The notes under the pieces are model-generated. The model had not been told where the DNA came from and ran no database searches. It was given only the letters and a program-made list of their open reading frames with translations. A program made the position numbers and the translations under genes. A stretch of DNA of 64,000 nucleotides from assembly GCA_036253495.1 (NCBI GenBank), contig GCA_036253495.1_4125.1; one strand, given 5' to 3'. This stretch comes from a phage. Shown here in pieces: positions 1-64,000 of this stretch. Positions within the stretch are counted from its first letter, which is position 1. Each line of letters starts with the position of its first letter.

Positions 1-1
1 T

Positions 2-1597
2 ACAGGGTTTTATGATGGTGCACTTGGTAACTATGGTTCAATCTGTCAAACTTCTGATGGTTTTGTTTTCACTACCAAAGCAAGATGGTCATCCATGCCG
101 ACCTATGCAGTACAAACATACAAAGTTTCTGGTACACCTTATGATAGTTGGGTTGCTAAAACACGTACTGGTAGTAATTTAAAACGTGTAGAAGTAATGC
201 CAGTTTATGGCTCCCCTGTCGGTGAAAACTTAATAGGTGTTCGTTTCGTAGATAAACGTAAGATACTTGTTGCATGTTCTGGTACTGCTGATGGAATTTC
301 TTATGGTTATGATAGTACAGTTTTTACTGAAATAGGTGAGAATCCAACTTATAGTTATAAAAACTTGGAACAAAATACCACAATGAATGGTTTTGCACCA
401 TCAGGTAATAGACACTATTTAAGTACTGATTACAAATATGCAGGTATGGTAACATTGGTTGATGCCAATGGAAATGTCAGCACTTATGGATCTTCTTTAA
501 TAGAAGGTATCGATAAACCAGCTTATGGAAAATTCGACCCTGTTACAATGGACTTTAACAATGATAGATATGAAATTTCAGGAACTACATTATCAGGTAT
601 AGGTTATAATGCCGTTGCTAAAGCTGGATTGACTGGAATAACTGAACATAAAACTGTTTTTTATTATGTACCTGATACTACATATTCTAAATCTATTGCA
701 GTCACTTCTGCACTAAACGGTACTACCAACGTGTGTTATATTATTTTTTCCGAAATATCATGTAGTGCACTGGGTACAAGTGGTACTATAATTTTACGTG
801 GTATTAGTGTTGATACAGCAAGATATACATCAATCACGAATACATTCCAAATTTCACCAAATGAAATGATCAAACGTTGGGCTGGTATGACTGTTGCTAA
901 GTTTAGTGGTTTTAACTACTTAGGTGTGAACATTTTATATGGCATTGATACCCCAGGTTGGACTCGTTATCCTAACATGATTGCTAAAGTGAAAAATGGT
1001 ATTATTTCAAGTCAACGATATATGGAAACAACTTATATTTCAAACGCACAATTTGATATAGGTACAATTCCAGGGATTGGGTTTGGATATTACCAAATGA
1101 ACAAAAACGATTATCAAACTAAATCAGTTTTTGCTGTATGTGGTACTACTGAAGCAGATATGGATAAACTAATATCTGGTAATGAAACGATATCACAGTA
1201 CTTAGTTGTTGCTTCACAGGATGTGGCACAAGGGTTCAACGTGTACTTTTCACAAGAAGTACCAGTTTTCTTGGGTGGAAAGTTTGCAAAGATACCACCG
1301 ACTATGATAGACTTATCTACCATAAGTACTACACCAGATAATTCAACATTCTACATATATGCGGTTATGGATAGAGGTACATCTACAGCTTCGTATCAGA
1401 TATCACTATATCAATTATCAGAAACTATGACATCAACCTACATTGGTAAGATAGTAACTGATGCTAATGGTATTGCATCAATCGAGTCTGAAAAAGTGTC
1501 CAGATTCTTGCTATACCGCCCAAGTACCTACAATCGTGGTTCTGCTATCCCAGCTAGTTCTGGGTTACCATCACAATCTGGTACTCGTTGGAGTTAA
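2..1597 (+). CDS. putative tail fibre / receptor-binding protein, C-terminal part (5' end lies upstream of the window)
   Basis: Frame is open from position 2 with no in-frame stop before the listed ORF 95..1597; Gly/Thr/Ser/Asn/Tyr-rich fibre-like composition; followed by a hairpin terminator. Confidence 0.45.
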   Translation, partial: TGFYDGALGNYGSICQTSDGFVFTTKARWSSMPTYAVQTYKVSGTPYDSWVAKTRTGSNLKRVEVMPVYGSPVGENLIGVRFVDKRKILVACSGTADGISYGYDSTVFTEIGENPTYSYKNLEQNTTMNGFAPSGNRHYLSTDYKYAGMVTLVDANGNVSTYGSSLIEGIDKPAYGKFDPVTMDFNNDRYEISGTTLSGIGYNAVAKAGLTGITEHKTVFYYVPDTTYSKSIAVTSALNGTTNVCYIIFSEISCSALGTSGTIILRGISVDTARYTSITNTFQISPNEMIKRWAGMTVAKFSGFNYLGVNILYGIDTPGWTRYPNMIAKVKNGIISSQRYMETTYISNAQFDIGTIPGIGFGYYQMNKNDYQTKSVFAVCGTTEADMDKLISGNETISQYLVVASQDVAQGFNVYFSQEVPVFLGGKFAKIPPTMIDLSTISTTPDNSTFYIYAVMDRGTSTASYQISLYQLSETMTSTYIGKIVTDANGIASIESEKVSRFLLYRPSTYNRGSAIPASSGLPSQSGTRWS

Positions 1598-1604
1598 AAA
1601 AATT

Positions 1605-1635
1605 AAGCCTGTCTATTGACAGGCTTTTCTTTTAT
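1605..1635 (+). terminator. rho-independent terminator
   Basis: aagcctgtc-tatt-gacaggctt stem-loop followed by a T-rich run. Confidence 0.6.
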
Positions 1636-1643
1636 CCGTATAA
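1616..1643 (+). promoter_or_regulatory. sigma70-like promoter (TTGACA-16-TATAAT)
   Basis: ttgaca at 1616-1621 and tataat at 1638-1643, upstream of the paralog cluster. Confidence 0.45.
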
Positions 1644-1666
1644 TGCTAAAAAACTAGGAGGAAACT

Positions 1667-2227
1667 ATGGTACAATCACGTTTTAGACCACCGCTGTCAC
1701 CAGCACAGTTACAACGTTTAAAAGAAAAAGAGCAGCACTTTCAGAATACCCTAGTAGTTCGTTTGCTATGCAAAAGTGTAACTCTTAAAGATTTTGTGAA
1801 AACCGATAATGAACGTAAATCACTTATCGAACTTAAGTACAAGTTAAGTAAGCATAAACTATATGGATTACTAGCAGAATACACCCAAAATCCATTCAGT
1901 GATCGTTGGTCTATGGTTCAAAAAAAACTGTGGGGTGGTGATGAAGAATTCACACTACGTGATTTAAAAAATGCAATCATGTTTAAGGTCGATTATACAC
2001 CAGCAGGGATTGAACACAGAACCGAAGAAACTATCATTCAATCAAGAGATTTATCATGTGTTGTTTCTTCAAACTTCGGTGTTCATTATGATATGCTTGA
2101 TGACGATGAGTTAATGATCCTGTTCCATGTGATTATTGGTGCTGAAGATATTAAAGAAAAGTTATCACAAATTGAAGAAGAACAGCGTAAATTCAAAATC
2201 CAAAAGAGAATAACTGATTTATATTAA
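1667..2227 (+). CDS. hypothetical protein, tandem paralog family A copy 1
   Basis: ORF with AGGAGG RBS; shares K(T/S)D-x-(D/E)R and C-terminal LFH/coiled motifs with the next two ORFs. Confidence 0.6.
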   Translation: MVQSRFRPPLSPAQLQRLKEKEQHFQNTLVVRLLCKSVTLKDFVKTDNERKSLIELKYKLSKHKLYGLLAEYTQNPFSDRWSMVQKKLWGGDEEFTLRDLKNAIMFKVDYTPAGIEHRTEETIIQSRDLSCVVSSNFGVHYDMLDDDELMILFHVIIGAEDIKEKLSQIEEEQRKFKIQKRITDLY

Positions 2228-2236
2228 GAGGTTACT

Positions 2237-2737
2237 ATGTTTTTCAAAAAGAAAAATAATGATCACAAAAGAGAAAATGTAGAGTGGTGTACATTAATTC
2301 TTCCAGTACTGATGAAAAGCTATTCTTTAAAAGAAATTATCCGTACTGATGAAGATCGTAGAACTATACTTAAAATTAAAGAAATGTTAAGTTCTCATTC
2401 TCTAATGAAACTAATCACAGACCTAGTTAAAGAACCATACGGTGAACGTTGGTTATATGAACCAGTATTCATATATGGTAATCATATCAACCGTGTAAAA
2501 TTGTTTGATACCGAAACTAAGGTTGATTTTAATGCAGTAACATATTCATCTAAAGATTATGATGAAAAACATACATTTGTTTATATTAACGGAGATGCGA
2601 ATATTCTACCTAAACATGAACAAATGTTTTTGTTTCATTTACTCGTTGCACTTCGTGAGCTTGAAACAAAGTACAAGAAGTTAGAATACGAGCAGCATAA
2701 ACTTAATGAATTTAATAAATTAAAAGGATTATACTAA
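2237..2737 (+). CDS. hypothetical protein, tandem paralog family A copy 2
   Basis: Paralogous to 1667..2227 and 2737..3243 by shared motifs. Confidence 0.6.
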   Translation: MFFKKKNNDHKRENVEWCTLILPVLMKSYSLKEIIRTDEDRRTILKIKEMLSSHSLMKLITDLVKEPYGERWLYEPVFIYGNHINRVKLFDTETKVDFNAVTYSSKDYDEKHTFVYINGDANILPKHEQMFLFHLLVALRELETKYKKLEYEQHKLNEFNKLKGLY

Positions 2738-3243
2738 TGTTCTTCGGTAAACATAAAGTAAAAGATGATGGTATTCTTCAGTACTTAGTTGCGTTGATTT
2801 TAAACAAAAGTACTTTATTAGTACCTAATATTAAATCAGACAAAGATCGCAGAGAAATTATTCAAAACAAATATCTTCTTTCAAAATGTGATCCTGTTAT
2901 CTATGCATTTTGTAAGTACTGTTCAAAAAACTTGTTCAGTATTCATGTAGATTTTGAAAGACAAGAAAGCAGCACACGAAATTCTTGTTTTAAAGTGTAT
3001 ATGATTAATGATTTAAATCGTGGGAATCGAGGGTTCATGTTCTGGATGGACGGACGTGATATACGTGTGCGTATTAAAATGTCAGTTGGGTGGAAGGATT
3101 TTTCAACTTCTGTATCTGATTTTCTTGTACTTCACGCACTATATAACAGTATTACTAACGTGAAAGATATCGACAAGAAAATTCAGGAACAAAAAGAATT
3201 GGATGATGCAAAGAACGAATACTTACAACATTACAGGAGTTAA
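2737..3243 (+). CDS. hypothetical protein, tandem paralog family A copy 3
   Basis: Paralogous motifs; start overlaps the previous stop. Confidence 0.55.
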   Translation: MFFGKHKVKDDGILQYLVALILNKSTLLVPNIKSDKDRREIIQNKYLLSKCDPVIYAFCKYCSKNLFSIHVDFERQESSTRNSCFKVYMINDLNRGNRGFMFWMDGRDIRVRIKMSVGWKDFSTSVSDFLVLHALYNSITNVKDIDKKIQEQKELDDAKNEYLQHYRS

Positions 3244-3246
3244 TAT

Positions 3247-3648
3247 ATGGATCTTGATGATGTGTATAGCACCATAAGACAGATGGATTCGTATAAAAAA
3301 GTATATAGTGGTTACAAGAGTGATAAACAATTTTATGGAATCGGGGAGTATGATGTAATATCATTCGAATACGATGATACTGGTGAAAGTTCCATTAATA
3401 TTGTTTGTCCTCGTGACCGTGAAAATAACTTCATGTACGTTGAAATCAATAATGATGGTTTACACTTTACTAAAATATTAAATGGTGGCAAACAATCTAT
3501 TTCTCTGGATTTATCCGAAGAAGAAAAGTTCTTTCAAGAAGATACTATAATCAATCTAGGTTTTAGTTTATCAGAATACAAAGTTCTTCATAAAGATTTC
3601 ATGAAGTACTATAATGGGTTTCTTAAGGAGCTAACATTACATCTATGA
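3247..3648 (+). CDS. hypothetical protein
   Basis: ORF tightly packed with neighbours; 3' end overlaps the next start (ATGA). Confidence 0.5.
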   Translation: MDLDDVYSTIRQMDSYKKVYSGYKSDKQFYGIGEYDVISFEYDDTGESSINIVCPRDRENNFMYVEINNDGLHFTKILNGGKQSISLDLSEEEKFFQEDTIINLGFSLSEYKVLHKDFMKYYNGFLKELTLHL

Positions 3649-4886
3649 ATAATAACAAATTTCTTGAACAAACAATTGTGAAGCACTTAGCAGGTTCACA
3701 AGCGTATGGAACCAGTACACCTGAAAGTGATACGGATTATCGTGGTATTTTTCTTGCTAACAAAGAGTTCATTCTGACACCTTTTTATAATGTAAAAGAA
3801 GTTTCTGATTCAAGAGAAGAAGATACTAAATTCTATGAACTAAACCAGTACTTAAGACTATACACAGAGGCTAACCCAAATATCCTTGAATCACTATGGG
3901 TTGATCCTGAACACATCGTAGAAAGTACTGAAATCTATGATTATCTACGTACATTCAATCAACAATTACTTAGTTCTAAGATCGCATTCTCTTATACCGG
4001 TTATGCATATAATCAGGTTAAACGTATGTCCAATCACCACGGGTGGATGGATAAAGAGCGTATTGCTGAAAAACGTCTAAATGAAATCTTAGAAGATTTT
4101 CCTGTAGATGAAACTTTAGCATGGATGTATGAAAACTTCCCACACTATTTGGTAGAACGTTTAGATACTTCTAAACTACATCCATTTAATGCTAAGAAAA
4201 TAGATTTTGAAAAATACATGCGTGATACTTCATTGCAGTTAGTTTCGACTCATCCGTTGAAACAGTATCATTTTGTACGTTTAGTACATAATTACAGTAC
4301 TGATAAAGTACTAGACCGTGATTTCAACTTATTGGATTATAACAATGGGTACGAATTAATTCATTACGGTGAAAATATCTTTGGTGTTATTATCAATCCT
4401 AATGAAAGTACAATTAACGCTGATGGTTCTTTACGTTATTTCAACAAAGAACGCAGTACTGAAGAATTGAAAGTGCGACCTGAACTCATTGTTAAATTCA
4501 ATGAAAAAGAATACAGTGAGAACAGTGAGAACCGTAAAAGTTATCACAAATGGAAAGAGAATCGTAATGCTAAACGTGCAATTCTTGAATCCAAACACGG
4601 CTACGATTGCAAACATGCTATGCATACGATCAGACTTTTGAATACAGCCGAAGAAGCATTACAAAGCGGTATTATCCTTGTTAAACGTCCTGATGCTGAT
4701 ATGCTAATGGATATCCGCAACGGTAAATGGAAGTATGAAGAAGTCATGGATTATTTCAATGAAAAGGTTGACTATATCCGCAATGTGGTGTATCCTAAGT
4801 CAGTTCTACCAAAGAAACCAAACATTCAACTAGCTGCAAAAGTTCTAATCGATATTCGAGAAATGCAGTGGTATGGTAAAAAATAA
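3645..4886 (+). CDS. Pol-beta superfamily nucleotidyltransferase domain protein
   Basis: N-terminal G-S-x9-S-D-T-D motif (LAGSQAYGTSTPESDTDYRGIF), typical of the Pol-beta/MNT nucleotidyltransferase fold; 413 aa. Confidence 0.55.
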   Translation: MNNNKFLEQTIVKHLAGSQAYGTSTPESDTDYRGIFLANKEFILTPFYNVKEVSDSREEDTKFYELNQYLRLYTEANPNILESLWVDPEHIVESTEIYDYLRTFNQQLLSSKIAFSYTGYAYNQVKRMSNHHGWMDKERIAEKRLNEILEDFPVDETLAWMYENFPHYLVERLDTSKLHPFNAKKIDFEKYMRDTSLQLVSTHPLKQYHFVRLVHNYSTDKVLDRDFNLLDYNNGYELIHYGENIFGVIINPNESTINADGSLRYFNKERSTEELKVRPELIVKFNEKEYSENSENRKSYHKWKENRNAKRAILESKHGYDCKHAMHTIRLLNTAEEALQSGIILVKRPDADMLMDIRNGKWKYEEVMDYFNEKVDYIRNVVYPKSVLPKKPNIQLAAKVLIDIREMQWYGKK

Positions 4887-4895
4887 GAGGATTAT

Positions 4896-5321
4896 ATGCT
4901 GAATTCAACAATTATTGATGCACTACGTGTACTGAATCGCGAAGTTAGCCGTATCCATAAAAGTACTGATCGTTATAAAGTAATGCATGAAATTAAACTA
5001 GAATTAGAAGCTATCAATAAGGGTGAATGGTTCCTTGAACCAGAATACCGTACACGTGGACCAACTGACGTTGAGAAAGCAATTGCAAAATTCATTTCTG
5101 GACGTTATGGTGATGTATCAGAGGCAGATGTACTGATGAATTTACATTTAACCTCCTTAGAAATTGAAGAAAAATTCAAATTTGATTCACTGGACTGGGT
5201 AGAAATGATCATGGAACTTGAAGATGAATTTAAGGTTGAGATCGAAGATAAGTATGAATCTGGAGATACCAGAATCGTGCATCTCGTTGAACATGTACAA
5301 ACAATGATCGATAAACGCTAA
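4896..5321 (+). CDS. acyl-carrier-protein-like (PP-binding-like) domain protein
   Basis: C-terminal half carries FDSLDWVEMIMELEDEFKVEI, resembling the ACP DSL(D)xVElvMalEeeF motif with the Ser that is phosphopantetheinylated in ACPs. Confidence 0.45.
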   Translation: MLNSTIIDALRVLNREVSRIHKSTDRYKVMHEIKLELEAINKGEWFLEPEYRTRGPTDVEKAIAKFISGRYGDVSEADVLMNLHLTSLEIEEKFKFDSLDWVEMIMELEDEFKVEIEDKYESGDTRIVHLVEHVQTMIDKR

Positions 5322-5366
5322 TTTTAAGCACTCTAAATAATATCATCATCTATAGGAGATATTATT

Positions 5367-5741
5367 ATGAGTGTACTAGATATTATTGTTTCAAAAGTAC
5401 TGATACCGTTCTGGAAACCAATTGCGTTTGTTCTCCTGATGGCATCATGTACTTTTGGTGGCTGGAAGGCTAATACTTTTTATACTGGGTATAAAGAAAG
5501 TATTGAATTAAAAATAGAGAAGAAAGTAGATGCGGCTTTAAGTAAAATTGAAAGCCAAAATACCAAAAACTATGTAGAAACTAAACAGATAATGCAAAAT
5601 AATGCAAAGGTAATAGAAACTAAAGTACCAGTTATTATTGAGCGTGAAGTGTATAGAAATGTATGTTTAGATGAAGAAGGGGTAAAACTTTTGAATGATC
5701 TAAAACAAAATTCACTTGCAGCTAGAGAGAAATTTAAATGA
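5367..5741 (+). CDS. putative i-spanin (inner-membrane spanin subunit)
   Basis: N-terminal TM segment followed by a charged coiled-coil-like region; immediately precedes and overlaps a lipoprotein gene. Confidence 0.5.
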   Translation: MSVLDIIVSKVLIPFWKPIAFVLLMASCTFGGWKANTFYTGYKESIELKIEKKVDAALSKIESQNTKNYVETKQIMQNNAKVIETKVPVIIEREVYRNVCLDEEGVKLLNDLKQNSLAAREKFK

Positions 5742-6052
5742 AATACATATTAACATTCTTGATTACTTTTATGTTTATCACTGGGTGTTCTAATAAGGTT
5801 CCAGTTCAAGCGTCACCAATAATCACCCAGGAAATCTTATTAGAACGATGCGAAGAAGATACACCAATTCCTAAAAAAATTGTTGTTGACTCACATGGTA
5901 ATAGAGGATATGCTGGTGATGAAATTCTTAACGTTCTGACGCGTTGGGATTCCATGTACAATGAATGTGCACTGAGATATGATGCACTAATTGATACAAT
6001 TCGCAAACTCCAAGACCAAAATATTCGTGTTAACATAAAAGTTAAGGAATAG
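5738..6052 (+). CDS. putative o-spanin (outer-membrane lipoprotein spanin subunit)
   Basis: Signal peptide ending in lipobox FITGC; small periplasmic protein; 4-nt overlap with the upstream i-spanin-like ORF. Confidence 0.55.
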   Translation: MKYILTFLITFMFITGCSNKVPVQASPIITQEILLERCEEDTPIPKKIVVDSHGNRGYAGDEILNVLTRWDSMYNECALRYDALIDTIRKLQDQNIRVNIKVKE

Positions 6053-6053
6053 T

Positions 6054-6665
6054 ATGTCTAAATATCATGTTTATTATGTAACCAAATTGAGTTTACTAGA
6101 TGAACTCAATCATACTAGTACCAAAATGAAACGTTATACTTATAATGGTATTACTTTCAGATACTTTCCACAAAAAGTACTAACATTCGTTAAGAATTGT
6201 AAGTGCGTTGCTTGTGGCATCGAGGCTACAGAAGTTCGAATCGAACGTTCTAACTGTAGTGATCCGGTATATGGTAAACCGCATTTAAATGTGTATGCAG
6301 TATGTGGTCTTTATGAAGTTATGATGACTGTAGATCATAATCATCTTGCATCTAAAGGTGGTGCTGATTTGGAGTCAAACTTCAATACTATGTGTGCGAG
6401 ATGTAATCAGTTGCGTTCAAATAAAACTGAAACAGTTGATGAATTCCTTGAGAAAGTCAAAAGCCGAAATCTACTTGAAGAACATATGAATCGTTATTTC
6501 AATAAGATTGAGAAGGAAAGTAAACGTCCTACACCAGAAATGCTCGAAGAACGTAGATTGCGTCAAGAGCTATGGGATAACGATCATCTGTGGCATGTTC
6601 GTGAGTACGGGCGACACATGAAAGCATTAAAAAAGGCACAAAAGCTGTTGGATAAACATGAGTAA
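6054..6665 (+). CDS. HNH endonuclease (homing-endonuclease-like)
   Basis: CxxC...VDHNH...N...CxxCN motif set typical of HNH nucleases. Confidence 0.7.
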   Translation: MSKYHVYYVTKLSLLDELNHTSTKMKRYTYNGITFRYFPQKVLTFVKNCKCVACGIEATEVRIERSNCSDPVYGKPHLNVYAVCGLYEVMMTVDHNHLASKGGADLESNFNTMCARCNQLRSNKTETVDEFLEKVKSRNLLEEHMNRYFNKIEKESKRPTPEMLEERRLRQELWDNDHLWHVREYGRHMKALKKAQKLLDKHE

Positions 6666-6677
6666 TATGTTATAATA

Positions 6678-6706
6678 GGGACTTGAGAAATCAAGTCCTT
6701 TTTTAA
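6678..6706 (+). terminator. rho-independent terminator
   Basis: gggacttga-gaaa-tcaagtcc hairpin followed by TTTTTT. Confidence 0.6.
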
Positions 6707-6718
6707 TGGAGAAAATAA

Positions 6719-7075
6719 ATGAAATCAAAAATCTTTTTACCACAGTTAATGTGGCATCTTGCAGAGTTAGATGAAGATGATGTGTATACTGACTATGGTA
6801 CATGGGATGACAGTACTGAAACCTTTGGTCCAGATGTGCAGTACAAAATCATTTACAATGAAAGTAAAGGGCATAGACGATTTACTGAAGAATTTGATCT
6901 TGTTTTTCTTGACATGAACGAGAACAAGTATTATCATTGTACGTATGAACGAGGTTTAACAGAATATCGACCACAACGACCATTCGAGTATGAAACGGAT
7001 GGTGTTAAGTGCAATGAAGTTTCTGTTACCAGAGAAGAAATTATCACTTATAGAACTTTGTGGAAATATGTGTAA
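6719..7075 (+). CDS. hypothetical protein
   Basis: ORF following the terminator; no recognisable motifs. Confidence 0.5.
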   Translation: MKSKIFLPQLMWHLAELDEDDVYTDYGTWDDSTETFGPDVQYKIIYNESKGHRRFTEEFDLVFLDMNENKYYHCTYERGLTEYRPQRPFEYETDGVKCNEVSVTREEIITYRTLWKYV

Positions 7076-7474
7076 TGCTTAAAGATTTAGATTTTTCAAA
7101 CTTAGAAATTGTTAGTGCTGTGAAAAATATCTCTGACATGGGAGACGAAAAGACAGTACTGTTAACTATTACATTTGTCAAAGAAGAAGATAGTTATTTA
7201 CATCTTACAGGTATTGAAGAACTAATTCATAAAACTAATCTACAAGATAATGGGAAGTTTATTAAGCTTCAGGCTTCCTATACGAAAAAAAACGTCAAAT
7301 TTTGTAGACCTAAATAGTGTAGTCAAGGTGGTATTCAATCACCCTGAACAAAAGTACAGAAATGTGTCACGCAATGAGACAGATGCCAGTACTCTACAGC
7401 TTCTTCAGGATATTGAGTTCATTGAAACAGTATTTGAACGAAGCAGCAAAGAATTGAAAAAAGTTTATATGTAA
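7075..7474 (+). CDS. hypothetical protein split across two frames at an A8 run (7285-7292)
   Basis: ORF 7060..7317 (probable ATG at 7075, TAATG overlap) and ORF 7250..7474 overlap in adjacent frames exactly at aaaaaaaa; one fewer A gives a single ~133-aa ORF. Confidence 0.35.
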
Positions 7475-7475
7475 T

Positions 7476-7504
7476 TGGGACAATACTTTATATTGTGCTA
7501 TAAT
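7476..7504 (+). promoter_or_regulatory. promoter with extended -10 (TGGGAC-17-TATAAT, TGcTATAAT)
   Basis: Same architecture as the sites at 18991 and 37855; lies directly upstream of an ORF-free region. Confidence 0.5.
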
Positions 7505-7510
7505 TATATT

Positions 7511-8050
7511 GTAATGGAAAATGTCAGTGGACGTTTTAACAACGGACAAGAAGAACCTACTTCTCTTGAAAATGTAAAGGATAGATGAGCCTTCCCACTG
7601 AGGCGATGAGCAAAAGAAACCCGTTAGTACCATCCAAGTGCATTCATACAAACGCGAAATAAGACACGGATCACACGGCGACACGGCTCAATAAAGAACT
7701 CCGATAAGCATACAGAGAGTTCCTCGATAGATGTATAAGGATCGCACCTTACCAGATTTGCTAAGGGAGTTTTACTTAAAACAAGCGGTCAATTTTTCTA
7801 CGGGAAAGTTGCACCCAAAATTTGAGTAAAACGAGTACTGAATTGATCGAATAGTTCCAGTACTTTAGTGCAGGGGATGAAAATACCTGCGACCGTTGCA
7901 TATGACTGCGATAGAGAGAAACAGAGCAACCCGCTTTCGTTCTCCAAAAATTGGACACCCTTGATCCGTCCAAAATATGGAGAAATTCGCAATTCGATAA
8001 ATTCCGATGCCATCAGCGTCAAAATCAAGAACCTTAATTGGTTCTTTTTT
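7511..8050 (+). ncRNA. candidate structured non-coding RNA (~540 nt), unclassified
   Basis: Bounded by the promoter at 7476-7504 and the terminator at 8027-8050; only short mutually overlapping ORFs on both strands; GC about 41-48% against a visibly AT-richer background; local hairpins such as gcagg-ggatgaaaata-cctgc. Confidence 0.3.
8027..8050 (+). terminator. rho-independent terminator
   Basis: aagaacc-ttaatt-ggttctt hairpin followed by TTTTTT. Confidence 0.5.
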
Positions 8051-8194
8051 AATATCATTCCCCTGCGGGGGGATGAAAATGTCCTCAACAAATCCCGTCA
8101 ATCTTTAAAAGTACAATACAATATTAATTAATATGAATGAGTGAGTTATCGTAGATAACGAAACGAATTCTTGAGTTACGAGAGAACGAAGTGA

Positions 8195-8611
8195 ATGAGT
8201 AACGCAACGAATATTAAAAATTCATCTGATTTAACCAAAGAATTGTTTAAAAAGTTTTTTGAGTATCAAATCAATGAAGAGCACGGAATTAAACAGAATT
8301 ACATAAGTACAATAAAAACTAATAATATCCGTACTGAAATCTATGATAGTGTAATTGAATTTATTAATGCATTGAGTACTGAAAGACCTATAGTAGTTTT
8401 GTTTTTTAAACGAGATTATCCAGTACAAGTCAACAGGAATGTTCATTTCATTACAGAAAATGATTTAAGTACTTACACAACGAGTTCTATTAGGAATTGT
8501 ATACTGATAGTATGTGATGACTCCGAGTATTTTAGTAAAGTTGTATGGGATAGAAGACGTAATTCAGTAATAAGAGATATGAATCCCGAATTTACATTTC
8601 TGATCAAATAA
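8195..8611 (+). CDS. hypothetical protein
   Basis: ORF; no motif recognised. Confidence 0.5.
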   Translation: MSNATNIKNSSDLTKELFKKFFEYQINEEHGIKQNYISTIKTNNIRTEIYDSVIEFINALSTERPIVVLFFKRDYPVQVNRNVHFITENDLSTYTTSSIRNCILIVCDDSEYFSKVVWDRRRNSVIRDMNPEFTFLIK

Positions 8612-8643
8612 ATAGACATAGAATGACTCCCTGGAGAGATTTT

Positions 8644-9084
8644 ATGGAAAATATTAACGACTTGCGACATGTTATGGACTTCATTGGCTGTACTGAAGAA
8701 GACAGTGCTTATGATGAAGTACTATTGACATTTATTGAAAACAGCATTATACTACCAGCAATTGCACATAGCTGGCATTTACAAAGTAAACACTACACAA
8801 AACATCTACAATTAGATGAGTTGTATAAAGAGTTACCAGAATATGTCGATGCGTTCATTGAAGGCATTATGAACACTCGTGGTGCTTTACAAATTGGTAC
8901 TGGACACAGTTATAAGTTCACACCAATTGAACAGTGTATTCCGATTCTTGAAGAATACTGTGAACAATGTAAGTACGTTCATGCTATGCTTGAAGAAGCT
9001 GAAGACTATGGCAGTACTAATACCCTTGAAGATATAATGAGTTTCATTGAGGGTACTTTATATAAACTTAAGTATCTTGAATAA
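8644..9084 (+). CDS. hypothetical protein
   Basis: ORF 8623..9084; the in-frame ATG at 8644 has a GGAGAG RBS and is the more likely start. Confidence 0.5.
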   Translation: MENINDLRHVMDFIGCTEEDSAYDEVLLTFIENSIILPAIAHSWHLQSKHYTKHLQLDELYKELPEYVDAFIEGIMNTRGALQIGTGHSYKFTPIEQCIPILEEYCEQCKYVHAMLEEAEDYGSTNTLEDIMSFIEGTLYKLKYLE

Positions 9085-9093
9085 TATAAACAT

Positions 9094-9123
9094 GGAGAGT
9101 CATTTTGACTCTCCTTTTCTTTT
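9094..9123 (+). terminator. rho-independent terminator
   Basis: ggagagtca-tttt-gactctcc hairpin followed by a T-run. Confidence 0.6.
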
Positions 9124-9145
9124 ACTATAAAAAAAGAGGTTGACT

Positions 9146-9499
9146 ATGAGTGATTATCGCATAACAGCAGGTCTTATTGCACGTTTAGTAGATCCAGTAC
9201 CACGAGAAGATTGGGAATCTATCACTGACCGTCTGTTTCAAGCAGATGTAAACCTTCATATTTCTTATGATGGTATGCTAGTATATAGTACTGATAAAGA
9301 TGTTACAATGTACGAGTTTGATATTCTCATTGGAGAACCAAGTGACAGTACAGAATTCAGTACTAAATGTGAACGAGAAGGTCTTTGCATTGATACTTCT
9401 TCTATTAAGCCTTATGTATCTTTATGGTATGATGGTGCTGATAGTCCAATGTCAACTACTGAAATCGGTGATTTCCTGAATGCAAATCAAAAAAATTAA
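9146..9499 (+). CDS. hypothetical protein
   Basis: ATG at 9146 preceded by AAGAGG; the listed ORF begins at an upstream TTG. Confidence 0.5.
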   Translation: MSDYRITAGLIARLVDPVPREDWESITDRLFQADVNLHISYDGMLVYSTDKDVTMYEFDILIGEPSDSTEFSTKCEREGLCIDTSSIKPYVSLWYDGADSPMSTTEIGDFLNANQKN

Positions 9500-9872
9500 A
9501 TTCCATCAGCATTGCTCAATTCATGAATGTGATGACTGTGGTATGTGTATGAGTGATATTTTTACAGTTTCCTGTAAAGGATTCAAATTCACACATGGTG
9601 AACCTGCGTATTGTTATGGTACTGAAGAAGGTGATATTGAAGTAGTACTGAAAGAGTTGTTCCAGTACTTGCAAAGTGCAGGGCATGATGTTACAATGCC
9701 CACATATTATGAAGATGAATATGACACTCATGTGGAAGAAAACATTTACTATAATCAATTCGTTTATGGTAATGGTTTTATCACATACCTTCACGAGAAT
9801 GGTATTGAGGTAAAAACTAAGTACACAAGTGACGATTATGATGATGATAATTCTATGGAGATTGAAGATTGA
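9480..9872 (+). CDS. hypothetical Cys/His-rich protein (possible metal-binding)
   Basis: N-terminal HxHCxxHECDDCGMC cluster; start codon uncertain. Confidence 0.45.
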   Translation: MQIKKIKFHQHCSIHECDDCGMCMSDIFTVSCKGFKFTHGEPAYCYGTEEGDIEVVLKELFQYLQSAGHDVTMPTYYEDEYDTHVEENIYYNQFVYGNGFITYLHENGIEVKTKYTSDDYDDDNSMEIED

Positions 9873-10438
9873 AAGCAAAAGACTTAGCAGCACTGTTGAT
9901 GCAGAATCCTGAAATGGAAGTGTATCATGAGCACATGCACATTGATGATATGTGTGAGGTTTACTATTCTGCTGAAAATGTCACTGGTATTGAAATTACT
10001 CCAAGTGGTGTATTCATCAGTACTGAACGTGTTGATTTCAATTCCCAGCAAGAAATCAAAACTCCACATAATAAACCTCGCATTGGTGCTATTGACCTAG
10101 TATTTCATCAGGACCGTTTGGTAGAATATGATGAAGACGATGGTACTACCAGAACTGATGTTGAGAATGTTGTTTTTCGTTTTTATAATGCATACGAAGA
10201 CCCAACTACTGGGGAAGACTTCTTCCGTGAGCTATTCGAGGATGGTCAAGTTTATGGTCAGGATGGAACAGTTTTTGTTCTGGACCCTAACTATGAGCCA
10301 GATCACAATACATGGCAATTCTATACACCACAAGATGTAATGGAAGTTAAAGTACTGACTTCTGTTGACGATGCGTGGAATCCAGTATATACTTCAATGA
10401 CCTTTGAAGAAGCACGTAATTTCTTTGTAAACAAATAA
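9869..10438 (+). CDS. hypothetical acidic protein
   Basis: ORF; TTG/ATG start ambiguous. Confidence 0.45.
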   Translation: MKAKDLAALLMQNPEMEVYHEHMHIDDMCEVYYSAENVTGIEITPSGVFISTERVDFNSQQEIKTPHNKPRIGAIDLVFHQDRLVEYDEDDGTTRTDVENVVFRFYNAYEDPTTGEDFFRELFEDGQVYGQDGTVFVLDPNYEPDHNTWQFYTPQDVMEVKVLTSVDDAWNPVYTSMTFEEARNFFVNK

Positions 10439-10453
10439 TAAGGATTCAAATAT

Positions 10454-10735
10454 ATGAAAATTGTTGGCGTAGCATGGATGTTGATGAATGATGGTACTAA
10501 AGGCTTTGAAGAATATGCAATCCTTGAAAATGTAAATGATTTAAAGCATTTCAAGAAAACCACTGACGATGATACATTCGATATCGTCTATACGTACCAG
10601 CTTATCCCTAATGACACAGACTACGAAGCATTTGAGTATGATTCTGATTTGTTTAACTCTGTAATTATGGATTCAGCAGAGTCCCTTGATGAAAATGCAG
10701 TACTTCTAATGTTGAGTACAGTACCAGCAATGTAG
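10454..10735 (+). CDS. hypothetical protein
   Basis: ORF with RBS-like AAGGA upstream. Confidence 0.45.
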   Translation: MKIVGVAWMLMNDGTKGFEEYAILENVNDLKHFKKTTDDDTFDIVYTYQLIPNDTDYEAFEYDSDLFNSVIMDSAESLDENAVLLMLSTVPAM

Positions 10736-10742
10736 AGGTTTT

Positions 10743-11240
10743 ATGTATACAATTATATTATTGCGTAGTTCATATGGTGAATCTGATTGTGCAACTGATG
10801 GTATAATGAGTTTTGATTACGCACATAGTACATCAGATGCGATTGATACCATTAAAGAGATTGTACGAACTGAACATTACCGTGTACGTTCTGAACCATC
10901 GAATGCATTTGCCGATATTGCAATCACTGCCTTGTATAATGGTAAAGTTTTTAGTACGTACCCACAATATTCTGAAGATATCTATATAGTTGCTGAAGCA
11001 CCAGAATTCAGTACTGAAGAAGAAAAGTACATTTTCAATGTTGGTGATATAATGTTTTCAGAAAGTAAGAAAATCACAAAAAATCATGCTTTCTGTGAAC
11101 GAATTAAAAACGAAGAAAATGTATTAGGTATAAAGTTAAAAACACTATATTCTAATAGCTTACTTGAAGAACAAGAACGTAAACGTCTTACTGAACTAAT
11201 GGAAAAGTATCCTGATATGGTGAAAAATTATGGCACTTAG
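10743..11240 (+). CDS. hypothetical protein
   Basis: ORF; no motif recognised. Confidence 0.5.
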   Translation: MYTIILLRSSYGESDCATDGIMSFDYAHSTSDAIDTIKEIVRTEHYRVRSEPSNAFADIAITALYNGKVFSTYPQYSEDIYIVAEAPEFSTEEEKYIFNVGDIMFSESKKITKNHAFCERIKNEENVLGIKLKTLYSNSLLEEQERKRLTELMEKYPDMVKNYGT

Positions 11241-11565
11241 AGGTAGTAAGAAATATAATGCTTTTGAAACATACGTTTCGAAAGATGGAAAACTACACCG
11301 AGATTTAAAGCCTGAGTGTAAGGTATTACTTGATACAGTGCGTGATGCACCTTATGGTGGTAAACGCCGCAAATTGATTTATGAAATTCTGAAAAGCGGT
11401 GCAGAATTACAGGTTAATGGTAAACATTGTGTCCAAACGAAGAATGATCCTGATATTTTACGTCTTCTTAAAGAAGGTAAGATTGAAATGTTCAATGAAG
11501 GTGTTTCTTATTACGGACAAAGAGTAAAATGTAAACATACTTTTTTGAGAATTAAAAATGGATGA
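11230..11565 (+). CDS. hypothetical protein
   Basis: ORF overlapping the upstream stop. Confidence 0.45.
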   Translation: MALRGSKKYNAFETYVSKDGKLHRDLKPECKVLLDTVRDAPYGGKRRKLIYEILKSGAELQVNGKHCVQTKNDPDILRLLKEGKIEMFNEGVSYYGQRVKCKHTFLRIKNG

Positions 11566-11728
11566 AACAGATATAGAATTACTAATTCAAAATAATCTTA
11601 GTGTAGAAATAGAATCAGAAGATGTAGAACTGTGGAATAGTGATGGTAGTACTTCACCACATAAACGCATTACTGTAAAATTACTATACGGAGGTAGTGT
11701 AATTAGTACAACAGAAACAAGTTTATAA
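11558..11728 (+). CDS. small acidic hypothetical protein (56 aa)
   Basis: Unlisted short ORF filling the gap before tk; ATG overlaps the upstream stop. Confidence 0.25.
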   Translation: MDETDIELLIQNNLSVEIESEDVELWNSDGSTSPHKRITVKLLYGGSVISTTETSL

Positions 11729-11742
11729 ACTAAGGATTGGTT

Positions 11743-12327
11743 ATGGGTAAACTTATTTTCTTTAGTGGGAGTATGTCATCAGGAAAGAGTACACATCTTT
11801 TACAGAACGCATATAACCACAAGAAGAACGGGATGAAAGTCATCTACTTAACGAGTGCATTAGATGATCGTTATGGTACTGGTAAAATAACATCGAGAAT
11901 CGGTATAGAATCTGAAGCTCAAGTTATTCCAAAAGATGACCTAAGCGTTATTCATGACGTAATAAAACTATTACAGGTTGACAATGATTATAATAGTATC
12001 TACGTTGATGAATGTCAGTTTTTAAATCGAAAACAAATTGATTTATTAGCCGATATTGCTGATGAGCATATGGTTGATGTATATTGTTATGGTATTAAAA
12101 CCGATTTTGAATCAAATACATTTGAAGGTTCTCAAAGGTTATTTGAAATAGCAGATGAGATCCATGAATTAAAGAACGTATGTGAAAATCAAAAGTGCGG
12201 AAGAAATGCTATAATGAATGCTCGCATCGTAGATAGTACTGATAAAGTGTTTATTGGTGGTGATGAATCATATAAGAGCCTGTGTAGAAAATGTTATAAA
12301 AACTATATGAGGAATAAAAATGGTTGA
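11743..12327 (+). CDS. tk: thymidine kinase
   Basis: P-loop FFSGSMSSGKST, IYVDECQF Walker B-like segment and C-terminal Cys zinc ribbon; ATG at 11743 after an AAGGA RBS. Confidence 0.85.
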   Translation: MGKLIFFSGSMSSGKSTHLLQNAYNHKKNGMKVIYLTSALDDRYGTGKITSRIGIESEAQVIPKDDLSVIHDVIKLLQVDNDYNSIYVDECQFLNRKQIDLLADIADEHMVDVYCYGIKTDFESNTFEGSQRLFEIADEIHELKNVCENQKCGRNAIMNARIVDSTDKVFIGGDESYKSLCRKCYKNYMRNKNG

Positions 12328-12553
12328 TAAACTACTTAAAAATATTGCAGTACGCTTGTTGGATGGTTTTGTTGATACAGTGAAACTACTATTCAGTACT
12401 GCAATGAGCATTTTAGTAATATTGATGTTCGCATTAGTATTACATTTCGTACCAGTATGGATTGTAATTACTGCAATTGTCGTTCTACTTATCATCATCT
12501 CGTATTTCACATATCGTGAAGAATTGCAAGAGTTGCTTGATAAAGATGACTAA
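12320..12553 (+). CDS. small membrane protein (holin-like candidate)
   Basis: 77 aa with two hydrophobic TM-like segments and a charged C-terminus. Confidence 0.35.
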   Translation: MVDKLLKNIAVRLLDGFVDTVKLLFSTAMSILVILMFALVLHFVPVWIVITAIVVLLIIISYFTYREELQELLDKDD

Positions 12554-12599
12554 AACTTTATATTCCTCACTATGTGGGGAATATTTTTAAGGTAATATT

Positions 12600-13061
12600 A
12601 TGATTAATCGTGAAATATTGCAATGCTTGTATCGTTTGGTTGATGTTTGTAAAGATACTAATCTATTGAAAATGGATTTTTATGAACACAAAGCTAATAT
12701 ATTAGCTGAAATTCTTGGATATACAAATCCTCAATTCCGATACTATGACGGTGCGATGTTTAGTGCATTTGATGGTAATTATTCAGTCCAATGCGTAGCA
12801 CAAGAGTTATTTTATGTGTGGGATGACACAACGAATTGTCAGGTTATGATCGAAGTTAGATATCCAGATGGGAGTAATACACCAATGGGTGAATATAATA
12901 GATTAGATACATTTTATGCATTACAACCATCCACACCTACACCTGTTCCATATCCTAATATTGAATCTGAAATTATCCATTATGAGATGATTCAGAAATG
13001 TAAATCACTCTCAACTTATGATGAGATATATTTTCCATTAGTTTTTATAGGATCTAAATGA
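12600..13061 (+). CDS. hypothetical protein
   Basis: ORF; no motif recognised. Confidence 0.5.
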   Translation: MINREILQCLYRLVDVCKDTNLLKMDFYEHKANILAEILGYTNPQFRYYDGAMFSAFDGNYSVQCVAQELFYVWDDTTNCQVMIEVRYPDGSNTPMGEYNRLDTFYALQPSTPTPVPYPNIESEIIHYEMIQKCKSLSTYDEIYFPLVFIGSK

Positions 13062-13444
13062 TGAGATGGAAAAAGAGACATACTAAACGATTTACTGAGA
13101 TCGTCAAAAAGTATTATAATTCTAAAGATAGTTTTGCATCTATGTTGTATGAAAGTATTACACCTAGACGTTATCCACAATGCTATGTTAATGTAAGAAA
13201 CAAAAGTAAGAACCGATATACAGTAGAGTTATATGGGGAAGGTACTACATTTCTTGGGACTCGTATTTCAGTACCTTCTTACCTGTACTCAAGAGTTAAA
13301 CGCAGTCGTGTTCAGGGTGTACTAGTCGGATATCAAATGTTGTCCATTGATGAAGTTAATGATAAGCTCACACGAAACTTTTCTTACACAGATTTCGAAA
13401 TTCATGATATAATCTTAGATATCTTATCAGATTTGGGGAATTGA
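13058..13444 (+). CDS. hypothetical protein
   Basis: ORF with ATGA overlap to the upstream gene. Confidence 0.5.
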   Translation: MMRWKKRHTKRFTEIVKKYYNSKDSFASMLYESITPRRYPQCYVNVRNKSKNRYTVELYGEGTTFLGTRISVPSYLYSRVKRSRVQGVLVGYQMLSIDEVNDKLTRNFSYTDFEIHDIILDILSDLGN

Positions 13445-13493
13445 CCGTGGTATACGTAGAAGTCTTTATGTTTGATGTTAAAAAAGGAAAAAA

Positions 13494-13628
13494 ATGATGA
13501 AAGGATTAAAGAAATTTGGATCGGATTTTGTTAAGTGTATTCGCTACACTTATGATGCAAATCCAGAAATGACCGCCATTGTCGGTGTGTTTATTACATT
13601 AGTTGTGTTAAGCTTTGTAGTGGTGTAA
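13494..13628 (+). CDS. small membrane protein (44 aa)
   Basis: Unlisted short ORF with AAGGAAA RBS and a hydrophobic C-terminal segment. Confidence 0.25.
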   Translation: MMKGLKKFGSDFVKCIRYTYDANPEMTAIVGVFITLVVLSFVVV

Positions 13629-13631
13629 AAT

Positions 13632-14042
13632 ATGATTGAAATGGAAGGAACTCTGGTGTATGATCCAGACCGTGGCACTATGAAAAAGAAGAAGGACTTC
13701 TGGTTAGTACTGCAACTTCCATTACAGTTGGTTAGATACTACCAGTACTTCATCAGAACTGATCTCCACATTGATGTTAAAGACCCACAATGGGGAGCAC
13801 ACGTCAGTATTGTTCGTGGTGAAGTGCCACCAAATCCAGAGTACTGGAAAAAGTACGATGGTCAAAAAATTAAAATAAAATTCAATCCTGATATTGTTCA
13901 AGTGAAAGATAAAAAGAAACCAGGCTCGTTCTTTATCATAGAGTTCGATGATGAATTCATTGGACACATTCGCAATGAACTAGGATTACAATCAAAGTAC
14001 TTACGTTATCACCTCACAGTAGGGAGAACGTACTACGACTAA
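13632..14042 (+). CDS. 2H phosphoesterase family protein (Acb1-like / LigT-like candidate)
   Basis: Two H-x-S/T motifs (AHVSIV and YHLTVG) about 70 residues apart in a 136-aa protein. Confidence 0.45.
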   Translation: MIEMEGTLVYDPDRGTMKKKKDFWLVLQLPLQLVRYYQYFIRTDLHIDVKDPQWGAHVSIVRGEVPPNPEYWKKYDGQKIKIKFNPDIVQVKDKKKPGSFFIIEFDDEFIGHIRNELGLQSKYLRYHLTVGRTYYD

Positions 14043-14127
14043 CCTATAGGTTTGTCATACAATTGGCTAAATAAAATGGGTATTAATATACCCATAATTA
14101 TAACCAAAAGAAATATCAAGATTTTAC

Positions 14128-14155
14128 TTGATATGAAATTGAAAGATGCTATACT
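14128..14155 (+). promoter_or_regulatory. sigma70-like promoter (TTGATA-16-TATACT)
   Basis: Hexamers with 16-nt spacing upstream of the lysozyme-like gene. Confidence 0.35.
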
Positions 14156-14289
14156 ACTTACATGTACAGAATGAAAGTTACCTTTTCAGTACTGAAAGTA
14201 TTGTAGAAAGTCCGATGAGGCTTTTGCAAATGGCCTCATAAGCCCTCTTTGTAATTGCTCATCATAACACGCAAACAAAGGAGGCGTTT

Positions 14290-15216
14290 TTGACAATAGC
14301 GATACAAACACCTAAAACTAAGACAGCTATAGGCTTATTAGTTTCACTTGTTATCATCGCTGCGTTTGGATTTTATGGTTTTTCTCAACATGATCGTGCA
14401 TCATCATCGGGCGAAAGTCAGGTGCACAATTTAAAACCGCAAGTTACACAAATTCAAAAGCAGGAATTACCTAAAGGGTATACACCTAAAGTAGTTCCAG
14501 GCAGCGAGAAACATTATACTGTTGAATACGGTGATAGTTATCATTCGATAGCTAAGAAGTTTAAACCGCATAATGTGTTGTTTGAAGATTACGTTACAGT
14601 ATTGAAGAATATCAATCTTAATGCTAAACTTCATACATCGCAGGGTATCTTTATCCCAACAAAAGAGGATTTGAAAGACGTACTGTTACCTGATGTGGTA
14701 GTACTTTTCGATTATAATGATCCTGAAATAGTAGCACACATCAAAGAAGCTGAAGGTTCAATTGAATTTCAGTCCAAGAACAAAAGACGTTTACTTGGGG
14801 GAAAAGTTGGAGTTCCTTTCTACAATTCAAAATTTCATCCTTATAAGGATATGAAAGGTAACTACACAATCGCATATGGTCACTACCTCGGTCCACGTGA
14901 ATCAGATGCTATAAAATATAGGAATGGTATCACAGTTACTGAAGCCCATAACTTGTTACTCACTGATATGAAAAGAATCAATGATGAATTGATTCTATTA
15001 TTGAAGAAGAAAAATGCAACATATCTCACAGTTGAACAACAAATAATACTATTTGATATGGCATTTACTTTAGGTATTAATAAGCTCAATACTTTTAATA
15101 AGTTATGGAAAAGTGTTGAAAAAAGGAATGCAAAAAAGTTTAAAAAAGAAATTAAGAATTCACTATGGTATAGACAAGTTGGGAAACGTGGGGAATTATT
15201 AGTTAATAATTTGTAA
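14290..15216 (+). CDS. membrane-anchored LysM plus T4-lysozyme-like (GH24-like) protein
   Basis: TTG start 7 nt after AAGGAGG; N-terminal TM; LysM-like YTVEYGDSYHSIAKKF; C-terminal YKDMKGNYTIAYGH...WYRQ resembles the T4 lysozyme core. Confidence 0.6.
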   Translation: MTIAIQTPKTKTAIGLLVSLVIIAAFGFYGFSQHDRASSSGESQVHNLKPQVTQIQKQELPKGYTPKVVPGSEKHYTVEYGDSYHSIAKKFKPHNVLFEDYVTVLKNINLNAKLHTSQGIFIPTKEDLKDVLLPDVVVLFDYNDPEIVAHIKEAEGSIEFQSKNKRRLLGGKVGVPFYNSKFHPYKDMKGNYTIAYGHYLGPRESDAIKYRNGITVTEAHNLLLTDMKRINDELILLLKKKNATYLTVEQQIILFDMAFTLGINKLNTFNKLWKSVEKRNAKKFKKEIKNSLWYRQVGKRGELLVNNL

Positions 15217-15220
15217 TTAT

Positions 15221-15244
15221 AGGGATGTTTAACATCCCTTTTTA
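15221..15244 (+). terminator. rho-independent terminator
   Basis: agggatg-tttaa-catccct hairpin followed by TTTT. Confidence 0.6.
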
Positions 15245-15260
15245 ATCGGAGTTTTAGATT

Positions 15261-15893
15261 ATGCTATATAATATTGGTATTATGGACGTACCTGGTGATG
15301 GTAACATAAAATCTCCTGATAATAAAATATATAAAACATGGTGTTCAATCTTTGTTAGATGCTATTCGCCAATATCACTAAAAAAACGCCCAACGTATGA
15401 ATTAACCGAAGTATGTGATGAATGGAAACTATATTCAAACTTCAAAAAATGGTATATAAGTAATTATATAGAAGGTTACTTTCTTGATAAAGATATTATT
15501 GATGGTACTTCTAATATTTACTCACCATATACTTGCTCGTTTGTTCCAAACATTATAAATTGTTGTATTTTGGATGGGAATTCAAAAAACTCTAATCTAC
15601 CAATTGGTGTTCATTATAGACCGAAAGGGAAAGATATGGTCAACGAATTTTCGAATCCATATCAAGCAAGACTCTGGAAATATAAAAAACGTGTATCACT
15701 CGGATGTTATCCTACACCATATGATGCACATAAAGCGTGGCAATTTGGTAAGAAAGAATACTTATTAGAATTGATTAACGACTATAGTGATAAAGTTACC
15801 CCTGAAGTTGTTGTCGGTTTACAACGTAGAATTGATATACTAACCGATGATATAAAAAAATGTAGAATTACAAATTCAATCAGTAAAATATAG
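15261..15893 (+). CDS. hypothetical protein, possible AP2-like DNA-binding / homing-endonuclease-like
   Basis: GVHYRPKGK...YQARLW...LGCYPTPYDAHKAW resembles the AP2 domain pattern; no HNH catalytic motif seen. Confidence 0.4.
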   Translation: MLYNIGIMDVPGDGNIKSPDNKIYKTWCSIFVRCYSPISLKKRPTYELTEVCDEWKLYSNFKKWYISNYIEGYFLDKDIIDGTSNIYSPYTCSFVPNIINCCILDGNSKNSNLPIGVHYRPKGKDMVNEFSNPYQARLWKYKKRVSLGCYPTPYDAHKAWQFGKKEYLLELINDYSDKVTPEVVVGLQRRIDILTDDIKKCRITNSISKI

Positions 15894-15898
15894 AGAGG

Positions 15899-16237
15899 TT
15901 GTATATGCTAAATCTAGTTATTCAAGGTAATGTTGATATTACTCCAGCAATCCATGACGCAATTCATCAAGAAGCAAACACTCTAAATAAATTTAGTGAT
16001 TCTTCAGTACTGAATATTGGTGTTCATGTGAAAAAAGAGCATAAGACACAGTACGCAGTAACTTTAACATCAGGTGGTAAGTCTGTTACTGCCGATGATG
16101 CAGATTTATACAAGGCGATTGTCGATTCATTCGAAAAAATGGAAACTGTATTCAGTAAAGACAAAAGCATTAAATTGCACCGCCGAAACCATCCAGACCG
16201 TCCAGTTGTAGTTGATGTAACTGACGAAGAAGAGTAA
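15899..16237 (+). CDS. hypothetical protein
   Basis: ORF followed by a terminator. Confidence 0.5.
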   Translation: MYMLNLVIQGNVDITPAIHDAIHQEANTLNKFSDSSVLNIGVHVKKEHKTQYAVTLTSGGKSVTADDADLYKAIVDSFEKMETVFSKDKSIKLHRRNHPDRPVVVDVTDEEE

Positions 16238-16246
16238 TATAACAAA

Positions 16247-16274
16247 GGGACAGATTAATTCTGTCCCTTTTCTT
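16247..16274 (+). terminator. rho-independent terminator
   Basis: gggacag-attaatt-ctgtccc hairpin followed by TTTTCTT. Confidence 0.6.
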
Positions 16275-16288
16275 ATGGAGTTTTAATT

Positions 16289-16699
16289 ATGAATTATGCT
16301 TGGATGGAAATTGTAAAATCTCTCGTATCAACACATGATGTTGATTTACCAGATAGTCTAGTATTTAATAGATGGTACTATCCATATCCAGAGGACCGTA
16401 GGGTTGGAATTGGATTTTTTATTAATGATAAATCTAATTTGATTGGATTAATTGAAGATCTGAAATCCAACGTAGTGTCGTTCTCAATTGAGTTTAATGA
16501 CGATCACATAAAATACTACACCAGTAAAATGGACGAAGACGATGTTATAATCCCTATGGATATAGATGAAGCTTCATTTTTTCAGTTATCATTGATTTAT
16601 GATCTATCTAACATTACTTATGATAATGTGAAAGACCTTTTTATATTGTACAATAAAATGTATAATTACTTTTTAAGACCTTTTTATATTGTACAATAA
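16289..16699 (+). CDS. hypothetical protein
   Basis: ORF; its 3' end runs into a 43-bp tandem duplication. Confidence 0.5.
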   Translation: MNYAWMEIVKSLVSTHDVDLPDSLVFNRWYYPYPEDRRVGIGFFINDKSNLIGLIEDLKSNVVSFSIEFNDDHIKYYTSKMDEDDVIIPMDIDEASFFQLSLIYDLSNITYDNVKDLFILYNKMYNYFLRPFYIVQ

Positions 16700-16718
16700 A
16701 ATGTATAATTACTTTTTA
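16633..16718. repeat. perfect 43-bp tandem duplication (2 copies)
   Basis: agacctttttatattgtacaataaaatgtataattacttttta at 16633-16675 is repeated exactly at 16676-16718. Confidence 0.9.
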
Positions 16719-16734
16719 TAACAGAGGTATAGTG

Positions 16735-16920
16735 ATGGAATATACAATAGGTGCAATAGTATGTATCGCAGCATTATTAGGTGGCATTGGTGTGATGATT
16801 TACTTTGATGCAGAACCCAGTACTGAAATGGGTACAACCCTGGAACTCAAACCTGGCATTAAGGTGAACGACTCTTACTGTTACGATCCACATAGTAATA
16901 AGTATGTGATTTGTTTATGA
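16735..16920 (+). CDS. small membrane protein
   Basis: ATG at 16735 after AGAGG; one hydrophobic TM-like segment. Confidence 0.4.
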   Translation: MEYTIGAIVCIAALLGGIGVMIYFDAEPSTEMGTTLELKPGIKVNDSYCYDPHSNKYVICL

Positions 16921-17327
16921 AAAAGTTTAATATTAAACCGATATTTGATGCTATCGAAATTAAATTGAAAGACCAACGAAAACCCGATGGTACTGGTTTA
17001 TTCTTTAGTTTAGATAGAACCTACGTTGAAACACATGTATCAAGTTTTGATAGAACTGGTAATCTTTTCATCCGTTCATATAACATGTTTTATAGTGAAG
17101 ATGTTTTTATGATAGATATCACTTTAGATGAAAGTATAGGTTTGATGTACATTGAAGATGTTCAATCAAACGATCAACGAAACGGCACACTTCCTATTGG
17201 TGCTACCGAGGAAGAGTTTATGCAATATCAGTTCATTGATGATACCTTTGGTATTGACTTTGTGACATATCAGAGTATAATGCGTGTATACGAACAGTAT
17301 GAGGATTACGTAATTGGACGTTACTAA
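16917..17327 (+). CDS. hypothetical protein, tandem paralog family B copy 1
   Basis: Shares the C-terminal QYxFIDDTFGID(F/Y) motif with the next ORF. Confidence 0.5.
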   Translation: MKKFNIKPIFDAIEIKLKDQRKPDGTGLFFSLDRTYVETHVSSFDRTGNLFIRSYNMFYSEDVFMIDITLDESIGLMYIEDVQSNDQRNGTLPIGATEEEFMQYQFIDDTFGIDFVTYQSIMRVYEQYEDYVIGRY

Positions 17328-17736
17328 AATACCCAAATTCAACGAAACGTTAAAGTACTTTTCTGAACAAGAGTTCAGTACTGAAAGACGTGGTTTAGTC
17401 ACATACAACCAATATCGCGTAATGTATACTAACCAGTTACAAGGAACAGTACGTATTAAAATCCGTAATGCATATGATGATGGTGATGAATTATTAATTA
17501 TACTAAGAAAAAGTAAGATAGAACTACAATACCATAGATTTGATACTTCCGATGAGTTTGCATGGAATGTGTTAGAAAAAAAAGCAGGTTCATTGCCTGT
17601 AGTTGATGATGGACCTGAAGTACTGGCCCAGTATATGTTCATTGATGACACATTTGGTATTGACTATTCTTCATTTCAGTATATACTATCTATACATAAA
17701 CAATATGAATCCCGCTTGCGTGACAGATTAATTTAA
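17314..17736 (+). CDS. hypothetical protein, tandem paralog family B copy 2
   Basis: Paralog of 16917..17327; probable TTG start after GAGGA. Confidence 0.45.
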   Translation: MDVTKIPKFNETLKYFSEQEFSTERRGLVTYNQYRVMYTNQLQGTVRIKIRNAYDDGDELLIILRKSKIELQYHRFDTSDEFAWNVLEKKAGSLPVVDDGPEVLAQYMFIDDTFGIDYSSFQYILSIHKQYESRLRDRLI

Positions 17737-17872
17737 TTGGAGGCTTTATGATTGCAATGTTAGAAGAAGATTGGGGTGTTTCTGAACAAGGAACCGACGA
17801 ATATCAAGTTCCAGAATACAAGCCAAAAGGCTTCTGGGAAAGTCTGCGTGATTGGTTGATGGGAGAATAAGA

Positions 17873-18985
17873 ATGAAAAAATACCTTGTTGGTGGATACT
17901 GCCGCGACCGTCTAATGGGCATTCGTGCAAAGGACAAAGATTATGTCATTGTTGGTGCAACTGAATCTGATATAAAATACTTAGAAAGTATTGGATATAA
18001 ACAGGTTGGTAAAGATTTTCCAGTTTATCTAAGCCCAGAAGGTAACGAACACGCATTAGCCCGTACTGAACGAAAAACTGGTACTGGATACGGTGGCTTC
18101 GAAGTGGATACAAAAGGTGTAACACTGGAACAAGATTTGTATCGTCGTGATCTTACAATTAATGCAATCGCGTATGATCCAGTACTGCAAATTCACATCG
18201 ACCCATACGGTGGTAAAGCTGATATCAAGAATAAAGTACTACGCCATGTATCCGAGCACTTCAAAGAAGATCCATTGCGTGTATTACGTCTAGCTCGCTT
18301 TGCTACGCGTTATTCTGATTTCTCTATACACGAGACTACTGAAGCACTTGCAATCGATATGGTAGCGTCTGGTGAGCTAAATCACCTTGTTCCAGACCGT
18401 GTTTATGTTGAATTTGAAAAGGCATTGTCAGAAGAGAAGCCAGCTAAGTTCCTTAAAACACTAAGTAAGTTGGGTTACTATGAAAAAGCATTTAATGCTA
18501 CATTAACCAAAAAGTCATTGGAACTCATTGATCATATCTCTGATAATTGTACTGAAGCATATAAGCCATATTTCTTATGGTCTGTGCTTCTTGAGAAAGA
18601 AGAAGTTGGCGAGGATTCAGTACTGAATGGTGCTATTAAAATGCCCGTTAAGTACGTTAAATTCAGTAATTACATCAAACGTTTCCGTGATGATATCAAG
18701 GCATTCCGTAAAAAGACCCCAAATGAAATGGGACAATTATTACTGGATATGAATATCAAGAATAACGGCGGTGAAGAATTCCTTTACAAAGTACTGGAAT
18801 ATTTTATTCTACGTAAAGAGATTGATTTAGACCTTGAAGATTTAATCATTAAGGTATATGATCGTTACACTGATGTAGTACTTCCAGATATTCAACAACT
18901 GGTAAAAGACGGTGAGTTAGAAGCATCTGAAATCCGTGATTTTGTTTCAGATTTACGTTGTGAAGCAATTCAACAAATGTTTTAA
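17873..18985 (+). CDS. tRNA nucleotidyltransferase (CCA-adding enzyme) / poly(A) polymerase head-domain family
   Basis: LVGGYCRDRLMG...DKDY head-domain motif and RRDLTINAIAYD; ATG at 17873 after GGGAGA. Confidence 0.75.
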   Translation: MKKYLVGGYCRDRLMGIRAKDKDYVIVGATESDIKYLESIGYKQVGKDFPVYLSPEGNEHALARTERKTGTGYGGFEVDTKGVTLEQDLYRRDLTINAIAYDPVLQIHIDPYGGKADIKNKVLRHVSEHFKEDPLRVLRLARFATRYSDFSIHETTEALAIDMVASGELNHLVPDRVYVEFEKALSEEKPAKFLKTLSKLGYYEKAFNATLTKKSLELIDHISDNCTEAYKPYFLWSVLLEKEEVGEDSVLNGAIKMPVKYVKFSNYIKRFRDDIKAFRKKTPNEMGQLLLDMNIKNNGGEEFLYKVLEYFILRKEIDLDLEDLIIKVYDRYTDVVLPDIQQLVKDGELEASEIRDFVSDLRCEAIQQMF

Positions 18986-18990
18986 AACTC

Positions 18991-19019
18991 TGGGACAATA
19001 GAACGACTTCTGATATAAT
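18991..19019 (+). promoter_or_regulatory. promoter with extended -10 (TGGGAC-17-TATAAT, TGaTATAAT)
   Basis: Same architecture as the sites at 7476 and 37855; upstream of the Nudix gene. Confidence 0.5.
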
Positions 19020-19058
19020 AATTGTATCTGGGCATCATTGCTATTAAGAGATAAGATT

Positions 19059-19488
19059 ATGCGTTATAGTTGTGGCATTATATTTTATCGTGATGGTCAG
19101 ATACTTGTTGGACACACAACACGGACAGAAGCATTGGGATTTACCAAAAGGTAAAACCGAGGGCAATGAAACATTTGCTGAAGCTGCTGTTCGTGAGTGC
19201 TATGAAGAAACAGGATTTGAGATTGATGAAAAGGATCTTCTCTTATTAGGTGATGTATCATACAGGAAAGGGAAAAGATTAGTTTTATTTTTCTATACAG
19301 CTAAATACAAACCCGAACCGGATGAACTGAAGTGTAACAGTACTTATACCAATCGATATGGTAAAAGCCATCCAGAATTGGATAAATTCATGTACATTGA
19401 TGTTCAAGATTGTCAAAAGTATTTGACCGAACGAATGTGTAACAGTATAATTAAAGCTGTTAAATTGTTTCAAAAAAATAAAGGATAG
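19059..19488 (+). CDS. Nudix hydrolase, reading frame interrupted by an apparent 1-nt insertion near 19122
   Basis: Frame 0 from the ATG at 19059 gives MRYSCGIIFYRDGQILVGHTT... then stops at 19152; the Nudix box GKTEGNETFAEAAVRECYEETGFEI continues in the +1 frame. Confidence 0.55.
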
Positions 19489-19492
19489 TTAT

Positions 19493-19741
19493 ATGAAAGT
19501 GAAAATTTATGGTCGCACGACTGGTTGTAATTTCTGTGATACAGCAAAAGCAATTTGTGAGAACAATTCATTTGAAATGGATTTTATCGATGTGGTTTCT
19601 GAAGGTATTGATGGTGCTAAACTATCAGAAATTTGCGGTGAGCCAGTTCGTCAAGTTCCACAAATTTTCGTAAATGATGAGTATGTTCCTGGTGGATGTA
19701 CTGGTTTTGTTAACGGGCTAAAAGAAGGTCGCTGGAACTAA
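19493..19741 (+). CDS. nrdC: glutaredoxin/thioredoxin-like protein (T4 NrdC-like)
   Basis: 82 aa with an N-terminal C-N-F-C redox motif (GCNFCDTAK). Confidence 0.6.
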   Translation: MKVKIYGRTTGCNFCDTAKAICENNSFEMDFIDVVSEGIDGAKLSEICGEPVRQVPQIFVNDEYVPGGCTGFVNGLKEGRWN

Positions 19742-19980
19742 TGAATATCGATAAGGTATCATCACGAGCACGTGCATTGGCTGACAGTTTGGGAGTTAAA
19801 TTTGAAACTCCAGATATCAACCAATCAAAACAAAAAGCTCAAAAGAAAATTCATGAAATGAAAGAATACACATCAAGACGTGAAGAATACGATGCTGCTA
19901 TTTCTCACATTATTGAAGTGTTTAGTAAAGATGATATTTTAGCATTTATTGCTTCACATGAGGTTGTAAAAAACCCCTAA
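19741..19980 (+). CDS. hypothetical protein
   Basis: ORF with ATGA-type overlap to the upstream gene. Confidence 0.45.
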   Translation: MNIDKVSSRARALADSLGVKFETPDINQSKQKAQKKIHEMKEYTSRREEYDAAISHIIEVFSKDDILAFIASHEVVKNP

Positions 19981-20030
19981 ATAATATTGAAGAACAACAA
20001 GTTCTTCTTAACAATTTGGGAGATACTATT

Positions 20031-20273
20031 ATGCTCAGTTTTCGTGAACAATTAGCAAAAGGTCAATTTCAGACTAAAGCTCAAACAAATATTCCTAAAA
20101 AATCTGCATTCTTAGGAACAATTACGGAAGATGGTTATTGTGACTTCAATCCACCAGAAGATAGCTGGTATATTGAAAAAGACACAAAACGTAGTAATAG
20201 ACTTCACAAAAGTACAATAGCAAGAAAGCATCGAAAAGAATTGAAGAAAATTCGTTTCGGTGAAGAAGAATAA
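20031..20273 (+). CDS. hypothetical protein
   Basis: ATG at 20031 after GGGAGA; the listed ORF starts at an upstream TTG. Confidence 0.45.
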   Translation: MLSFREQLAKGQFQTKAQTNIPKKSAFLGTITEDGYCDFNPPEDSWYIEKDTKRSNRLHKSTIARKHRKELKKIRFGEEE

Positions 20274-20287
20274 CCTAATAATATAAA

Positions 20288-20317
20288 GGACTTGAGATTA
20301 TCGAGTCCTTTTCTTTT
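20288..20317 (+). terminator. rho-independent terminator
   Basis: ggacttgag-atta-tcgagtcc hairpin (one wobble) followed by a T-run. Confidence 0.5.
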
Positions 20318-20328
20318 CGGAGCACTAA

Positions 20329-20808
20329 ATGATACATGAACATAGCGGCAATCTGTTTGATTTATTCAGTACTGTTACTGATGATCAAACCGCGTTGCAT
20401 ATAATCGCTCATGGTTGTAATGCACAGGGTAAGATGGGTTCGGGTTTTGCAAAAGAATTAAGAAAGCGTCACCAATTGGCATATGATGTGTATCATACAC
20501 GTTATACCAATCAGAATGGTTTGAAATTGGGTGAAGTTGTCTATGCAGCACCAAATAATAACTTAATTATTGCAAACTGCATTACACAAGAGTATTATGG
20601 TAATGATGGTAAGAAGTATGTAAGTTATGATGCGATTGACCTTGCATTTAACTCGATGAATGAATTCATTAAAAATGAACCACAAGAGATCCATGTACAC
20701 TTCCCGAAAATTGGAGCCGATTTAGGCGGTGGTAACTGGAACGTTATCAAAGAAATCATTGACCACAGGCTGGTTAATGCTGAAAAACATTTATATATTC
20801 TCAAATAA
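20329..20808 (+). CDS. macro-domain-like protein (ADP-ribose binding/processing candidate)
   Basis: ALHIIAHGCNAQGKMGSGFA resembles the macro-domain AIVNAAN..L.GGGGV..AI loop, with a later Gly-rich FPKIGADLGGGNW segment. Confidence 0.4.
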   Translation: MIHEHSGNLFDLFSTVTDDQTALHIIAHGCNAQGKMGSGFAKELRKRHQLAYDVYHTRYTNQNGLKLGEVVYAAPNNNLIIANCITQEYYGNDGKKYVSYDAIDLAFNSMNEFIKNEPQEIHVHFPKIGADLGGGNWNVIKEIIDHRLVNAEKHLYILK

Positions 20809-20828
20809 ACAAAAAGGACTTGACAAAA

Positions 20829-21137
20829 ATGACTATTACCGTTAAACTACTAAACATCAACAACGTTGGCCCAGTACTAGCAGTTCTACAAACCGATGCT
20901 CCAGAAGCAGTAGTAGTTAACTACCCAGCACAGCTAGGTACTGACGAAAAAGGTGAAATCATTCTACGTGATTATCTAGAATTTATTAGTTCAGAAAAAG
21001 GTGTTATTTTCTTCAAATCTAACATCATCAGTATCAGTGATGCAAACCCTGCACTGGTTGATGCTTATGTTGAAGCAATTAAGACTCTAGAAGATAAGCC
21101 AGCGTTGATTGTCCCTGACAACAAAATCATCCTATAA
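20829..21137 (+). CDS. hypothetical protein
   Basis: ATG at 20829 after AAAGGA. Confidence 0.45.
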   Translation: MTITVKLLNINNVGPVLAVLQTDAPEAVVVNYPAQLGTDEKGEIILRDYLEFISSEKGVIFFKSNIISISDANPALVDAYVEAIKTLEDKPALIVPDNKIIL

Positions 21138-21149
21138 TAGAGGTATAAA

Positions 21150-21527
21150 ATGGCTGCTAATGAAGTGAAAGCAAAAACTATTCAAGCTATCGTAGTACTG
21201 AAAGGTAAAACCCCATCACCAAAAGAATTGGTTATGGCTGGCATGACTATGCTACATCAGTACAACCCAGCATCCCCTAACTATGTTCAAGAATATGAAG
21301 CCAAACAGTTTAAAGCTCATTGGGATTCATGGATTAAAGACAATGAACTGGAACAAGTTGTCTATGAAGCAGATGACATGGATGAAATGATGCAGATTGA
21401 ATATCTTGCGAATCAGCAGTCAGTACCACTAAGTATGTTTGGTAATGGGGAAGAGGTTCTAGTACTCGGCCCCTTCACTAAAAAAGATATTGAACACATT
21501 GTCACTAACTGTACAAAGATAAGTTAA
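21150..21527 (+). CDS. hypothetical protein
   Basis: ORF; no motif recognised. Confidence 0.5.
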   Translation: MAANEVKAKTIQAIVVLKGKTPSPKELVMAGMTMLHQYNPASPNYVQEYEAKQFKAHWDSWIKDNELEQVVYEADDMDEMMQIEYLANQQSVPLSMFGNGEEVLVLGPFTKKDIEHIVTNCTKIS

Positions 21528-21739
21528 TGAGCGATCATCTTTTAACAGGTGTTTATAATCATAAATTAATAGTCGGAAATACTCATTACTGGATTGAGCC
21601 AAATCAAGACTATATAATATACTATCATGATGGGAAACATATATATTCAGTTAGTATATTTGGTTTCCTTGATATGATAGATACTGAACACTTTGTTAAC
21701 TTAGTTTATTTGCGTTGTTGGTACGATAGACTAAGCTAA
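21527..21739 (+). CDS. hypothetical protein
   Basis: Short ORF with ATGA-type overlap. Confidence 0.4.
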   Translation: MSDHLLTGVYNHKLIVGNTHYWIEPNQDYIIYYHDGKHIYSVSIFGFLDMIDTEHFVNLVYLRCWYDRLS

Positions 21740-21753
21740 ATCAATAGCACCTC

Positions 21754-21770
21754 TAAATAATGTATATAAA
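21754..21770 (+). promoter_or_regulatory. late-promoter-like motif (TAAATAAT / TATATAAA)
   Basis: Resembles the T4 late consensus TATAAATA; about 25 nt upstream of the gene at 21791. Confidence 0.3.
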
Positions 21771-21790
21771 CATTAAAGAGGTGCTTTTTT

Positions 21791-22582
21791 ATGTCATATG
21801 ACTATATGGGTGGAAATCCAGATGCCCCAAATTACGATCACCGTGAAAAATTAAAAGATGTGATTACACAAATGTTGGGTGCTGGTGCTGTTGAAGTTGA
21901 AATTACTGATGGACAATTAGAAATCGCAATCGATAATGCGGTATCAAACTACAGAGCATGGAGTTCTGCATCAAAAGAAGAAGCTTTTTTAAGCATGAAA
22001 TTCTATGATTCTCAATCAGTTTACATGCTACCAACTGAAGTGGAAATTGTTAAGAAAATTTATCGTTATGGTAATGGTTATTTGAGTTCTGGTAGTGGTA
22101 ACTCAGTTGATCCATTTTCAATTGCATTTACAAACACATATCTACTAACGTCTGCTCGCAACGCTGGTGGTTATGATTTAACAACCTATGACTTCAGCTT
22201 CCAGTTTCAGGAATTAGTAGGTCGTATGTTTGGACGTGAGATTATTTTCCAGTTTAACCCTATGACTAAGAAACTGGTTATTGACCGTGATATTCGCGGC
22301 ACAGAAGAAGTACTGGTTCATGTGTATCATAACATCCCAGAACCACTACTATTCCAACGTCAAATGAGTTATCCGTGGCTTCGTGATTGGGCTTTATCGG
22401 AAGCGATGATTATGTTAGGTCGCAACCGTGCTAAGTTTGCTTCTTTGCCTGGACCACAAGGAACATTTTCAATGGATGGTGATACACTTCGTAATGAAGG
22501 TATGCAACTCCAGGAACAACTTAAAGAACAGTTGAAGAGATACAAAGATGGTGGTGAACCACTTGGTATGATTATTGGTTAA
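21791..22582 (+). CDS. hypothetical protein (possibly structural)
   Basis: ORF with a late-like motif upstream and a terminator downstream. Confidence 0.5.
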   Translation: MSYDYMGGNPDAPNYDHREKLKDVITQMLGAGAVEVEITDGQLEIAIDNAVSNYRAWSSASKEEAFLSMKFYDSQSVYMLPTEVEIVKKIYRYGNGYLSSGSGNSVDPFSIAFTNTYLLTSARNAGGYDLTTYDFSFQFQELVGRMFGREIIFQFNPMTKKLVIDRDIRGTEEVLVHVYHNIPEPLLFQRQMSYPWLRDWALSEAMIMLGRNRAKFASLPGPQGTFSMDGDTLRNEGMQLQEQLKEQLKRYKDGGEPLGMIIG

Positions 22583-22591
22583 AATAAAAAA

Positions 22592-22616
22592 AGACTCCAT
22601 GTTGGGGTCTTTTTTC
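22592..22616 (+). terminator. rho-independent terminator
   Basis: agactcc-atgtt-ggggtct hairpin followed by TTTTT. Confidence 0.5.
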
Positions 22617-22631
22617 ATATACGGTGATATA

Positions 22632-22889
22632 ATGACAATTGAATATGCAAAATTCAGATGTGGAAAATTAAGCGACAATTATTTCGAATCAGAACAGTAC
22701 TGGCGATTTATCAAAAATGCATTAGTAGATGTATTCACCAGGGATGTAATTAACGCATGGGCAAGTATATGCAGGGATGATAATGGAAAAACATTTTATG
22801 TTGTATATGTGTCAGTATACAACGGTAATGAAACTATTATTGATATAGTTAGAAGCTTAGTTGGTGATGAATATATGAAGGAAGTGTAA
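22632..22889 (+). CDS. hypothetical protein
   Basis: Listed ORF 22575..22889 spans the upstream terminator; the in-frame ATG at 22632 is the more plausible start, but no clear RBS. Confidence 0.3.
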   Translation: MTIEYAKFRCGKLSDNYFESEQYWRFIKNALVDVFTRDVINAWASICRDDNGKTFYVVYVSVYNGNETIIDIVRSLVGDEYMKEV

Positions 22890-22891
22890 CT

Positions 22892-23518
22892 ATGGAAAGA
22901 AAAATCGTAGCCATCAATGGCTCAATAGGAAGTGGTAAAGATACATACGCTAAAACATTCATCGATAATGGATATACCCGTATGTCGTTTGCAAAGAACC
23001 TGAAAGATTCAGTTGCAGCTATTTTTGGCTGGGACAGGGAAATGCTTGAAGGAACTACTAAAGAAGGTCGTGCTATTCGTGAACAACCGGATCAGTACTG
23101 GTGTAATAAATTAGGACGTGATGATGTTTCACCACGTTGGGTACTGCAAAATTACGGTACTAATGTAGTTCGTCGTTATTTGCATAATGACATTTGGGTA
23201 TTCAGTTTAGAACGTTCTATGATGGAAATAGAAGGTAACATTATCATTACTGATTGTCGTTTTCCAAATGAATTGAAAATGATTCGTGAAAATAACGGTA
23301 TCATCATTGAAGTTCAACGTAATTTACCATTCTGGTATGGTCTAGCAGCATCATACAATAAAGGTGATATCCAAATGAAACCAGTTGAACTGGAATCAGT
23401 ACATGAATCTGAATGGGCATGGATTGGTATTAACAACCCACATTATATTATCAAGAATAATGGAACTATAAAAGACCTAGAAAACAAAGCACTGGATATT
23501 ATTTATACGAAAAACTGA
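22892..23518 (+). CDS. deoxynucleoside monophosphate kinase (T4 gp1-like)
   Basis: P-loop INGSIGSGKDT and overall pattern resemble the T4 gene 1 dNMP kinase. Confidence 0.55.
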   Translation: MERKIVAINGSIGSGKDTYAKTFIDNGYTRMSFAKNLKDSVAAIFGWDREMLEGTTKEGRAIREQPDQYWCNKLGRDDVSPRWVLQNYGTNVVRRYLHNDIWVFSLERSMMEIEGNIIITDCRFPNELKMIRENNGIIIEVQRNLPFWYGLAASYNKGDIQMKPVELESVHESEWAWIGINNPHYIIKNNGTIKDLENKALDIIYTKN

Positions 23519-23612
23519 TAAAAAATCAATTAGCTCAAGTCAATTAAATCCACCAATAAATAAGACTATACGAAATATATTCGAATAACCAATTATTTTT
23601 GGAGGATTTAAT

Positions 23613-26276
23613 ATGGCAGGAGAACTCCTATCGCCTGGCGTTTCCATTTCAGTTACTGATGAAAGTATGAGCACTGCTTCCGCACCTGGAACAGTACCAC
23701 TATTCATCATTGCTACCGCAGAAGATAAATTAGTACCAGGTAGCAACACAATCGCTGCTGGAACCACAAAAGCAAATGCTGGTAAGTTGCAACTTCTAAC
23801 TTCTCAGAAAAGTTCACTAGACACTTACGGCACACCGATTTTTCAATCAAGTAATGGTTCAGTTGTTCAAGGTGACGAACTAAACGAATACGGCCTACAT
23901 GCTGCTTATTCTTACCTTGGTATTACTAACCGTGCTTATGTTGTACGTGCAGATATCGACTTAGCACAACTATCACCTTCTGCTACTGCTCCAACTGGTC
24001 CAGTACCAAACGGTACATTGTGGCTAGATGTTGCTCAATCACAAGTTGAAGCATATGTTTCTAAAGTGGATTCACCAACCAGTTTCTATGACTGGCAACT
24101 AAAACCAGTAACTATTGTTAGTGCTGAAGAAGTTAGTGATGTTAGCCTAGTTGGTATTAACGTTGACGATCTAGTACTACGTTATAAGCCAAGCAATGGT
24201 CAAATGCTAATGTACAAACGTGCAGCATCTGGTCTAGTTCAAGTTGAAACTTACCTTTCACCAATCAACAAAGTACCAGTAGGTAATACAGTTGAGAAAG
24301 GTAATATCTGGATTCGTGATGGTTACACTCAAAATGGTGCTAATTACTTCGGTACTCGTTTTGTTATTAAACGTTATGCATCCCTAACTCAAGTTTGGAA
24401 TCAAGTACAAGCATTCACTGGTAACAGTTTCCAAGAAATTGAATCCAAAAGTGGTGTTCTAAATAACAGCTTCATCGCTACTCGTTTTGACTGGGATAGT
24501 AAGAGTTTCTCTTTCTATATTCAAAGTGCAAAACTACCAGCACTAAGTGCTCCAGCGATTCCAGTTGGTGAAACTGTAGTTGTTCAAGCAGACCAAGATT
24601 CTTACTTGACTTTCTCTTATTTGACCAAAACTGTTAAAGTACTAGCAGTTGCACTAGGTGGTGTTATTAACACTCAAACTATTCTTGACAATCTAAATGC
24701 TTCATCTGAACTAATCAATGATGGCTTTAAATTTAAAAGAGAAAGTAATGGTGGCCTAGTAATTAATAGTTCTAAAGGTTATAGTTTCAAAACTGCACAA
24801 AGTGGTAGTGTACTATTTGATGAAGATGAATTTGCAAAACTAACTGTTGATAGTAATAACTATGCTTTGATTAACGTTAACAATTTCCGTGTTGATAGTA
24901 ACGTTCCACGTAGTATCGCTAAAGAAGGTACTCTATGGTATGATTTCAGTAATTCTGATAATCTAAATGTTACCATGTATCTAGCTGATGTTGCTAATGA
25001 CAAATGGGTTGAAGTTGACGAAGCTAACAAATATGTGCAAGTTGACGAACCTGCTGCTGACCGTACAATCTGGGTTTCTCCTAAATCACAAGGTATTGAT
25101 GGCTACGATTTCTATCGTAATGTTAATGGTGAGTGGGTTAAACTTGACAGTACTGATCAAAGTACACTAAACGGTATGATCTTCAAGGACTTTAACTTCC
25201 CTGAACAAGTTCCAGCGGCTGCTCTATACCAAAACGGTATGCTCGCAATCGACCTTGGAAATACTGAAGGTGTGGTTAAGAAAATGATCGATGGATTTTG
25301 GCATGTTGTCAGTGGTGTTGGTCTTGATGGGAATGGCTTGTTTGGTCGTGCTGCTCAACGCCAATTGGTTGTAGAAGCACTAAATGCAGTTATCGTTGGA
25401 AACGATGATATCCGTTCTGAATTCATTGACTTTAACCTAATTTCTGTTCCTGGTTATGTTGAATGTTTAGATGAGTGTGTGACCCTAAACACCGACCGTA
25501 AAGAAACTGCTTTCATCGTAACTGATGTTCCAGCACGTTTGAACCCAACTGGTAACGGTAATGCTGTTCAACAATGGGCAACTAACGCAAATAACGCACC
25601 AAGTAATGGTGATGTTGGTCGTACTACTGCATATGATTATGCTGCTCAATATATGGGCTGGTGCTTAAGTACTAACGTTGATGGTGAAGAAGTTGCAGTT
25701 CCTGGCAGTACTATTGCAATGCGTACCTATGCATACAGCGACAGCGTAAGTTATGTATGGTATCCACCTGCTGGTACTACTCGTGGTGTTGTAACAAACG
25801 CTGCATCTGTAGGCTTCATCAATGATGAAGGTGAATATCAGCCAGTAGTTTATAACCAAGGTCAACGTGATGTAATGTACACCAACAACATTAACCCAAT
25901 TGCAATGCGTCCAAATCGTGGTTTGCTAGTATATGGTGATAAAACACTATCTCCTAACCAAACTTCCGCATTAAGCCGTGTTAACGTTGCACGTTTAGTA
26001 GTGTATATTCGTCGTCAACTAGAAATTATTTCTGAACCATTCCTATTCCGTTTGAATACTCCAAGTACTCGTCAGGAATTCAGTGGTGTAGTTAATAGCT
26101 TCCTAGCTGAAATCGTTCAACAACAAGGTCTATATAACTTCGCAGTTGTTTGTGATGAAAGTAACAACACCTCCGAGCGTATTGACCGTAACGAACTTTG
26201 GATGGATATCGCAATCCAACCTACTAAGTCTATCAACTTCATTTACGTACCGATTCGTATTGAAAAGACTCAATAA
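23613..26276 (+). CDS. contractile tail sheath protein
   Basis: N-terminal LLSPGV motif and C-terminal YGDKTLSP...VVCDESNNTSERIDRNEL...IQPTKSINFIYV resemble the T4 gp18 sheath; 887 aa. Confidence 0.85.
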   Translation: MAGELLSPGVSISVTDESMSTASAPGTVPLFIIATAEDKLVPGSNTIAAGTTKANAGKLQLLTSQKSSLDTYGTPIFQSSNGSVVQGDELNEYGLHAAYSYLGITNRAYVVRADIDLAQLSPSATAPTGPVPNGTLWLDVAQSQVEAYVSKVDSPTSFYDWQLKPVTIVSAEEVSDVSLVGINVDDLVLRYKPSNGQMLMYKRAASGLVQVETYLSPINKVPVGNTVEKGNIWIRDGYTQNGANYFGTRFVIKRYASLTQVWNQVQAFTGNSFQEIESKSGVLNNSFIATRFDWDSKSFSFYIQSAKLPALSAPAIPVGETVVVQADQDSYLTFSYLTKTVKVLAVALGGVINTQTILDNLNASSELINDGFKFKRESNGGLVINSSKGYSFKTAQSGSVLFDEDEFAKLTVDSNNYALINVNNFRVDSNVPRSIAKEGTLWYDFSNSDNLNVTMYLADVANDKWVEVDEANKYVQVDEPAADRTIWVSPKSQGIDGYDFYRNVNGEWVKLDSTDQSTLNGMIFKDFNFPEQVPAAALYQNGMLAIDLGNTEGVVKKMIDGFWHVVSGVGLDGNGLFGRAAQRQLVVEALNAVIVGNDDIRSEFIDFNLISVPGYVECLDECVTLNTDRKETAFIVTDVPARLNPTGNGNAVQQWATNANNAPSNGDVGRTTAYDYAAQYMGWCLSTNVDGEEVAVPGSTIAMRTYAYSDSVSYVWYPPAGTTRGVVTNAASVGFINDEGEYQPVVYNQGQRDVMYTNNINPIAMRPNRGLLVYGDKTLSPNQTSALSRVNVARLVVYIRRQLEIISEPFLFRLNTPSTRQEFSGVVNSFLAEIVQQQGLYNFAVVCDESNNTSERIDRNELWMDIAIQPTKSINFIYVPIRIEKTQ

Positions 26277-26284
26277 CACACTAA

Positions 26285-26308
26285 GGGAACCATATGGTTC
26301 CCTTTTTT
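26285..26308 (+). terminator. rho-independent terminator
   Basis: gggaacc-atat-ggttccc hairpin followed by TTTTTT. Confidence 0.65.
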
Positions 26309-26354
26309 ATTGTTTAAATTAAATACCATATATTCAGTAAGGTGAGAGGGATAT

Positions 26355-26525
26355 ATGGACGAAATAATTAAAAGTATCCTGCAAGAATTGGCCTTTAATT
26401 CAGAATCACAAGAAGAAGCCCAAAATCTTATAGAAGCCTTAATGGAAGTATTAAAAGATGTGGGTATTGTGAGTGATTTTTCTGCTTATACAAATGGCAG
26501 ATGGTCAGTTCGGTGTAAGGTTTAA
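26355..26525 (+). CDS. small acidic hypothetical protein (56 aa)
   Basis: Unlisted short ORF with a GAGAGGG RBS, between sheath and tube genes. Confidence 0.25.
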   Translation: MDEIIKSILQELAFNSESQEEAQNLIEALMEVLKDVGIVSDFSAYTNGRWSVRCKV

Positions 26526-26626
26526 GCTATATACTGGTGAATTCCAGTACACATATTGTATTAATATGGATTGGTTCCCTATAGATAAAACATATCATTA
26601 AGTACTACATAAAGTATGTTAATTTT

Positions 26627-26634
26627 TATAAATA
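26627..26634 (+). promoter_or_regulatory. T4-type late promoter motif TATAAATA
   Basis: Exact TATAAATA about 38 nt upstream of the tube-like gene start. Confidence 0.35.
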
Positions 26635-26671
26635 ATATAAAGATCTCATTTCCTAATAGGAGAATTAATTA

Positions 26672-27355
26672 ATGGCTACTATGCTAGATCGATATGGCGT
26701 TCCGCTTGCTGGTGGTGGTCGTATTTCAATGAAACAACCAAAAGCAAAATATAAATTCCGTGTAATTTTCTTTGGTTTTGGTGCCAATGATGATGGCAAC
26801 ATGATTACACTAGATACAAACACTGTTGGTGCAGTATCTGTATCGCATGAAAACGTAACTGTTCATAGTTATAACAGTTCCGCACACTATAAAGGCAAAT
26901 ATACTTGGGATGCGATTGAAGTTGCTTTCCGTGATTCAGTTGGTAATGCTTCAGCAAAAGCACTTTACAACCAAATGCGTAAAGAATTCAACTACTATAG
27001 TCAAGAATCTCGTATGACTGATTCCCAGTTTAAATTTGAAATGTGGATTCAAGAACTAGATGGTTCTAACAGCGAAAATGCAACAAACCTTTTTGAAGGT
27101 ACTCTAAGTACTTGGGTTTGTCAGGGTTGCTTTATTGAATCCAGCAACTTTGGTGATTGGGATTATTCTTCAAGCGAAGCACAAGTTATTACAATGAGTG
27201 TTCAACCAGATGGTTGTGCTAAGTTGGGTCCAAACGGTGAAGCATTCGGTGATGAAGTTACTGGTTTCGGTAATCCAAGTACTGCATCTTCTATTAGTGG
27301 TGCACAAACCAACATTAGTAGTACTACACTACCTGATACAAACTTCTTTGATTAA
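26672..27355 (+). CDS. putative tail tube protein (paralog A)
   Basis: Directly downstream of the sheath gene; N-terminus GVPLAGGGR..KQPKAKYKFRVI is shared with the next ORF. Confidence 0.45.
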   Translation: MATMLDRYGVPLAGGGRISMKQPKAKYKFRVIFFGFGANDDGNMITLDTNTVGAVSVSHENVTVHSYNSSAHYKGKYTWDAIEVAFRDSVGNASAKALYNQMRKEFNYYSQESRMTDSQFKFEMWIQELDGSNSENATNLFEGTLSTWVCQGCFIESSNFGDWDYSSSEAQVITMSVQPDGCAKLGPNGEAFGDEVTGFGNPSTASSISGAQTNISSTTLPDTNFFD

Positions 27356-27371
27356 TTAAAGATACTTCTAA

Positions 27372-27401
27372 AGCCTCGAAACTATTTCGGGGCTTTTTTT
27401 A
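27372..27401 (+). terminator. rho-independent terminator
   Basis: agcctcgaaa-ctat-ttcggggct hairpin followed by TTTTTTT. Confidence 0.6.
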
Positions 27402-27442
27402 TGCTAAATAAAGTATAATACCTTAAATTAAAAGAGGTTGCT

Positions 27443-28219
27443 ATGGCAAAAAACATGATTAGTAAATATGGCGTTCCATTACCATCAGGAAGAAATAAAA
27501 CAATGCTACAACCTAAAGCGAAGTATAAATTTAGAGTTATTGTTTATAATTTCGGTACTGATATTGATGAGCGTGATCACATCGCATTAGATGTTGATAA
27601 AGTTGATAGACCAACAGTAACATTCAGTACTCATAAATTGAACCATTTTACTACCAATACTACATATATTGGTAATCATAACTGGGAACCCATCACACTA
27701 ACAATTCGTGATTCAATTGGCAATGAAAGTGCTAAAGCATTGTCTAGACAGTTACAAAAACAATTAGATTTTCAAAGACGTATTACCTCCAGAAGTGAAC
27801 AAGACTATGGTTCGTATAAATTTGGTATGGTTATTCAAATGCTAAATGGACGTAACACAGATGATAGTATTGAAGATTTGGCAAGAAATACTGCTGTTTC
27901 TGCTGCTACCGCTGTGACAAATAATGGTGGGTTAGTTAATGCAGTAGATCAGTTCATTGGTGGCTCAAACTATAACAGTGCTGGTGTAATGGAATACTTT
28001 GTTCTTACAGGGTGTATCATCACCAATATTAGTTACGATACATTGGAATATAGCTCTAGTGCACCAGTAACTATGGATATTACAATTAAGCCTGATAATT
28101 GTATTCAATTTGATAATATTGAAGAAATGTATAGTACACGCATTAATTCATTACTACCAGAAAAAGTTAATCAAGGACTAGATATCATTGACCGTGTATT
28201 CGGTAATATAGGATTTTAA
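27443..28219 (+). CDS. putative tail tube protein (paralog B)
   Basis: N-terminus YGVPLPSGRNKTMLQPKAKYKFRVIVY is paralogous to the preceding ORF. Confidence 0.45.
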   Translation: MAKNMISKYGVPLPSGRNKTMLQPKAKYKFRVIVYNFGTDIDERDHIALDVDKVDRPTVTFSTHKLNHFTTNTTYIGNHNWEPITLTIRDSIGNESAKALSRQLQKQLDFQRRITSRSEQDYGSYKFGMVIQMLNGRNTDDSIEDLARNTAVSAATAVTNNGGLVNAVDQFIGGSNYNSAGVMEYFVLTGCIITNISYDTLEYSSSAPVTMDITIKPDNCIQFDNIEEMYSTRINSLLPEKVNQGLDIIDRVFGNIGF

Positions 28220-28229
28220 GGAGAGTACT

Positions 28230-30343
<2,114 letters not shown>

Positions 30344-30371
30344 CTTAAACGACCATTAATGGAGTTATTAA

Positions 30372-30902
30372 ATGAACAAACTACAACAAATTCTAACAGA
30401 AAATAAACCTGTATATGAATATCGTGTCAAATTTGCATTTGAACCTAGTACTGAACAATTGAGTAAAGTTACCCAACGTCTAGTAGATCGCTATGATGCT
30501 TTCGAAGTTGGTGCTCTGAAGAAAACTATTTTCATGGAAAAACCACTAGACTTTTATGAACTAGATTGTGGTGAAATCTGGATGTTTGATTTCAAATGCA
30601 ATCGTGGCGTACAGTCTAATGTACTAATGTATGAAATTGGAAACCTTCTATCTGTTACTGAAGCACTTATTCGTGTTCGCAGTAAAGATGAACCACGTCA
30701 GATTGAAATGTCCATCAGTGAAGATGACGTTGATTTTGACGAAATTCGTGTTATCGGGAAAGATTTCGGTGATGCAGTAGATAGTACTGGTATTTCTGGT
30801 CAAGAACGTGCTGATAAAGCAGTTGAAGACGCAAAAGAAGAGATTAAACGTGATAATAAATACTCTCAATATATGAGTGCTGGTTTTGGTAAAAAGGAAT
30901 AA
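30372..30902 (+). CDS. hypothetical protein
   Basis: ORF; no motif recognised. Confidence 0.5.
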   Translation: MNKLQQILTENKPVYEYRVKFAFEPSTEQLSKVTQRLVDRYDAFEVGALKKTIFMEKPLDFYELDCGEIWMFDFKCNRGVQSNVLMYEIGNLLSVTEALIRVRSKDEPRQIEMSISEDDVDFDEIRVIGKDFGDAVDSTGISGQERADKAVEDAKEEIKRDNKYSQYMSAGFGKKE

Positions 30903-30905
30903 ACG

Positions 30906-31457
30906 ATGAGTATACTTAATGAAATGTTTGAGTATGAGGACAATGAACTGAATGAAGCTCGTCCTTATAGTCGTTCTCAAAGTGCTATTGATAGTGCTAA
31001 AGGGAAAGTAAAAGGTATGTTCGGTAGTGGGCAGATTGAGCAAGGTGCACAGGAAGTTGGTGCAGAAGCTAACCGCCTATGGGCTGAATTTAAACGATAT
31101 ATTGGTAAAAAATATGGTAAAGCACAAAGCTCTGTTCCATATGCTGATGTTGCACAATTCTTCAAAGGTAATCAATTGGATGTGAAATTCCTCGGTAATA
31201 ATCAACGCCGTTCTTTTACACCAAAAGATGTTGGTAACGCTCTATTACAGGCTGCTCGTGAATACATGAACACATATCGTGATCAAGAAGAGCCAGCACC
31301 AGCTAAACCACAAAGTGAACCAGCAGCAGCACCACAAGCTTCAAATGAACCACCACAACCAGCGGCGAATCCATCTACCCAATCACAAGGTATTGCTGGT
31401 ATTCTACAAGGTCTAAGTCCTGCTGAACGTGAGCAACTACTTCGAATGATTTCGTAA
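30906..31457 (+). CDS. hypothetical protein
   Basis: ORF with a Pro/Ala/Gln-rich C-terminus. Confidence 0.5.
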   Translation: MSILNEMFEYEDNELNEARPYSRSQSAIDSAKGKVKGMFGSGQIEQGAQEVGAEANRLWAEFKRYIGKKYGKAQSSVPYADVAQFFKGNQLDVKFLGNNQRRSFTPKDVGNALLQAAREYMNTYRDQEEPAPAKPQSEPAAAPQASNEPPQPAANPSTQSQGIAGILQGLSPAEREQLLRMIS

Positions 31458-31469
31458 GGGGATAATACA

Positions 31470-32942
31470 ATGCTTAAATTATTCAGTACTGAAAGTACGG
31501 TAGTTCCTAATGGGTATATCTATACTTCCCATACTGGAGCAAAATATGTCTTCTTAGAAGGTATGTGGTTCAATGATAGTAATATGATGATGGTTGATCC
31601 ACAAAAATATCCAAATATGTATGCTTGTGCTCGACAACAAATTGTTGAGCACAACAATAAATCAAACACTGCATTTAAAATTGGCGAAAACTATCTTCAC
31701 AATGGAAAAGAGTGTACGTTCATCGGTGAAAGCCGCTTCCATAGTGATGACGGTACTATTCTTTCTGAAAGTGAAGTTATTACAGAACTAATGGGTGATG
31801 AACAACGTGTATATCAAGTTTCCAAAGAAACTCTACAAAAAGAGTGGAGTACTTTGAAATTTTATATTCTACCCCCACATGCACAAGATATTTCTATCCC
31901 AGCAGGTATGGTAGTTCAAGGATATAAGTTTATTCCTAACAGTCATCGCTTTGTTGAACTAAAAAGCGGTCGCCCTGTAAGCCCAGAAATGACACGTAAG
32001 CTAAGTGAAGAAGGTCTTCGCATTGCTCGCCAATTATCTACAAACAATAAGCTAATCCCATTGAAATCTGTATTGATTCAAGGTAATGTTCGTTCTGAAT
32101 GGAACGGTAAAGAATTTTGCGATAATGACGGTAATGTGGTAGTATCTGAACAAGGCTCGAAAGCTATTTTCCAAGCATATTCACAGTTCGTTAAGGCAAA
32201 TCCTGAAGATTTTCCTTCTTTAACTGGTGCTAGTACTGGTGAAGAACAACGTTTTGGTTCTGTACCGAAGCCAGAAAAAGTTACCGAAGCTGAAGATGAA
32301 CCAGCAGTTGGTGTACCAGATGGATACCGTTTTACTTCTGGTAAAAACAAAACTTATGCTAAACAACGTGGTGCTTGGTTTGATGTTGAAACTAAAAAAC
32401 AACTAAATTCAGGTGCTGCACAAAGTATTGAGCGTGCTGCACAACAAGCTATTCTTAAACATAACGAATCCGGTGCAATGAAAATCGGAACAAAAGTTAC
32501 TTCTAAGAAAGGCAAAGAATATGTATACGTTGGTGGTGATCGATTCATTGGTCCAGATGGTAAAATGATTCCAAAAAGTGCTGCACAAGCTATTCTGGAT
32601 CGTTTTGAATCTTCTAAATCAGAGAATGAACCTAAACCAACTGACGCACCACAAGAAGAACCAAAAGCACAAGAAGAACCTAAACCTGAAGCACAGGCTG
32701 AACCGAAAGAAGAACCAAAGGAAGAGCCTAAACCAGAACCGACCCCTGAACCAGAAGTTGAGCAAGGGAATGGTATGGAAGCACTTGCATCACAAATTAA
32801 ATCTTCTCCTTATGCGAAAAAGATTACAGTACTGCTAACCCGTGGTGATAAGGTTTCTTTACTAGCCGCTGACATTCTATTAGCTGGTAATAAAGATGAA
32901 GTAGTGCAGATTTTAAAATCATTAAATAATAATGATGAATAA
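31470..32942 (+). CDS. hypothetical protein with EPK/PEP low-complexity linker
   Basis: 490-aa ORF with a (E/K)EPK(P)E repeat region near the C-terminus. Confidence 0.5.
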   Translation: MLKLFSTESTVVPNGYIYTSHTGAKYVFLEGMWFNDSNMMMVDPQKYPNMYACARQQIVEHNNKSNTAFKIGENYLHNGKECTFIGESRFHSDDGTILSESEVITELMGDEQRVYQVSKETLQKEWSTLKFYILPPHAQDISIPAGMVVQGYKFIPNSHRFVELKSGRPVSPEMTRKLSEEGLRIARQLSTNNKLIPLKSVLIQGNVRSEWNGKEFCDNDGNVVVSEQGSKAIFQAYSQFVKANPEDFPSLTGASTGEEQRFGSVPKPEKVTEAEDEPAVGVPDGYRFTSGKNKTYAKQRGAWFDVETKKQLNSGAAQSIERAAQQAILKHNESGAMKIGTKVTSKKGKEYVYVGGDRFIGPDGKMIPKSAAQAILDRFESSKSENEPKPTDAPQEEPKAQEEPKPEAQAEPKEEPKEEPKPEPTPEPEVEQGNGMEALASQIKSSPYAKKITVLLTRGDKVSLLAADILLAGNKDEVVQILKSLNNNDE

Positions 32943-32955
32943 CTAAAAGGATTTA

Positions 32956-33903
32956 TTGAAAATGGCAAAAAAAATTAATGAAGCACAGGTTAAAATTGAT
33001 ATTGCTGGTCTAGAATCTGATGATCTAGAAGCACTATCCCGTATGCTTGCACTAGCTGGTCAAGCTGAAAAGCAATCATCCGTAGCACCTACTGTTTCTC
33101 CAATCGCTCCACTTGACTTCGGTTCTTTTGGTGGTTCAGCGGAAGAACCAGAAGTTGTTGCTCCAGAAATGGGTGCTGATGTAGCACCTGTTCCAGAAAT
33201 TGGTGAAGAAGACCCATTAGCACAAGCTGTTGATGATCTATCTGGTTCAGTAACTGATTTCGGTGCTGATGCAGAAGGTGAAGCTGACATTCCAGTTATC
33301 GATGTTGAAGCTCCTGGTGAAGAAGATGAACTTTCTCTTGACATGAGTGGTCAACCTAAGCTAGAATCTACTCTATCAGATGAAGACGAAGAAGTTATTG
33401 AAGAAGAATTCGATTTCGGTCGTATGATGTCTCTAGCTGGTCTTCCTGTTACTGAAGCAGTAGATGAAGATGAAGAAGAAATTGAAGAAGAAGTTACTGA
33501 ATCTCAAATCCTTCCTGACCTAAGTCTAGAAGAAGAGAGTCCAGCACTTGACACAACTGATTTTGGTCCTTTCCGTTCTGAATACGATGCTGTTCAAGAT
33601 GGTCAAGCTAAAACCAATGGTGTTGAAGGTGATAACTTCATCGTAGTTCCTAAAGGAAACCAATTCTACTGGAGACGTGTTGTTCAAGAAGAACTTGACA
33701 ATGTTCCAAATCCAGAAGAATATGATAATGAAGGCAATGTACATCGTGTACATGAATTCAAGCCAAAAGCACCTGGTACTGCTCTAGGTGATAACCCACT
33801 TAATGTTTACGAAGCTGAAGAAGAGTCTGAAGAAGACGAATCTGTAGAAGACATTTTTGAAAGTCTCCAAAGTAAGTACAATAAGTTTCTAGGAGATAAG
33901 TAA
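32956..33903 (+). CDS. highly acidic protein (scaffold/internal-protein-like)
   Basis: 315 aa, very Asp/Glu-rich. Confidence 0.5.
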   Translation: MKMAKKINEAQVKIDIAGLESDDLEALSRMLALAGQAEKQSSVAPTVSPIAPLDFGSFGGSAEEPEVVAPEMGADVAPVPEIGEEDPLAQAVDDLSGSVTDFGADAEGEADIPVIDVEAPGEEDELSLDMSGQPKLESTLSDEDEEVIEEEFDFGRMMSLAGLPVTEAVDEDEEEIEEEVTESQILPDLSLEEESPALDTTDFGPFRSEYDAVQDGQAKTNGVEGDNFIVVPKGNQFYWRRVVQEELDNVPNPEEYDNEGNVHRVHEFKPKAPGTALGDNPLNVYEAEEESEEDESVEDIFESLQSKYNKFLGDK

Positions 33904-33904
33904 T

Positions 33905-34306
33905 ATGTCATACAACTATCGTGAACTAGTGGAATCACTAGATGCGATTATGGCAGAAGAAGAAGTTCCTCAAGAAGAAAATGGTATCGTTGTCCAAGAA
34001 GATTCGGACAACGTTATCGTTGATTTACTAAAGGAAATCACTACATCTTTAGTTGCTTTAGTTGATAAAGCAAAAGAAGAAGGTTCTGACCATAAAGAAA
34101 TCGCAGAAAAACTTAAAAAAGCATGTGACATTTTGGCAGATGTGGAATATAATGATGACTTAGAAGCAAAAGACAGTACTAAAGAAATTGAAGAAGATTT
34201 CGGTACTGAAGATATGGCTCCTAAAGTTGACAGTGAAGGTCATCGTAGCTATAAAGTTAAAGATGCTCCTTCTTATGCTGCCAGACAAGGTTTTGTGGGG
34301 ATGTAA
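33905..34306 (+). CDS. hypothetical acidic protein
   Basis: ORF; acidic. Confidence 0.45.
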   Translation: MSYNYRELVESLDAIMAEEEVPQEENGIVVQEDSDNVIVDLLKEITTSLVALVDKAKEEGSDHKEIAEKLKKACDILADVEYNDDLEAKDSTKEIEEDFGTEDMAPKVDSEGHRSYKVKDAPSYAARQGFVGM

Positions 34307-34308
34307 TT

Positions 34309-34653
34309 ATGATACCACAACCCACTAACAGCACTGAATTTCAAAATGAAGTACTTATAAAAGTTAAAGAAGTACATGAATCGGACGCTGAAATCACTGA
34401 CAGAATGCTTCTGATGTCTATTTTTGAAAACTTCAGAACTGGTGGTGGTTTGAGGCTTAGTAAGTATGGATTTATGATTTGTGAAGAAAATAATCTTTAT
34501 GAATTTACAAAAATCCCCTTGCTAAGAGAGTTCAAAAGCTCTATAATATTTACATCGCTTGATAGAATATGTAGAAGTCCTTATTATGTTGATGGCTACT
34601 ACATATATCTCTCCGATGCAATGGTAGTTACTGAATTAACATTGTGTCGGTGA
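34309..34653 (+). CDS. hypothetical protein
   Basis: ORF; no motif recognised. Confidence 0.45.
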   Translation: MIPQPTNSTEFQNEVLIKVKEVHESDAEITDRMLLMSIFENFRTGGGLRLSKYGFMICEENNLYEFTKIPLLREFKSSIIFTSLDRICRSPYYVDGYYIYLSDAMVVTELTLCR

Positions 34654-34717
34654 TGATTTCAAGCAGTTATTTTCGATGCATATGTAGAACGCTTCGAAAA
34701 TAAAAATGAAAAAGATG

Positions 34718-34745
34718 TTGACAGTACAGATTAACGTGATATAAT
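34718..34745 (+). promoter_or_regulatory. consensus sigma70 promoter with extended -10 (TTGACA-16-TGaTATAAT)
   Basis: ttgaca at 34718-34723 and gtgatataat ending at 34745. Confidence 0.55.
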
Positions 34746-34810
34746 GAACGTCACGAAGCAAGATTTCAAAATCACAAGATGTGAGATTGAAAAAGAAAGA
34801 AAAAAAGTTG

Positions 34811-34838
34811 TTGACAAGCCTGAACGATGTGATATAAT
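34811..34838 (+). promoter_or_regulatory. consensus sigma70 promoter with extended -10 (TTGACA-16-TGaTATAAT)
   Basis: Second near-identical copy about 93 bp downstream of the first. Confidence 0.55.
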
Positions 34839-34900
34839 GACCACATCAAGACGGCAAACAAGATTGACCTTTTTAAACACACGGATGATTCACTGAAGAT

Positions 34901-34940
34901 AAGGAACTGATAAGTTAAAATACTTTTAACACAGTTCCTT
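34901..34940 (+). promoter_or_regulatory. leader hairpin (possible attenuator or short-transcript 3' end)
   Basis: aaggaactg ... cagttcctt 9-bp stem with a 22-nt loop, followed by tacttttg. Confidence 0.3.
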
Positions 34941-35005
34941 TACTTTTGCCAACGGATTGGTTATAATATAAACCTAGTTTTTTATCCAACAAAAGGAAAA
35001 TACAC

Positions 35006-36331
35006 ATGAGCGAACAACAAGATATCCTGAACGTAAAACTGACTCCTAAGAAAGCAAAAATGGCTATGGCTCTGGCAGATAAAATTCAGGATAGTCTGAT
35101 GATTTGGGGTAGCCCTGGTATCGGTAAGTCTGCGATTGCACGTCAATACGCTGACGAGAACTATCCTCTTCGTAAGGATAACTTGGCTAAAATCGAGTTC
35201 ATGAAACAACAAATTGAAGTTGATACTGAAAATGCTGATGCACTTCGCCGCGAACTGGCAGCGTTTGAAGCAAAACTGATTGACCAAGACACTAACTTCA
35301 TCGACTTCCGTTTGTCACAGATTGAACCAAGTGACCTACGTGGTATCCCAGTCCCTGAAAAAGTGTTCCTGGATATGGATGGCAAACAACTGATTGAATC
35401 TGAACTGGAAACAGCTAAAGATTACATTGCTGAAACAGCAGTTGTATGGGCAGCACCTAAAGTACTGAAACTGTCTCCAGATTGGAAAGGTGTTATCCTG
35501 TTTGACGAAATTAACTCTGCTATGCCGATTGTACAGGCAGCGTCTTATCAGCTAATCCTCGACCGTTGTGTTGGTGAGATGAAGCTACCTAAGACTGCAC
35601 TGATTCTCGCAGCAGGTAACCGTGAAACTGATGGCGGCGTAACGTTCTCTCTGGCAACGCCACTACGTGACCGTATGACCCACATCGAAATGGTTCCTTA
35701 CCATCAAGATTGGATTGACGATTACGCGATTGCTAAGCGTTTGAACCCAGGTACTGTTGCGTTCATCAACAACACTGGTGCTAAGTACTTCAACACCCTT
35801 AGCCCACAAGATCCTTCTCACAGTGGTGGTACTTCTCCACGTTCATGGGAAGCAGTAGCACGCTACGAAGACCTGAAGAAAGGCAACAACATTGATAAAG
35901 AAGTGTTCCGTGCTCTAATCGCTGGTCGTGTTGGTGAAGGTGTAGCAACTGAATATATCGAATACGTAGAAAACGTATCTAAACTACCAGATACTATGTC
36001 CATCCTACAGGGTGAGATTAAAGAGATTGATGCAACGCTGGATATTTCTGCGAACTACTTCATCTCTCTGAATCTGGTTTATAAAATTATCGACCTGTAC
36101 AATGAGAAGCAAGAACAACGTCTTCCAGTTGAAGAGTGGGGCAAGCTGTGCAACAACTTCATCACCTTCCTGGACCGTAACTTCTCCGAAACTCAGGCAG
36201 AACTGGCAGTACTAGCAATTCGTACCATCACTCAACATAAGGTAGCGATTGCGTACAAAGATGTTCCAGCGTTCAAAGACTTCGTTATGAAGTACTCTGA
36301 CCTAGTACGCAAAGCACGTTCTCTTGGTTAA
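35006..36331 (+). CDS. MoxR-type AAA+ ATPase (AAA_5-like)
   Basis: Walker A GSPGIGKS, Walker B VILFDEINSA, sensor-like ILAAGNRE. Confidence 0.75.
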   Translation: MSEQQDILNVKLTPKKAKMAMALADKIQDSLMIWGSPGIGKSAIARQYADENYPLRKDNLAKIEFMKQQIEVDTENADALRRELAAFEAKLIDQDTNFIDFRLSQIEPSDLRGIPVPEKVFLDMDGKQLIESELETAKDYIAETAVVWAAPKVLKLSPDWKGVILFDEINSAMPIVQAASYQLILDRCVGEMKLPKTALILAAGNRETDGGVTFSLATPLRDRMTHIEMVPYHQDWIDDYAIAKRLNPGTVAFINNTGAKYFNTLSPQDPSHSGGTSPRSWEAVARYEDLKKGNNIDKEVFRALIAGRVGEGVATEYIEYVENVSKLPDTMSILQGEIKEIDATLDISANYFISLNLVYKIIDLYNEKQEQRLPVEEWGKLCNNFITFLDRNFSETQAELAVLAIRTITQHKVAIAYKDVPAFKDFVMKYSDLVRKARSLG

Positions 36332-36353
36332 TAACTAAAAGAATGTTTGACAA

Positions 36354-36381
36354 GAAGGATGCCACATGGTATCCTTCTTTT
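36354..36381 (+). terminator. possible intergenic hairpin/terminator
   Basis: gaaggat-(10 nt)-atccttc followed by TTTTAT. Confidence 0.35.
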
Positions 36382-36405
36382 ATCTTAACTAAACGAGGAA
36401 ATATC

Positions 36406-37809
36406 ATGTCCGATAAGAAATTTAGCGACGTAACACCACAACTCCAGAAAGAATGCCAAGACCGTTTGATTCTTGCTCGTACTTCTCTGATGTTAACTGC
36501 TCCATTCTTTGGTGTACTGGCTTCACGTCTGCGTCCAGTTGCAAACAATACATGGTGTCGTACCTTAGCAGTAGATGGTAAACATTTATTCTATAACGTA
36601 GAATTTATCATGGGTATTCAAGACCCAAGCAAGAAAGAAGCATACGAAGAAGCAATTCGTGAGAAGCATCCTGAAGTAACTGAAGAACAATTGAAAGAAA
36701 TGACCGAAGGTTTGACTGATGAAAACCTGATTGCAGTTATCTGTCATGAAATTCTTCACTGTGCATACGATCACTTCCTTCGTCGTGGTATGCGTGACCC
36801 ACAACGCTACAACCGTGCAGCAGACTACGCAATCAACCAAATTATTGTTCGTGAAAAAATTGGTAAGATTCAAAGTCAATGGTTGTATGATAAGAAGTAT
36901 GATGGTATGACCGCCGAAGAGATTTATATTCTTCTAGAAGAAGAAGATAAACAAGATCAAGATGAAGGTGAAGGACAACCACAATCTGGTAGTGGTGAAG
37001 GTGAAGGTAAATCACGCGGTACTTTTGGTGATATCCAAAATGGTAAAGGCAAAGGCACTACCATTGACCAACACGATGTACCACAAGATGGTGAAGGTGG
37101 TGCATCTGAAGCACAAAAACGTGAATACATGGACGATTTCAAAACAGCAATGATGAATGCTGCTCGTGCAGGTGGTACTCCTGCTGAAATCGCTCGTATG
37201 ATCAATAACTTTAAAGAACCAAAAATTGACTGGCGTTCTAAACTTCAACGTACTCTTCGTAGCTGGTTGAAGTCTGATGCGACCTATCAAAGCCCAAGCC
37301 GCCGTTCATGGGGTGCTGGTTTTGGTTCCAATGGTTCATTCTACGGGAATCCAATCTTCCCAGGTATGAAACCAGATGACGATATTGATATTGCAATTGC
37401 ACTCGATGCATCAGGCTCTATCAGTGAAGATATGCTTCGTGATTTCATCAGTGAAGTACTAGGCATCACTAAACAATTCAAGCAGTTTAAAATTCGTATC
37501 ATGACATTTGATACTGAAGTTTATACTGTGATGGATTATAAAACTGGTGAAGAACGTAAGATTCTTGAATATCCAGTTAAAGGTGGTGGCGGTACTGACT
37601 TTGAAGCAGTTTGGGTTCACATGAAGCATGACAATTATAAGCCTAAACAGCTTATCATGTTTACCGATGGTGAACCGTGGCAGTCATGGGGTGATCCTAA
37701 CTACTGTAAAACACTGTTTGTGATTCACAGTAACCCGAACAAAGTAGCACCATTTGGTGAAACTGTTCACTACGAATATGAAGCGGACAAAAAACGCCAA
37801 CGTTCGTAA
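36406..37809 (+). CDS. VWA-domain protein with N-terminal HExxH metallopeptidase-like domain (MoxR partner)
   Basis: HEILHCAYDH motif; VWA MIDAS-like DIDIAIALDASGSIS and later GGGTDF, MFTDGEPW; ATG at 36406 after GAGGA. Confidence 0.7.
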   Translation: MSDKKFSDVTPQLQKECQDRLILARTSLMLTAPFFGVLASRLRPVANNTWCRTLAVDGKHLFYNVEFIMGIQDPSKKEAYEEAIREKHPEVTEEQLKEMTEGLTDENLIAVICHEILHCAYDHFLRRGMRDPQRYNRAADYAINQIIVREKIGKIQSQWLYDKKYDGMTAEEIYILLEEEDKQDQDEGEGQPQSGSGEGEGKSRGTFGDIQNGKGKGTTIDQHDVPQDGEGGASEAQKREYMDDFKTAMMNAARAGGTPAEIARMINNFKEPKIDWRSKLQRTLRSWLKSDATYQSPSRRSWGAGFGSNGSFYGNPIFPGMKPDDDIDIAIALDASGSISEDMLRDFISEVLGITKQFKQFKIRIMTFDTEVYTVMDYKTGEERKILEYPVKGGGGTDFEAVWVHMKHDNYKPKQLIMFTDGEPWQSWGDPNYCKTLFVIHSNPNKVAPFGETVHYEYEADKKRQRS

Positions 37810-37820
37810 AAATAAATATA

Positions 37821-37848
37821 GAGAACGATTCGTCGTTCTCTTTTATTT
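37821..37848 (+). terminator. rho-independent terminator
   Basis: gagaacga-ttcg-tcgttctc hairpin followed by TTTTATTTT. Confidence 0.6.
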
Positions 37849-37854
37849 TATAAT

Positions 37855-37883
37855 TGGGACAACCCAATTAACTATGATATAAT
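37855..37883 (+). promoter_or_regulatory. promoter with extended -10 (TGGGAC-17-TATAAT, TGaTATAAT)
   Basis: Third member of the TGGGAC promoter family. Confidence 0.5.
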
Positions 37884-37916
37884 GGAAATTGTAATAACAT
37901 ACATGGAGAGTAATAT

Positions 37917-38159
37917 ATGAGTACTGAAAACAATGCACAAGACGAAGTAATCCTAGACCTAGTTGACCTAATCAACGCTGCTCGTATTATGGAATCTGCG
38001 GTTGCACGTAATGCGTTTCAAGTTGATGAACTAGTGAACGTAGCACCAATTGTTTCCAAGTTCGTTAAATTTGCTGATAAAGCACTTGCTGATATCAAAG
38101 AACGTGAAGAAGCTGCTGCTCAAGCACAAGATACCGCTGGTACAGAAGGGGAAGAATAA
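37917..38159 (+). CDS. hypothetical acidic protein
   Basis: ORF downstream of the promoter. Confidence 0.5.
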   Translation: MSTENNAQDEVILDLVDLINAARIMESAVARNAFQVDELVNVAPIVSKFVKFADKALADIKEREEAAAQAQDTAGTEGEE

Positions 38160-38815
38160 TGGCTGCTATTCGTCACACAGGTGTAATTCGTAATACTGGT
38201 TCTCGTGTTTTCGTTGTTTGGCGTTCACTTCCAGATGATCATGATCATTGTCTAGTTGTGTATCGTGACTCACTTCCAGAAGCATATGTATCTGCTGTAA
38301 CCGATTTAGTTATGGGTCGTGGACAAGCTTCTGTTGAACTTTGGGAAGTTATGCATCAAGTAGGTTATCTCGATGGTCGTAAAATGCTAGATGTTCTTCA
38401 CAATCTACAATATCTACGTAAAGTCCGTACTTGTGATATTGACATGCACACTGGCGGTAACAACAAGATTTCACTTGATGTACTGAATGATGCAATCGAC
38501 GGTAATGAAAGTAAAAAACATGAAGATGGTAAAGTAAAAGATTACAACCCATTCAATCCACAAGTTCAAGATACAAAAGTCGAAGATGAAACTATTGTTG
38601 ATGAACTACTAAAAACTGCTGCAAAATATGATCAACTAGCTAAAGAGCATTATGAGCGTGCTTATAACCTAGAACCTTCTCTTCGTCCCAACGAAACGAA
38701 TGTGAAAACTGATTCTGATAAGAAAGTTTTTTACATTGAACTTCCAGAAGGTATTTCTCAAACCAAAGCAATTGAGAAACTAAAACTTGTTTTTGCAGAG
38801 CGTAAGAATGGCTAA
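38159..38815 (+). CDS. hypothetical protein
   Basis: ORF with ATGG overlap. Confidence 0.5.
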   Translation: MAAIRHTGVIRNTGSRVFVVWRSLPDDHDHCLVVYRDSLPEAYVSAVTDLVMGRGQASVELWEVMHQVGYLDGRKMLDVLHNLQYLRKVRTCDIDMHTGGNNKISLDVLNDAIDGNESKKHEDGKVKDYNPFNPQVQDTKVEDETIVDELLKTAAKYDQLAKEHYERAYNLEPSLRPNETNVKTDSDKKVFYIELPEGISQTKAIEKLKLVFAERKNG

Positions 38816-39113
38816 AGTTACTAGAGAAGATATCATTCTCAAAATAACTGAAGAAAGACAGAAACAAATAGATAATCCAAATACATTATCTGATACACTT
38901 AAAACAAAGAATGATTGGGCTTCCTTATGTGCCTATTATCTCTTCGAAGGGGCAACTCGCCCCGATAAGCATGTATCATTCGATGAATTTAGAGAGTCCT
39001 TAATCAAAGCTGGTGCTGTCATTTTGGCAGCCCTTGAAACCAGTTTCGCATTAGAGGATGAGAAATTACAAGAATTAATGTCTGCTTTGGAACATAAGAA
39101 TGACGATAAATGA
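38808..39113 (+). CDS. hypothetical protein
   Basis: ATG at 38808 overlaps the upstream stop; the listed ORF starts at an upstream alternative codon. Confidence 0.45.
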   Translation: MAKVTREDIILKITEERQKQIDNPNTLSDTLKTKNDWASLCAYYLFEGATRPDKHVSFDEFRESLIKAGAVILAALETSFALEDEKLQELMSALEHKNDDK

Positions 39114-39690
39114 ACTTGATGAAGCAATCAAGGGATTAACTAATACATTTTATAGCGGTGGTGCACAAGGTGCAGACCGCTTTTTCACTTTATATGCTAT
39201 GGAAAATGGTTTTAATGTAATTAACTTTTCATTCAAAAATCATAATCATAGTGTTGATGAAAGTACTATATTAGAAATCCCATCTTATATTTTGAATGAT
39301 AGTTCTATTCTACATCAACTAAACATGGCATGTTATTCATTACAACGCCGTGTACCTAAACCTGGCTCGTATGTTTATAATCTATTAGCTCGTAATAGAT
39401 ATCAAATTTTAAACACAGAGAGAGTTTATTGTATGGCATCACTGGTTTCACCTACTCAAGTTAGTGGTGGTACTGCATGGGCTGTACAAATGTATATTGA
39501 CAGTACTGATAATCCTGAAATATACTGCTATGACATTAATGACAGAAAAGTATATTCATATAATCCAGTACTAAAAGAATTCGAAGAAACCGCATCAGTA
39601 CCTAAGCCACATGGAAATTGGACGGGAATAGGCTCAAGAAATGCACAAGAAAAGCATATGATGCACTTTACAACATTTTTTCAAGGATGA
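39100..39690 (+). CDS. Rossmann-like SLOG/DprA-like domain protein (function unknown)
   Basis: FYSGGAQGADRF resembles the Gly-rich GGxxGxD loop of DprA/SLOG-type Rossmann folds; weak call. Confidence 0.3.
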   Translation: MTINELDEAIKGLTNTFYSGGAQGADRFFTLYAMENGFNVINFSFKNHNHSVDESTILEIPSYILNDSSILHQLNMACYSLQRRVPKPGSYVYNLLARNRYQILNTERVYCMASLVSPTQVSGGTAWAVQMYIDSTDNPEIYCYDINDRKVYSYNPVLKEFEETASVPKPHGNWTGIGSRNAQEKHMMHFTTFFQG

Positions 39691-39693
39691 ACA

Positions 39694-40623
39694 ATGAAAC
39701 AACTACAAGAACTATATCAAAAAATTCTGGATGAAGGCGTAGAAAGTACTGATCGTACAGGTGTAGGTACTATCAAACTAATCGGTCAACAAATGCGTTT
39801 TGACCTTCAACAAGGCTTTCCAGCAGTGACAACCAAACGTTTAGCTTGGAAAGCAATGACTTCAGAATTATTATGGTTCATTGAAGGTTCTCATGATGAG
39901 CGTCGCTTGTGTGAAATTCTACACGGCACTCGTGATTGGGAAAAGAAAACAATTTGGACAGATAACTACCTTAATCAAGGTGTAGCTCTAGGATATTCCA
40001 ATGGTGAGCTTGGACCAGTTTATGGTAAACAATGGCGTGAATGGGAAGATTACAAATTCAGTACCAGTACTGAAGAAATTCAAGAATTGAAAGATAAAGG
40101 TTATAAAGTTATTGATTATACTGGTGCTCATGGTGTTGTTATGCGTCGAGTTACTGACCAGCTAAAACAAGTTATTGAGGGTATTAAAGCCGACCCATAT
40201 GGTCGCCGTCACATTCTAAGTGCCTGGAACGTTGGTGAGCTTGATGATATGACTTTACCACCCTGCCATAGCTTCGTACAGTTTTGTGTCGTACAGGGTA
40301 AGCTAAGCTGTATTCTGCATCAACGTTCAGCAGATCTATTTTTGGGCGTACCCTTTAATATTAGTAGCTATTCACTACTAACACATATGATTGCACAAAT
40401 CACTGGGCTTGACGTTGGTGAGTTTATTTGGAATGGTGGTGATTGTCACATTTACAAAAACCACGTAGAACAAGTTAAAGAACAACTTCAACGTGAACCG
40501 CGTGATTTACCAGAATTATGGCTAGATCCTTCAATTACCGATATTGAAGATTTTACAATGGATTCTTTCAAACTTTTGAATTACAATCCAATGCCAACAA
40601 TCAAAGCACCAATGGCTGTATAA
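39694..40623 (+). CDS. thyA: thymidylate synthase
   Basis: DRTGVGT, active-site LPPCH and C-terminal GDCHIY motifs; 309 aa with a phage-type insertion. Confidence 0.9.
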   Translation: MKQLQELYQKILDEGVESTDRTGVGTIKLIGQQMRFDLQQGFPAVTTKRLAWKAMTSELLWFIEGSHDERRLCEILHGTRDWEKKTIWTDNYLNQGVALGYSNGELGPVYGKQWREWEDYKFSTSTEEIQELKDKGYKVIDYTGAHGVVMRRVTDQLKQVIEGIKADPYGRRHILSAWNVGELDDMTLPPCHSFVQFCVVQGKLSCILHQRSADLFLGVPFNISSYSLLTHMIAQITGLDVGEFIWNGGDCHIYKNHVEQVKEQLQREPRDLPELWLDPSITDIEDFTMDSFKLLNYNPMPTIKAPMAV

Positions 40624-40630
40624 TAGAAAA

Positions 40631-40656
40631 GGGAGACATTTGTCTCCCTTTTTTTA
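40631..40656. terminator. bidirectional rho-independent terminator
   Basis: gggagaca-tt-tgtctccc hairpin with T-runs; sits between convergent genes. Confidence 0.65.
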
Positions 40657-42627
40657 TTTCACGGTTACTAATGTTCTTCCTGCAAAACGAACATCAGGAG
40701 AAGAAGGAATACTATAAACTACACCAGTTAATGTAAACTTAACACTATCAACATCAACTTTAACAAATTCATCAGTTGCTACTTGTTCTTGAATTTCAGC
40801 ATTAACTATATCAGTTTCTGGAACTGTCAGTCTGTAATATGCACCATCAAGTACCCAATTATCAACAGTGAATAATGTAGTTCTTACTGTACCAGAACCA
40901 ATCGGAACCCATTTACCATCAACTTTCTGCATTGATGTTCTATTCTGTTCAGAGTACGCAATCATACCATCAACACCTTCACTGTCATTGACAGTTGTTA
41001 GTACTGGTAATTGGATACCATAACGGTTAATACGTGTACGCAACACATTACTGTCATATACAGATAAATCCGCATAACCACGAACATCCATACGCAATTC
41101 ACCGTTTAGTAGTTTCATATTAATATCGTTGGTAACGTGTGCAAATCTAAATGAATTACCACTGGTTAGCAGGATTCCATTAAAATTATTATTAGCATTG
41201 TTAAAATTAGTTTCTTTATTAAACGTGGACACCGAGTTAACTGTTAATAAATTAGTTGAACTACCAGTTCCTAATATAGTATCCCCTTTAACGTTCAAAT
41301 TACCATTAGTTGTAACATTTGAAACCGCCGTAACATCACCCGTTAAAGTACTAATACCATCAACTTCTAAGTTTCCATGTAATTTGGTTACACCATTTTG
41401 CATTTCAACTTGTACTTTGTTCATAGAACTAAATGACAAAATATTATTTTCACCACTAATGCCTACGTTTGTGTTGGAAGCATTAGCAAAACGTAATGTT
41501 GGTGCAGATGCGGGAGTAGTAGTGCTTTGATATAAATTCAAAGAACCATTTGTTACTCGCACACGTTCAACACCTGCTGTGGTTAAACCAATAGCGGCAT
41601 CGGCTGGGTGGAAAATACCAGTTTTTGTGTCAGTCCATTTACTTGGATCGTTTCCTGGGTTAGTATTTGGGTCATATGGAGCGTTATTAAAGCCTATAGC
41701 TGGCTCTGTAGCACTACCATAAGTTACCCCTAGTCTTCCTTTGCCTATCAGTCCATCATCAACCATAGAGTCACCAGTGCGGCGTAAGCCCTCTAATACG
41801 AGGTTATCTAAGGTAGTTTGAACTGTACCTGCGTTGGTACTAAATTGACGTTGACTACCAACCATGATAGTGTTATCATACAGTACTGAAGAAGCTGAAA
41901 TACTAGCTCTTGACTGACGTAGGCGAATGTTTTTAGTTTCAGTGATGATAATCCAGTCACTATCAGCTAATGCAGTCTGGCCTTGTGGTGTCAAAGATGT
42001 ATCAAAAGGTGTAGTGATTGATTCGTCTTGTGCCAAATTCACAAGACCTTCATGACCACTTGCTGGGATTGCAGTTGTTACAATACGAGCAAACGCATAA
42101 CTTACCAATTTTTTAGTTGGTTCAATTGGGTTTTGATCTATATAATATAGAATTTCAATCCAATCACCTTGACCAGTTGGGTTCACTGGTGTGAATTTAA
42201 CTGGGCTGGTTGTAGGGGTATTTTGTGTATAGTGCTCTTGTGCGGCATCCATAATACCACGAACTACATAATAATCACCATTCAAAGAAACTGATGGTGC
42301 AGGTAATGCAGCATAGGATGCTGGTGGGTTTGTATCATCTTCAATTGCATCATATGTACCAAGGAATTGCAATCCACTTGTTACAGAATCTGGTAATTGA
42401 GATGACAATAGTTTACCATTTGCATCTAGGTTTGCAAAACGTCTATACGCAACTGAACCATCTTCAAATTCGAGAACACCTTCGAATGCTTTCCATTCAG
42501 TGTTGTATCGAATCATACCTGTACGCATTTGGTCTGCTGTTACTATCGTTGGGGCTTTTGGTAGTTCAAGGAAAGCTTTGCTATCTATGATAACACCACC
42601 ATCACCACGAATTCTATTAATTGACAT
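40654..42627 (-). CDS. putative tail fibre protein
   Basis: 657 aa, Thr/Asn/Gly/Ser-rich with repetitive beta-like segments; adjacent to other fibre genes. Confidence 0.5.
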   Translation of the reverse strand: MSINRIRGDGGVIIDSKAFLELPKAPTIVTADQMRTGMIRYNTEWKAFEGVLEFEDGSVAYRRFANLDANGKLLSSQLPDSVTSGLQFLGTYDAIEDDTNPPASYAALPAPSVSLNGDYYVVRGIMDAAQEHYTQNTPTTSPVKFTPVNPTGQGDWIEILYYIDQNPIEPTKKLVSYAFARIVTTAIPASGHEGLVNLAQDESITTPFDTSLTPQGQTALADSDWIIITETKNIRLRQSRASISASSVLYDNTIMVGSQRQFSTNAGTVQTTLDNLVLEGLRRTGDSMVDDGLIGKGRLGVTYGSATEPAIGFNNAPYDPNTNPGNDPSKWTDTKTGIFHPADAAIGLTTAGVERVRVTNGSLNLYQSTTTPASAPTLRFANASNTNVGISGENNILSFSSMNKVQVEMQNGVTKLHGNLEVDGISTLTGDVTAVSNVTTNGNLNVKGDTILGTGSSTNLLTVNSVSTFNKETNFNNANNNFNGILLTSGNSFRFAHVTNDINMKLLNGELRMDVRGYADLSVYDSNVLRTRINRYGIQLPVLTTVNDSEGVDGMIAYSEQNRTSMQKVDGKWVPIGSGTVRTTLFTVDNWVLDGAYYRLTVPETDIVNAEIQEQVATDEFVKVDVDSVKFTLTGVVYSIPSSPDVRFAGRTLVTVK

Positions 42628-42708
42628 TATTGACTATCCTCATACAATTATATCAAGTATTTATTTTAAGAAAAAGAAAAGGCCAACCATAGTTGACCTT
42701 AGTGTTTA

Positions 42709-43497
42709 TTAATTACGTACTGGGATCTTAGATTGATCTGGATATACAAAAGTTGCTGCTTTTTGTGCATCAAAAATAGTAGTTGCTGCATCAATTGCAG
42801 TTTGTTGTGCAATTGCGTCATTAAAGTATCCGTCGATTTGTGCCAATAGACCATTGAAAATTTCAACCATCTCATCACCATCAACTGTTACAATCTCACC
42901 ACTATCTAGATAGATATTAATAGTTTGGGAACCATTAATAGCTTGTGTATAATAGTTGTTTAACATCTGACGACCATTAACATCACTAGGGAATGTTACA
43001 TCAACTGTTCCGTCAGCATTTTTATAATGATAACCACTATTAATTAAATTATCTCGTTCATATGCGGTTCTTTGCTTCAAATCAGCTTTAACATCAGCCA
43101 AATCCATATCAATGTAGGTTTGTGTTTTTACTGCGGTTAATGCTGCATATGGTGCTACTTCGGTTTCGTTAAATGTAACTACTGCATCACCTTCAATTTT
43201 GCGATATTCAAGGTATTCACCCTTTGAATTTCTATCGCCAACAGATACATATTCTAACCACCAGAAGCCTTCTCTCTTGCGAATTTCATCAGCAGCTTTT
43301 GGTATTTCTGCATTTGGATTTAGTTTAATACCATAGAATGGACGAACATCGTCGTATGTATAAAAATACTCACCACTAGGATCATTGGGTGGTTGTGGAC
43401 TACGTGATTGACCTTTAACACCTCTAGGATTAGAAATTATTTTACCTAGTTTGTAATCTGCCGCTGAACTACCACTCACATATGTAAATTGAGCCAT
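42709..43497 (-). CDS. hypothetical protein (possible fibre assembly/accessory)
   Basis: ORF between fibre genes. Confidence 0.45.
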   Translation of the reverse strand: MAQFTYVSGSSAADYKLGKIISNPRGVKGQSRSPQPPNDPSGEYFYTYDDVRPFYGIKLNPNAEIPKAADEIRKREGFWWLEYVSVGDRNSKGEYLEYRKIEGDAVVTFNETEVAPYAALTAVKTQTYIDMDLADVKADLKQRTAYERDNLINSGYHYKNADGTVDVTFPSDVNGRQMLNNYYTQAINGSQTINIYLDSGEIVTVDGDEMVEIFNGLLAQIDGYFNDAIAQQTAIDAATTIFDAQKAATFVYPDQSKIPVRN

Positions 43498-43536
43498 AAT
43501 ATTTCCTCATTTAAAATTAAATTATTTACAATACAG

Positions 43537-43556
43537 TGCGGGGAAAACCCCGCACC
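43537..43556 (-). terminator. intergenic hairpin (possible terminator/attenuator)
   Basis: gtgcgggg-aaaa-ccccgcac stem-loop between the giant fibre gene and the next gene. Confidence 0.35.
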
Positions 43557-43563
43557 ATTTATA

Positions 43564-46500
43564 TTAAGCAGTACGTTGTGCAATAAACATATCTACTACT
43601 GGGCTGTATCCATCATAAATCAACTGAATGATACTAACTGTATTTTGTGTTTTGTTAATCTCACCACCTACTACTGCATAAGTACCATCAGTGATAAGTT
43701 CACGTCCACCAGTTGCATCTTGTTGTACGTAGATATAGTAAGAACCAGCCTTACCACTTCCAATCAATCCGTTAATTGGACCTAGTGTAGTTGATGCTTG
43801 GTCTAGTGTAATATAGTACACATTAGACTCACCATCAGGTGACCATGTTCCTTCACTTGGAGCAGCAACAGATGCCTGTACTTTAGCAGCAGGTGTAACA
43901 GCATACTTTTTAGTAGTTACACTTTCAGTTACTAAATCAGCAATATCTGTATGTAGTGTGCCTTCAATAGTCACATCTTTAGCAAATGTTGCATTTTCAG
44001 CAAATGAAGATGTACCAGTAACTGTGATTGCATCAGCAGACGCAGAACCTAGTGTTACAGCACCTTTAAGGTTAGTAGCACCAGTAATTTCTGCACCACC
44101 CGCAACTACATTGAAGCCACCCGCAGTGATTTCGATACCACCAGTACTAACAGTTAGTTTCTTACCGATAGTAACAACATCAGATAGTGTAGTTGCACCA
44201 GTAACTGCTAGAGTAGTGTTAATCTTAGCACTTGCCATAGTTGCTAGGCCAGAAGTTGTAATAGTTGCAGTAGTTACTGCACCAGACGCACTAACGTTTG
44301 CACCAGACACATCACCAGTTGTAGTGATTGCACCATCACCAGCGTTGATTGTAGCACCATTAGTTGCAATACCACCTTTCAAAGTACTCAAACCTTCAGC
44401 AGTGATTGTTGAACCAACTGTTAGGGTTGTACCAGCAGCGATAAAGGTTGTAGAAGTTAGAGATTTAACTTCGACTGCACTTGCAGATTGGTCCAGTGTA
44501 CCAATAATCTTACCACTAACAGTAAAGTCGCCAGTAGTTACTGCGTTACCATTAACAGTTAGGCTGTTAGCTGTTGAACCTTGTGCACCGAATGTTGCAG
44601 CACGTGCGTGCATATCTTCATCAGTAGTAATATCCTCAACTGCGTGAATTGTGGTATTAGAAGTTAATGAGTTCAGGGAAATATCCTGACCAGCCAAATC
44701 TACTGAACCGTTAATATTACCAGCAACAAATAGGTTACTACCAATATAAGTATCACCAACAAATTGGATAGTTTCCGGTCTTGAACTAACTTTAGGACCG
44801 ATGATAATACCTTTCGCAGAAATATCAGCTTTAGGCATAGTCACAGTAGACGCATCAGAGATGTTAACAGATGCACCATTAACAACCAAAGCACCACCAA
44901 CAGTCAAACCAGTAGTTACCGCTGCACTACCAAATGTACCTTTACCAGTTGTGGTAATTGTAGTACCAGTAATGTCACCAGCAGCAGTGATTGCGGTATT
45001 TGCACTAACAGCCAAACCACCAGTTAGAGTGCTTAGACCAGTAACTTCTAGTGTTTCTCTGGATTTCAAGCTTTTCGCATCAACTGGAGTAGTAGATAGA
45101 TCCAATGTTCCAGGGTTTAGTGTTCCATTAATGGTAACATCACCAGAAACTGTTAGTGAACTGAGAGCAGCTTCACCAGCGGTTAGTTTTCCAGTTAGAT
45201 TTGTAGTACCAGTAACAGCCAAAGCACCACCAGCACTTAGAGCACCAGTAACTTCCGCACTACTTAATGTAGCTTTACCACTTGTTGAAAGAGTAGTAGT
45301 GTTAGTACCACCATTTAGAGTTGAAACACCAGTAACAGTTAGTGTAGTACCAGCAGTTACAGAACCGAGTGCAGTTAAGTTAGCACTTGCATCAACACCT
45401 TCAACGTTTAGAACAGCAGAACCTAAGTTTAGGCTACCTTCAGGTGTAAATGCACCTTTAACAGTTAGGTCACCAGTAACAACTGCATCACCTGAAACAT
45501 CAACACTTGCTAGTGTTGCTTTACCAGAAGTTTGAAGAGTTGCGGATTGAACTTCACCAGTAGTTTTGATTAATGCAGAACCTGCATCAACACCACCAGT
45601 TAGAGTACTTAGTCCAGTAACGCCTAATGTTTCACCAATTGTCAAATAACCACCAACAGTTGCATCATTATCAACAGCTACACCAACACCAGTAGCACTT
45701 ACTTGGATTGATTTAGAAGTAATTTTACCACCAACATCAACAGTACCATCAAAAGTTGCAGCACCTACAGTATGTAGGGTTGAACTTAGTGTAGTTGCAC
45801 CAGAAATTGTTGGAGCACCAGTAATTGTACCAGTGGTTAGAATTAAGTCAGTACCAACTGTAGTACTTGTAGTACTTGCTAATGAGTTAGTTTCCAAATC
45901 AGCATTTGTGATAGTCAAGTTACCATCGATAGTAACGTCATTATCAACTTGTAGTGATTTAACAGTCAAATCAGTTGCACTAAAATCAACGGAAGTTGCA
46001 GTGAAAGCACCTTCAACGTGCAAATCACCAGTAACATCTGTTGGTTTAGCTAGTGTTATTTTATCTCCAGCACTTGTGTATGAACCAGCACTTACTGAAC
46101 CATCAACCACTGCCGCAGCAGCAACTTTCAAGTTTCCAGAAGCAACAGTCAAGCCACCTTTAGCAGTAATACCACCGACGTTTACAGTTACTGCGTTACC
46201 AAATGTTGAAGCACCAGTAACTTCAAGTGCACCAGTAACGGTCGCTTTACCACCGACTGTTGCATCACCAGTAACATTCAATTTACCAGCGGTTGCTTCA
46301 GTACTTGTTAGTTTTGGTAGAATACTTGGTTCAGTATTTTCAGTAACAGTAATAACACCAGAAGAAGTTAGTGATTTAACAGTTAGATCTGCCGCAGCAG
46401 CATTAATTGCACCATCAACAGTTAAGCTTCCACCAATGGTTGCACCTTCAGTTGTTGTTAATGATTTAGAACTGATATCAACTGGGCTTAAATCTAATCC

Positions 46501-49107
46501 ACCTTCAGGTGTAAATGTACCTTTAACAGTTAGGTCACCATGTACAACTGTATCATTTTCTAAATTAATACCATCGGTATTAACAATAGAAGGAGTAGTT
46601 ACAGAAACAGCAGAAACAGCAGCCAATGTACTTTCACCAGTAACATTTAATGTAGAAATGTTTGCTGTAGTTACTGTTGCTGTACCAGTTGTACTGTTAG
46701 TTGTAGTAATATCAGTACTTTGTAATTTTGGTAGAATGTTAGTTCCAGTAGCATCATTACTAATCACAGGACCAGCACTAGTTAAAGATTTAACACTTAC
46801 ATCTGCTGCACTTAAATCTACAGTACCATCAACAGTTAGGTTTCCACCTACATGTGCACTTTCAGATACATCAAGTGTTTTAACAGTTACATCAGCCGCA
46901 CTTAGGTCAATAACACCAGCCGTTAAAGTTCCAGTAACATTCAAATCACCACCAACTGATGCATTATGATCTACACTTAGACCAGTTCCGGTTCCGGTAA
47001 TTTGTGCGGAAGCTGCGGTCACTTTAGTAGTTGCTGTGATATTTGGGGCAGTGATAGTACCGTCAGATTCAATTGAACCAGTTTCTAATGCATCAGAACC
47101 AACACCAGTAACTTTACCAGTAACTTCAACTTTCAAGCCACTAAAGAGTGCGTTTCCACCAACACTTAGATTAGTCCCCACTGCAACTTCTTCAGTTGTG
47201 GTTACAGAATTAGGTAGAATGTCTAGACCATCAACGTTTGCTTTAATTGCAGCACCAGATAGTGTACCAGTAACGTTCAAATCTTTAACAGTGGTTGTTT
47301 GACCAACAACTTCAAATAAACCATCAACTACCGTGTTACCAACCAATGTGGTAGTACCGTCAACTGTTAGGTTTCCAGATGCAGTTACGTCAACACCTTT
47401 AACATTACCAGATGCAGTTACATCTTTAGGAGTAATGTCTTGACCAGCTAGTGTAATACCAGTTGTAGTTCCAGTAACAGTCAAATCAGTTATAGTTGTG
47501 CCTTTTAGAACGGAATCCCCATCAACTGTTAGTGTACCAGAAGCATCTAGATTAACACCACTAATATTACCAGAAGCAGTTACATCTTTAGGTGTAATAT
47601 CTTGACCAGAAATGTCAGGAACAAAACCAGTAACTGTACCAGTGAAATTAACGTCTTTGAATTGAGCCTTACCATCCACATCTAGAGTTAATGTATTTGG
47701 ATCTTGTACCGCATTACCAGTTATTTTCAAATAATCAAATAGGTTCAAACCTTTTGCTGTAATACCGTAGGTTGCTGCTGATACATCACCAAATGTAGCA
47801 GTTTTCAGTACTGTTAGATTTGCTGGAGTCATTAACTCGGACTGTACTTCGTTTTGTAGAATTACAGTTGGGCGTAAACCAGGAGCAGTATATGTAAAGT
47901 TAACTTTAGCATTCGTGTCTGCTACGTTTCCACCTAAAGTGACAGATTTTAAATTAGCATTCGCAGTTGAACCAACAATATTAGATTCTAGGTTTAATGC
48001 ACCTTTTAGTGTAGTTAGTTTTTCAACAACTAAATTATCCGCAGTAATATCACTTAGTACAAAGTTACCTGATAGTGTTCCAGTAATATCCAAATCACCA
48101 ACAGTAGTTTTACCAGTAATATTAGTAGTTCCATCAACTTGTAGGTCAGTTAATTGTGTTTTACCTTTAGTTACACGTAGAATTGGTGTGGTTGGATCTT
48201 GTATTGAGTTACCAGAAAGTGTTAGGTAATCAAATAGGTTCAAACCTTTTGCGGTAATACCATTGGTTGCTGCTGATACATCACCAAATGTAGCAGTTTT
48301 AAGTACTGTTAGATTTGCTGGAGTCATTAGCTCGGACTGTACTTCGTTTTGCAGAATTACAGTTGGGCGTAATCCTGGAGCAGTGTATGCAAAGCCTAGG
48401 CGTGCAGTCGAGTCCGCTGCATTAGAACCCAAAGATACAGCTTTTAGGTTTGCTACAGTATTAGTACCAATGATGTTTGATTCTAGGGTTACAGCACCTT
48501 TTAATGTAGATAGTTTTTCAACAACTAAATTATCGGTATTAACATCCCCTAATGTGAAATCACCATCTAATTTACCAGTTACAGTTAGATTCTCAACGGT
48601 TGCACCAGTTGCAGTAATATCAGTTGCTGATACAGTTGCAATGGTTGCTTCATTAGCAGTTAATTTATCAAAGCTTGCAGTGGTTGCTGCCGCAGCAGTG
48701 AGGTTACCATTTAATGTTGTTGTACCATTAACTTCTAATGCAGAAGTGGTGGTATCTTGAAAAATTGCTTTTCCTGATGTTTGTGTAATATCTTTGGCAA
48801 AAGTAGAAGTGCCATTAAAAGTAGCATTGGAATTAATAGTTGCTGTATCGGAACCAGCAGTAGTATTACCAATAACTGTATTGCCAAGTACATCCATTCC
48901 ACCCTTAAGTGACGCTTTGCCTGTAACATCGAGTGTTGTGTTGATTGTTGCTTGATCTACTGTAATTGCAGTGAAGGTAGCATCAGCGAAACTAACGGTC
49001 CCCTTAATGGTTACGTTTTTATCGAAGACCGCATTACCTTTAACTGATAATTCTTTACCAACATTAGTATTACCAGTTACTGCTAGATCTGTTTTTATCG
49101 AGTACAT
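43564..49107 (-). CDS. giant tail fibre protein (1847 aa, repetitive)
   Basis: Very long Thr/Gly/Ala/Val/Ser-rich ORF with short beta-repeat motifs and an internal duplicated domain. Confidence 0.7.
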   Translation of the reverse strand: MYSIKTDLAVTGNTNVGKELSVKGNAVFDKNVTIKGTVSFADATFTAITVDQATINTTLDVTGKASLKGGMDVLGNTVIGNTTAGSDTATINSNATFNGTSTFAKDITQTSGKAIFQDTTTSALEVNGTTTLNGNLTAAAATTASFDKLTANEATIATVSATDITATGATVENLTVTGKLDGDFTLGDVNTDNLVVEKLSTLKGAVTLESNIIGTNTVANLKAVSLGSNAADSTARLGFAYTAPGLRPTVILQNEVQSELMTPANLTVLKTATFGDVSAATNGITAKGLNLFDYLTLSGNSIQDPTTPILRVTKGKTQLTDLQVDGTTNITGKTTVGDLDITGTLSGNFVLSDITADNLVVEKLTTLKGALNLESNIVGSTANANLKSVTLGGNVADTNAKVNFTYTAPGLRPTVILQNEVQSELMTPANLTVLKTATFGDVSAATYGITAKGLNLFDYLKITGNAVQDPNTLTLDVDGKAQFKDVNFTGTVTGFVPDISGQDITPKDVTASGNISGVNLDASGTLTVDGDSVLKGTTITDLTVTGTTTGITLAGQDITPKDVTASGNVKGVDVTASGNLTVDGTTTLVGNTVVDGLFEVVGQTTTVKDLNVTGTLSGAAIKANVDGLDILPNSVTTTEEVAVGTNLSVGGNALFSGLKVEVTGKVTGVGSDALETGSIESDGTITAPNITATTKVTAASAQITGTGTGLSVDHNASVGGDLNVTGTLTAGVIDLSAADVTVKTLDVSESAHVGGNLTVDGTVDLSAADVSVKSLTSAGPVISNDATGTNILPKLQSTDITTTNSTTGTATVTTANISTLNVTGESTLAAVSAVSVTTPSIVNTDGINLENDTVVHGDLTVKGTFTPEGGLDLSPVDISSKSLTTTEGATIGGSLTVDGAINAAAADLTVKSLTSSGVITVTENTEPSILPKLTSTEATAGKLNVTGDATVGGKATVTGALEVTGASTFGNAVTVNVGGITAKGGLTVASGNLKVAAAAVVDGSVSAGSYTSAGDKITLAKPTDVTGDLHVEGAFTATSVDFSATDLTVKSLQVDNDVTIDGNLTITNADLETNSLASTTSTTVGTDLILTTGTITGAPTISGATTLSSTLHTVGAATFDGTVDVGGKITSKSIQVSATGVGVAVDNDATVGGYLTIGETLGVTGLSTLTGGVDAGSALIKTTGEVQSATLQTSGKATLASVDVSGDAVVTGDLTVKGAFTPEGSLNLGSAVLNVEGVDASANLTALGSVTAGTTLTVTGVSTLNGGTNTTTLSTSGKATLSSAEVTGALSAGGALAVTGTTNLTGKLTAGEAALSSLTVSGDVTINGTLNPGTLDLSTTPVDAKSLKSRETLEVTGLSTLTGGLAVSANTAITAAGDITGTTITTTGKGTFGSAAVTTGLTVGGALVVNGASVNISDASTVTMPKADISAKGIIIGPKVSSRPETIQFVGDTYIGSNLFVAGNINGSVDLAGQDISLNSLTSNTTIHAVEDITTDEDMHARAATFGAQGSTANSLTVNGNAVTTGDFTVSGKIIGTLDQSASAVEVKSLTSTTFIAAGTTLTVGSTITAEGLSTLKGGIATNGATINAGDGAITTTGDVSGANVSASGAVTTATITTSGLATMASAKINTTLAVTGATTLSDVVTIGKKLTVSTGGIEITAGGFNVVAGGAEITGATNLKGAVTLGSASADAITVTGTSSFAENATFAKDVTIEGTLHTDIADLVTESVTTKKYAVTPAAKVQASVAAPSEGTWSPDGESNVYYITLDQASTTLGPINGLIGSGKAGSYYIYVQQDATGGRELITDGTYAVVGGEINKTQNTVSIIQLIYDGYSPVVDMFIAQRTA
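47699..48690. repeat. internal tandem duplication (~495-bp unit) within the giant fibre gene
   Basis: Sequence from 47699 (ggatcttgtacc...) recurs from 48194 (ggatcttgtattg...) with high identity over more than 200 bp, then diverges. Confidence 0.7.
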
Positions 49108-49221
49108 TCATTTCCCTCCATTTGGGTAAAATTAAAATACTTATTAACTGTGTTAATATGTAATTATTTATTTGTATATATGAAAAAGCCAGGCACTAAG
49201 ACATCATACCTGGCATAAATC

Positions 49222-50124
49222 TTATTTCCCAGCGATAACAATCTTACCACTGAATTGTTCATCAGATACAAACGTAACATTACCATCTGTATCAATTTGT
49301 GTATCCACGAATACCAAATCAAACGGTGCAGATGCTGTTGAACCAGGTACATCATTACCATAGATTGCCACGTACAAAGAATCAGGACTTTGTTTATGTG
49401 TATCAGCAGTGACAGTGTAAGTAAATTTATCAGCAGCAGCAATCCAGTCTGCTTTGTTAATCAATTTTCCGTATGGGGTAGTCATAGCGGTTGCTCCTAT
49501 AATATTAACTTTAACCTCAGTAATACCATCTGGGAGGCCAAGCATTTTAATTGTAATATCCCCAAATCCAGACACTGTAATTTCGGAATTAACCACACTA
49601 CGAATATTTGGATTACCGTCTGTTGGTGTATCTTCCATTTGAACTAAAATGTCACGACCACGGTCATGTTGTGATTCAGGAATGGTATATGTATATTCAT
49701 CGACTGTTCCAGGAATAAGAACAAATGCTGCAACTGGGACAGAGAATGAAGTTACATAAGGACTATCGGTTACTGGACCACCACCATTAAATGGTTTCCA
49801 AATCCCAAGGTCTTTAATATATATTTGAACGATGTTGGTTGCATCAACCATAAAATAAACATCACCATCAGTTCCTAGTGTATCAGCAGGAGCGATATCA
49901 CCACGCAAAATACCACTTGCACCACTACCACCATGAGCATTAAAATATGCTAAGGTTACTAGGTGTGTGTTTGCGGTTGGGTCACCAGCAGAAACCGGAA
50001 GAAGTCTTGTTCCAGAATAATCTTGGATTTGCACAATATCACCATTTGTTGTGAATTGTGCACCATTTTTACCTAGAATAAATTTCTTCTTCAAAGTTCC
50101 TTCTAAATTAGAAAAAACTGCCAT
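49222..50124 (-). CDS. putative receptor-binding protein sharing an N-terminal anchor domain with the tailspike
   Basis: N-terminus MAVFSNLEGTLKKKFILGKNGA is near-identical to that of the adjacent 723-aa protein. Confidence 0.5.
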   Translation of the reverse strand: MAVFSNLEGTLKKKFILGKNGAQFTTNGDIVQIQDYSGTRLLPVSAGDPTANTHLVTLAYFNAHGGSGASGILRGDIAPADTLGTDGDVYFMVDATNIVQIYIKDLGIWKPFNGGGPVTDSPYVTSFSVPVAAFVLIPGTVDEYTYTIPESQHDRGRDILVQMEDTPTDGNPNIRSVVNSEITVSGFGDITIKMLGLPDGITEVKVNIIGATAMTTPYGKLINKADWIAAADKFTYTVTADTHKQSPDSLYVAIYGNDVPGSTASAPFDLVFVDTQIDTDGNVTFVSDEQFSGKIVIAGK

Positions 50125-50141
50125 TTTGAAATATCTCCTTA

Positions 50142-52313
50142 TTATGGAAGTGTAATGTATGTAATTGGGGATTCGGCTAACAATGGAGTCCCATCAGGGA
50201 AAGCAGTTTTTATTTCATCTGCTATATCAATGCAAAATACCGAGTTGACCACGTATGTAGCTCGTGTTATATGAGTGTGGAGATCAGTTCCATTTTCACC
50301 AGCACCAGGAATTACAATTCTTGTACCTGCTGCTTTAGCATATTGGTTTGTACCCCATGCAGTGTTATGTGTTCTAATAGTTTTAGCACCAACTACTGCT
50401 GCTTTAAGCTGTTCATATTTTCCTACGAATGCACCAGCTACTGTTACTACATATTTACCCCCAGATTGTTTGTGTAAAATTGTTCCTTTGGGGAAATATC
50501 TACCACCTGGGAATTCATCATAAGGTAGATAATATTGCTCCGTGACTGGTATCAGTACTGGGCCACGGTGACCAGTTCCATCTATTTCAGTTGTTACCGT
50601 GAAGTTATTACCAGATTGATCTATTCTATCAACATACATTCGTGAGAATGAATAATTTGATATATTAGCGTCATCTTGAACTATATTACCAATCCAACTG
50701 GTATATGTATAATTAGTTCTGGTATAAACGCCACCACCTTCACCATCTTGATATTGACCAATTACATCTAAATTTTTTGTATAAATTTTACTGAATTTTG
50801 ATGATGATGGTAATCCACGCCAATATAATTTTTCACAAGTTATATTGTGCATATCAGTTTCGTTAGTCCATGCGTTTGCACCGGATGTGTATATTTCTAT
50901 ACTAGATTCAGGAATGAAAACGTTTTGAACTTTAAAATCTTTTGGTGGACCTGCATACCATGCATATTGGTGTGTTGCATCAGCAGGGTTAACACCCCAT
51001 GTAAATTTAATCATTCTGTTTGTTGGTGCAGTTGCTGGATCATCCAAATAGCGACCAGTTAATCCGTCAACAACAAAATCTTGACATCCATAAGTGATGA
51101 TACCTGCGGCAGTTAAGCCAGTTCCAGTTGATATTGTGGTTGATGGATATGTCTCATTATCTATTATATTAAAATTCTTACCGACTTCAACGTGTATACA
51201 TTGACGACAGTTATATACTCTATTTCGAGCAATAGTGAAGTTTTTAACATATTGACTATCTGGGATATCAACTCCATATGGACCTTTACCAGCAACACCG
51301 ATACCGATACCCCAGTTTGATAGTGGGATTGGAGCGTTAGTACCATCAACGTTTTCAATATGGTTTCCTTCAATGATTAGACCATCAGTGAAGTGTCTTG
51401 AAACTACGTTTAATTCAATACCATCACCATAGATATCGTGAATATGGTTATATGCATAGCGAGCATATTTTACTATTTCACCACTACCACCTTGCTGTAG
51501 AACACCAAAGTTAACATCGTACATTTCATTGAAACAAAAGTCGAGAATACCCTCTGAAGTTAAATCACGCATAAAGAATGCACAGGTGAATGTTGTACCA
51601 TAAAAGCGGTTGAAATAGAACTTACCATTACCACCAGAAAACTGAATATAACTACGAGCAATGTTTGCCCCTTGTATTTTACAGTTGGTTGCTGATATCA
51701 TTGTTTTACCAGTGCCAGTTAATGTGCCACCATACCATTCAATATTTTCAAAATATATTGCTTTGGATAAACGATAAACACCTTTACCTTGTATTTGGAT
51801 ATCATGAGCTTTAGCGTAATCAGCACAAGCTTGAACTGCGTCAGTATCATCAGCAATACCATCACCGATAGCACCAAATTCTTCAGGTGTTATATAATAC
51901 AAAGCTTGTTGTAGTGTTCCACCAGAAACCAAACCAATATAATCAGAACCATTAGTACTGGATAATACTTTAGTATTAACATACATTGATTTTATCCATG
52001 CACCATTCTTCTTAGCGAAAATATCTAGGATACCACCACTTTCTTGGTCTAATTGCAAATAAGTATAATTATTCTTACCAAGACTATTATCTGGGATTTC
52101 ATTCCCAAATAATACGGTTGGGTGGTCAGCGAGATACTTTGCAGTAATCGCTGAATTATCATTAATCGGTTCACCAACTTGTACGGGCAATAAGATGCTT
52201 CCGAAACTATCTGTAATAGACAGGGAATTGTTAGCATAATTAATTAATGCCCCATTTTTACCAAGTATAAACTTGGTTTTCATTGTCCCTTCAAAGTTAG
52301 AAAAAACTGCCAT
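50142..52313 (-). CDS. tailspike with pectate-lyase-like beta-helix (putative polysaccharide depolymerase)
   Basis: ITPEEFGAIGDGIADDTDAVQ resembles the Pectate_lyase_3-type motif; shares the N-terminal anchor MAVFSNFEGTMKTKFILGKNGA. Confidence 0.6.
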   Translation of the reverse strand: MAVFSNFEGTMKTKFILGKNGALINYANNSLSITDSFGSILLPVQVGEPINDNSAITAKYLADHPTVLFGNEIPDNSLGKNNYTYLQLDQESGGILDIFAKKNGAWIKSMYVNTKVLSSTNGSDYIGLVSGGTLQQALYYITPEEFGAIGDGIADDTDAVQACADYAKAHDIQIQGKGVYRLSKAIYFENIEWYGGTLTGTGKTMISATNCKIQGANIARSYIQFSGGNGKFYFNRFYGTTFTCAFFMRDLTSEGILDFCFNEMYDVNFGVLQQGGSGEIVKYARYAYNHIHDIYGDGIELNVVSRHFTDGLIIEGNHIENVDGTNAPIPLSNWGIGIGVAGKGPYGVDIPDSQYVKNFTIARNRVYNCRQCIHVEVGKNFNIIDNETYPSTTISTGTGLTAAGIITYGCQDFVVDGLTGRYLDDPATAPTNRMIKFTWGVNPADATHQYAWYAGPPKDFKVQNVFIPESSIEIYTSGANAWTNETDMHNITCEKLYWRGLPSSSKFSKIYTKNLDVIGQYQDGEGGGVYTRTNYTYTSWIGNIVQDDANISNYSFSRMYVDRIDQSGNNFTVTTEIDGTGHRGPVLIPVTEQYYLPYDEFPGGRYFPKGTILHKQSGGKYVVTVAGAFVGKYEQLKAAVVGAKTIRTHNTAWGTNQYAKAAGTRIVIPGAGENGTDLHTHITRATYVVNSVFCIDIADEIKTAFPDGTPLLAESPITYITLP

Positions 52314-52326
52314 TAATCAATCCCCC

Positions 52327-53454
52327 TTAGATGTTGTTTTCAATTGGTTGGATTGGTGCTTGCCATGCTAGAGTACAAATTACTTTCATTTGACCATAAT
52401 TACTGTTATTAACTGATTCATTAAAAACACAAGCAATGATTTCATCTTCTGCTGACGGTTCATGGTTTGTTTCATTAACGATAAAGCGTAGTGCACGGTT
52501 GATATCAAAATAATCAACTGGTGCAATAATAGTACCACCGATATCTTCTTGTGCTTCCCCACCTACACGAATGTGCATTTCAGTTACAGGGTCAATATAA
52601 GCTTGGGTGATATCAACTTCAATATTAGTTACTACATAACCTGCTGGGCATGTACCGATTACCAATACTGCGTTGGTCCATGAATGATCAATCGTGTTTA
52701 CAACGATAATTGAATCTTTACCATTCTGACCCTGATCACCTTGCTTACCTTCTGGACCAGGTTCACCATCTTTACCACGGAACTCAATACCTTCACTCCA
52801 TTCTTTTGTTGGAGGGGTGGTTTGCTTATTAATATCTACGTAATATAGTTTTCCATCAGTCGTGTTATAGAAGCAATAATCTTCTGGTAAGTTATCAATA
52901 CTTGGGAAAGCAGGACCATCACTGTCAATATGGAAACGACCACGTGGACCTTGTTCACCACGGAAATCAATACCATTACTCCATGAACCAGCTTTTTGAT
53001 TATAAAAATACACTTTACCATCGGAAGTATTATAGAAAGTATATTGGTCAAATAGACCAGTGGTTGGGAAAACAGGACCAGAAGAATCAATTTTAAATGA
53101 TTTACCTGGTGCACCAGTATCACCTTTACCAAATTCTACTGTGTTCCAAGTACTTGGTGCTACACCAGCATCATTTGTTTTAAAATATAGTTTTGCAGTT
53201 CCATTTGCTAGACTTAAATAACACCAACCTTCTGGTTTATCAACTGCAAATGTACCGTCTGGTATTTCCATACCAACATCATCAGGATAGAAATTTTTAC
53301 CATTAGTACCGTCATGTCCAACGACTAGACCCAAATCTTGTATTGTATTATCAGCGAATGTTACAATCAAATGACCAGCAGAGTTAATTACTAAACTCTT
53401 AATACCAGAATTGTTACATGAACCGCCAGACCCATTGTTGAATGAAATTGTCAT
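52327..53454 (-). CDS. tail fibre protein with collagen-like Gly-X-Y repeats
   Basis: GKGDTGAPGK, GEQGPRGR and GKDGEPGPEGKQGDQGQNGKD triplet runs separated by repeated modules. Confidence 0.55.
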   Translation of the reverse strand: MTISFNNGSGGSCNNSGIKSLVINSAGHLIVTFADNTIQDLGLVVGHDGTNGKNFYPDDVGMEIPDGTFAVDKPEGWCYLSLANGTAKLYFKTNDAGVAPSTWNTVEFGKGDTGAPGKSFKIDSSGPVFPTTGLFDQYTFYNTSDGKVYFYNQKAGSWSNGIDFRGEQGPRGRFHIDSDGPAFPSIDNLPEDYCFYNTTDGKLYYVDINKQTTPPTKEWSEGIEFRGKDGEPGPEGKQGDQGQNGKDSIIVVNTIDHSWTNAVLVIGTCPAGYVVTNIEVDITQAYIDPVTEMHIRVGGEAQEDIGGTIIAPVDYFDINRALRFIVNETNHEPSAEDEIIACVFNESVNNSNYGQMKVICTLAWQAPIQPIENNI

Positions 53455-53563
53455 AATTATTCCCTTTATGAATTGTTATCATATAGGAATATTTATCTGT
53501 TCAATGCAGCAACGAAGACCAATAATAAATAAATGAAAGTTCACTACACAAAAGGGCTTAACA

Positions 53564-54061
53564 ATGGCTTTAAGATCAAAGAATTTTCTTTTCAAACGCA
53601 AAGGAAAAGATGGAGCTATTCAGGATTTTCCAGATTCTGATAGTTGGTATCCATCAAATGACGATTATCACTGGAACGAAGTGACATTACCAATGGCAAG
53701 CGGTGGCTACTATGGTAGTACAACTGGTCTACATACAATTTCCTTCACATTACGTGAATTTATTGGAAGAATTTATGTGTTAGCAACATTAGCTAGTAAC
53801 CCAACTGATGATGATTGGTTCCCGATTAAATTTACCGAATCATGTAATTATTATCTGGAATTTACTGATACCAGAATTTACAACCCAAATAATGGCGATA
53901 GTATGCTTGAGCATGGTACAACTGGCACATTTGCAGAAACACTAACTGGTAATTTTACATATTTGAAAGTTGGTATCGACCGTAATTACATTAGTCAGAA
54001 TCCAACTGATATTCAAAAGAGTATGGCTGGAAAAATTGAAGAAATTTTAATAAACTTTTAA
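53564..54061 (+). CDS. hypothetical protein (likely structural)
   Basis: ORF in the structural region. Confidence 0.5.
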   Translation: MALRSKNFLFKRKGKDGAIQDFPDSDSWYPSNDDYHWNEVTLPMASGGYYGSTTGLHTISFTLREFIGRIYVLATLASNPTDDDWFPIKFTESCNYYLEFTDTRIYNPNNGDSMLEHGTTGTFAETLTGNFTYLKVGIDRNYISQNPTDIQKSMAGKIEEILINF

Positions 54062-54064
54062 GGA

Positions 54065-54679
54065 TTGGAAATGAAATTAGAAACAGAACAACCAAAACTG
54101 TTCGTTAAGGGTCATGTACTAATTACTGACGTTACTGATCCTGCGAATGAAAAAATTGTGCTCGATAAATCGAACGCAATTCACCCAGAAAACATGAGTA
54201 CTGCAATCGCTAACGCACTAGCATATAACCAAGATAGTTCTGGTATCCCAGTTGGTTCAATATCAGAAATGCGTTTTGGTAACGGTGGTACTGTAGTATT
54301 GAGTACTGGACGTGTAACATACAAAAAACCACGTGTAACTTCATTTGGTGGTCTATATTCACAAACATATTTGAAGAAAATAAACCCACGAATCTCAAGT
54401 AGCATTGATTCACAATATAATAACATCACAACTGTTCATATTCCAGGTCAAGCATACACAGATATCGTTTGTATTTGTACTTTGGGACTAGGTGAACCAG
54501 TAGACCAGAATACAAGTTCAAGTACTAACATGGACGGTACTTACGTGTTTGACGAATTGGGTTTATATACTGATGGTGATAATGGTATGCCGTTATCTCA
54601 TATTATTTTCCACCCAGTAGAGAAAAGTGCGAACCGTGTTTTACAAATAAAATATACTGTTCGTGTACAACTACAGTAA
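54065..54679 (+). CDS. hypothetical protein (likely structural)
   Basis: ORF packed against its neighbours. Confidence 0.5.
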   Translation: MEMKLETEQPKLFVKGHVLITDVTDPANEKIVLDKSNAIHPENMSTAIANALAYNQDSSGIPVGSISEMRFGNGGTVVLSTGRVTYKKPRVTSFGGLYSQTYLKKINPRISSSIDSQYNNITTVHIPGQAYTDIVCICTLGLGEPVDQNTSSSTNMDGTYVFDELGLYTDGDNGMPLSHIIFHPVEKSANRVLQIKYTVRVQLQ

Positions 54680-54689
54680 GGAGTGGTAA

Positions 54690-55787
54690 ATGAATAATTA
54701 TACTATATATCGCAGTGATGGAAGCGTTTATGCTTCCATTCCAAACAACGTTATCCTTGGTCCTAACCAACCAGGTACTAACCCAGTTCCTATTAACTTA
54801 GTTGGACGTAATAAGGTTGGTTATGGTCAAGCATGGAACGAAAACTTTCTACACTTAGTTGAGCATTTTAGTGGTCCATCTGCACCACGTGGTAGTGTTA
54901 AAGGACAAATTTGGTATAAAAACACTGGTAACATTGGTGAACTACTTATTTCTCTAGTAGATAACGCTCGTCAACCAATAGATACTGCTTCTGAAGCAGA
55001 TTGGGCATCAATCCCAATGATCACAATTTTCAACACCATCCCAGATGGCGAAAGTAGTGTTATGGGTCGTATGGTTTTGACAAATAACGGTGATTCACTC
55101 CGTGTTTTGATGAAAAACAAAGAATGGCGTGAAATTCAAACATCTCGTCCTGAAAACAAAGAATATTCATCACTATTGGATATAAACTATGATTTAGGTA
55201 AAAAATATATTGAATTTACCCAAACTGAAAGTACTAAGACACTTGCATATTTCAACTTAGGTGGTGGTTCTAAGGTAGATCCAGACAACTGGACATCATT
55301 TAGTAATGGTAATGGTGTTTTCCAATTCGGAAGTAACTATTTCTATGATTTGAAGATTATGATTCGTGAAGTACAGGATAGTACTGGTGAAGTTGTTTCT
55401 TTACCATTCAACTCCAAGACATTTATCATTAAAGGTCAATTCTATATTGACAATGAAGGTGCTTTTGTGCCAGGTTCTATACCATGTAGTGAGATTCCAG
55501 ACCCACGTCGAATTACAAGTCTGGAAGTTATTAAAGATGTTATTACCAGTTCACAACCAACTTGGGATGTTAATATGGTAGTTAATGGTGTGGACCCAAC
55601 AATTCCAAATCCAGGTGGAATGACGAAGACTGATTATGAAGCATGGGTTATCAACTCACTCAATACTAATAAACATTTAGGTTTCCGTGTTGATGGTTCA
55701 ATTTCCGGTTTAGGAACTGGTCAAAGTGTTAAGCTTCAGGCTTCAGTACTGCTTAATATAACTGGTATTCCTATTATTGGTGTGTAA
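54690..55787 (+). CDS. hypothetical protein (likely structural)
   Basis: ORF followed by a terminator. Confidence 0.5.
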   Translation: MNNYTIYRSDGSVYASIPNNVILGPNQPGTNPVPINLVGRNKVGYGQAWNENFLHLVEHFSGPSAPRGSVKGQIWYKNTGNIGELLISLVDNARQPIDTASEADWASIPMITIFNTIPDGESSVMGRMVLTNNGDSLRVLMKNKEWREIQTSRPENKEYSSLLDINYDLGKKYIEFTQTESTKTLAYFNLGGGSKVDPDNWTSFSNGNGVFQFGSNYFYDLKIMIREVQDSTGEVVSLPFNSKTFIIKGQFYIDNEGAFVPGSIPCSEIPDPRRITSLEVIKDVITSSQPTWDVNMVVNGVDPTIPNPGGMTKTDYEAWVINSLNTNKHLGFRVDGSISGLGTGQSVKLQASVLLNITGIPIIGV

Positions 55788-55799
55788 TACAAAAGAAAA

Positions 55800-55821
55800 A
55801 GGAGCCATTGGCTCCTTTTTT
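55800..55821. terminator. bidirectional rho-independent terminator
   Basis: ggagcc-att-ggctcc hairpin followed by TTTTTTT; near-identical core to the terminator at 61534. Confidence 0.6.
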
Positions 55822-56285
55822 TAATATCTATATGGTAGACTATTGACAAATTGTGTACCAGCGTTTATACTTTCCCATAAAGAATAAAAATCTTTCATCA
55901 AATTAACATTTAATAATGTATTTTTAGCTCCAGGGTGAAGAGGTTTAGGCCATGAGCCAATTTTAACCCAAGCATATCCAGAGCTTTCCTTATTGAGAAT
56001 AGGAACAAACTCATTTTCAACAACAACAACGAAAGAATAATATTTGAACTTACCATTCTTAGTACAAAATACATCAAAGGGTATAATATCAATTATATCA
56101 GGTAACGAATCTCCCAATTCTTCTCGTATTTCACGATGCAAAGCTTGCAAAGGGGATTCGTTGTATTCGAGTTTTCCACCAACAAAAGCCCAGTTGTTTG
56201 AATAGGTACTGCTTTCAGATCTAAGATTGAGCATCATATGACCAGTACTTTTAGATAAAAATATTGCTCCTACTGCCTCATTCAT
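55821..56285 (-). CDS. Nudix hydrolase
   Basis: Nudix box GGKLEYNESPLQALHREIREELGD. Confidence 0.65.
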   Translation of the reverse strand: MNEAVGAIFLSKSTGHMMLNLRSESSTYSNNWAFVGGKLEYNESPLQALHREIREELGDSLPDIIDIIPFDVFCTKNGKFKYYSFVVVVENEFVPILNKESSGYAWVKIGSWPKPLHPGAKNTLLNVNLMKDFYSLWESINAGTQFVNSLPYRY

Positions 56286-56294
56286 ACATCCTCC

Positions 56295-57638
56295 TTATTT
56301 GTCAGTGAATGATATCTTCCAATATCCCTGACGGTATTGCGACATAATACTCTTATGCCATTTGAATTTTTCATTGTATCTATAATAGTGACTATCTTGA
56401 CGATTGTAAACATAATTAAGTACTGAAGACGGTTCAATTAGTTCAGCACCTTCATTCGTTATTTTGAACAAATAATTTGGTGGAATAACTGTGTCTTTGT
56501 AAATTAAATCTCTTGCACTATTATTTACATAATATTGTTCAGGTATAGCTGAATACAATTCTGCATCTTTGGATATCAACGCTATGATAGAGTAATCGAC
56601 AACATAATTACTACTATCCAATTGAACAACAATCTTGTTTGCCTTATCTTCGTGTCCCATTGATATTATAGTTCCACGCAAAGGATTACTTTCTTCGATT
56701 GCTTGTTGGAATTTAATACCGAGTTTCTTATCTTTGTATTCAGGCTCTAAGTACTGAATATATTTCTCCCAAGAATATATACCACCGTTGGATGTTCTCT
56801 CACTCATACTTTGACTTACCAATGTAAGGACATAAGTATCTGCGTTTTTATCCGATGCTTCTGTTATTTCTTCAACTTTGATGCATAAATTTTTAGGAGT
56901 GAATACATCAGTAATTATATCCTGATAGTTTCCTATTTCAAAATCCAATTCATCACGACCACTTTCTATATTAGTTGTTATCTGTTGTATAAGCTTTGGC
57001 TTTTCAACGATAGCAGGTAATGATAACCATATAGTTGTTTCAAATGTAAGAACCATAATATCAAGTTCAGTATCAGTTCCTTGTGGAAATCCACGAGTAC
57101 TGAATTGACAGTCAATTAATTCCACATCACTTTGTGCCGTCCAGTCTAATGGGTTATCAGATAGTTGCAATTGAACACTTGGAGCAAACAATGTACTGAT
57201 TTGCTCATATAATTCCATTTTTGTTTGCAGTTGTGTAACCCATATGTTTAAATCAAATGTAAATGTCCAAGGTACAGGGTTATGTCTTGTTATTTTATAC
57301 TGCTTATCCAACTCAGGAGTGAATTCATTTGGTGCAGGGGACTTATTTGTCCCCATAATAATAGTTTCGTTCGCATTTGAACGAATACTTTTACGATCCA
57401 ATTTCAATTGATTCACACTAATAGTCATGATCGGTGCAGTAGGCATTACGTTCTCACTGTTACCATTGATAACAGCAGCAGCCAAACGTGAAATATCTGC
57501 ATATCTACATGGAACTTGCTTGTATCTTGGTTTACCTTCGTCATCAACTCCATTTTGTACTTGAAACCCACCAAAAATCCTGATAAGATGTTTCAGTACT
57601 CGACGAAATTGACCATCATAGTAGTATTCTACTTTCAT
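56295..57638 (-). CDS. hypothetical protein (likely virion structural)
   Basis: 447-aa ORF in an operon-like arrangement with the next gene. Confidence 0.5.
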   Translation of the reverse strand: MKVEYYYDGQFRRVLKHLIRIFGGFQVQNGVDDEGKPRYKQVPCRYADISRLAAAVINGNSENVMPTAPIMTISVNQLKLDRKSIRSNANETIIMGTNKSPAPNEFTPELDKQYKITRHNPVPWTFTFDLNIWVTQLQTKMELYEQISTLFAPSVQLQLSDNPLDWTAQSDVELIDCQFSTRGFPQGTDTELDIMVLTFETTIWLSLPAIVEKPKLIQQITTNIESGRDELDFEIGNYQDIITDVFTPKNLCIKVEEITEASDKNADTYVLTLVSQSMSERTSNGGIYSWEKYIQYLEPEYKDKKLGIKFQQAIEESNPLRGTIISMGHEDKANKIVVQLDSSNYVVDYSIIALISKDAELYSAIPEQYYVNNSARDLIYKDTVIPPNYLFKITNEGAELIEPSSVLNYVYNRQDSHYYRYNEKFKWHKSIMSQYRQGYWKISFTDK

Positions 57639-59143
57639 TCTTTATCCCCTTTTGCACGGTATAGAGTGTTTGGTTTTGCCGCGTCGTGTAATGGGACACG
57701 ATTAGGACTGTTAACGAACTCGGTTAGGGCTAAATCTGCACCTTCCCACGGTTTACGTCCACCATAATCAAAGATTACCCAAGACTTTTTAACTTCACTG
57801 TATTCCCAAAGAGTTACAGGGTTGTAATCCGTGCGATAGAAGTATTCACCATCAGTTGGATCAGATGGGAACGTGTCCCCTTCTTGCACAGTACCGCGAG
57901 CAGGTGGAATTTTAGGTCTTGAATCTTGTTGCGAGTCTATGTTACCATATACACTGTTAGAACTGAAAGGTAAGTTAACATGTGTATCTGGTGGAACTTG
58001 CCATGTACCATCTAAGTACTGGTACATTGTTGGTTTTTCATATTGAATGTAAAAATCCTCAGCATTTTTCGGTGGAACGTCACCAGTTGAGTATTCAACG
58101 TCACAATTAAGCCACTTTTTGAGAGATTTGTCATATTGATACAGGGAATATCCAGTAACATCTGAATCATTCTCTTTATAGAAGAAATCACCGTCAGATG
58201 GTTTACGTGGAAACGTTGTTCCATACGGAACTGAAACATTTTCCCAAGAATTGTTGACTTTCTCTTTCAGTACTGGTAAAGTTTTCTTCAAGAAGTACAT
58301 TTTGTTAGCTGGTTCTTCTGGGAAGTCATATCCATTAAGAACAAACTTTGACAAATCGGTTGTATCTGGTCTATCATCGTATATATGTTCATTTGTGAAG
58401 TGGATGTAAGGGACTTCATCATCAGCTTGCATTATAATACGGTTCATGATATCCATTTCGTTATCATAACTGCTGTTTGGTGAAGAACCATTGGAACCAC
58501 TGTTACCATTACCATTATTTGGGTCATCTGGGTTGTCTGGATAATCATTATTAGTAAGTAAGTCCGCGTACTCAGGTGAATCGGTAATAGGTTTGACACG
58601 AATTTTGTAAATGTGATGTTGCCATGTTGCAGAGTAACCTTCAGATGTTCTAAAACCGTCCTGAACTACGTAAAAACGGTTTAAACCTGAATCTTTACCA
58701 ACAACATCGAAATCACGAAGGTTTGGAAGTTCAATTACATCACCAGGCATAATTTTTCTTCCCAATCGCTGCATCATTGTGTTATAATGAACTGTAATGT
58801 CCATTGTGTTGAAGTTAAAGAACAACCCAGGAATTTTTAAATCAGGTGTTGCTTCTTGTACTTGATAAACACAACTAAGTGTGATAGCCTCTAGATTGTA
58901 ACTACGATTTGAGGTTTCACCAAAAATTAGGTCACCAATACTTGACGCAGCGGAACCATCAGTGATATAATCACCACCGTAAGAATAGTCGTTAGGAGTT
59001 GTTGATGGTTTAGCACCGACAAAGGCATAAAGCCACATGTCTACGCCACCAATATTGTATTGTTCAGCAATGGCAGAATCTATGAATTTATAATCATTGG
59101 TTCTACCTTTTTTCCACATTCTGTATGCCATTTTGTTCTCCAA
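57635..59143 (-). CDS. hypothetical protein (likely virion structural)
   Basis: 502-aa ORF; 4-nt overlap with the downstream gene. Confidence 0.5.
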   Translation of the reverse strand: MENKMAYRMWKKGRTNDYKFIDSAIAEQYNIGGVDMWLYAFVGAKPSTTPNDYSYGGDYITDGSAASSIGDLIFGETSNRSYNLEAITLSCVYQVQEATPDLKIPGLFFNFNTMDITVHYNTMMQRLGRKIMPGDVIELPNLRDFDVVGKDSGLNRFYVVQDGFRTSEGYSATWQHHIYKIRVKPITDSPEYADLLTNNDYPDNPDDPNNGNGNSGSNGSSPNSSYDNEMDIMNRIIMQADDEVPYIHFTNEHIYDDRPDTTDLSKFVLNGYDFPEEPANKMYFLKKTLPVLKEKVNNSWENVSVPYGTTFPRKPSDGDFFYKENDSDVTGYSLYQYDKSLKKWLNCDVEYSTGDVPPKNAEDFYIQYEKPTMYQYLDGTWQVPPDTHVNLPFSSNSVYGNIDSQQDSRPKIPPARGTVQEGDTFPSDPTDGEYFYRTDYNPVTLWEYSEVKKSWVIFDYGGRKPWEGADLALTEFVNSPNRVPLHDAAKPNTLYRAKGDKE

Positions 59144-59173
59144 AATAAATCGGTATATCTGTATTTACTAGGT

Positions 59174-59200
59174 AGACAAACTGAAAGAATGTGATATAAT
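59174..59200 (+). promoter_or_regulatory. sigma70-like promoter with extended -10 (TAGACA-15/16-TGaTATAAT)
   Basis: gtgatataat ending at 59200, upstream of the ClpA-like gene. Confidence 0.45.
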
Positions 59201-59239
59201 GATTTTAATGACAGTGAGAAGAATCACATAGGAGAGAAC

Positions 59240-61525
59240 ATGAATTTAACACAGCTATTCAAAAGCAGCGACGACCTTGCAACCTCTATGGGTCATACTT
59301 TCTTGACAATCGATCACATCAGTGCTACAGTGCTGACAGTGGATAGCATTATTGATGTATTTGGGACAATGAACGTTGACGCAACGAAAGTGCGTGATCG
59401 CTTGATTGAATATCTGAAAAATACCAATGTTCCACACGCACCACGCAGCACTATGGGGGAAGAAGTTAATCGCACTACACTAATCGTCAATCGTGTAATG
59501 CAAGAACTATCTAAGAAATCTGTCATCGAACAACTCAAACGTGACGATTTCTCAATTGATGCATTCTTTGTACTGTTTGAATGTTTGTCATTCCCAAACA
59601 CTGCATTAGAAGCAGCATTGTTGGAAGAGGGTGTAACTCGTACTGAAGCGGCCCGTACTCTTCAGAAATATGTAGAATCTCTTGATTCTGAAATTAACCT
59701 ACAAAGCATCGCTGATGAACCTACTGGGGAGAAAAAGGTGGCTCAACAACAACCTGCATCAAAACAGAAATCAATCGAAGATTACACGACCAACCTAACA
59801 CAGTTGGCTAAAGATGGTAAACTGGACCCAATGATTGGTCGTCAAAAAGAACTGGATGCACTAATTGAAACTCTGGCTCGTAAAACTAAGAAGAATGCTA
59901 TTCTGACTGGTGAAGCTGGTGTTGGTAAAACTCAGATTGTTGACGGTCTAGCACAAGCCATTGTTGATGGTAATGTACCAGAACATCTACAAAACATTGA
60001 GATTTTATCTCTTAACGTTGGTGCACTAACTGCTGGTACTAAGTATCGTGGTGAATTCGAAGAACGTATTGATAATCTTCTCAAAGAACTGAAGAAACGT
60101 GAAAATACAATCGTGTTCATTGACGAAATCCATATCATGGTAGGTGCAGGTTCTGCAAGCAACGGTTCAATGGATATGAGTAACATGTTGAAACCAGCAC
60201 TATCTCGTGGTGAGATTCGTGTAATCGGTGCAACTACTTATGATGAATATCGTAAAAACATCGAGAAAGATAGTGCATTGACTCGTCGTTTCATGAAAAT
60301 TGACGTAGTTGAGCCAACTATTGAAGAAACTCGTGCGATTGTAAATGGTCTGCAAGGTACATATGAGAAATTCCATAACGTAACTTTCAGTACTGAAGCA
60401 ATGGATGCGATTGTGTCTTTGAGTGATAAGTTCCTGAAGAACAAACACTTCCCAGACAAAGCAATCGACCTTATGGATGCAGCAGCAGCTAAGAAACGTT
60501 CACGCGACGAATCTGATAATGTGATTTCACTACGCACAATTCAAGAAGTTGTTGCGGGAATTGCAAACTTGGATATCAACGTAGTAGCTTGTACTGAAAC
60601 TGAACGTATGAAGTCACTACCAGCAGCACTTCGTAGTCGTGTATTCGGTCAAGAAGAAGCAGTGGAGAAATTGGTTGATAACGTAATGGTTGCACGTGCA
60701 GGACTTCGTGAGAAAGCAAGTGTTCAGGGTGCATTCATGTTTGTCGGTCCGTCTGGTACTGGTAAAACTGAAATCACTAAAGCACTAGCCGATGCAATGG
60801 GTTCTGAACTGATTCGCTTCGATATGTCTGAATTTTCACAAGAACATACCGTTGCAAAACTAATTGGTTCACCTCCTGGCTATGTTGGTCACGATACTGG
60901 TAATGGTCTGCTACTCGACAAAATTGAGCAATTCCCGAATGCAGTTCTACTGCTGGACGAAATTGAAAAAGCACACCCTAAAGTACTGCTAACCTTCCTA
61001 CAGGTTCTGGATGAAGGCCACCTAACTGGTTCACAGGGTAAAACTGTATACTTTAACAACGTAACAGTTATTATGACAACCAACTTGGGTGCAGCAGATG
61101 CAAATAAACGTAGTCTGGGTTTGAGTGGTGGTGAAACAGCACAGGAGAAGGCAGTGAAAGCTTTCCTACCACCTGAATTCCTAAACCGTATCGATAGCAT
61201 CGTGAAGTTTAATGAGCTATCCGGTGAAGCTATCCAGAGCGTTATTGATAAGTTCATGGCTGGTCTAAATGAGCAAATCAAAGAGCGTGGCGTGAAAGTT
61301 ACACTGACTAAAGCGGCTCGTGAATGGTTAGAAGCAAATGGTGTTCAGCCTGGAATGGGTGCACGTCCAATGAAACGTACAATCGAGCAGAACATCCGTG
61401 TTCCTCTGGCTAAAGAAATGCTATGCGGCTCACTGGTAAATGGTGGTAACGTAACATTTGATGTGATTAACGGAAAGTTGGGTATCAAACCAAAACGTCA
61501 AGTTAAAACCCCATCTGTAGTGTAA
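59240..61525 (+). CDS. ClpA/ClpB-family two-domain AAA+ unfoldase
   Basis: D1 Walker A GEAGVGKT with Walker B VFIDEIH; D2 Walker A GPSGTGKT with LLLDEIEKAH; Clp N-domain-like N-terminus. Confidence 0.8.
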   Translation: MNLTQLFKSSDDLATSMGHTFLTIDHISATVLTVDSIIDVFGTMNVDATKVRDRLIEYLKNTNVPHAPRSTMGEEVNRTTLIVNRVMQELSKKSVIEQLKRDDFSIDAFFVLFECLSFPNTALEAALLEEGVTRTEAARTLQKYVESLDSEINLQSIADEPTGEKKVAQQQPASKQKSIEDYTTNLTQLAKDGKLDPMIGRQKELDALIETLARKTKKNAILTGEAGVGKTQIVDGLAQAIVDGNVPEHLQNIEILSLNVGALTAGTKYRGEFEERIDNLLKELKKRENTIVFIDEIHIMVGAGSASNGSMDMSNMLKPALSRGEIRVIGATTYDEYRKNIEKDSALTRRFMKIDVVEPTIEETRAIVNGLQGTYEKFHNVTFSTEAMDAIVSLSDKFLKNKHFPDKAIDLMDAAAAKKRSRDESDNVISLRTIQEVVAGIANLDINVVACTETERMKSLPAALRSRVFGQEEAVEKLVDNVMVARAGLREKASVQGAFMFVGPSGTGKTEITKALADAMGSELIRFDMSEFSQEHTVAKLIGSPPGYVGHDTGNGLLLDKIEQFPNAVLLLDEIEKAHPKVLLTFLQVLDEGHLTGSQGKTVYFNNVTVIMTTNLGAADANKRSLGLSGGETAQEKAVKAFLPPEFLNRIDSIVKFNELSGEAIQSVIDKFMAGLNEQIKERGVKVTLTKAAREWLEANGVQPGMGARPMKRTIEQNIRVPLAKEMLCGSLVNGGNVTFDVINGKLGIKPKRQVKTPSVV

Positions 61526-61533
61526 AAAGAAAA

Positions 61534-61559
61534 GGAGAGCCATTGGCTCTCCTTTTTTT
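61534..61559. terminator. bidirectional rho-independent terminator
   Basis: ggagagcc-att-ggctctcc hairpin followed by TTTTTTT. Confidence 0.65.
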
Positions 61560-61560
61560 G

Positions 61561-63951
61561 TTATTGAATATTCAATAGATTTTCGATATCAGTTCCAGTA
61601 ATTGACAATCCATTTCTGAATGTATCTAATGGAATTGGTGGATAGAAGTTTTGATATTGAGTAAACTTATCAATGCTCCCCAAGTTCAATCCATTAAAGC
61701 TATAAGACGTTCCTTTAGTAAAATTATGTTCCGCACTATACATGACACCACGTAATAGACGGTCAGTGTTTCTTACCTGAACCTTCTCATATCCAACCAC
61801 AATAATATCATCATTCTGTGCCGCAGCACCTGACAGTACTGAATCAGTAATGATATATGGGCTTATTGAACGAGGTTTAGCAACATAAGTGATTGCCTCA
61901 TCTTCAACGGTTGTAATGTTAATTACACTACATCCTACTTCTTTGATGAACGTGTTATTGACCACAGGTTGTGCATACTGCCACACGCGATCATAACTTA
62001 GTACTGGTTGAATAACATCAACATCGTATTCAAATACAGTGATTTCAATACCATCAGTCATTTTAGCTCGTACTAGTTCACCCAGGACACCTTTACCAGA
62101 GATTGGCTGATTGTAACCATTATCAATTGTAATACCATCAACTTCAAAAATCTCATTGGAAACTAACCACAAATCAATTTCATCAGGTGTGATACCATCA
62201 TTGAATTTACCACCATATAATGTTTCGTCATAGAATACTTCATAGTTCAATGCATGTATACTGTAATGACGATTATTTTCATATAGTTTAAGTCCATTGT
62301 CATCAAACTCAGGGTCTTGGAAAGTGCGGATTCTAACTAAGTTCATTGATAATGTATAAAAACGCTCATTACTTTCACGCTTAGTTATACTATCAAACAT
62401 TAACACTACACCATTACTATCAACCAACTCTACGTTACCATTACCCAATACACGTACTGTGTATAGTTTTGGTTTTTTAGAGGATTGGATTTTACTAGCA
62501 CTTAATATAGTTACCCAGTTACCGTCTTGGAATCGTACATAATCTTCACCATCTGGCGTGAAAATCATAACCTTATCACCATCTTTCAAACCTTCATCGT
62601 GAACTTTGATTTCAGTAATTGTTTTAATTTCTGAAATTGGGAAGAAGTATTTTTCAGATTCTTTGAACACATCTTTACCCATATTCTCAATAACAATATC
62701 ATATGATGGAATACTTACAACTGCTTCTGACATATTGTAAGGGTTTTGTACGATCATACCCTCAATCTGGAATCTACTTGTGTCTTTTAATTGCTCTTGA
62801 GCAACTTCATCGAAACCGTAACCATCAACAGTGAAACGTAATTGTGCCATTGTTCTTCCTGATGGGTTTAGTTCAGAAATGTCGATGATATAAGGATCAA
62901 TCTCACTATCTTTAACTTCCCATTTAATGGATTTGGTTTGTGATTCCAATGCCAAGTTATCGAATGCATTCATATCATTGAAATATTTTGCAGTATTGAT
63001 ACTTTCCAGTACTTCAACATATGCAGAATACATTGGATTATTCTGGTCTTGTGGTAAATCATTTAAATCAATTTCAGCCAATACAACTGATTCTCCGGTT
63101 GTTATGAATAAGTCTTCCATGAAATCAGATATGCTGTAACTTTCAGGAATCGGTAGATATTCACCTGCCGCATTCACAACATACACATATTTCCTTGGCA
63201 TCATAACAAAAGCATACTTATCAACTGCACGATTACTTAAGATTTCTCTAGCAACATAATAATGATCTAGAATATTCTTATTAAATGTTTGTCGCATTGC
63301 AGATAACACATGAACGGTATCAGAATAATAACGGTCATTTAATGTGGTATCATACTTGTAGCAATAAACACCATATTCTATCTCTAGTATATTACGAACT
63401 TGGTCTTCATTAGTAAACTCAGGGTGATTTTTCTTGATCATATCGACATATTTTTCATATAGTTCAATACTAATCTCAAAATAACCATAGTTGTAATCAC
63501 TACTTGCACTGAACCCAAAAGGTAGGCGAGTATTAGGATTATCATTATAGTTCGTACCCTTAAATGGACAACCAATCTCATTAGAAACCATGTCATCAGA
63601 TATATTCTTAAACATTTTCACACGAGTTGCTAATGTATTGTATTGAATATATTTCTTAACGTCTTCTAAAATGTTACTGTTGTTTGTATCAGTAGTTACC
63701 TGCTCCAAATCAGCAGTAAATTGGTCAGTCATTGCAATATCAGTTGAATGGGCTTTATACCATGCATCAATTCCTTTAATGACACCATTACTAATATCCA
63801 AATCTGAATATTTGGTAGTCATTTCAATACCAATCTGTGAAATTAAGGTATTATTATCATATTCAGGGAATGTATAAACATATCTCTGTAATTCATAATC
63901 ATTTCCTATATCCGAAGCATTAGATTGATACTTACTATTGGTTGATTTCAA
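61561..63951 (-). CDS. hypothetical large protein (possibly structural)
   Basis: 796-aa ORF; no motif recognised. Confidence 0.5.
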   Translation of the reverse strand: MKSTNSKYQSNASDIGNDYELQRYVYTFPEYDNNTLISQIGIEMTTKYSDLDISNGVIKGIDAWYKAHSTDIAMTDQFTADLEQVTTDTNNSNILEDVKKYIQYNTLATRVKMFKNISDDMVSNEIGCPFKGTNYNDNPNTRLPFGFSASSDYNYGYFEISIELYEKYVDMIKKNHPEFTNEDQVRNILEIEYGVYCYKYDTTLNDRYYSDTVHVLSAMRQTFNKNILDHYYVAREILSNRAVDKYAFVMMPRKYVYVVNAAGEYLPIPESYSISDFMEDLFITTGESVVLAEIDLNDLPQDQNNPMYSAYVEVLESINTAKYFNDMNAFDNLALESQTKSIKWEVKDSEIDPYIIDISELNPSGRTMAQLRFTVDGYGFDEVAQEQLKDTSRFQIEGMIVQNPYNMSEAVVSIPSYDIVIENMGKDVFKESEKYFFPISEIKTITEIKVHDEGLKDGDKVMIFTPDGEDYVRFQDGNWVTILSASKIQSSKKPKLYTVRVLGNGNVELVDSNGVVLMFDSITKRESNERFYTLSMNLVRIRTFQDPEFDDNGLKLYENNRHYSIHALNYEVFYDETLYGGKFNDGITPDEIDLWLVSNEIFEVDGITIDNGYNQPISGKGVLGELVRAKMTDGIEITVFEYDVDVIQPVLSYDRVWQYAQPVVNNTFIKEVGCSVINITTVEDEAITYVAKPRSISPYIITDSVLSGAAAQNDDIIVVGYEKVQVRNTDRLLRGVMYSAEHNFTKGTSYSFNGLNLGSIDKFTQYQNFYPPIPLDTFRNGLSITGTDIENLLNIQ

Positions 63952-64000
63952 CTCATCAATTGTATAATTACTATCATACGGGTCACATTGAATATTATCA

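What the first reader, a model, noticed from the sequence alone, without database searches (positions are those of the whole stretch)
49222..52313. Two receptor-binding proteins share an N-terminal anchor; one is a pectate-lyase-like tailspike
The adjacent 300-aa and 723-aa proteins share a near-identical ~25-residue N-terminus (MAVFSN(L/F)EGT(L/M)K(K/T)KFILGKNGA) but differ in C-terminal domains. The larger one has a Pectate_lyase_3-like motif, suggesting a capsule or LPS depolymerase. This is the architecture of swappable receptor-binding modules on a common adaptor, and a candidate dual-specificity host range determinant.
Basis: partly seen in the sequence, partly recalled or inferred. Interest (0 to 1): 0.4.

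Follow-up and report, generated by a model that had tools for sequence, protein, structure and literature searches.

The report
Colanidase tailspike sharing a jumbo-phage anchor
In this E. coli jumbo phage, an enzyme spike that digests the bacterial slime polymer colanic acid has the same front-end module as the small virion protein encoded next to it; this is a normal modular design in phages, and only the module itself seems undescribed.

Summary
The ORFs at 49222-50124(-) (300 aa) and 50142-52313(-) (723 aa) exist. They share 19 of their first 22 residues, and the homology continues for about 106-111 residues (39% identity, E=2e-18).

The window is an Asteriusvirus (Rak2-like jumbo myophage), 99.6% identical to Escherichia phage A4 here. 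Residues 104-722 of the 723-aa protein are homologous to the solved colanidase tailspike gp150 of phage phi92 (PDB 6E0V, E=1.8e-216). The fold model's best match is also 6E0V. So it is a beta-helix colanic-acid hydrolase. It is already annotated as "colanic acid-degrading protein" in public records. It is not a lyase or an LPS enzyme.

The 300-aa protein is a conserved core virion protein of the whole Rak2-like clade: the anchor module followed by two beta-sandwich domains. Nothing shows that it binds a receptor. Only Asteriusvirus has the extra colanidase gene, inserted beside it with a diverged copy of the anchor.

In RaK2 and K64-1 the anchor stands alone as a 115-aa virion protein. In metagenomic relatives it heads other payloads, including other beta-helices and BNR-repeat (propeller-type) domains.

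A shared anchor and a depolymerase tailspike are supported. "Two RBPs" and "dual specificity" are not. Interest is low to moderate.

The parts
52327..53454 (-). 375-aa 'tail protein' (p375). It lies directly upstream of the 723-aa and 300-aa genes on the same strand. It has a short collagen-like Gly-X-Y stretch and is a candidate docking partner (inference).
   Evidence: ORF. phrog_13565 'tail protein', E=1.6e-197. Weak Collagen hit. Ortholog CBB_228 detected in virions by MS. Conserved and syntenic in RaK2, GAP32, CBB, Munch and XbC2.
50142..52313 (-). 723-aa colanidase tailspike (p723): N-terminal anchor module followed by a phi92-gp150-like beta-helix body.
   Evidence: phrog_6117 'colanic acid degradation', E=4e-230. 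Annotated as colanic acid-degrading protein in phage A4 at 99.6% DNA identity.
51996..52313 (-). Anchor module of p723 (residues 1-106), a diverged paralog of the p300 anchor.
   Evidence: BLASTP 39% identity, E=2e-18. 15-sequence alignment across genera. The tailspike-type copies form their own subgroup that lacks the Gly-rich loop.
52248..52313 (-). Codons 1-22 of p723, the near-invariant N-terminal peptide MAVFSNFEGTMKTKFILGKNGA.
   Evidence: 19 of 22 residues identical to p300, with 8 synonymous codon differences. M1, F4, S5, N6, G9, T10, F15, L17, G18, K19 and G21 are invariant across genera.
50148..52004 (-). Neck and right-handed beta-helix catalytic body of p723 (residues 104-722).
   Evidence: phmmer against PDB 6E0V (phi92 gp150), E=1.8e-216. 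AF2 model has pLDDT mostly 80-97 over residues 140-723. Foldseek top hit 6e0v_A, E=3.9e-60, TM 0.62/0.74. Family-invariant D297, E300, H374 and E376 are present. Homologs carry precomputed PF27800 'WcaM'.
49222..50124 (-). 300-aa conserved core virion protein (p300): anchor module followed by two beta-sandwich domains.
   Evidence: phrog_10468 'virion structural protein', E=6.7e-78. 71 full-length orthologs, none with a Pfam domain. Ortholog CBB_227 found in virions by MS. AF2 mean pLDDT 79.8.
49792..50124 (-). Anchor module of p300 (residues 1-111), the prototype copy found throughout the clade.
   Evidence: 72 phage records, all of the Rak2-like jumbo clade. Mean identity to orthologs: 84% for residues 1-22, 54% for 23-65, 61% for 66-111.
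49483..49761 (-). First beta-sandwich domain of p300 (residues 122-214), the most variable part of the protein.
   Evidence: AF2 strands with pLDDT 64-93. Mean identity to orthologs 36%. Weakly paralogous to the second domain.
49225..49482 (-). Second beta-sandwich 'cap' domain of p300 (residues 215-300). It also occurs at the C-terminus of payload-bearing relatives.
   Evidence: pLDDT 85-96. Aligns to P0081 residues 710-792 at 39% identity, E=1e-12. HMM hits at the C-terminus of P0081, P0106 and P0115.
49183..49214 (-). Terminator-like hairpin (9-bp stem, 9-nt loop, T5 tract) starting 8 nt after the p300 stop codon. It may separate the three genes upstream from the giant fibre gene.
   Evidence: RNA fold -15 kcal/mol, z=-2.4. 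Sequence seen. Not picked up by the consensus terminator scan, whose loop limit is 8 nt.
43564..49107 (-). 1847-aa giant tail fibre protein immediately downstream (context). Its presence across genera matches the presence of full-length p300.
   Evidence: phrog_4549 'tail fiber protein'. The N-terminal 300 aa are found in 59 records covering every Rak2-like genus except Alcyoneusvirus. The CBB paper also states that CBB_226 has no RaK2 homolog.

Best explanation
The 723-aa protein is a virion-borne colanidase tailspike. It has a right-handed beta-helix glycoside hydrolase body that cuts the colanic acid exopolysaccharide, so the phage can reach the outer membrane. The body is homologous to the biochemically characterised phi92 gp150.

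The body is joined at about residue 104 to a roughly 105-residue N-terminal module. That module is a diverged paralog of the N-terminal module of the neighbouring 300-aa protein. The 300-aa protein is the ancestral bearer of the module. It is a core structural protein of all Rak2-like jumbo phages, built of the anchor and two small beta-sandwich domains, and is encoded between a conserved 375-aa tail protein and the giant tail fibre.

An ancestor of Asteriusvirus duplicated the anchor and fused it to a horizontally acquired colanidase body. This placed the enzyme in the fibre gene cluster and, by inference, at the same kind of docking site on the baseplate or fibre complex that the 300-aa protein uses. 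The near-invariant first 22 residues are the most likely docking determinant.

Shown: the homologies, the fold, the synteny, the clade-wide conservation, and virion presence of the p300 and p375 orthologs. Inferred: that the module is a physical anchor, what it docks to, trimeric state, virion presence of the colanidase, and enzymatic activity of this particular protein.
For: - Anchor homology: E=2e-18 over about 106-111 residues, with only two copies in the window.
- Selection acts on the peptide: 8 synonymous differences among the 19 identical residues in the first 22. Residues 1-22 average 84% identity across 47 orthologs, against 36-61% for the other domains.
- Body: 6E0V, E=1.8e-216. AF2 plus Foldseek gives 6e0v first (E=3.9e-60), followed by CBA120, HK620 and Det7 tailspikes. 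gp150 is reported to hydrolyse colanic acid.
- Family-invariant acidic residues and histidine are retained.
- Synteny: GAP32, CBB, Munch and XbC2 have [p375][p300 ortholog][giant fibre] with no colanidase between them. Asteriusvirus records have two anchor copies per genome; other genera have one.
- The same PF27800 body occurs behind many unrelated N-terminal particle-binding domains, including T7 tail-fibre N-terminus, P22 head-binding, tail-collar and Tail_spike_N. GAP32 has a colanidase homolog at another locus with an unrelated N-terminus.
- The anchor heads other payloads in uncultivated relatives: a beta-helix with a Peptidase_S74 chaperone, another beta-helix, and BNR-repeat domains. 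Two of these lie on one contig.
- P0081 combines anchor, colanidase and the p300 cap domain.
- Orthologs of p300, p375 and the giant fibre were detected in CBB virions by MS.
- The fibre cluster is the local divergence hot spot against 121Q: 44-71% identity, versus 75-93% for flanking genes.
Against: - I found no direct evidence that the colanidase is in the virion. The phAPEC6 MS table lists gp253 and gp256 but not gp254 or gp255, and the GenBank record has no CDS for these two intact ORFs, so they may not have been in the search database.
- PHROGs files the colanidase family under 'moron/auxiliary', not tail.
- The anchor has no detectable relative among solved structures, by sequence or profile or by fold within the p300 model. 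'Anchor' therefore rests on position and analogy.
- In the p723 model the N-module has low confidence (pLDDT 26-53).
- The docking partner is unknown.
- Residues 66-111 of the module are one copy of a very widespread fibre hairpin repeat. Part of the similarity is therefore generic fibre architecture.
Confidence: 0.7

Rival explanations
1. Both proteins are receptor-binding proteins mounted on a common adaptor, giving the phage two host specificities. The 300-aa protein's beta-sandwich domains bind a second receptor.
For: Shared anchor. The first beta-sandwich domain of p300 is its most variable part, at 36% mean identity. The whole fibre cluster diverges faster than its flanks. The weak fold resemblances are to adhesin or fibre-head type beta-sandwiches such as SdrG and adenovirus or reovirus fibre heads, but all have E>0.01 and TM<=0.3.
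Against: p300 is conserved full-length at 41-68% identity, with many invariant residues, in phages of Escherichia, Salmonella, Cronobacter, Erwinia, Yersinia, Pectobacterium and Xanthomonas. That is unusual for a host-specific receptor-binding domain. No carbohydrate-binding or known receptor-binding family is detected. Colanic acid is a shared exopolysaccharide, not a strain-specific receptor. JP4 is deposited with the enzymatic body deleted and is described as lytic. A cited study proposes flagellar structures as receptors for the Asteriusvirus SHEFM2K.
Confidence: 0.15
2. The 300-aa protein is a connector between the baseplate and the giant fibre rather than a receptor binder. Its N-module sits in the baseplate and its beta-sandwich domains hold or cap the 1847-aa fibre. 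The colanidase uses the same socket.
For: p300 is always encoded directly upstream of the giant fibre. The one lineage lacking the giant fibre, Alcyoneusvirus, keeps only the 115-aa anchor and has no remnant of the C-terminal domains (the CBB paper also says CBB_226 has no RaK2 homolog). The anchor alone is annotated as a virion structural protein in RaK2.
Against: The co-occurrence rests on a single phylogenetic event. The p300 cap domain also occurs at the far C-terminus of long payload proteins (P0081, P0203), which fits a distal cap better than a fibre socket. There are no interaction data.
Confidence: 0.3
3. The colanidase is a soluble enzyme released at lysis and is not on the particle. 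On this view the shared N-terminus is a folding, trimerisation or assembly-chaperone element rather than an anchor.
For: PHROGs places the family under 'moron, auxiliary metabolic gene'. It is absent from the phAPEC6 virion MS table. GAP32 encodes its colanidase homolog among non-structural genes such as PhoH, GroES and TyrRS.
Against: The gene sits inside the fibre gene cluster, between two proteins whose orthologs are proven virion components. Its N-module is homologous to that of a virion protein and exists alone as a virion protein in RaK2. Its closest solved relative is deposited as a tailspike. The phAPEC6 record lacks the CDS, so the MS absence says little.
Confidence: 0.1

Closest known systems
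Phage phi92 gp150 colanidase tailspike (PDB 6E0V/6E0W)
   Same: Residues 104-722 align end to end with gp150 (E=1.8e-216). By BLASTP, p723 is 52% identical over residues 86-722 to P0082, an 804-aa protein that I take to be full-length phi92-gp150-type because it matches the 6E0V chain almost residue for residue. The predicted fold superposes on 6E0V (TM 0.62/0.74). It has the same neck, beta-helix and C-terminal domain organisation. gp150 is reported to hydrolyse colanic acid.
   Different: The N-terminal particle-binding part is unrelated. The phi92-type protein has about 175 different residues (precomputed PF26208), whereas here there is the Rak2-clade anchor. phi92 is a 148-kb myophage of another lineage.
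Colanic acid-degrading proteins annotated in Asteriusvirus (A4_571, 121Q gp573, PBECO4 colanic acid-degrading protein)
   Same: Orthologs at the same locus with the same anchor-plus-body architecture. A4_571 lies in a stretch that is 99.6% identical at the DNA level.
   Different: The 121Q-type orthologs are only 62-64% identical. None of the Asteriusvirus papers I searched describes the anchor shared with the neighbouring gene.
Branched multi-tailspike systems with conserved N-terminal assembly domains (CBA120 TSP1-4; RaK2 gp526-534; Klebsiella phages with two depolymerases)
   Same: The principle is the same: different enzymatic bodies are mounted through conserved N-terminal domains, and bodies are exchanged horizontally (reviewed in PMC10253068).
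   Different: No T4 gp10-like XD domains and no CBA120-type anchor were detected. There are only two anchor-bearing proteins here, and one carries no enzyme. The RaK2 study reports that the gp528 anchor has no homologs outside alcyoneusviruses. My tblastn with the anchor found only ORF061w in RaK2, not gp528.
RaK2 ORF061w / K64-1 gp067 (115-aa virion structural protein)
   Same: Ortholog of the p300 anchor (57% identity to p300 residues 1-112) at the syntenic position after the p375 ortholog.
   Different: It consists of the anchor alone. There are no beta-sandwich domains, no adjacent giant fibre and no colanidase paralog.
E. coli WcaM (TIGR04004 / PRK10123), encoded in the colanic acid gene cluster
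   Same: The central beta-helix part, residues 263-418, is homologous to WcaM (E=4.5e-24). This explains the 'colanic acid biosynthesis protein' labels in some phage records.
   Different: The score is 84.9 bits against an equivalog cut-off of 794.6, and only about 150 of 464 profile positions match. It is not a WcaM equivalog.

Membership tests
phi92 gp150-type colanidase tailspike (Pfam PF27800 'WcaM' body) | Full-length sequence homology of the body to gp150 | tested here: met
   phmmer: residues 104-722 versus 6E0V chain residues 17-623, E=1.8e-216. All homologs carry precomputed PF27800.
phi92 gp150-type colanidase tailspike (Pfam PF27800 'WcaM' body) | Right-handed parallel beta-helix fold | tested here: met
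   AF2 model with short repeating strands and pLDDT mostly 80-97 over residues 140-723. Foldseek gives 6e0v_A at E=3.9e-60, then other beta-helix tailspikes and alginate epimerases.
phi92 gp150-type colanidase tailspike (Pfam PF27800 'WcaM' body) | Retention of family-invariant polar residues (candidate active site) | tested here: met
   D297, E300, N302, H374 and E376 are invariant in the 22-sequence alignment and present in p723. Which of them are catalytic is not known to me.
phi92 gp150-type colanidase tailspike (Pfam PF27800 'WcaM' body) | Hydrolysis of colanic acid | not testable with these tools
   Reported for phi92 gp150 only (Xu 2025, as cited in PMC13450770).
phi92 gp150-type colanidase tailspike (Pfam PF27800 'WcaM' body) | Homotrimer attached to the virion | not tested
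   No multimer prediction tool was available. I found no MS evidence for the Asteriusvirus protein.
   No PF12708 hit at E<=0.1 for the full protein. The only hit is a weak End_N_terminal match at residues 148-180 (E=0.038, below cut-off). The resemblance is at motif and fold level only.
Bacterial WcaM equivalog (TIGR04004 / NF007517) | Score above the curated equivalog cut-off | tested here: not met
   84.9 bits versus a cut-off of 794.6, with a partial match to residues 263-418.
Shared-anchor multi-RBP systems (CBA120 / RaK2 type) | Two or more proteins with homologous N-terminal domains and different C-terminal bodies in one genome | tested here: met
Shared-anchor multi-RBP systems (CBA120 / RaK2 type) | T4 gp10-like (XD) or CBA120-type anchor domains | tested here: not met
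   No PDB match for the anchor by profile or within the p300 model by Foldseek (best E=0.012).
Shared-anchor multi-RBP systems (CBA120 / RaK2 type) | Both proteins physically attached to the same adaptor or baseplate site | not testable with these tools
   Needs cryo-EM, cross-linking MS or multimer modelling.
phrog_10468 / Rak2-clade p300 core virion protein | Full-length homology, conserved synteny, and presence in virions | tested here: met
   phrog_10468, E=6.7e-78. 71 full-length orthologs. Synteny. CBB_227 detected by MS.

The most novel reading that the evidence does not exclude
The roughly 110-residue N-module, and above all its near-invariant 22-residue N-terminal peptide, could define an undescribed universal docking system of the Rak2-like jumbo phage superclade. 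In this reading there is one conserved socket on the baseplate or fibre complex. A 'bracket' scaffold (anchor, payload, beta-sandwich cap) accepts interchangeable inserts: colanidase, other beta-helix depolymerases, or BNR-repeat domains. Anchor-bearing remnants are kept after payload loss (the 115-aa RaK2 protein; the 201-aa JP4 protein, which keeps anchor, neck and the last 54 residues). That would mean the anchor is itself a required assembly component, and it would make the anchor a handle for engineering the host range of jumbo phages.
Probability: 0.3. Interest if true: 0.45.

Novelty: new member of a known kind. Interest (0 to 1): 0.3.

Why it matters
The enzyme is already known and annotated, so the practical gain is small. 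It is a well-supported colanidase that could be used against mucoid, colanic-acid-overproducing E. coli and biofilms.

The more useful result concerns virion architecture. No high-resolution baseplate structure of a Rak2-like jumbo phage turned up in my searches. This analysis identifies a conserved, structurally uncharacterised module of about 110 residues that marks the proteins likely to plug into one site of the adsorption apparatus across Escherichia, Klebsiella, Salmonella, Cronobacter, Erwinia, Yersinia, Pectobacterium and Xanthomonas jumbo phages. That gives cryo-EM model builders and phage engineers a concrete candidate for the attachment interface. It also corrects misleading annotations such as 'colanic acid biosynthesis protein' and 'MutT/NUDIX' over this gene.

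Tried and rejected
- Pfam and PHROGs on the isolated anchor of p723 gave nothing. Pfam on the p300 C-terminal part gave only a chance-level Emfourin hit.
- PDB sequence and profile searches with p300, the anchor alignment A1 and the p300 family alignment A2 returned no hits even at E<=10.
- Foldseek of the p300 model against PDB gave nothing below E=0.01, only generic tandem beta-sandwich resemblances. Against BFVD it returned orthologs plus generic fibre and collagen-like proteins at low TM.
- One BFVD hit was a 375-aa protein, which suggested that p300 and the upstream p375 might be related. hhalign of p375 against the p300 family found only a 7-residue 'DGxVYF' hairpin motif (probability 0.2%). 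Rejected.
- Recent gene conversion as the cause of the identical N-termini was rejected because of the synonymous differences.
- A word-indexed protein search with the anchor profile returned only six short proteins. The exhaustive representative search was needed to see the payload diversity.
- A search for body swapping within Asteriusvirus found none. JNE01 is a split colanidase, Turkey3 has a gene of the same length at the same slot annotated as a tailspike (its body was not compared), and JP4 is an internal deletion.
- The consensus terminator scan missed the hairpin after p300 because its loop is 9 nt. Folding supports it only modestly (z=-2.4).
- The paper on phage NST1 colanic acid-degrading enzyme (PMC4292498) is not held. 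My recollection is that it concerns a mucoid T7-resistant mutant and phage NST1, not PBECO4. This is from memory and unverified.
- The large E. coli receptor-screen preprint includes the Asteriusvirus G17, but its main text gives no receptor for it.


Full report
WHAT IS THERE

The window is part of an Asteriusvirus, a Rak2-like jumbo myophage of E. coli. The stretch 49222-52313 is 99.6% identical to Escherichia phage A4 (ON286972). There the two genes are annotated 'structural protein' (A4_570) and 'colanic acid-degrading protein' (A4_571). Each has a strong ribosome-binding site. They follow a 375-aa 'tail protein' (p375, 52327..53454) on the same strand. A terminator-like hairpin comes directly after them (49183-49214; -15 kcal/mol, z=-2.4), and then the 1847-aa giant tail fibre gene (43564..49107).

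THE OBSERVATION

The quoted N-terminal peptide is exact, with 19 of 22 residues identical. BLASTP aligns residues 1-109 of p300 with residues 1-106 of p723 at 39% identity, E=2e-18. These are the only two copies in the 64-kb window. Of the 19 identical residues in the first 22 codons, 8 use different synonymous codons. The identity therefore reflects selection on the peptide, not recent gene conversion or a nucleic-acid signal.

In an alignment of 15 copies from Escherichia, Klebsiella, Cronobacter, Pectobacterium, Salmonella and Xanthomonas phages, M1, F4, S5, N6, G9, T10, F15, L17, G18, K19 and G21 are invariant. Over 47 p300 orthologs, residues 1-22 average 84% identity to the window protein. 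The other parts of the protein average 36-61%.

THE LARGE PROTEIN

Residues 104-722 match the crystal-structure sequence of phage phi92 gp150 (PDB 6E0V/6E0W) at E=1.8e-216. An AlphaFold2 model has pLDDT mostly 80-97 over residues 140-723, with the short repeating strands of a beta-helix. Its best PDB match is 6e0v_A, 'colanidase tailspike protein gp150 of phage Phi92' (E=3.9e-60, TM 0.62/0.74). Next come the CBA120, HK620 and Det7 tailspikes and the alginate epimerases, all right-handed beta-helices.

gp150 is reported to hydrolyse the beta-1,4 glucose-fucose bond of colanic acid (Xu et al. 2025, as cited in PMC13450770). The enzyme is thus a glycoside hydrolase acting on colanic acid. It is not a pectate-lyase-type lyase and not an LPS or K-antigen depolymerase. 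The Pfam Pectate_lyase_3 model is not matched at E<=0.1. Homologs carry the newer PF27800 'WcaM' family. p723 has a partial match to bacterial WcaM that falls far below the equivalog cut-off (84.9 versus 794.6 bits). That partial match explains the 'colanic acid biosynthesis protein' labels in some phage records. The residues that are invariant in a 22-sequence family alignment (D297, E300, N302, H374, E376) are present.

THE SMALL PROTEIN

p300 is not a lineage-specific add-on. It is a core protein of the whole clade. A search returned 71 full-length orthologs of 284-309 aa plus one 203-aa fragment, and none has a Pfam domain. In GAP32, CBB, Munch and XbC2 the gene order is [p375 ortholog][p300 ortholog][giant fibre], with nothing between the first two. 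The CBB orthologs of p300, p375 and the giant fibre were found in virions by mass spectrometry (CBB_227, CBB_228, CBB_226; PMC5259590).

The AlphaFold2 model (mean pLDDT 79.8) shows the N-module followed by two all-beta domains, residues 122-214 and 215-300. These two domains are weakly paralogous to each other. No solved structure resembles p300, either by sequence or by fold (best E=0.012, TM<=0.2). BFVD returns only orthologs and generic fibre or collagen-like proteins. I found no evidence that p300 binds a receptor.

HOW THE PAIR AROSE

Asteriusvirus genomes have two anchor copies, while all other genera have one. The tailspike-type copies form their own subgroup that lacks the glycine-rich loop. 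This points to a single old duplication in the Asteriusvirus lineage, fused at about residue 104 to a horizontally acquired colanidase body.

The same body occurs behind many unrelated N-terminal particle-binding domains in other phages and prophages. Examples are the T7 tail-fibre N-terminus, the P22 head-binding domain, tail-collar, Tail_spike_N and PF26208. It is widespread in Justusliebigvirus, phapecoctaviruses and podoviruses. GAP32, a member of the same clade, carries a colanidase homolog at a different, non-structural locus with an unrelated N-terminus.

A metagenomic relative, P0081 on locus L013, has the anchor, the colanidase and the last beta-sandwich domain of p300 in one 792-aa protein. 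In effect the enzyme is inserted into a p300-like scaffold.

THE ANCHOR BEYOND THIS PHAGE

Among sequenced isolates the module is confined to the Rak2-like jumbo clade, with 72 records. Using the anchor of a metagenomic relative (P0138) as the query added one weak match, in the 440-kb Salicola phage SCTP-2.

In RaK2, K64-1 and the other alcyoneusviruses the syntenic gene encodes only the anchor, a 115-aa protein annotated 'virion structural protein'. No remnant of the beta-sandwich domains is present. These are also the only members of the clade that lack the giant fibre (also stated).

An exhaustive profile search of 1.84 billion representative proteins found the anchor in several architectures:
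- alone (113-141 aa, though some of these look like frameshift artefacts);
- with one or two beta-sandwich domains (193-300 aa);
- with its first 65-90 residues at the N-terminus of 700-1366-aa proteins carrying other payloads: a beta-helix with a Peptidase_S74 chaperone, another beta-helix, and BNR-repeat domains.

Two such beta-helix proteins share the anchor on one 120-kb contig (L014). The same search shows that residues 66-111 of the module are one unit of a very common fibre hairpin repeat, present in 5-15 copies in many collagen-like fibre proteins. The specific part of the anchor is therefore residues 1-65.

MECHANISM

Best explanation (confidence about 0.7): p723 is a particle-borne colanidase tailspike. 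It clears the colanic acid layer so that the other adsorption organelles can reach the cell surface. It is mounted through an N-terminal module copied from the core protein p300, so both proteins use the same kind of docking site in the baseplate or fibre complex. The invariant 22-residue N-terminus is the likely contact.

The homologies, the fold, the synteny and the virion presence of the p300 and p375 orthologs are shown. The anchoring role, the partner, the oligomeric state, the virion presence of p723 and its activity are inferred.

The role of p300 is open. It may be a small accessory fibre or binding protein. It may instead be a connector for the giant fibre, which would fit its truncation in the one lineage without that fibre. 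That correlation rests on a single evolutionary event.

The main weakness is the lack of proteomic evidence for the colanidase in virions. The phAPEC6 MS table skips gp254 and gp255. However, the GenBank record has no CDS for these two intact ORFs (713 and 298 aa), so they may never have been searched.

The shared anchor and the depolymerase tailspike are supported. 'Two receptor-binding proteins', 'capsule or LPS', 'pectate lyase' and 'dual-specificity host-range determinant' are not supported. Within sequenced Asteriusvirus the slot always holds the colanidase: intact, split (JNE01) or with a clean in-frame deletion of residues 152-659 (JP4). JP4 is described as a lytic phage with a narrow host range, lysing 3 of 68 clinical isolates (PMC12648861). 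The enzyme body therefore seems dispensable for plaque formation on its host. A cited study proposes flagellar structures as receptors for the Asteriusvirus SHEFM2K.

NOVELTY AND SCORE

The colanidase is known and annotated. Mounting different bodies on conserved N-terminal domains is a textbook feature of phage receptor-binding proteins (reviewed in PMC10253068). As far as my searches show, the following have not been described: this particular anchor, its clade-wide conservation, its stand-alone form in RaK2, and the anchor-payload-cap architecture. The RaK2 adsorption-complex study does not mention ORF061w. I rate this a new member of a known kind, interest 0.3.

Noticed in passing
L005 8001-11055 (phAPEC6, MK817115.1 185880-188934): The phAPEC6 GenBank record has no CDS for the colanidase or the p300 ortholog. 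Locus tags jump from gp253 to gp256, although intact ORFs of 713 and 298 aa are present. The published virion MS table likewise lacks gp254 and gp255.
   Followed up: partly
L010 4001-4606 (phage JP4, PQ330092.1): The JP4 colanidase gene encodes only 201 aa. It is a clean in-frame deletion of residues 152-659 relative to 121Q gp573 (100% identity before the deletion, 98% after). Anchor, neck and the last 54 residues are kept.
   Followed up: yes
L011 4001-6143 (phage JNE01, OR670491.1): The colanidase is annotated as two overlapping ORFs of 141 and 588 aa. This is either a frameshift or a sequencing error. The body is still colanidase-type (phrog_6117, E=7.5e-246).
   Followed up: partly
L003 10001-10348 (RaK2 ORF061w) and L004 (K64-1 gp067): In alcyoneusviruses the anchor module exists alone as a 115-aa protein annotated as a virion structural protein. 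It is followed by an unrelated 510-aa protein (phrog_14293) instead of the giant fibre. It is not discussed in the RaK2 adsorption-complex paper.
   Followed up: partly
window 48208-49107 versus 49222-52313: The giant fibre N-terminus is only 91.6% identical (protein level) to phage A4. The adjacent p300 and colanidase genes are 99.6% identical at the DNA level. This suggests a recombination boundary between p300 and the fibre gene, near the terminator-like hairpin.
   Followed up: no
window 40654-53454: The minus-strand fibre cluster is the local divergence hot spot against 121Q: p375 71%, colanidase 62%, p300 64%, giant fibre 44%, the 262-aa protein 44% and the 657-aa protein 65% identity. 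Flanking genes are 75-93% identical.
   Followed up: yes
window 43958-48955, + strand: Several long ORFs (up to 378 aa) run antisense to the giant fibre gene. Their translations are low-complexity and rich in V, P, A, T and S. They look like by-products of the repetitive fibre coding sequence rather than genes.
   Followed up: no
window 49222-50124 (protein P0001): A protein identical to p300 is recorded at NCBI as 'hypothetical protein ABV23_RS01885 [Escherichia coli]' on a 357,761-nt contig. The phage genome therefore seems to have been deposited as part of an E. coli assembly.
   Followed up: no
L016 3695-5716 (GAP32_128): GAP32 encodes a 673-aa colanidase homolog (28.9% identity) among non-structural genes (PhoH, GroES, TyrRS). 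Its N-terminus is unrelated to the anchor. This looks like an independent acquisition within the same phage clade.
   Followed up: partly
L014 10001-20688 (Logan SRR18476386 contig, 119,912 nt): An uncultivated phage carries two beta-helix proteins of 780 and 705 aa that share anchor residues 1-65. Between them lie two paralogous proteins of about 900 aa and a 199-aa protein (phrog_3573 / phrog_26864) that share an N-terminus of their own (MSKKI.G.L.V...). This may be a second shared-N-terminus set.
   Followed up: no
window 52327-53454: The 375-aa tail protein has a short collagen-like stretch (GKDGEPGPEGKQGDQGQNGKD). It also has three copies of a 'D-G-K-(V/L)-Y-(F/Y)' hairpin motif that resembles the hairpin in the second half of the anchor.
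   Followed up: partly

What the first reader, a model, noticed from the sequence alone, without database searches (positions are those of the whole stretch)
59174..61559. Phage-encoded ClpA-like double-ring unfoldase next to structural genes
The 761-aa protein has both Walker A/B sets of a class I Clp ATPase (GEAGVGKT and GPSGTGKT) and a Clp N-domain-like N-terminus. A segment KRSLGLSGG lies where ClpA carries its ClpP-docking IGL loop. It has its own promoter and terminator and sits between divergent structural genes. It may use host ClpP for degradation or serve in virion assembly.
Basis: partly seen in the sequence, partly recalled or inferred. Interest (0 to 1): 0.45.

Follow-up and report, generated by a model that had tools for sequence, protein, structure and literature searches.

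The report
Known jumbo-phage ClpA unfoldase gene
This gene encodes an intact ClpA-type protein-unfolding motor that all RaK2/121Q-like giant phages carry and databases already annotate; the nearly identical phage A4 also has its own ClpP protease and a ClpS-like adaptor, so the motor most likely belongs to a phage-owned protein-degradation machine and not to the virus particle.

Summary
Window 59240-61525 (+) encodes a 761-aa class I Clp ATPase, bracketed by a promoter-like site (59173-59200) and a hairpin terminator (61530-61556). It aligns end to end with E. coli ClpA (43% identity) and has no middle domain. All catalytic motifs are intact, and LGL sits in the column of ClpA's IGL docking tripeptide. 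The window is 99.6% identical to Escherichia phage A4, where the gene is already annotated "ClpA-like protein". Two papers already note ClpA in RaK2-like jumbo phages, so the finding is already known.

New here:
- A4 encodes a cellular-type ClpP with an intact triad and a ClpS-domain protein, both outside the window.
- ClpP co-occurs with ClpA across the clade, so the phage's own ClpP is a more likely partner than host ClpP.
- The phAPEC6 orthologue is absent from the virion proteome although its neighbours are present.
- ClpA lacks the late ATAAATA promoter element of the flanking structural genes.
- ClpA shares a sigma70-type extended -10 promoter with ClpP.
- The docking tripeptide varies across the clade, and the phage ClpPs carry a conserved C-terminal tail at the docking site.

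Substrates and biological role remain unknown.

The parts
59173..59200 (+). Sigma70-type promoter-like site: TAGACA, 16-nt spacer, TATAAT, with the extended -10 element TGTGATATAAT
   Evidence: 11 of 12 matches, TG present. The TGTG-n-TATAAT element is conserved upstream of ClpA in phAPEC6, RaK2, GAP32 and a metagenomic relative, and degenerate in XaC1. TAGACA-N16-TATAAT occurs only twice in the 355-kb A4 genome, upstream of ClpA and of ClpP. Function as a promoter is inferred.
59230..59236 (+). Ribosome-binding site AGGAGAG, 3 nt upstream of the ATG
   Evidence: Sequence read directly.
59240..61525 (+). ClpA-type AAA+ unfoldase CDS, 761 aa plus stop codon
   Evidence: TIGR02639 ClpA 761.6 bits in one stretch covering 5-733 of 734; E. 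coli ClpA structure 1ksf E = 4e-179. PHROG 4871 scores 1005.6 bits. The predicted model superposes on ClpA chains with TM 0.90.
59240..59689 (+). Divergent Clp_N-type N-terminal domain (about residues 1-150), followed by a flexible linker (about residues 151-178)
   Evidence: 24% identity to the E. coli ClpA N-domain. The clade profile hits ClpA N-domain structures at E = 9e-8. The model is helical here, with a low-pLDDT linker at 156-176.
59909..59932 (+). D1 Walker A motif GEAGVGKT (residues 224-231)
   Evidence: The catalytic lysine is invariant in 112 clade members.
60746..60769 (+). D2 Walker A motif GPSGTGKT (residues 503-510)
   Evidence: The catalytic lysine is invariant in 112 clade members.
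61115..61123 (+). LGL tripeptide (residues 626-628) in the D2 loop that corresponds to ClpA's ClpP-docking IGL loop
   Evidence: Aligned to E. coli I617-G618-L619. It lies in a low-pLDDT exposed loop, residues 624-630. Clade census: 64 of 112 have a canonical [LIVM]G[FLMI] tripeptide.
61530..61556 (.). Bidirectional intrinsic-terminator hairpin (AAAAGGAGAGCC ATT GGCTCTCCTTTT) between the convergent ClpA and giant structural genes
   Evidence: The hairpin is kept through compensatory base changes in phAPEC6, RaK2, GAP32, XaC1 and a metagenomic relative.
57635..59143 (-). Context: divergent ~500-aa virion structural gene, heading the operon that continues with the gp15-like tail sheath stabiliser (56295-57638) and a NUDIX gene (55821-56285)
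   Evidence: phrog_11591, 844 bits. This gene order is conserved in GAP32, XaC1 and a metagenomic contig.
61561..64000 (-). Context: C-terminal part of the convergent ~3,325-aa giant structural protein, which runs off the window end
   Evidence: The phAPEC6 orthologue gp245 (382 kDa) was detected in virions.

Best explanation
The gene encodes a catalytically competent ClpA-type hexameric unfoldase: a Clp_N domain, two AAA+ rings and no middle domain. Its most likely partner is the phage's own ClpP, represented by A4_455 in the near-identical phage A4. The LGL loops on the D2 face would dock onto that ClpP to form a phage-encoded ClpAP protease, possibly steered by the phage's ClpS-domain protein (A4_74). 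It is a non-virion protein made from its own sigma70-type transcription unit and not with the late structural genes that flank it. Shown here: identity, intact motifs, clade-wide conservation, co-occurrence with an intact-triad phage ClpP, absence from a relative's virion proteome, and a promoter class distinct from late genes. Inferred: physical pairing with the phage ClpP, pre-late timing, and the role, which is probably remodelling of the infected cell's proteome or quality control and turnover of phage proteins. The substrates are unknown.
For: Identity:
- ClpA HMM match in one full-length stretch, while ClpB, ClpV and ClpK models match in two stretches.
- End-to-end alignment to E. coli ClpA.
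- Walker A/B, KYR and GYVG pore loops, Arg fingers and sensors intact and invariant or nearly so in 112 clade members.
- Model superposes on ClpA from ClpAP complexes with TM 0.90 and rmsd 3.0-3.3 A.

Docking loop: LGL lies in the IGL column.

Phage ClpP:
- A4_455 scores 157 bits against TIGR00493 over its full length, versus 52 bits for the head-maturation ClpP model.
- The real prohead protease is a separate gene, A4_8, Peptidase_S77.
- The triad S113/H139/D188 is intact and invariant in 63 clade ClpPs.
- ClpP is present in 121Q, RaK2, K64-1, GAP32, Erwinia, Serratia and Yersinia phages, 7t3 and PA5oct, and in all 8 genome-paired sets.

Adaptor: the A4_74 family profile hits only ClpS structures (E = 1.6e-5), and 13 of 14 members match Pfam ClpS.

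Expression:
- 16 of 23 late structural operon heads carry ATAAATA, against a background of 0.7-1.9%. ClpA does not.
- ClpA and ClpP carry the only two TAGACA-N16-TATAAT sites in the genome (0.3 expected), both with TGTGATATAAT.
- The extended -10 element and the terminator are conserved in diverged relatives.

Not a virion protein: phAPEC6 gp246c is absent from the 62 virion proteins detected by mass spectrometry, while gp245 and gp248 are present.
Against: - No experiment links the phage ClpA to the phage ClpP.
- ClpP lies about 90 kb away and outside this window, so its presence in the window's own genome is inferred from 99.6% identity to A4.
- The docking tripeptide is poorly conserved in the clade: 28 of 112 read [LIVM]G[VAGH] and 18 of 112 lack the central Gly (for example MNM in Salmonella phage 7t3). 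ClpP docking may therefore be weakened or unconventional in some lineages.
- Eight paired genomes show no clear loop-cleft covariation.
- The uniquely shared -35 element holds only for A4-like phages; 121Q ClpP has TGGACA, and in GAP32 and 7t3 ClpP has no promoter of its own.
- Strict microsynteny with tail and baseplate genes could instead mean an assembly role.
- Timing is inferred from promoter sequence only.
Confidence: 0.55

Rival explanations
1. One reading: the phage ClpA hijacks host E. coli ClpP, forming a hybrid protease that redirects host proteolysis.
For: [quoted passage not shown] The D2 ring is 47% identical to E. coli ClpA. This is not mutually exclusive with use of the phage ClpP.
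Against: The phage lineage maintains its own intact ClpP alongside ClpA, which would be unnecessary if host ClpP sufficed. Relatives that infect enterobacteria with similar ClpP have non-canonical tripeptides such as IGV, IGA and MNM. The loop is two residues shorter than in ClpA.
Confidence: 0.2
2. A ClpP-independent unfoldase or assembly chaperone for the tail/baseplate module, for example one that handles the adjacent ~3,325-aa structural protein, released before particle completion.
For: The arrangement gp15-like gene, ~500-aa gene | ClpA | ~3,340-aa gene is identical from A4 to GAP32, XaC1 and a metagenomic relative at 53-61% ClpA identity. The docking tripeptide is degenerate in about 40% of clade members, which suggests docking is not under uniform constraint. 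PMC7824862 suggests jumbo-phage ClpA/ClpX may aid virion assembly. An assembly factor would also be absent from virions.
Against: The promoter is sigma70-type and lacks the late ATAAATA element that drives the neighbouring structural genes. ClpA-type proteins without a middle domain are known as protease partners, not stand-alone chaperones (established knowledge). ClpP and a ClpS-domain protein are co-retained. The structural module of these phages is syntenic overall, so position alone is weak evidence.
Confidence: 0.2
3. A ClpB/Hsp104-type disaggregase, or a decaying non-functional host-derived gene.
For: ClpB models also score highly (633 bits), as expected for any Hsp100 protein.
Against: ClpB models match in two stretches with a gap where the middle domain lies. 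The D1-small to D2 segment has the same length as in ClpA. A docking loop is present. All catalytic residues are invariant across 112 homologues spanning 53-100% identity, which rules out decay.
Confidence: 0.02

Closest known systems
E. coli ClpA (ClpAP protease ATPase; PDB 1KSF, 6W1Z, 6UQE)
   Same: Same architecture and length (761 vs 758 aa): Clp_N domain, D1 and D2 AAA+ rings, no middle domain. Walker A/B, KYR and GYVG pore loops, RR fingers, sensor-2 GAR and a docking tripeptide in the same loop are all present. 43% identity overall (D1 51%, D2 47%); model TM 0.90.
   Different: The score is below NCBIfam's ClpA equivalog cut-off (761.6 vs 993 bits). The N-domain is only 24% identical. 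The tripeptide is LGL, not IGL, in a loop two residues shorter. The gene is carried by a lytic jumbo phage, in a phage-only clade separated from bacterial ClpA by a score gap (845 to 666 bits).
ClpA-like proteins of RaK2/121Q/GAP32-like jumbo phages (PHROG 4871; e.g. 121Q gp581, RaK2_00069, phAPEC6 gp246c, Atu_ph07 gp292)
   Same: The window protein is a member: 99.9% identical to A4_579, 85% to 121Q/PBECO4/phAPEC6, 74% to RaK2 and 61% to GAP32, with identical gene neighbourhood, promoter type and terminator. PMC6102473 already states that ClpA is highly conserved in most Rak2-like phages.
   Different: Nothing substantive. The tripeptide differs between members: LGL here, IGM in 121Q, IGV in RaK2, LGM in GAP32, MNM in 7t3.
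ClpC/MecA and ClpB/Hsp104
   Same: Same Hsp100 double-ring fold; the structural search also retrieves ClpC-ClpP complexes and ClpB.
   Different: Both have a coiled-coil middle domain inserted in D1, which is absent here. ClpB also lacks a ClpP-docking loop.
Other phage-borne Clp sets (Agrobacterium phage Atu_ph07 with seven Clp-family genes; Pseudomonas PA5oct ClpA plus ClpP)
   Same: Jumbo phages recurrently carry a ClpA and ClpP pair, sometimes with ClpS, ClpX or ClpB.
   Different: The PA5oct and Atu_ph07 proteins are only about 40% identical to this one, about as distant as bacterial ClpA. A4 has no ClpX or ClpB detectable by tblastn.

Membership tests
ClpA (ClpP-coupled class I Hsp100 unfoldase) | Two AAA+ modules, each with Walker A and Walker B | tested here: met
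   GEAGVGKT and IDEIH in D1; GPSGTGKT and LLLDEIEKAH in D2. The Lys and Asp-Glu residues are invariant in 112 clade members.
ClpA (ClpP-coupled class I Hsp100 unfoldase) | Substrate-translocating pore loops (D1 KYR, D2 GYVG), arginine fingers and sensor residues | tested here: met
   KYR 268-270, GYVG 547-550, RR 349-350, NR 649-650, TTN 613-615, GAR 707-709. These are conserved in the clade. Residue roles come from established knowledge of E. coli ClpA.
ClpA (ClpP-coupled class I Hsp100 unfoldase) | No coiled-coil middle domain between the D1 small subdomain and D2 | tested here: met
   Single-stretch match to the ClpA HMM (5-733 of 734), against two-stretch matches to ClpB, ClpV, ClpK and ClpG. 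Alignment to ClpA across D1 is essentially gap-free. The model shows no extra coiled coil.
ClpA (ClpP-coupled class I Hsp100 unfoldase) | N-terminal Clp_N domain | tested here: met
   Weak for the single sequence (Pfam 19 bits, below the 20.7 cut-off). The clade profile hits ClpA N-domain structures first at E = 9e-8, covering mainly the first repeat. Many clade members carry a precomputed PF02861 hit.
ClpA (ClpP-coupled class I Hsp100 unfoldase) | ClpP-docking tripeptide (hydrophobic-Gly-hydrophobic) on a flexible D2 loop | tested here: met
   S-LGL aligns to S-IGL in a disordered loop at 624-630. Caveat: only 64 of 112 clade members are canonical.
ClpA (ClpP-coupled class I Hsp100 unfoldase) | Score above the curated equivalog threshold (NCBIfam TIGR02639 or NF008263) | tested here: not met
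   761.6 bits vs a cut-off of 993.15, and 652.9 vs 1350. It is therefore a ClpA-like paralogous clade and not a curated ClpA equivalog.
ClpA (ClpP-coupled class I Hsp100 unfoldase) | Physical binding to ClpP and ATP-dependent substrate degradation; ClpS binding to the N-domain | not testable with these tools
   Requires biochemistry. Only co-occurrence with the phage ClpP and a ClpS-domain protein was shown.
ClpB/Hsp104 disaggregase | Long coiled-coil middle domain, and no ClpP-docking loop | tested here: not met
   No middle-domain insertion, and a docking loop is present.
RaK2-like jumbo-phage ClpA clade (PHROG 4871) | Full-length match to the phage family profile, and the conserved locus between the ~500-aa and ~3,300-aa structural genes | tested here: met
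   phrog_4871 scores 1005.6 bits over 2-755. Synteny is identical in phAPEC6, RaK2, GAP32, XaC1 and a metagenomic contig.
Virion structural protein | Detected in purified particles | tested here: not met
   From the literature: phAPEC6 orthologue gp246c is not among the 62 virion proteins found by mass spectrometry, while neighbours gp245 and gp248 are (PMC7247149). This has not been tested for this phage itself.

The most novel reading that the evidence does not exclude
The RaK2-like jumbo phages carry a private ClpA-ClpP-ClpS machine whose docking interface has been remodelled. ClpP has a conserved 18-residue C-terminal tail and an L114G change at the cleft, and the ClpA tripeptide is variable. 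Under this reading the machine is insulated from host ClpX, ClpA and ClpP, is co-regulated from matching sigma70-type promoters, and is used before late gene expression to destroy specific host proteins such as defence factors. A ClpS-like adaptor with an altered N-degron pocket (N34D, M40A, H66N) would select the substrates.
Probability: 0.2. Interest if true: 0.6.

Novelty: already known. Interest (0 to 1): 0.3.

Why it matters
As a discovery it matters little. The gene is annotated in dozens of phage genomes, has its own PHROG family and is mentioned in two comparative papers. The unanswered question is why a whole lineage of about 350-kb lytic phages keeps a complete, catalytically intact ClpA, ClpP and ClpS-like set. 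I found no experimental study of a phage-encoded ClpAP in the searchable literature. The details assembled here give concrete handles for such a study:
- the phage has its own ClpP partner;
- the gene has a non-late promoter that it shares with ClpP;
- the protein is absent from virions;
- the docking motif is variable;
- the phage ClpPs carry a clade-specific C-terminal tail at the docking site.

A phage-private AAA+ protease could be a host-takeover or anti-defence device, and might serve as an orthogonal degradation tool.

Tried and rejected
- ClpB/ClpC-type with a middle domain: rejected by HMM stretch structure, pairwise alignment and the model.
- Phage ClpP is really the head-maturation protease, as several records annotate it: rejected. 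It matches cellular ClpP models about three times better than ClpP-like head proteases, and a separate T4-gp21-type prohead protease exists.
- Virion component: not supported by the phAPEC6 proteome. The CBB proteome lists only ClpP, with a single peptide.
- ClpX or other Clp ATPases in A4: none found by tblastn. ClpS was not found by BLAST either; it was recovered only by profile methods.
- Loop-cleft covariation between ClpA and ClpP: 8 genome pairs show no clear pattern, which is too few to conclude anything.
- Gene-level expression timing from the PA5oct RNA-seq study: the supplements are not held, and the main text has no Clp data.
- The A4 paper contains no proteomics. The Sharanji and fEgEco12 papers do not discuss Clp genes.
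- Source of the window in complete E. coli assemblies: no match.
- Apparent stop in the giant downstream ORF: an artefact of the window edge. The frame is open to the end of the window.
- The count of promoter-like sites in the region is not above chance (7 found vs 7.2 expected). The promoter claim rests on its position, the genome-wide rarity of the exact motif and its conservation, not on that scan.
Full report
**1. The observation**

Window 59240-61525 (+) is an open reading frame of 761 codons. The finding's coordinates (59174-61559) correspond to a promoter-like site and a terminator. The promoter-like site reads TAGACA, 16 nt, TATAAT, preceded by TG (59173-59200; 11 of 12 matches). The terminator is a perfect 12-bp hairpin flanked by A and T runs (61530-61556). 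An AGGAGAG ribosome-binding site lies at 59230-59236. One detail needs correcting. Both neighbours are on the minus strand, so the gene is divergent from its upstream neighbour but convergent with its downstream one.

**2. What the protein is**

- Pfam finds AAA, AAA_lid_9, AAA_2 and ClpB_D2-small.
- NCBIfam's best model is ClpA (TIGR02639, 761.6 bits) in one stretch covering model positions 5-733 of 734. ClpB, ClpV, ClpK and ClpG models match only in two pieces.
- The best solved structure is E. coli ClpA (1ksf, E = 4e-179; query 17-741 against ClpA 20-734).

I wrote the E. coli ClpA reference from memory. It agrees with the alignment printed. A global alignment to it gives 43% identity overall: N-domain 24%, D1 51%, D2 47%. 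There is no insertion where ClpB and ClpC carry their middle domain.

Every catalytic element is intact. Residue roles are from established knowledge of ClpA.
- D1: Walker A and B, the KYR pore loop, sensor-1 and the RR fingers.
- D2: Walker A and B, the GYVG pore loop, TTN, the NR finger and GAR sensor-2.

The segment KRSLGLSGGE aligns with ClpA's ERKSIGLIHQD, so LGL occupies the IGL columns in a loop two residues shorter. [quoted passage not shown]

The N-terminus scores just below Pfam's Clp_N threshold on its own. A profile of 22 clade N-termini retrieves the E. coli ClpA N-domain structures first (E = 9e-8), ahead of the ClpC and Hsp104 N-domains.

An AlphaFold2 model built from a 38-sequence alignment has mean pLDDT 78. 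Its low-confidence stretches fall where ClpA is flexible: the N-D1 linker, the D1 pore-2 loop, the GYVG loop and the LGL loop.

**3. Where it comes from, and whether it is new**

The region is 99.6% identical to Escherichia phage A4 (ON286972.1). A4 is a 355,528-bp Asteriusvirus isolated on E. coli LF82, and there the gene is annotated "ClpA-like protein" (A4_579). The window is a close relative of A4, not A4 itself, because it lacks about 4.2 kb that A4 has.

Orthologues are 85% identical in 121Q, PBECO4 and phAPEC6, 74% in RaK2, about 69% in Salmonella phage 7t3, about 61% in GAP32 and 55% in Xanthomonas phage XaC1. [quoted passage not shown]

In the large protein collection the phage clade runs from 100% to about 53% identity, mostly on contigs of about 350 kb. 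The score then drops from 845 to 666 bits at bacterial ClpA, which is about 42-45% identical. The clade has its own PHROG family (4871; 1005.6 bits).

Two papers already discuss it. PMC6102473 states that ClpA is highly conserved in most Rak2-like phages and lists seven Clp-family genes in Atu_ph07. PMC7824862 notes ClpA/ClpX, ClpP and ClpS in subsets of jumbo phages and suggests translocase or assembly roles. I found no experimental study of a phage-encoded ClpAP. The finding is therefore real but already known at the level of annotation and comparative genomics.

**4. The phage has its own ClpP and a ClpS-like protein**

I fetched the whole A4 genome and searched it locally.

*ClpP.* A4_455 (231 aa, about 90 kb from ClpA and outside the window) matches cellular ClpP models over their full length. 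It scores 157 bits against TIGR00493 and 144 bits against Pfam CLP_protease, but only 52 bits against the ClpP-related head-maturation model. The actual prohead protease is a separate T4-gp21-type gene, A4_8 (Peptidase_S77).

A4_455 is 36% identical to E. coli ClpP (reference written from memory). It keeps the Ser-His-Asp triad (S113, H139, D188) and an N-terminal gating region similar to E. coli's. No ClpX or second Hsp100 gene was found.

The same ClpP occurs in 121Q (90%), RaK2 and K64-1 (71%), GAP32 (70%), Erwinia, Serratia and Yersinia jumbo phages (66%), 7t3 (64%) and more distantly PA5oct (35%). All eight genomes in which I could pair the two proteins carry both, and the two diverge roughly in parallel.

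Across 63 clade ClpPs:
- the triad is invariant;
- an 18-residue C-terminal tail (N-E/D-K-G-Q-x-x-V-K/L-R-R-x-G-x-x-E/D-W-V) is present in 60 of 63 and absent from bacterial ClpPs;
- position 114 (mature E. coli numbering) is Gly in 60 of 63, against Leu in 39 of 44 bacterial sequences.

My list of cleft residues is from memory. However, PMC7707817 shows that a cysteine appended to ClpP's C-terminal Asn193 crosslinks to E613C in ClpA's IGL loop. The clade-specific tail therefore emerges right at the docking site.

*ClpS-like protein.* A4_74 (181 aa, annotated "protease adapter protein") is weak as a single sequence: Pfam ClpS E = 5e-4, and the top six PDB hits are all ClpS at E of about 0.3. 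A profile of 14 family members hits only ClpS structures (top ten, E = 1.6e-5, covering the ClpS core), and 13 of 14 members match Pfam ClpS. Positions that form the N-degron pocket in E. coli (roles from memory) are partly kept (D35, T38) and partly changed in an invariant way (N34D, M40A, H66N).

**5. Is the docking loop under constraint?**

The catalytic motifs are invariant in 112 clade ClpAs, but the docking tripeptide is not.
- 64 of 112 are canonical [LIVM]-G-[FLMI]: LGL here, IGM in 121Q, LGM in GAP32, VGF in XaC1.
- 28 read [LIVM]-G-[VAGH], for example IGV in RaK2.
- 18 lack the central glycine, for example MNM in 7t3.
- The remaining 2 read TGM.

The loop is less conserved than D2 as a whole (0.58 against 0.79 mean major-residue frequency). 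Phages with non-canonical tripeptides still carry an intact ClpP. This weakens any simple claim of canonical docking across the clade. It is compatible with a remodelled interface or with partial independence from ClpP. Eight pairs are too few to detect covariation.

**6. Expression and location**

Of 23 upstream regions of clearly late structural operon heads in A4, 16 carry ATAAATA. This resembles the T4 late promoter TATAAATA (from memory), and A4 encodes a late sigma factor. The background rate in random 90-nt windows is 0.7-1.9%, giving P below 1e-22.

ClpA's upstream region lacks ATAAATA on its own strand. The opposite strand carries a TAAATA-type element for the divergent structural operon.

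ClpA instead has GTAGACAAA-N9-TGTGATATAAT, and ClpP has the same elements with the same spacing. TAGACA-N16-TATAAT occurs only at these two places in 711 kb of two-stranded sequence (0.3 expected). TGTGATATAAT occurs seven times (0.9 expected). Besides ClpA and ClpP, four sites lie upstream of the primase, a tRNA, the MoxR-like ATPase/VWA-peptidase pair and the A4_85-GroES pair, and one lies inside the first terminase CDS.

Conservation in relatives:
- The extended -10 element is conserved upstream of ClpA in phAPEC6, RaK2, GAP32 and a metagenomic relative.
- 121Q ClpP (TGGACA -35) and RaK2 ClpP have comparable sigma70-type promoters.
- In GAP32 and 7t3, ClpP abuts the preceding gene and has no promoter of its own.
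- The terminator hairpin is maintained through compensatory changes in all six lineages examined.

I infer that ClpA is an autonomous transcription unit read by host-type sigma70 holoenzyme, in the same class as ClpP and replication functions and not with the late genes. This has not been measured.

The phAPEC6 orthologue (gp246c) is absent from the 62 virion proteins identified by mass spectrometry, while the flanking gp245 (382 kDa) and gp248 are present (PMC7247149).

The locus itself is strictly conserved: NUDIX, gp15-like sheath stabiliser, ~500-aa protein | ClpA | ~3,340-aa protein. The intergenic spacings are nearly identical in GAP32, XaC1 and a metagenomic contig.

**7. Interpretation**

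The best-supported reading (confidence about 0.55) is a phage-encoded ClpAP protease, possibly with a ClpS-like adaptor. It would be made before or independently of late structural genes and would not be packaged. Its substrates are unknown.

Rivals:
- Docking on host ClpP remains possible for this LGL-bearing member and is not exclusive (about 0.2).
- A ClpP-independent assembly or unfolding role for the neighbouring giant structural protein is kept alive by the rigid synteny and the relaxed tripeptide (about 0.2).
- A ClpB-type disaggregase or a decaying gene is excluded.

**8. Verdict**

The gene is an ordinary, already-annotated member of a known jumbo-phage ClpA clade. The 'host ClpP' hypothesis should give way to 'the phage's own ClpP first'.

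Novelty: already known. Interest: 0.3. That score reflects an uncharacterised but well-defined phage ClpA/ClpP/ClpS-like set, with a few new handles: shared promoter, ClpP C-terminal tail, variable docking motif and non-virion status.

Noticed in passing
window ~4886-4916, ~17880-17905 and 13625-15179 (compared with A4 ON286972.1): The window is not phage A4 itself. It lacks about 3.6 kb that A4 has (A4 119525-123120, the genes annotated 'putative tail fiber' and 'tail protein I') and about 1.1 kb (A4_535). One 1.5-kb stretch is only 93.5% identical. These could be host-range differences between close relatives.
   Followed up: partly
window ~35008-37811 (A4_560 and A4_561): An operon of a weak AAA/MoxR-like ATPase and a DUF2201 metallopeptidase-VWA protein. 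Its promoter carries the same TGTGATATAAT element as ClpA and ClpP. The phAPEC6 orthologue of the ATPase (gp265c) was detected in virions.
   Followed up: partly
window 55821-56285 (-): A NUDIX hydrolase gene sits inside the tail module, directly downstream of the gp15-like sheath stabiliser. It is conserved at this position in GAP32, XaC1 and a metagenomic relative.
   Followed up: no
L003:46219-46824 and L003:47227-47829 (A4 genome, outside the window): Two more protease-like genes lie near ClpP. A4_467 is a weak ClpP/crotonase-like protein with a signal-peptide-like hydrophobic N-terminus. A4_469 is an HslV-family peptidase (phrog_1040, 77 bits), and no HslU was noticed. A4 also has two GroES genes and a DnaJ zinc-finger-like fragment.
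   Followed up: partly
L006:34273-36584 (A4 record 230273-232584): The large terminase is annotated as two CDSs separated by a 275-nt gap, and a TGTGATATAAT copy lies inside the first part. This could be an intron, an intein or a split gene.
   Followed up: no
L012:353-401 (RaK2 record 300100-300148): The annotated start of RaK2 ClpP is probably too far upstream. A TTGACA-17-TACAAT promoter lies inside the annotated CDS, and a good RBS plus ATG sits at the position where homology to the other phage ClpPs begins.
   Followed up: partly
window 61561-64000 (-), continuing beyond the window: A ~3,325-aa structural protein (382 kDa in phAPEC6, found in virions) with no Pfam domain on record. It is conserved next to ClpA across the clade and its function is unknown.
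   Followed up: no
whole A4 genome (L002-L009): ATAAATA lies 35-60 nt upstream of 16 of 23 structural operon heads but in only 0.7% of random 90-nt windows. This defines the likely late-promoter element of this phage group, which encodes a late sigma factor (A4_588). The A4 paper also reports that the phage does not lyse its host in broth.
   Followed up: partly
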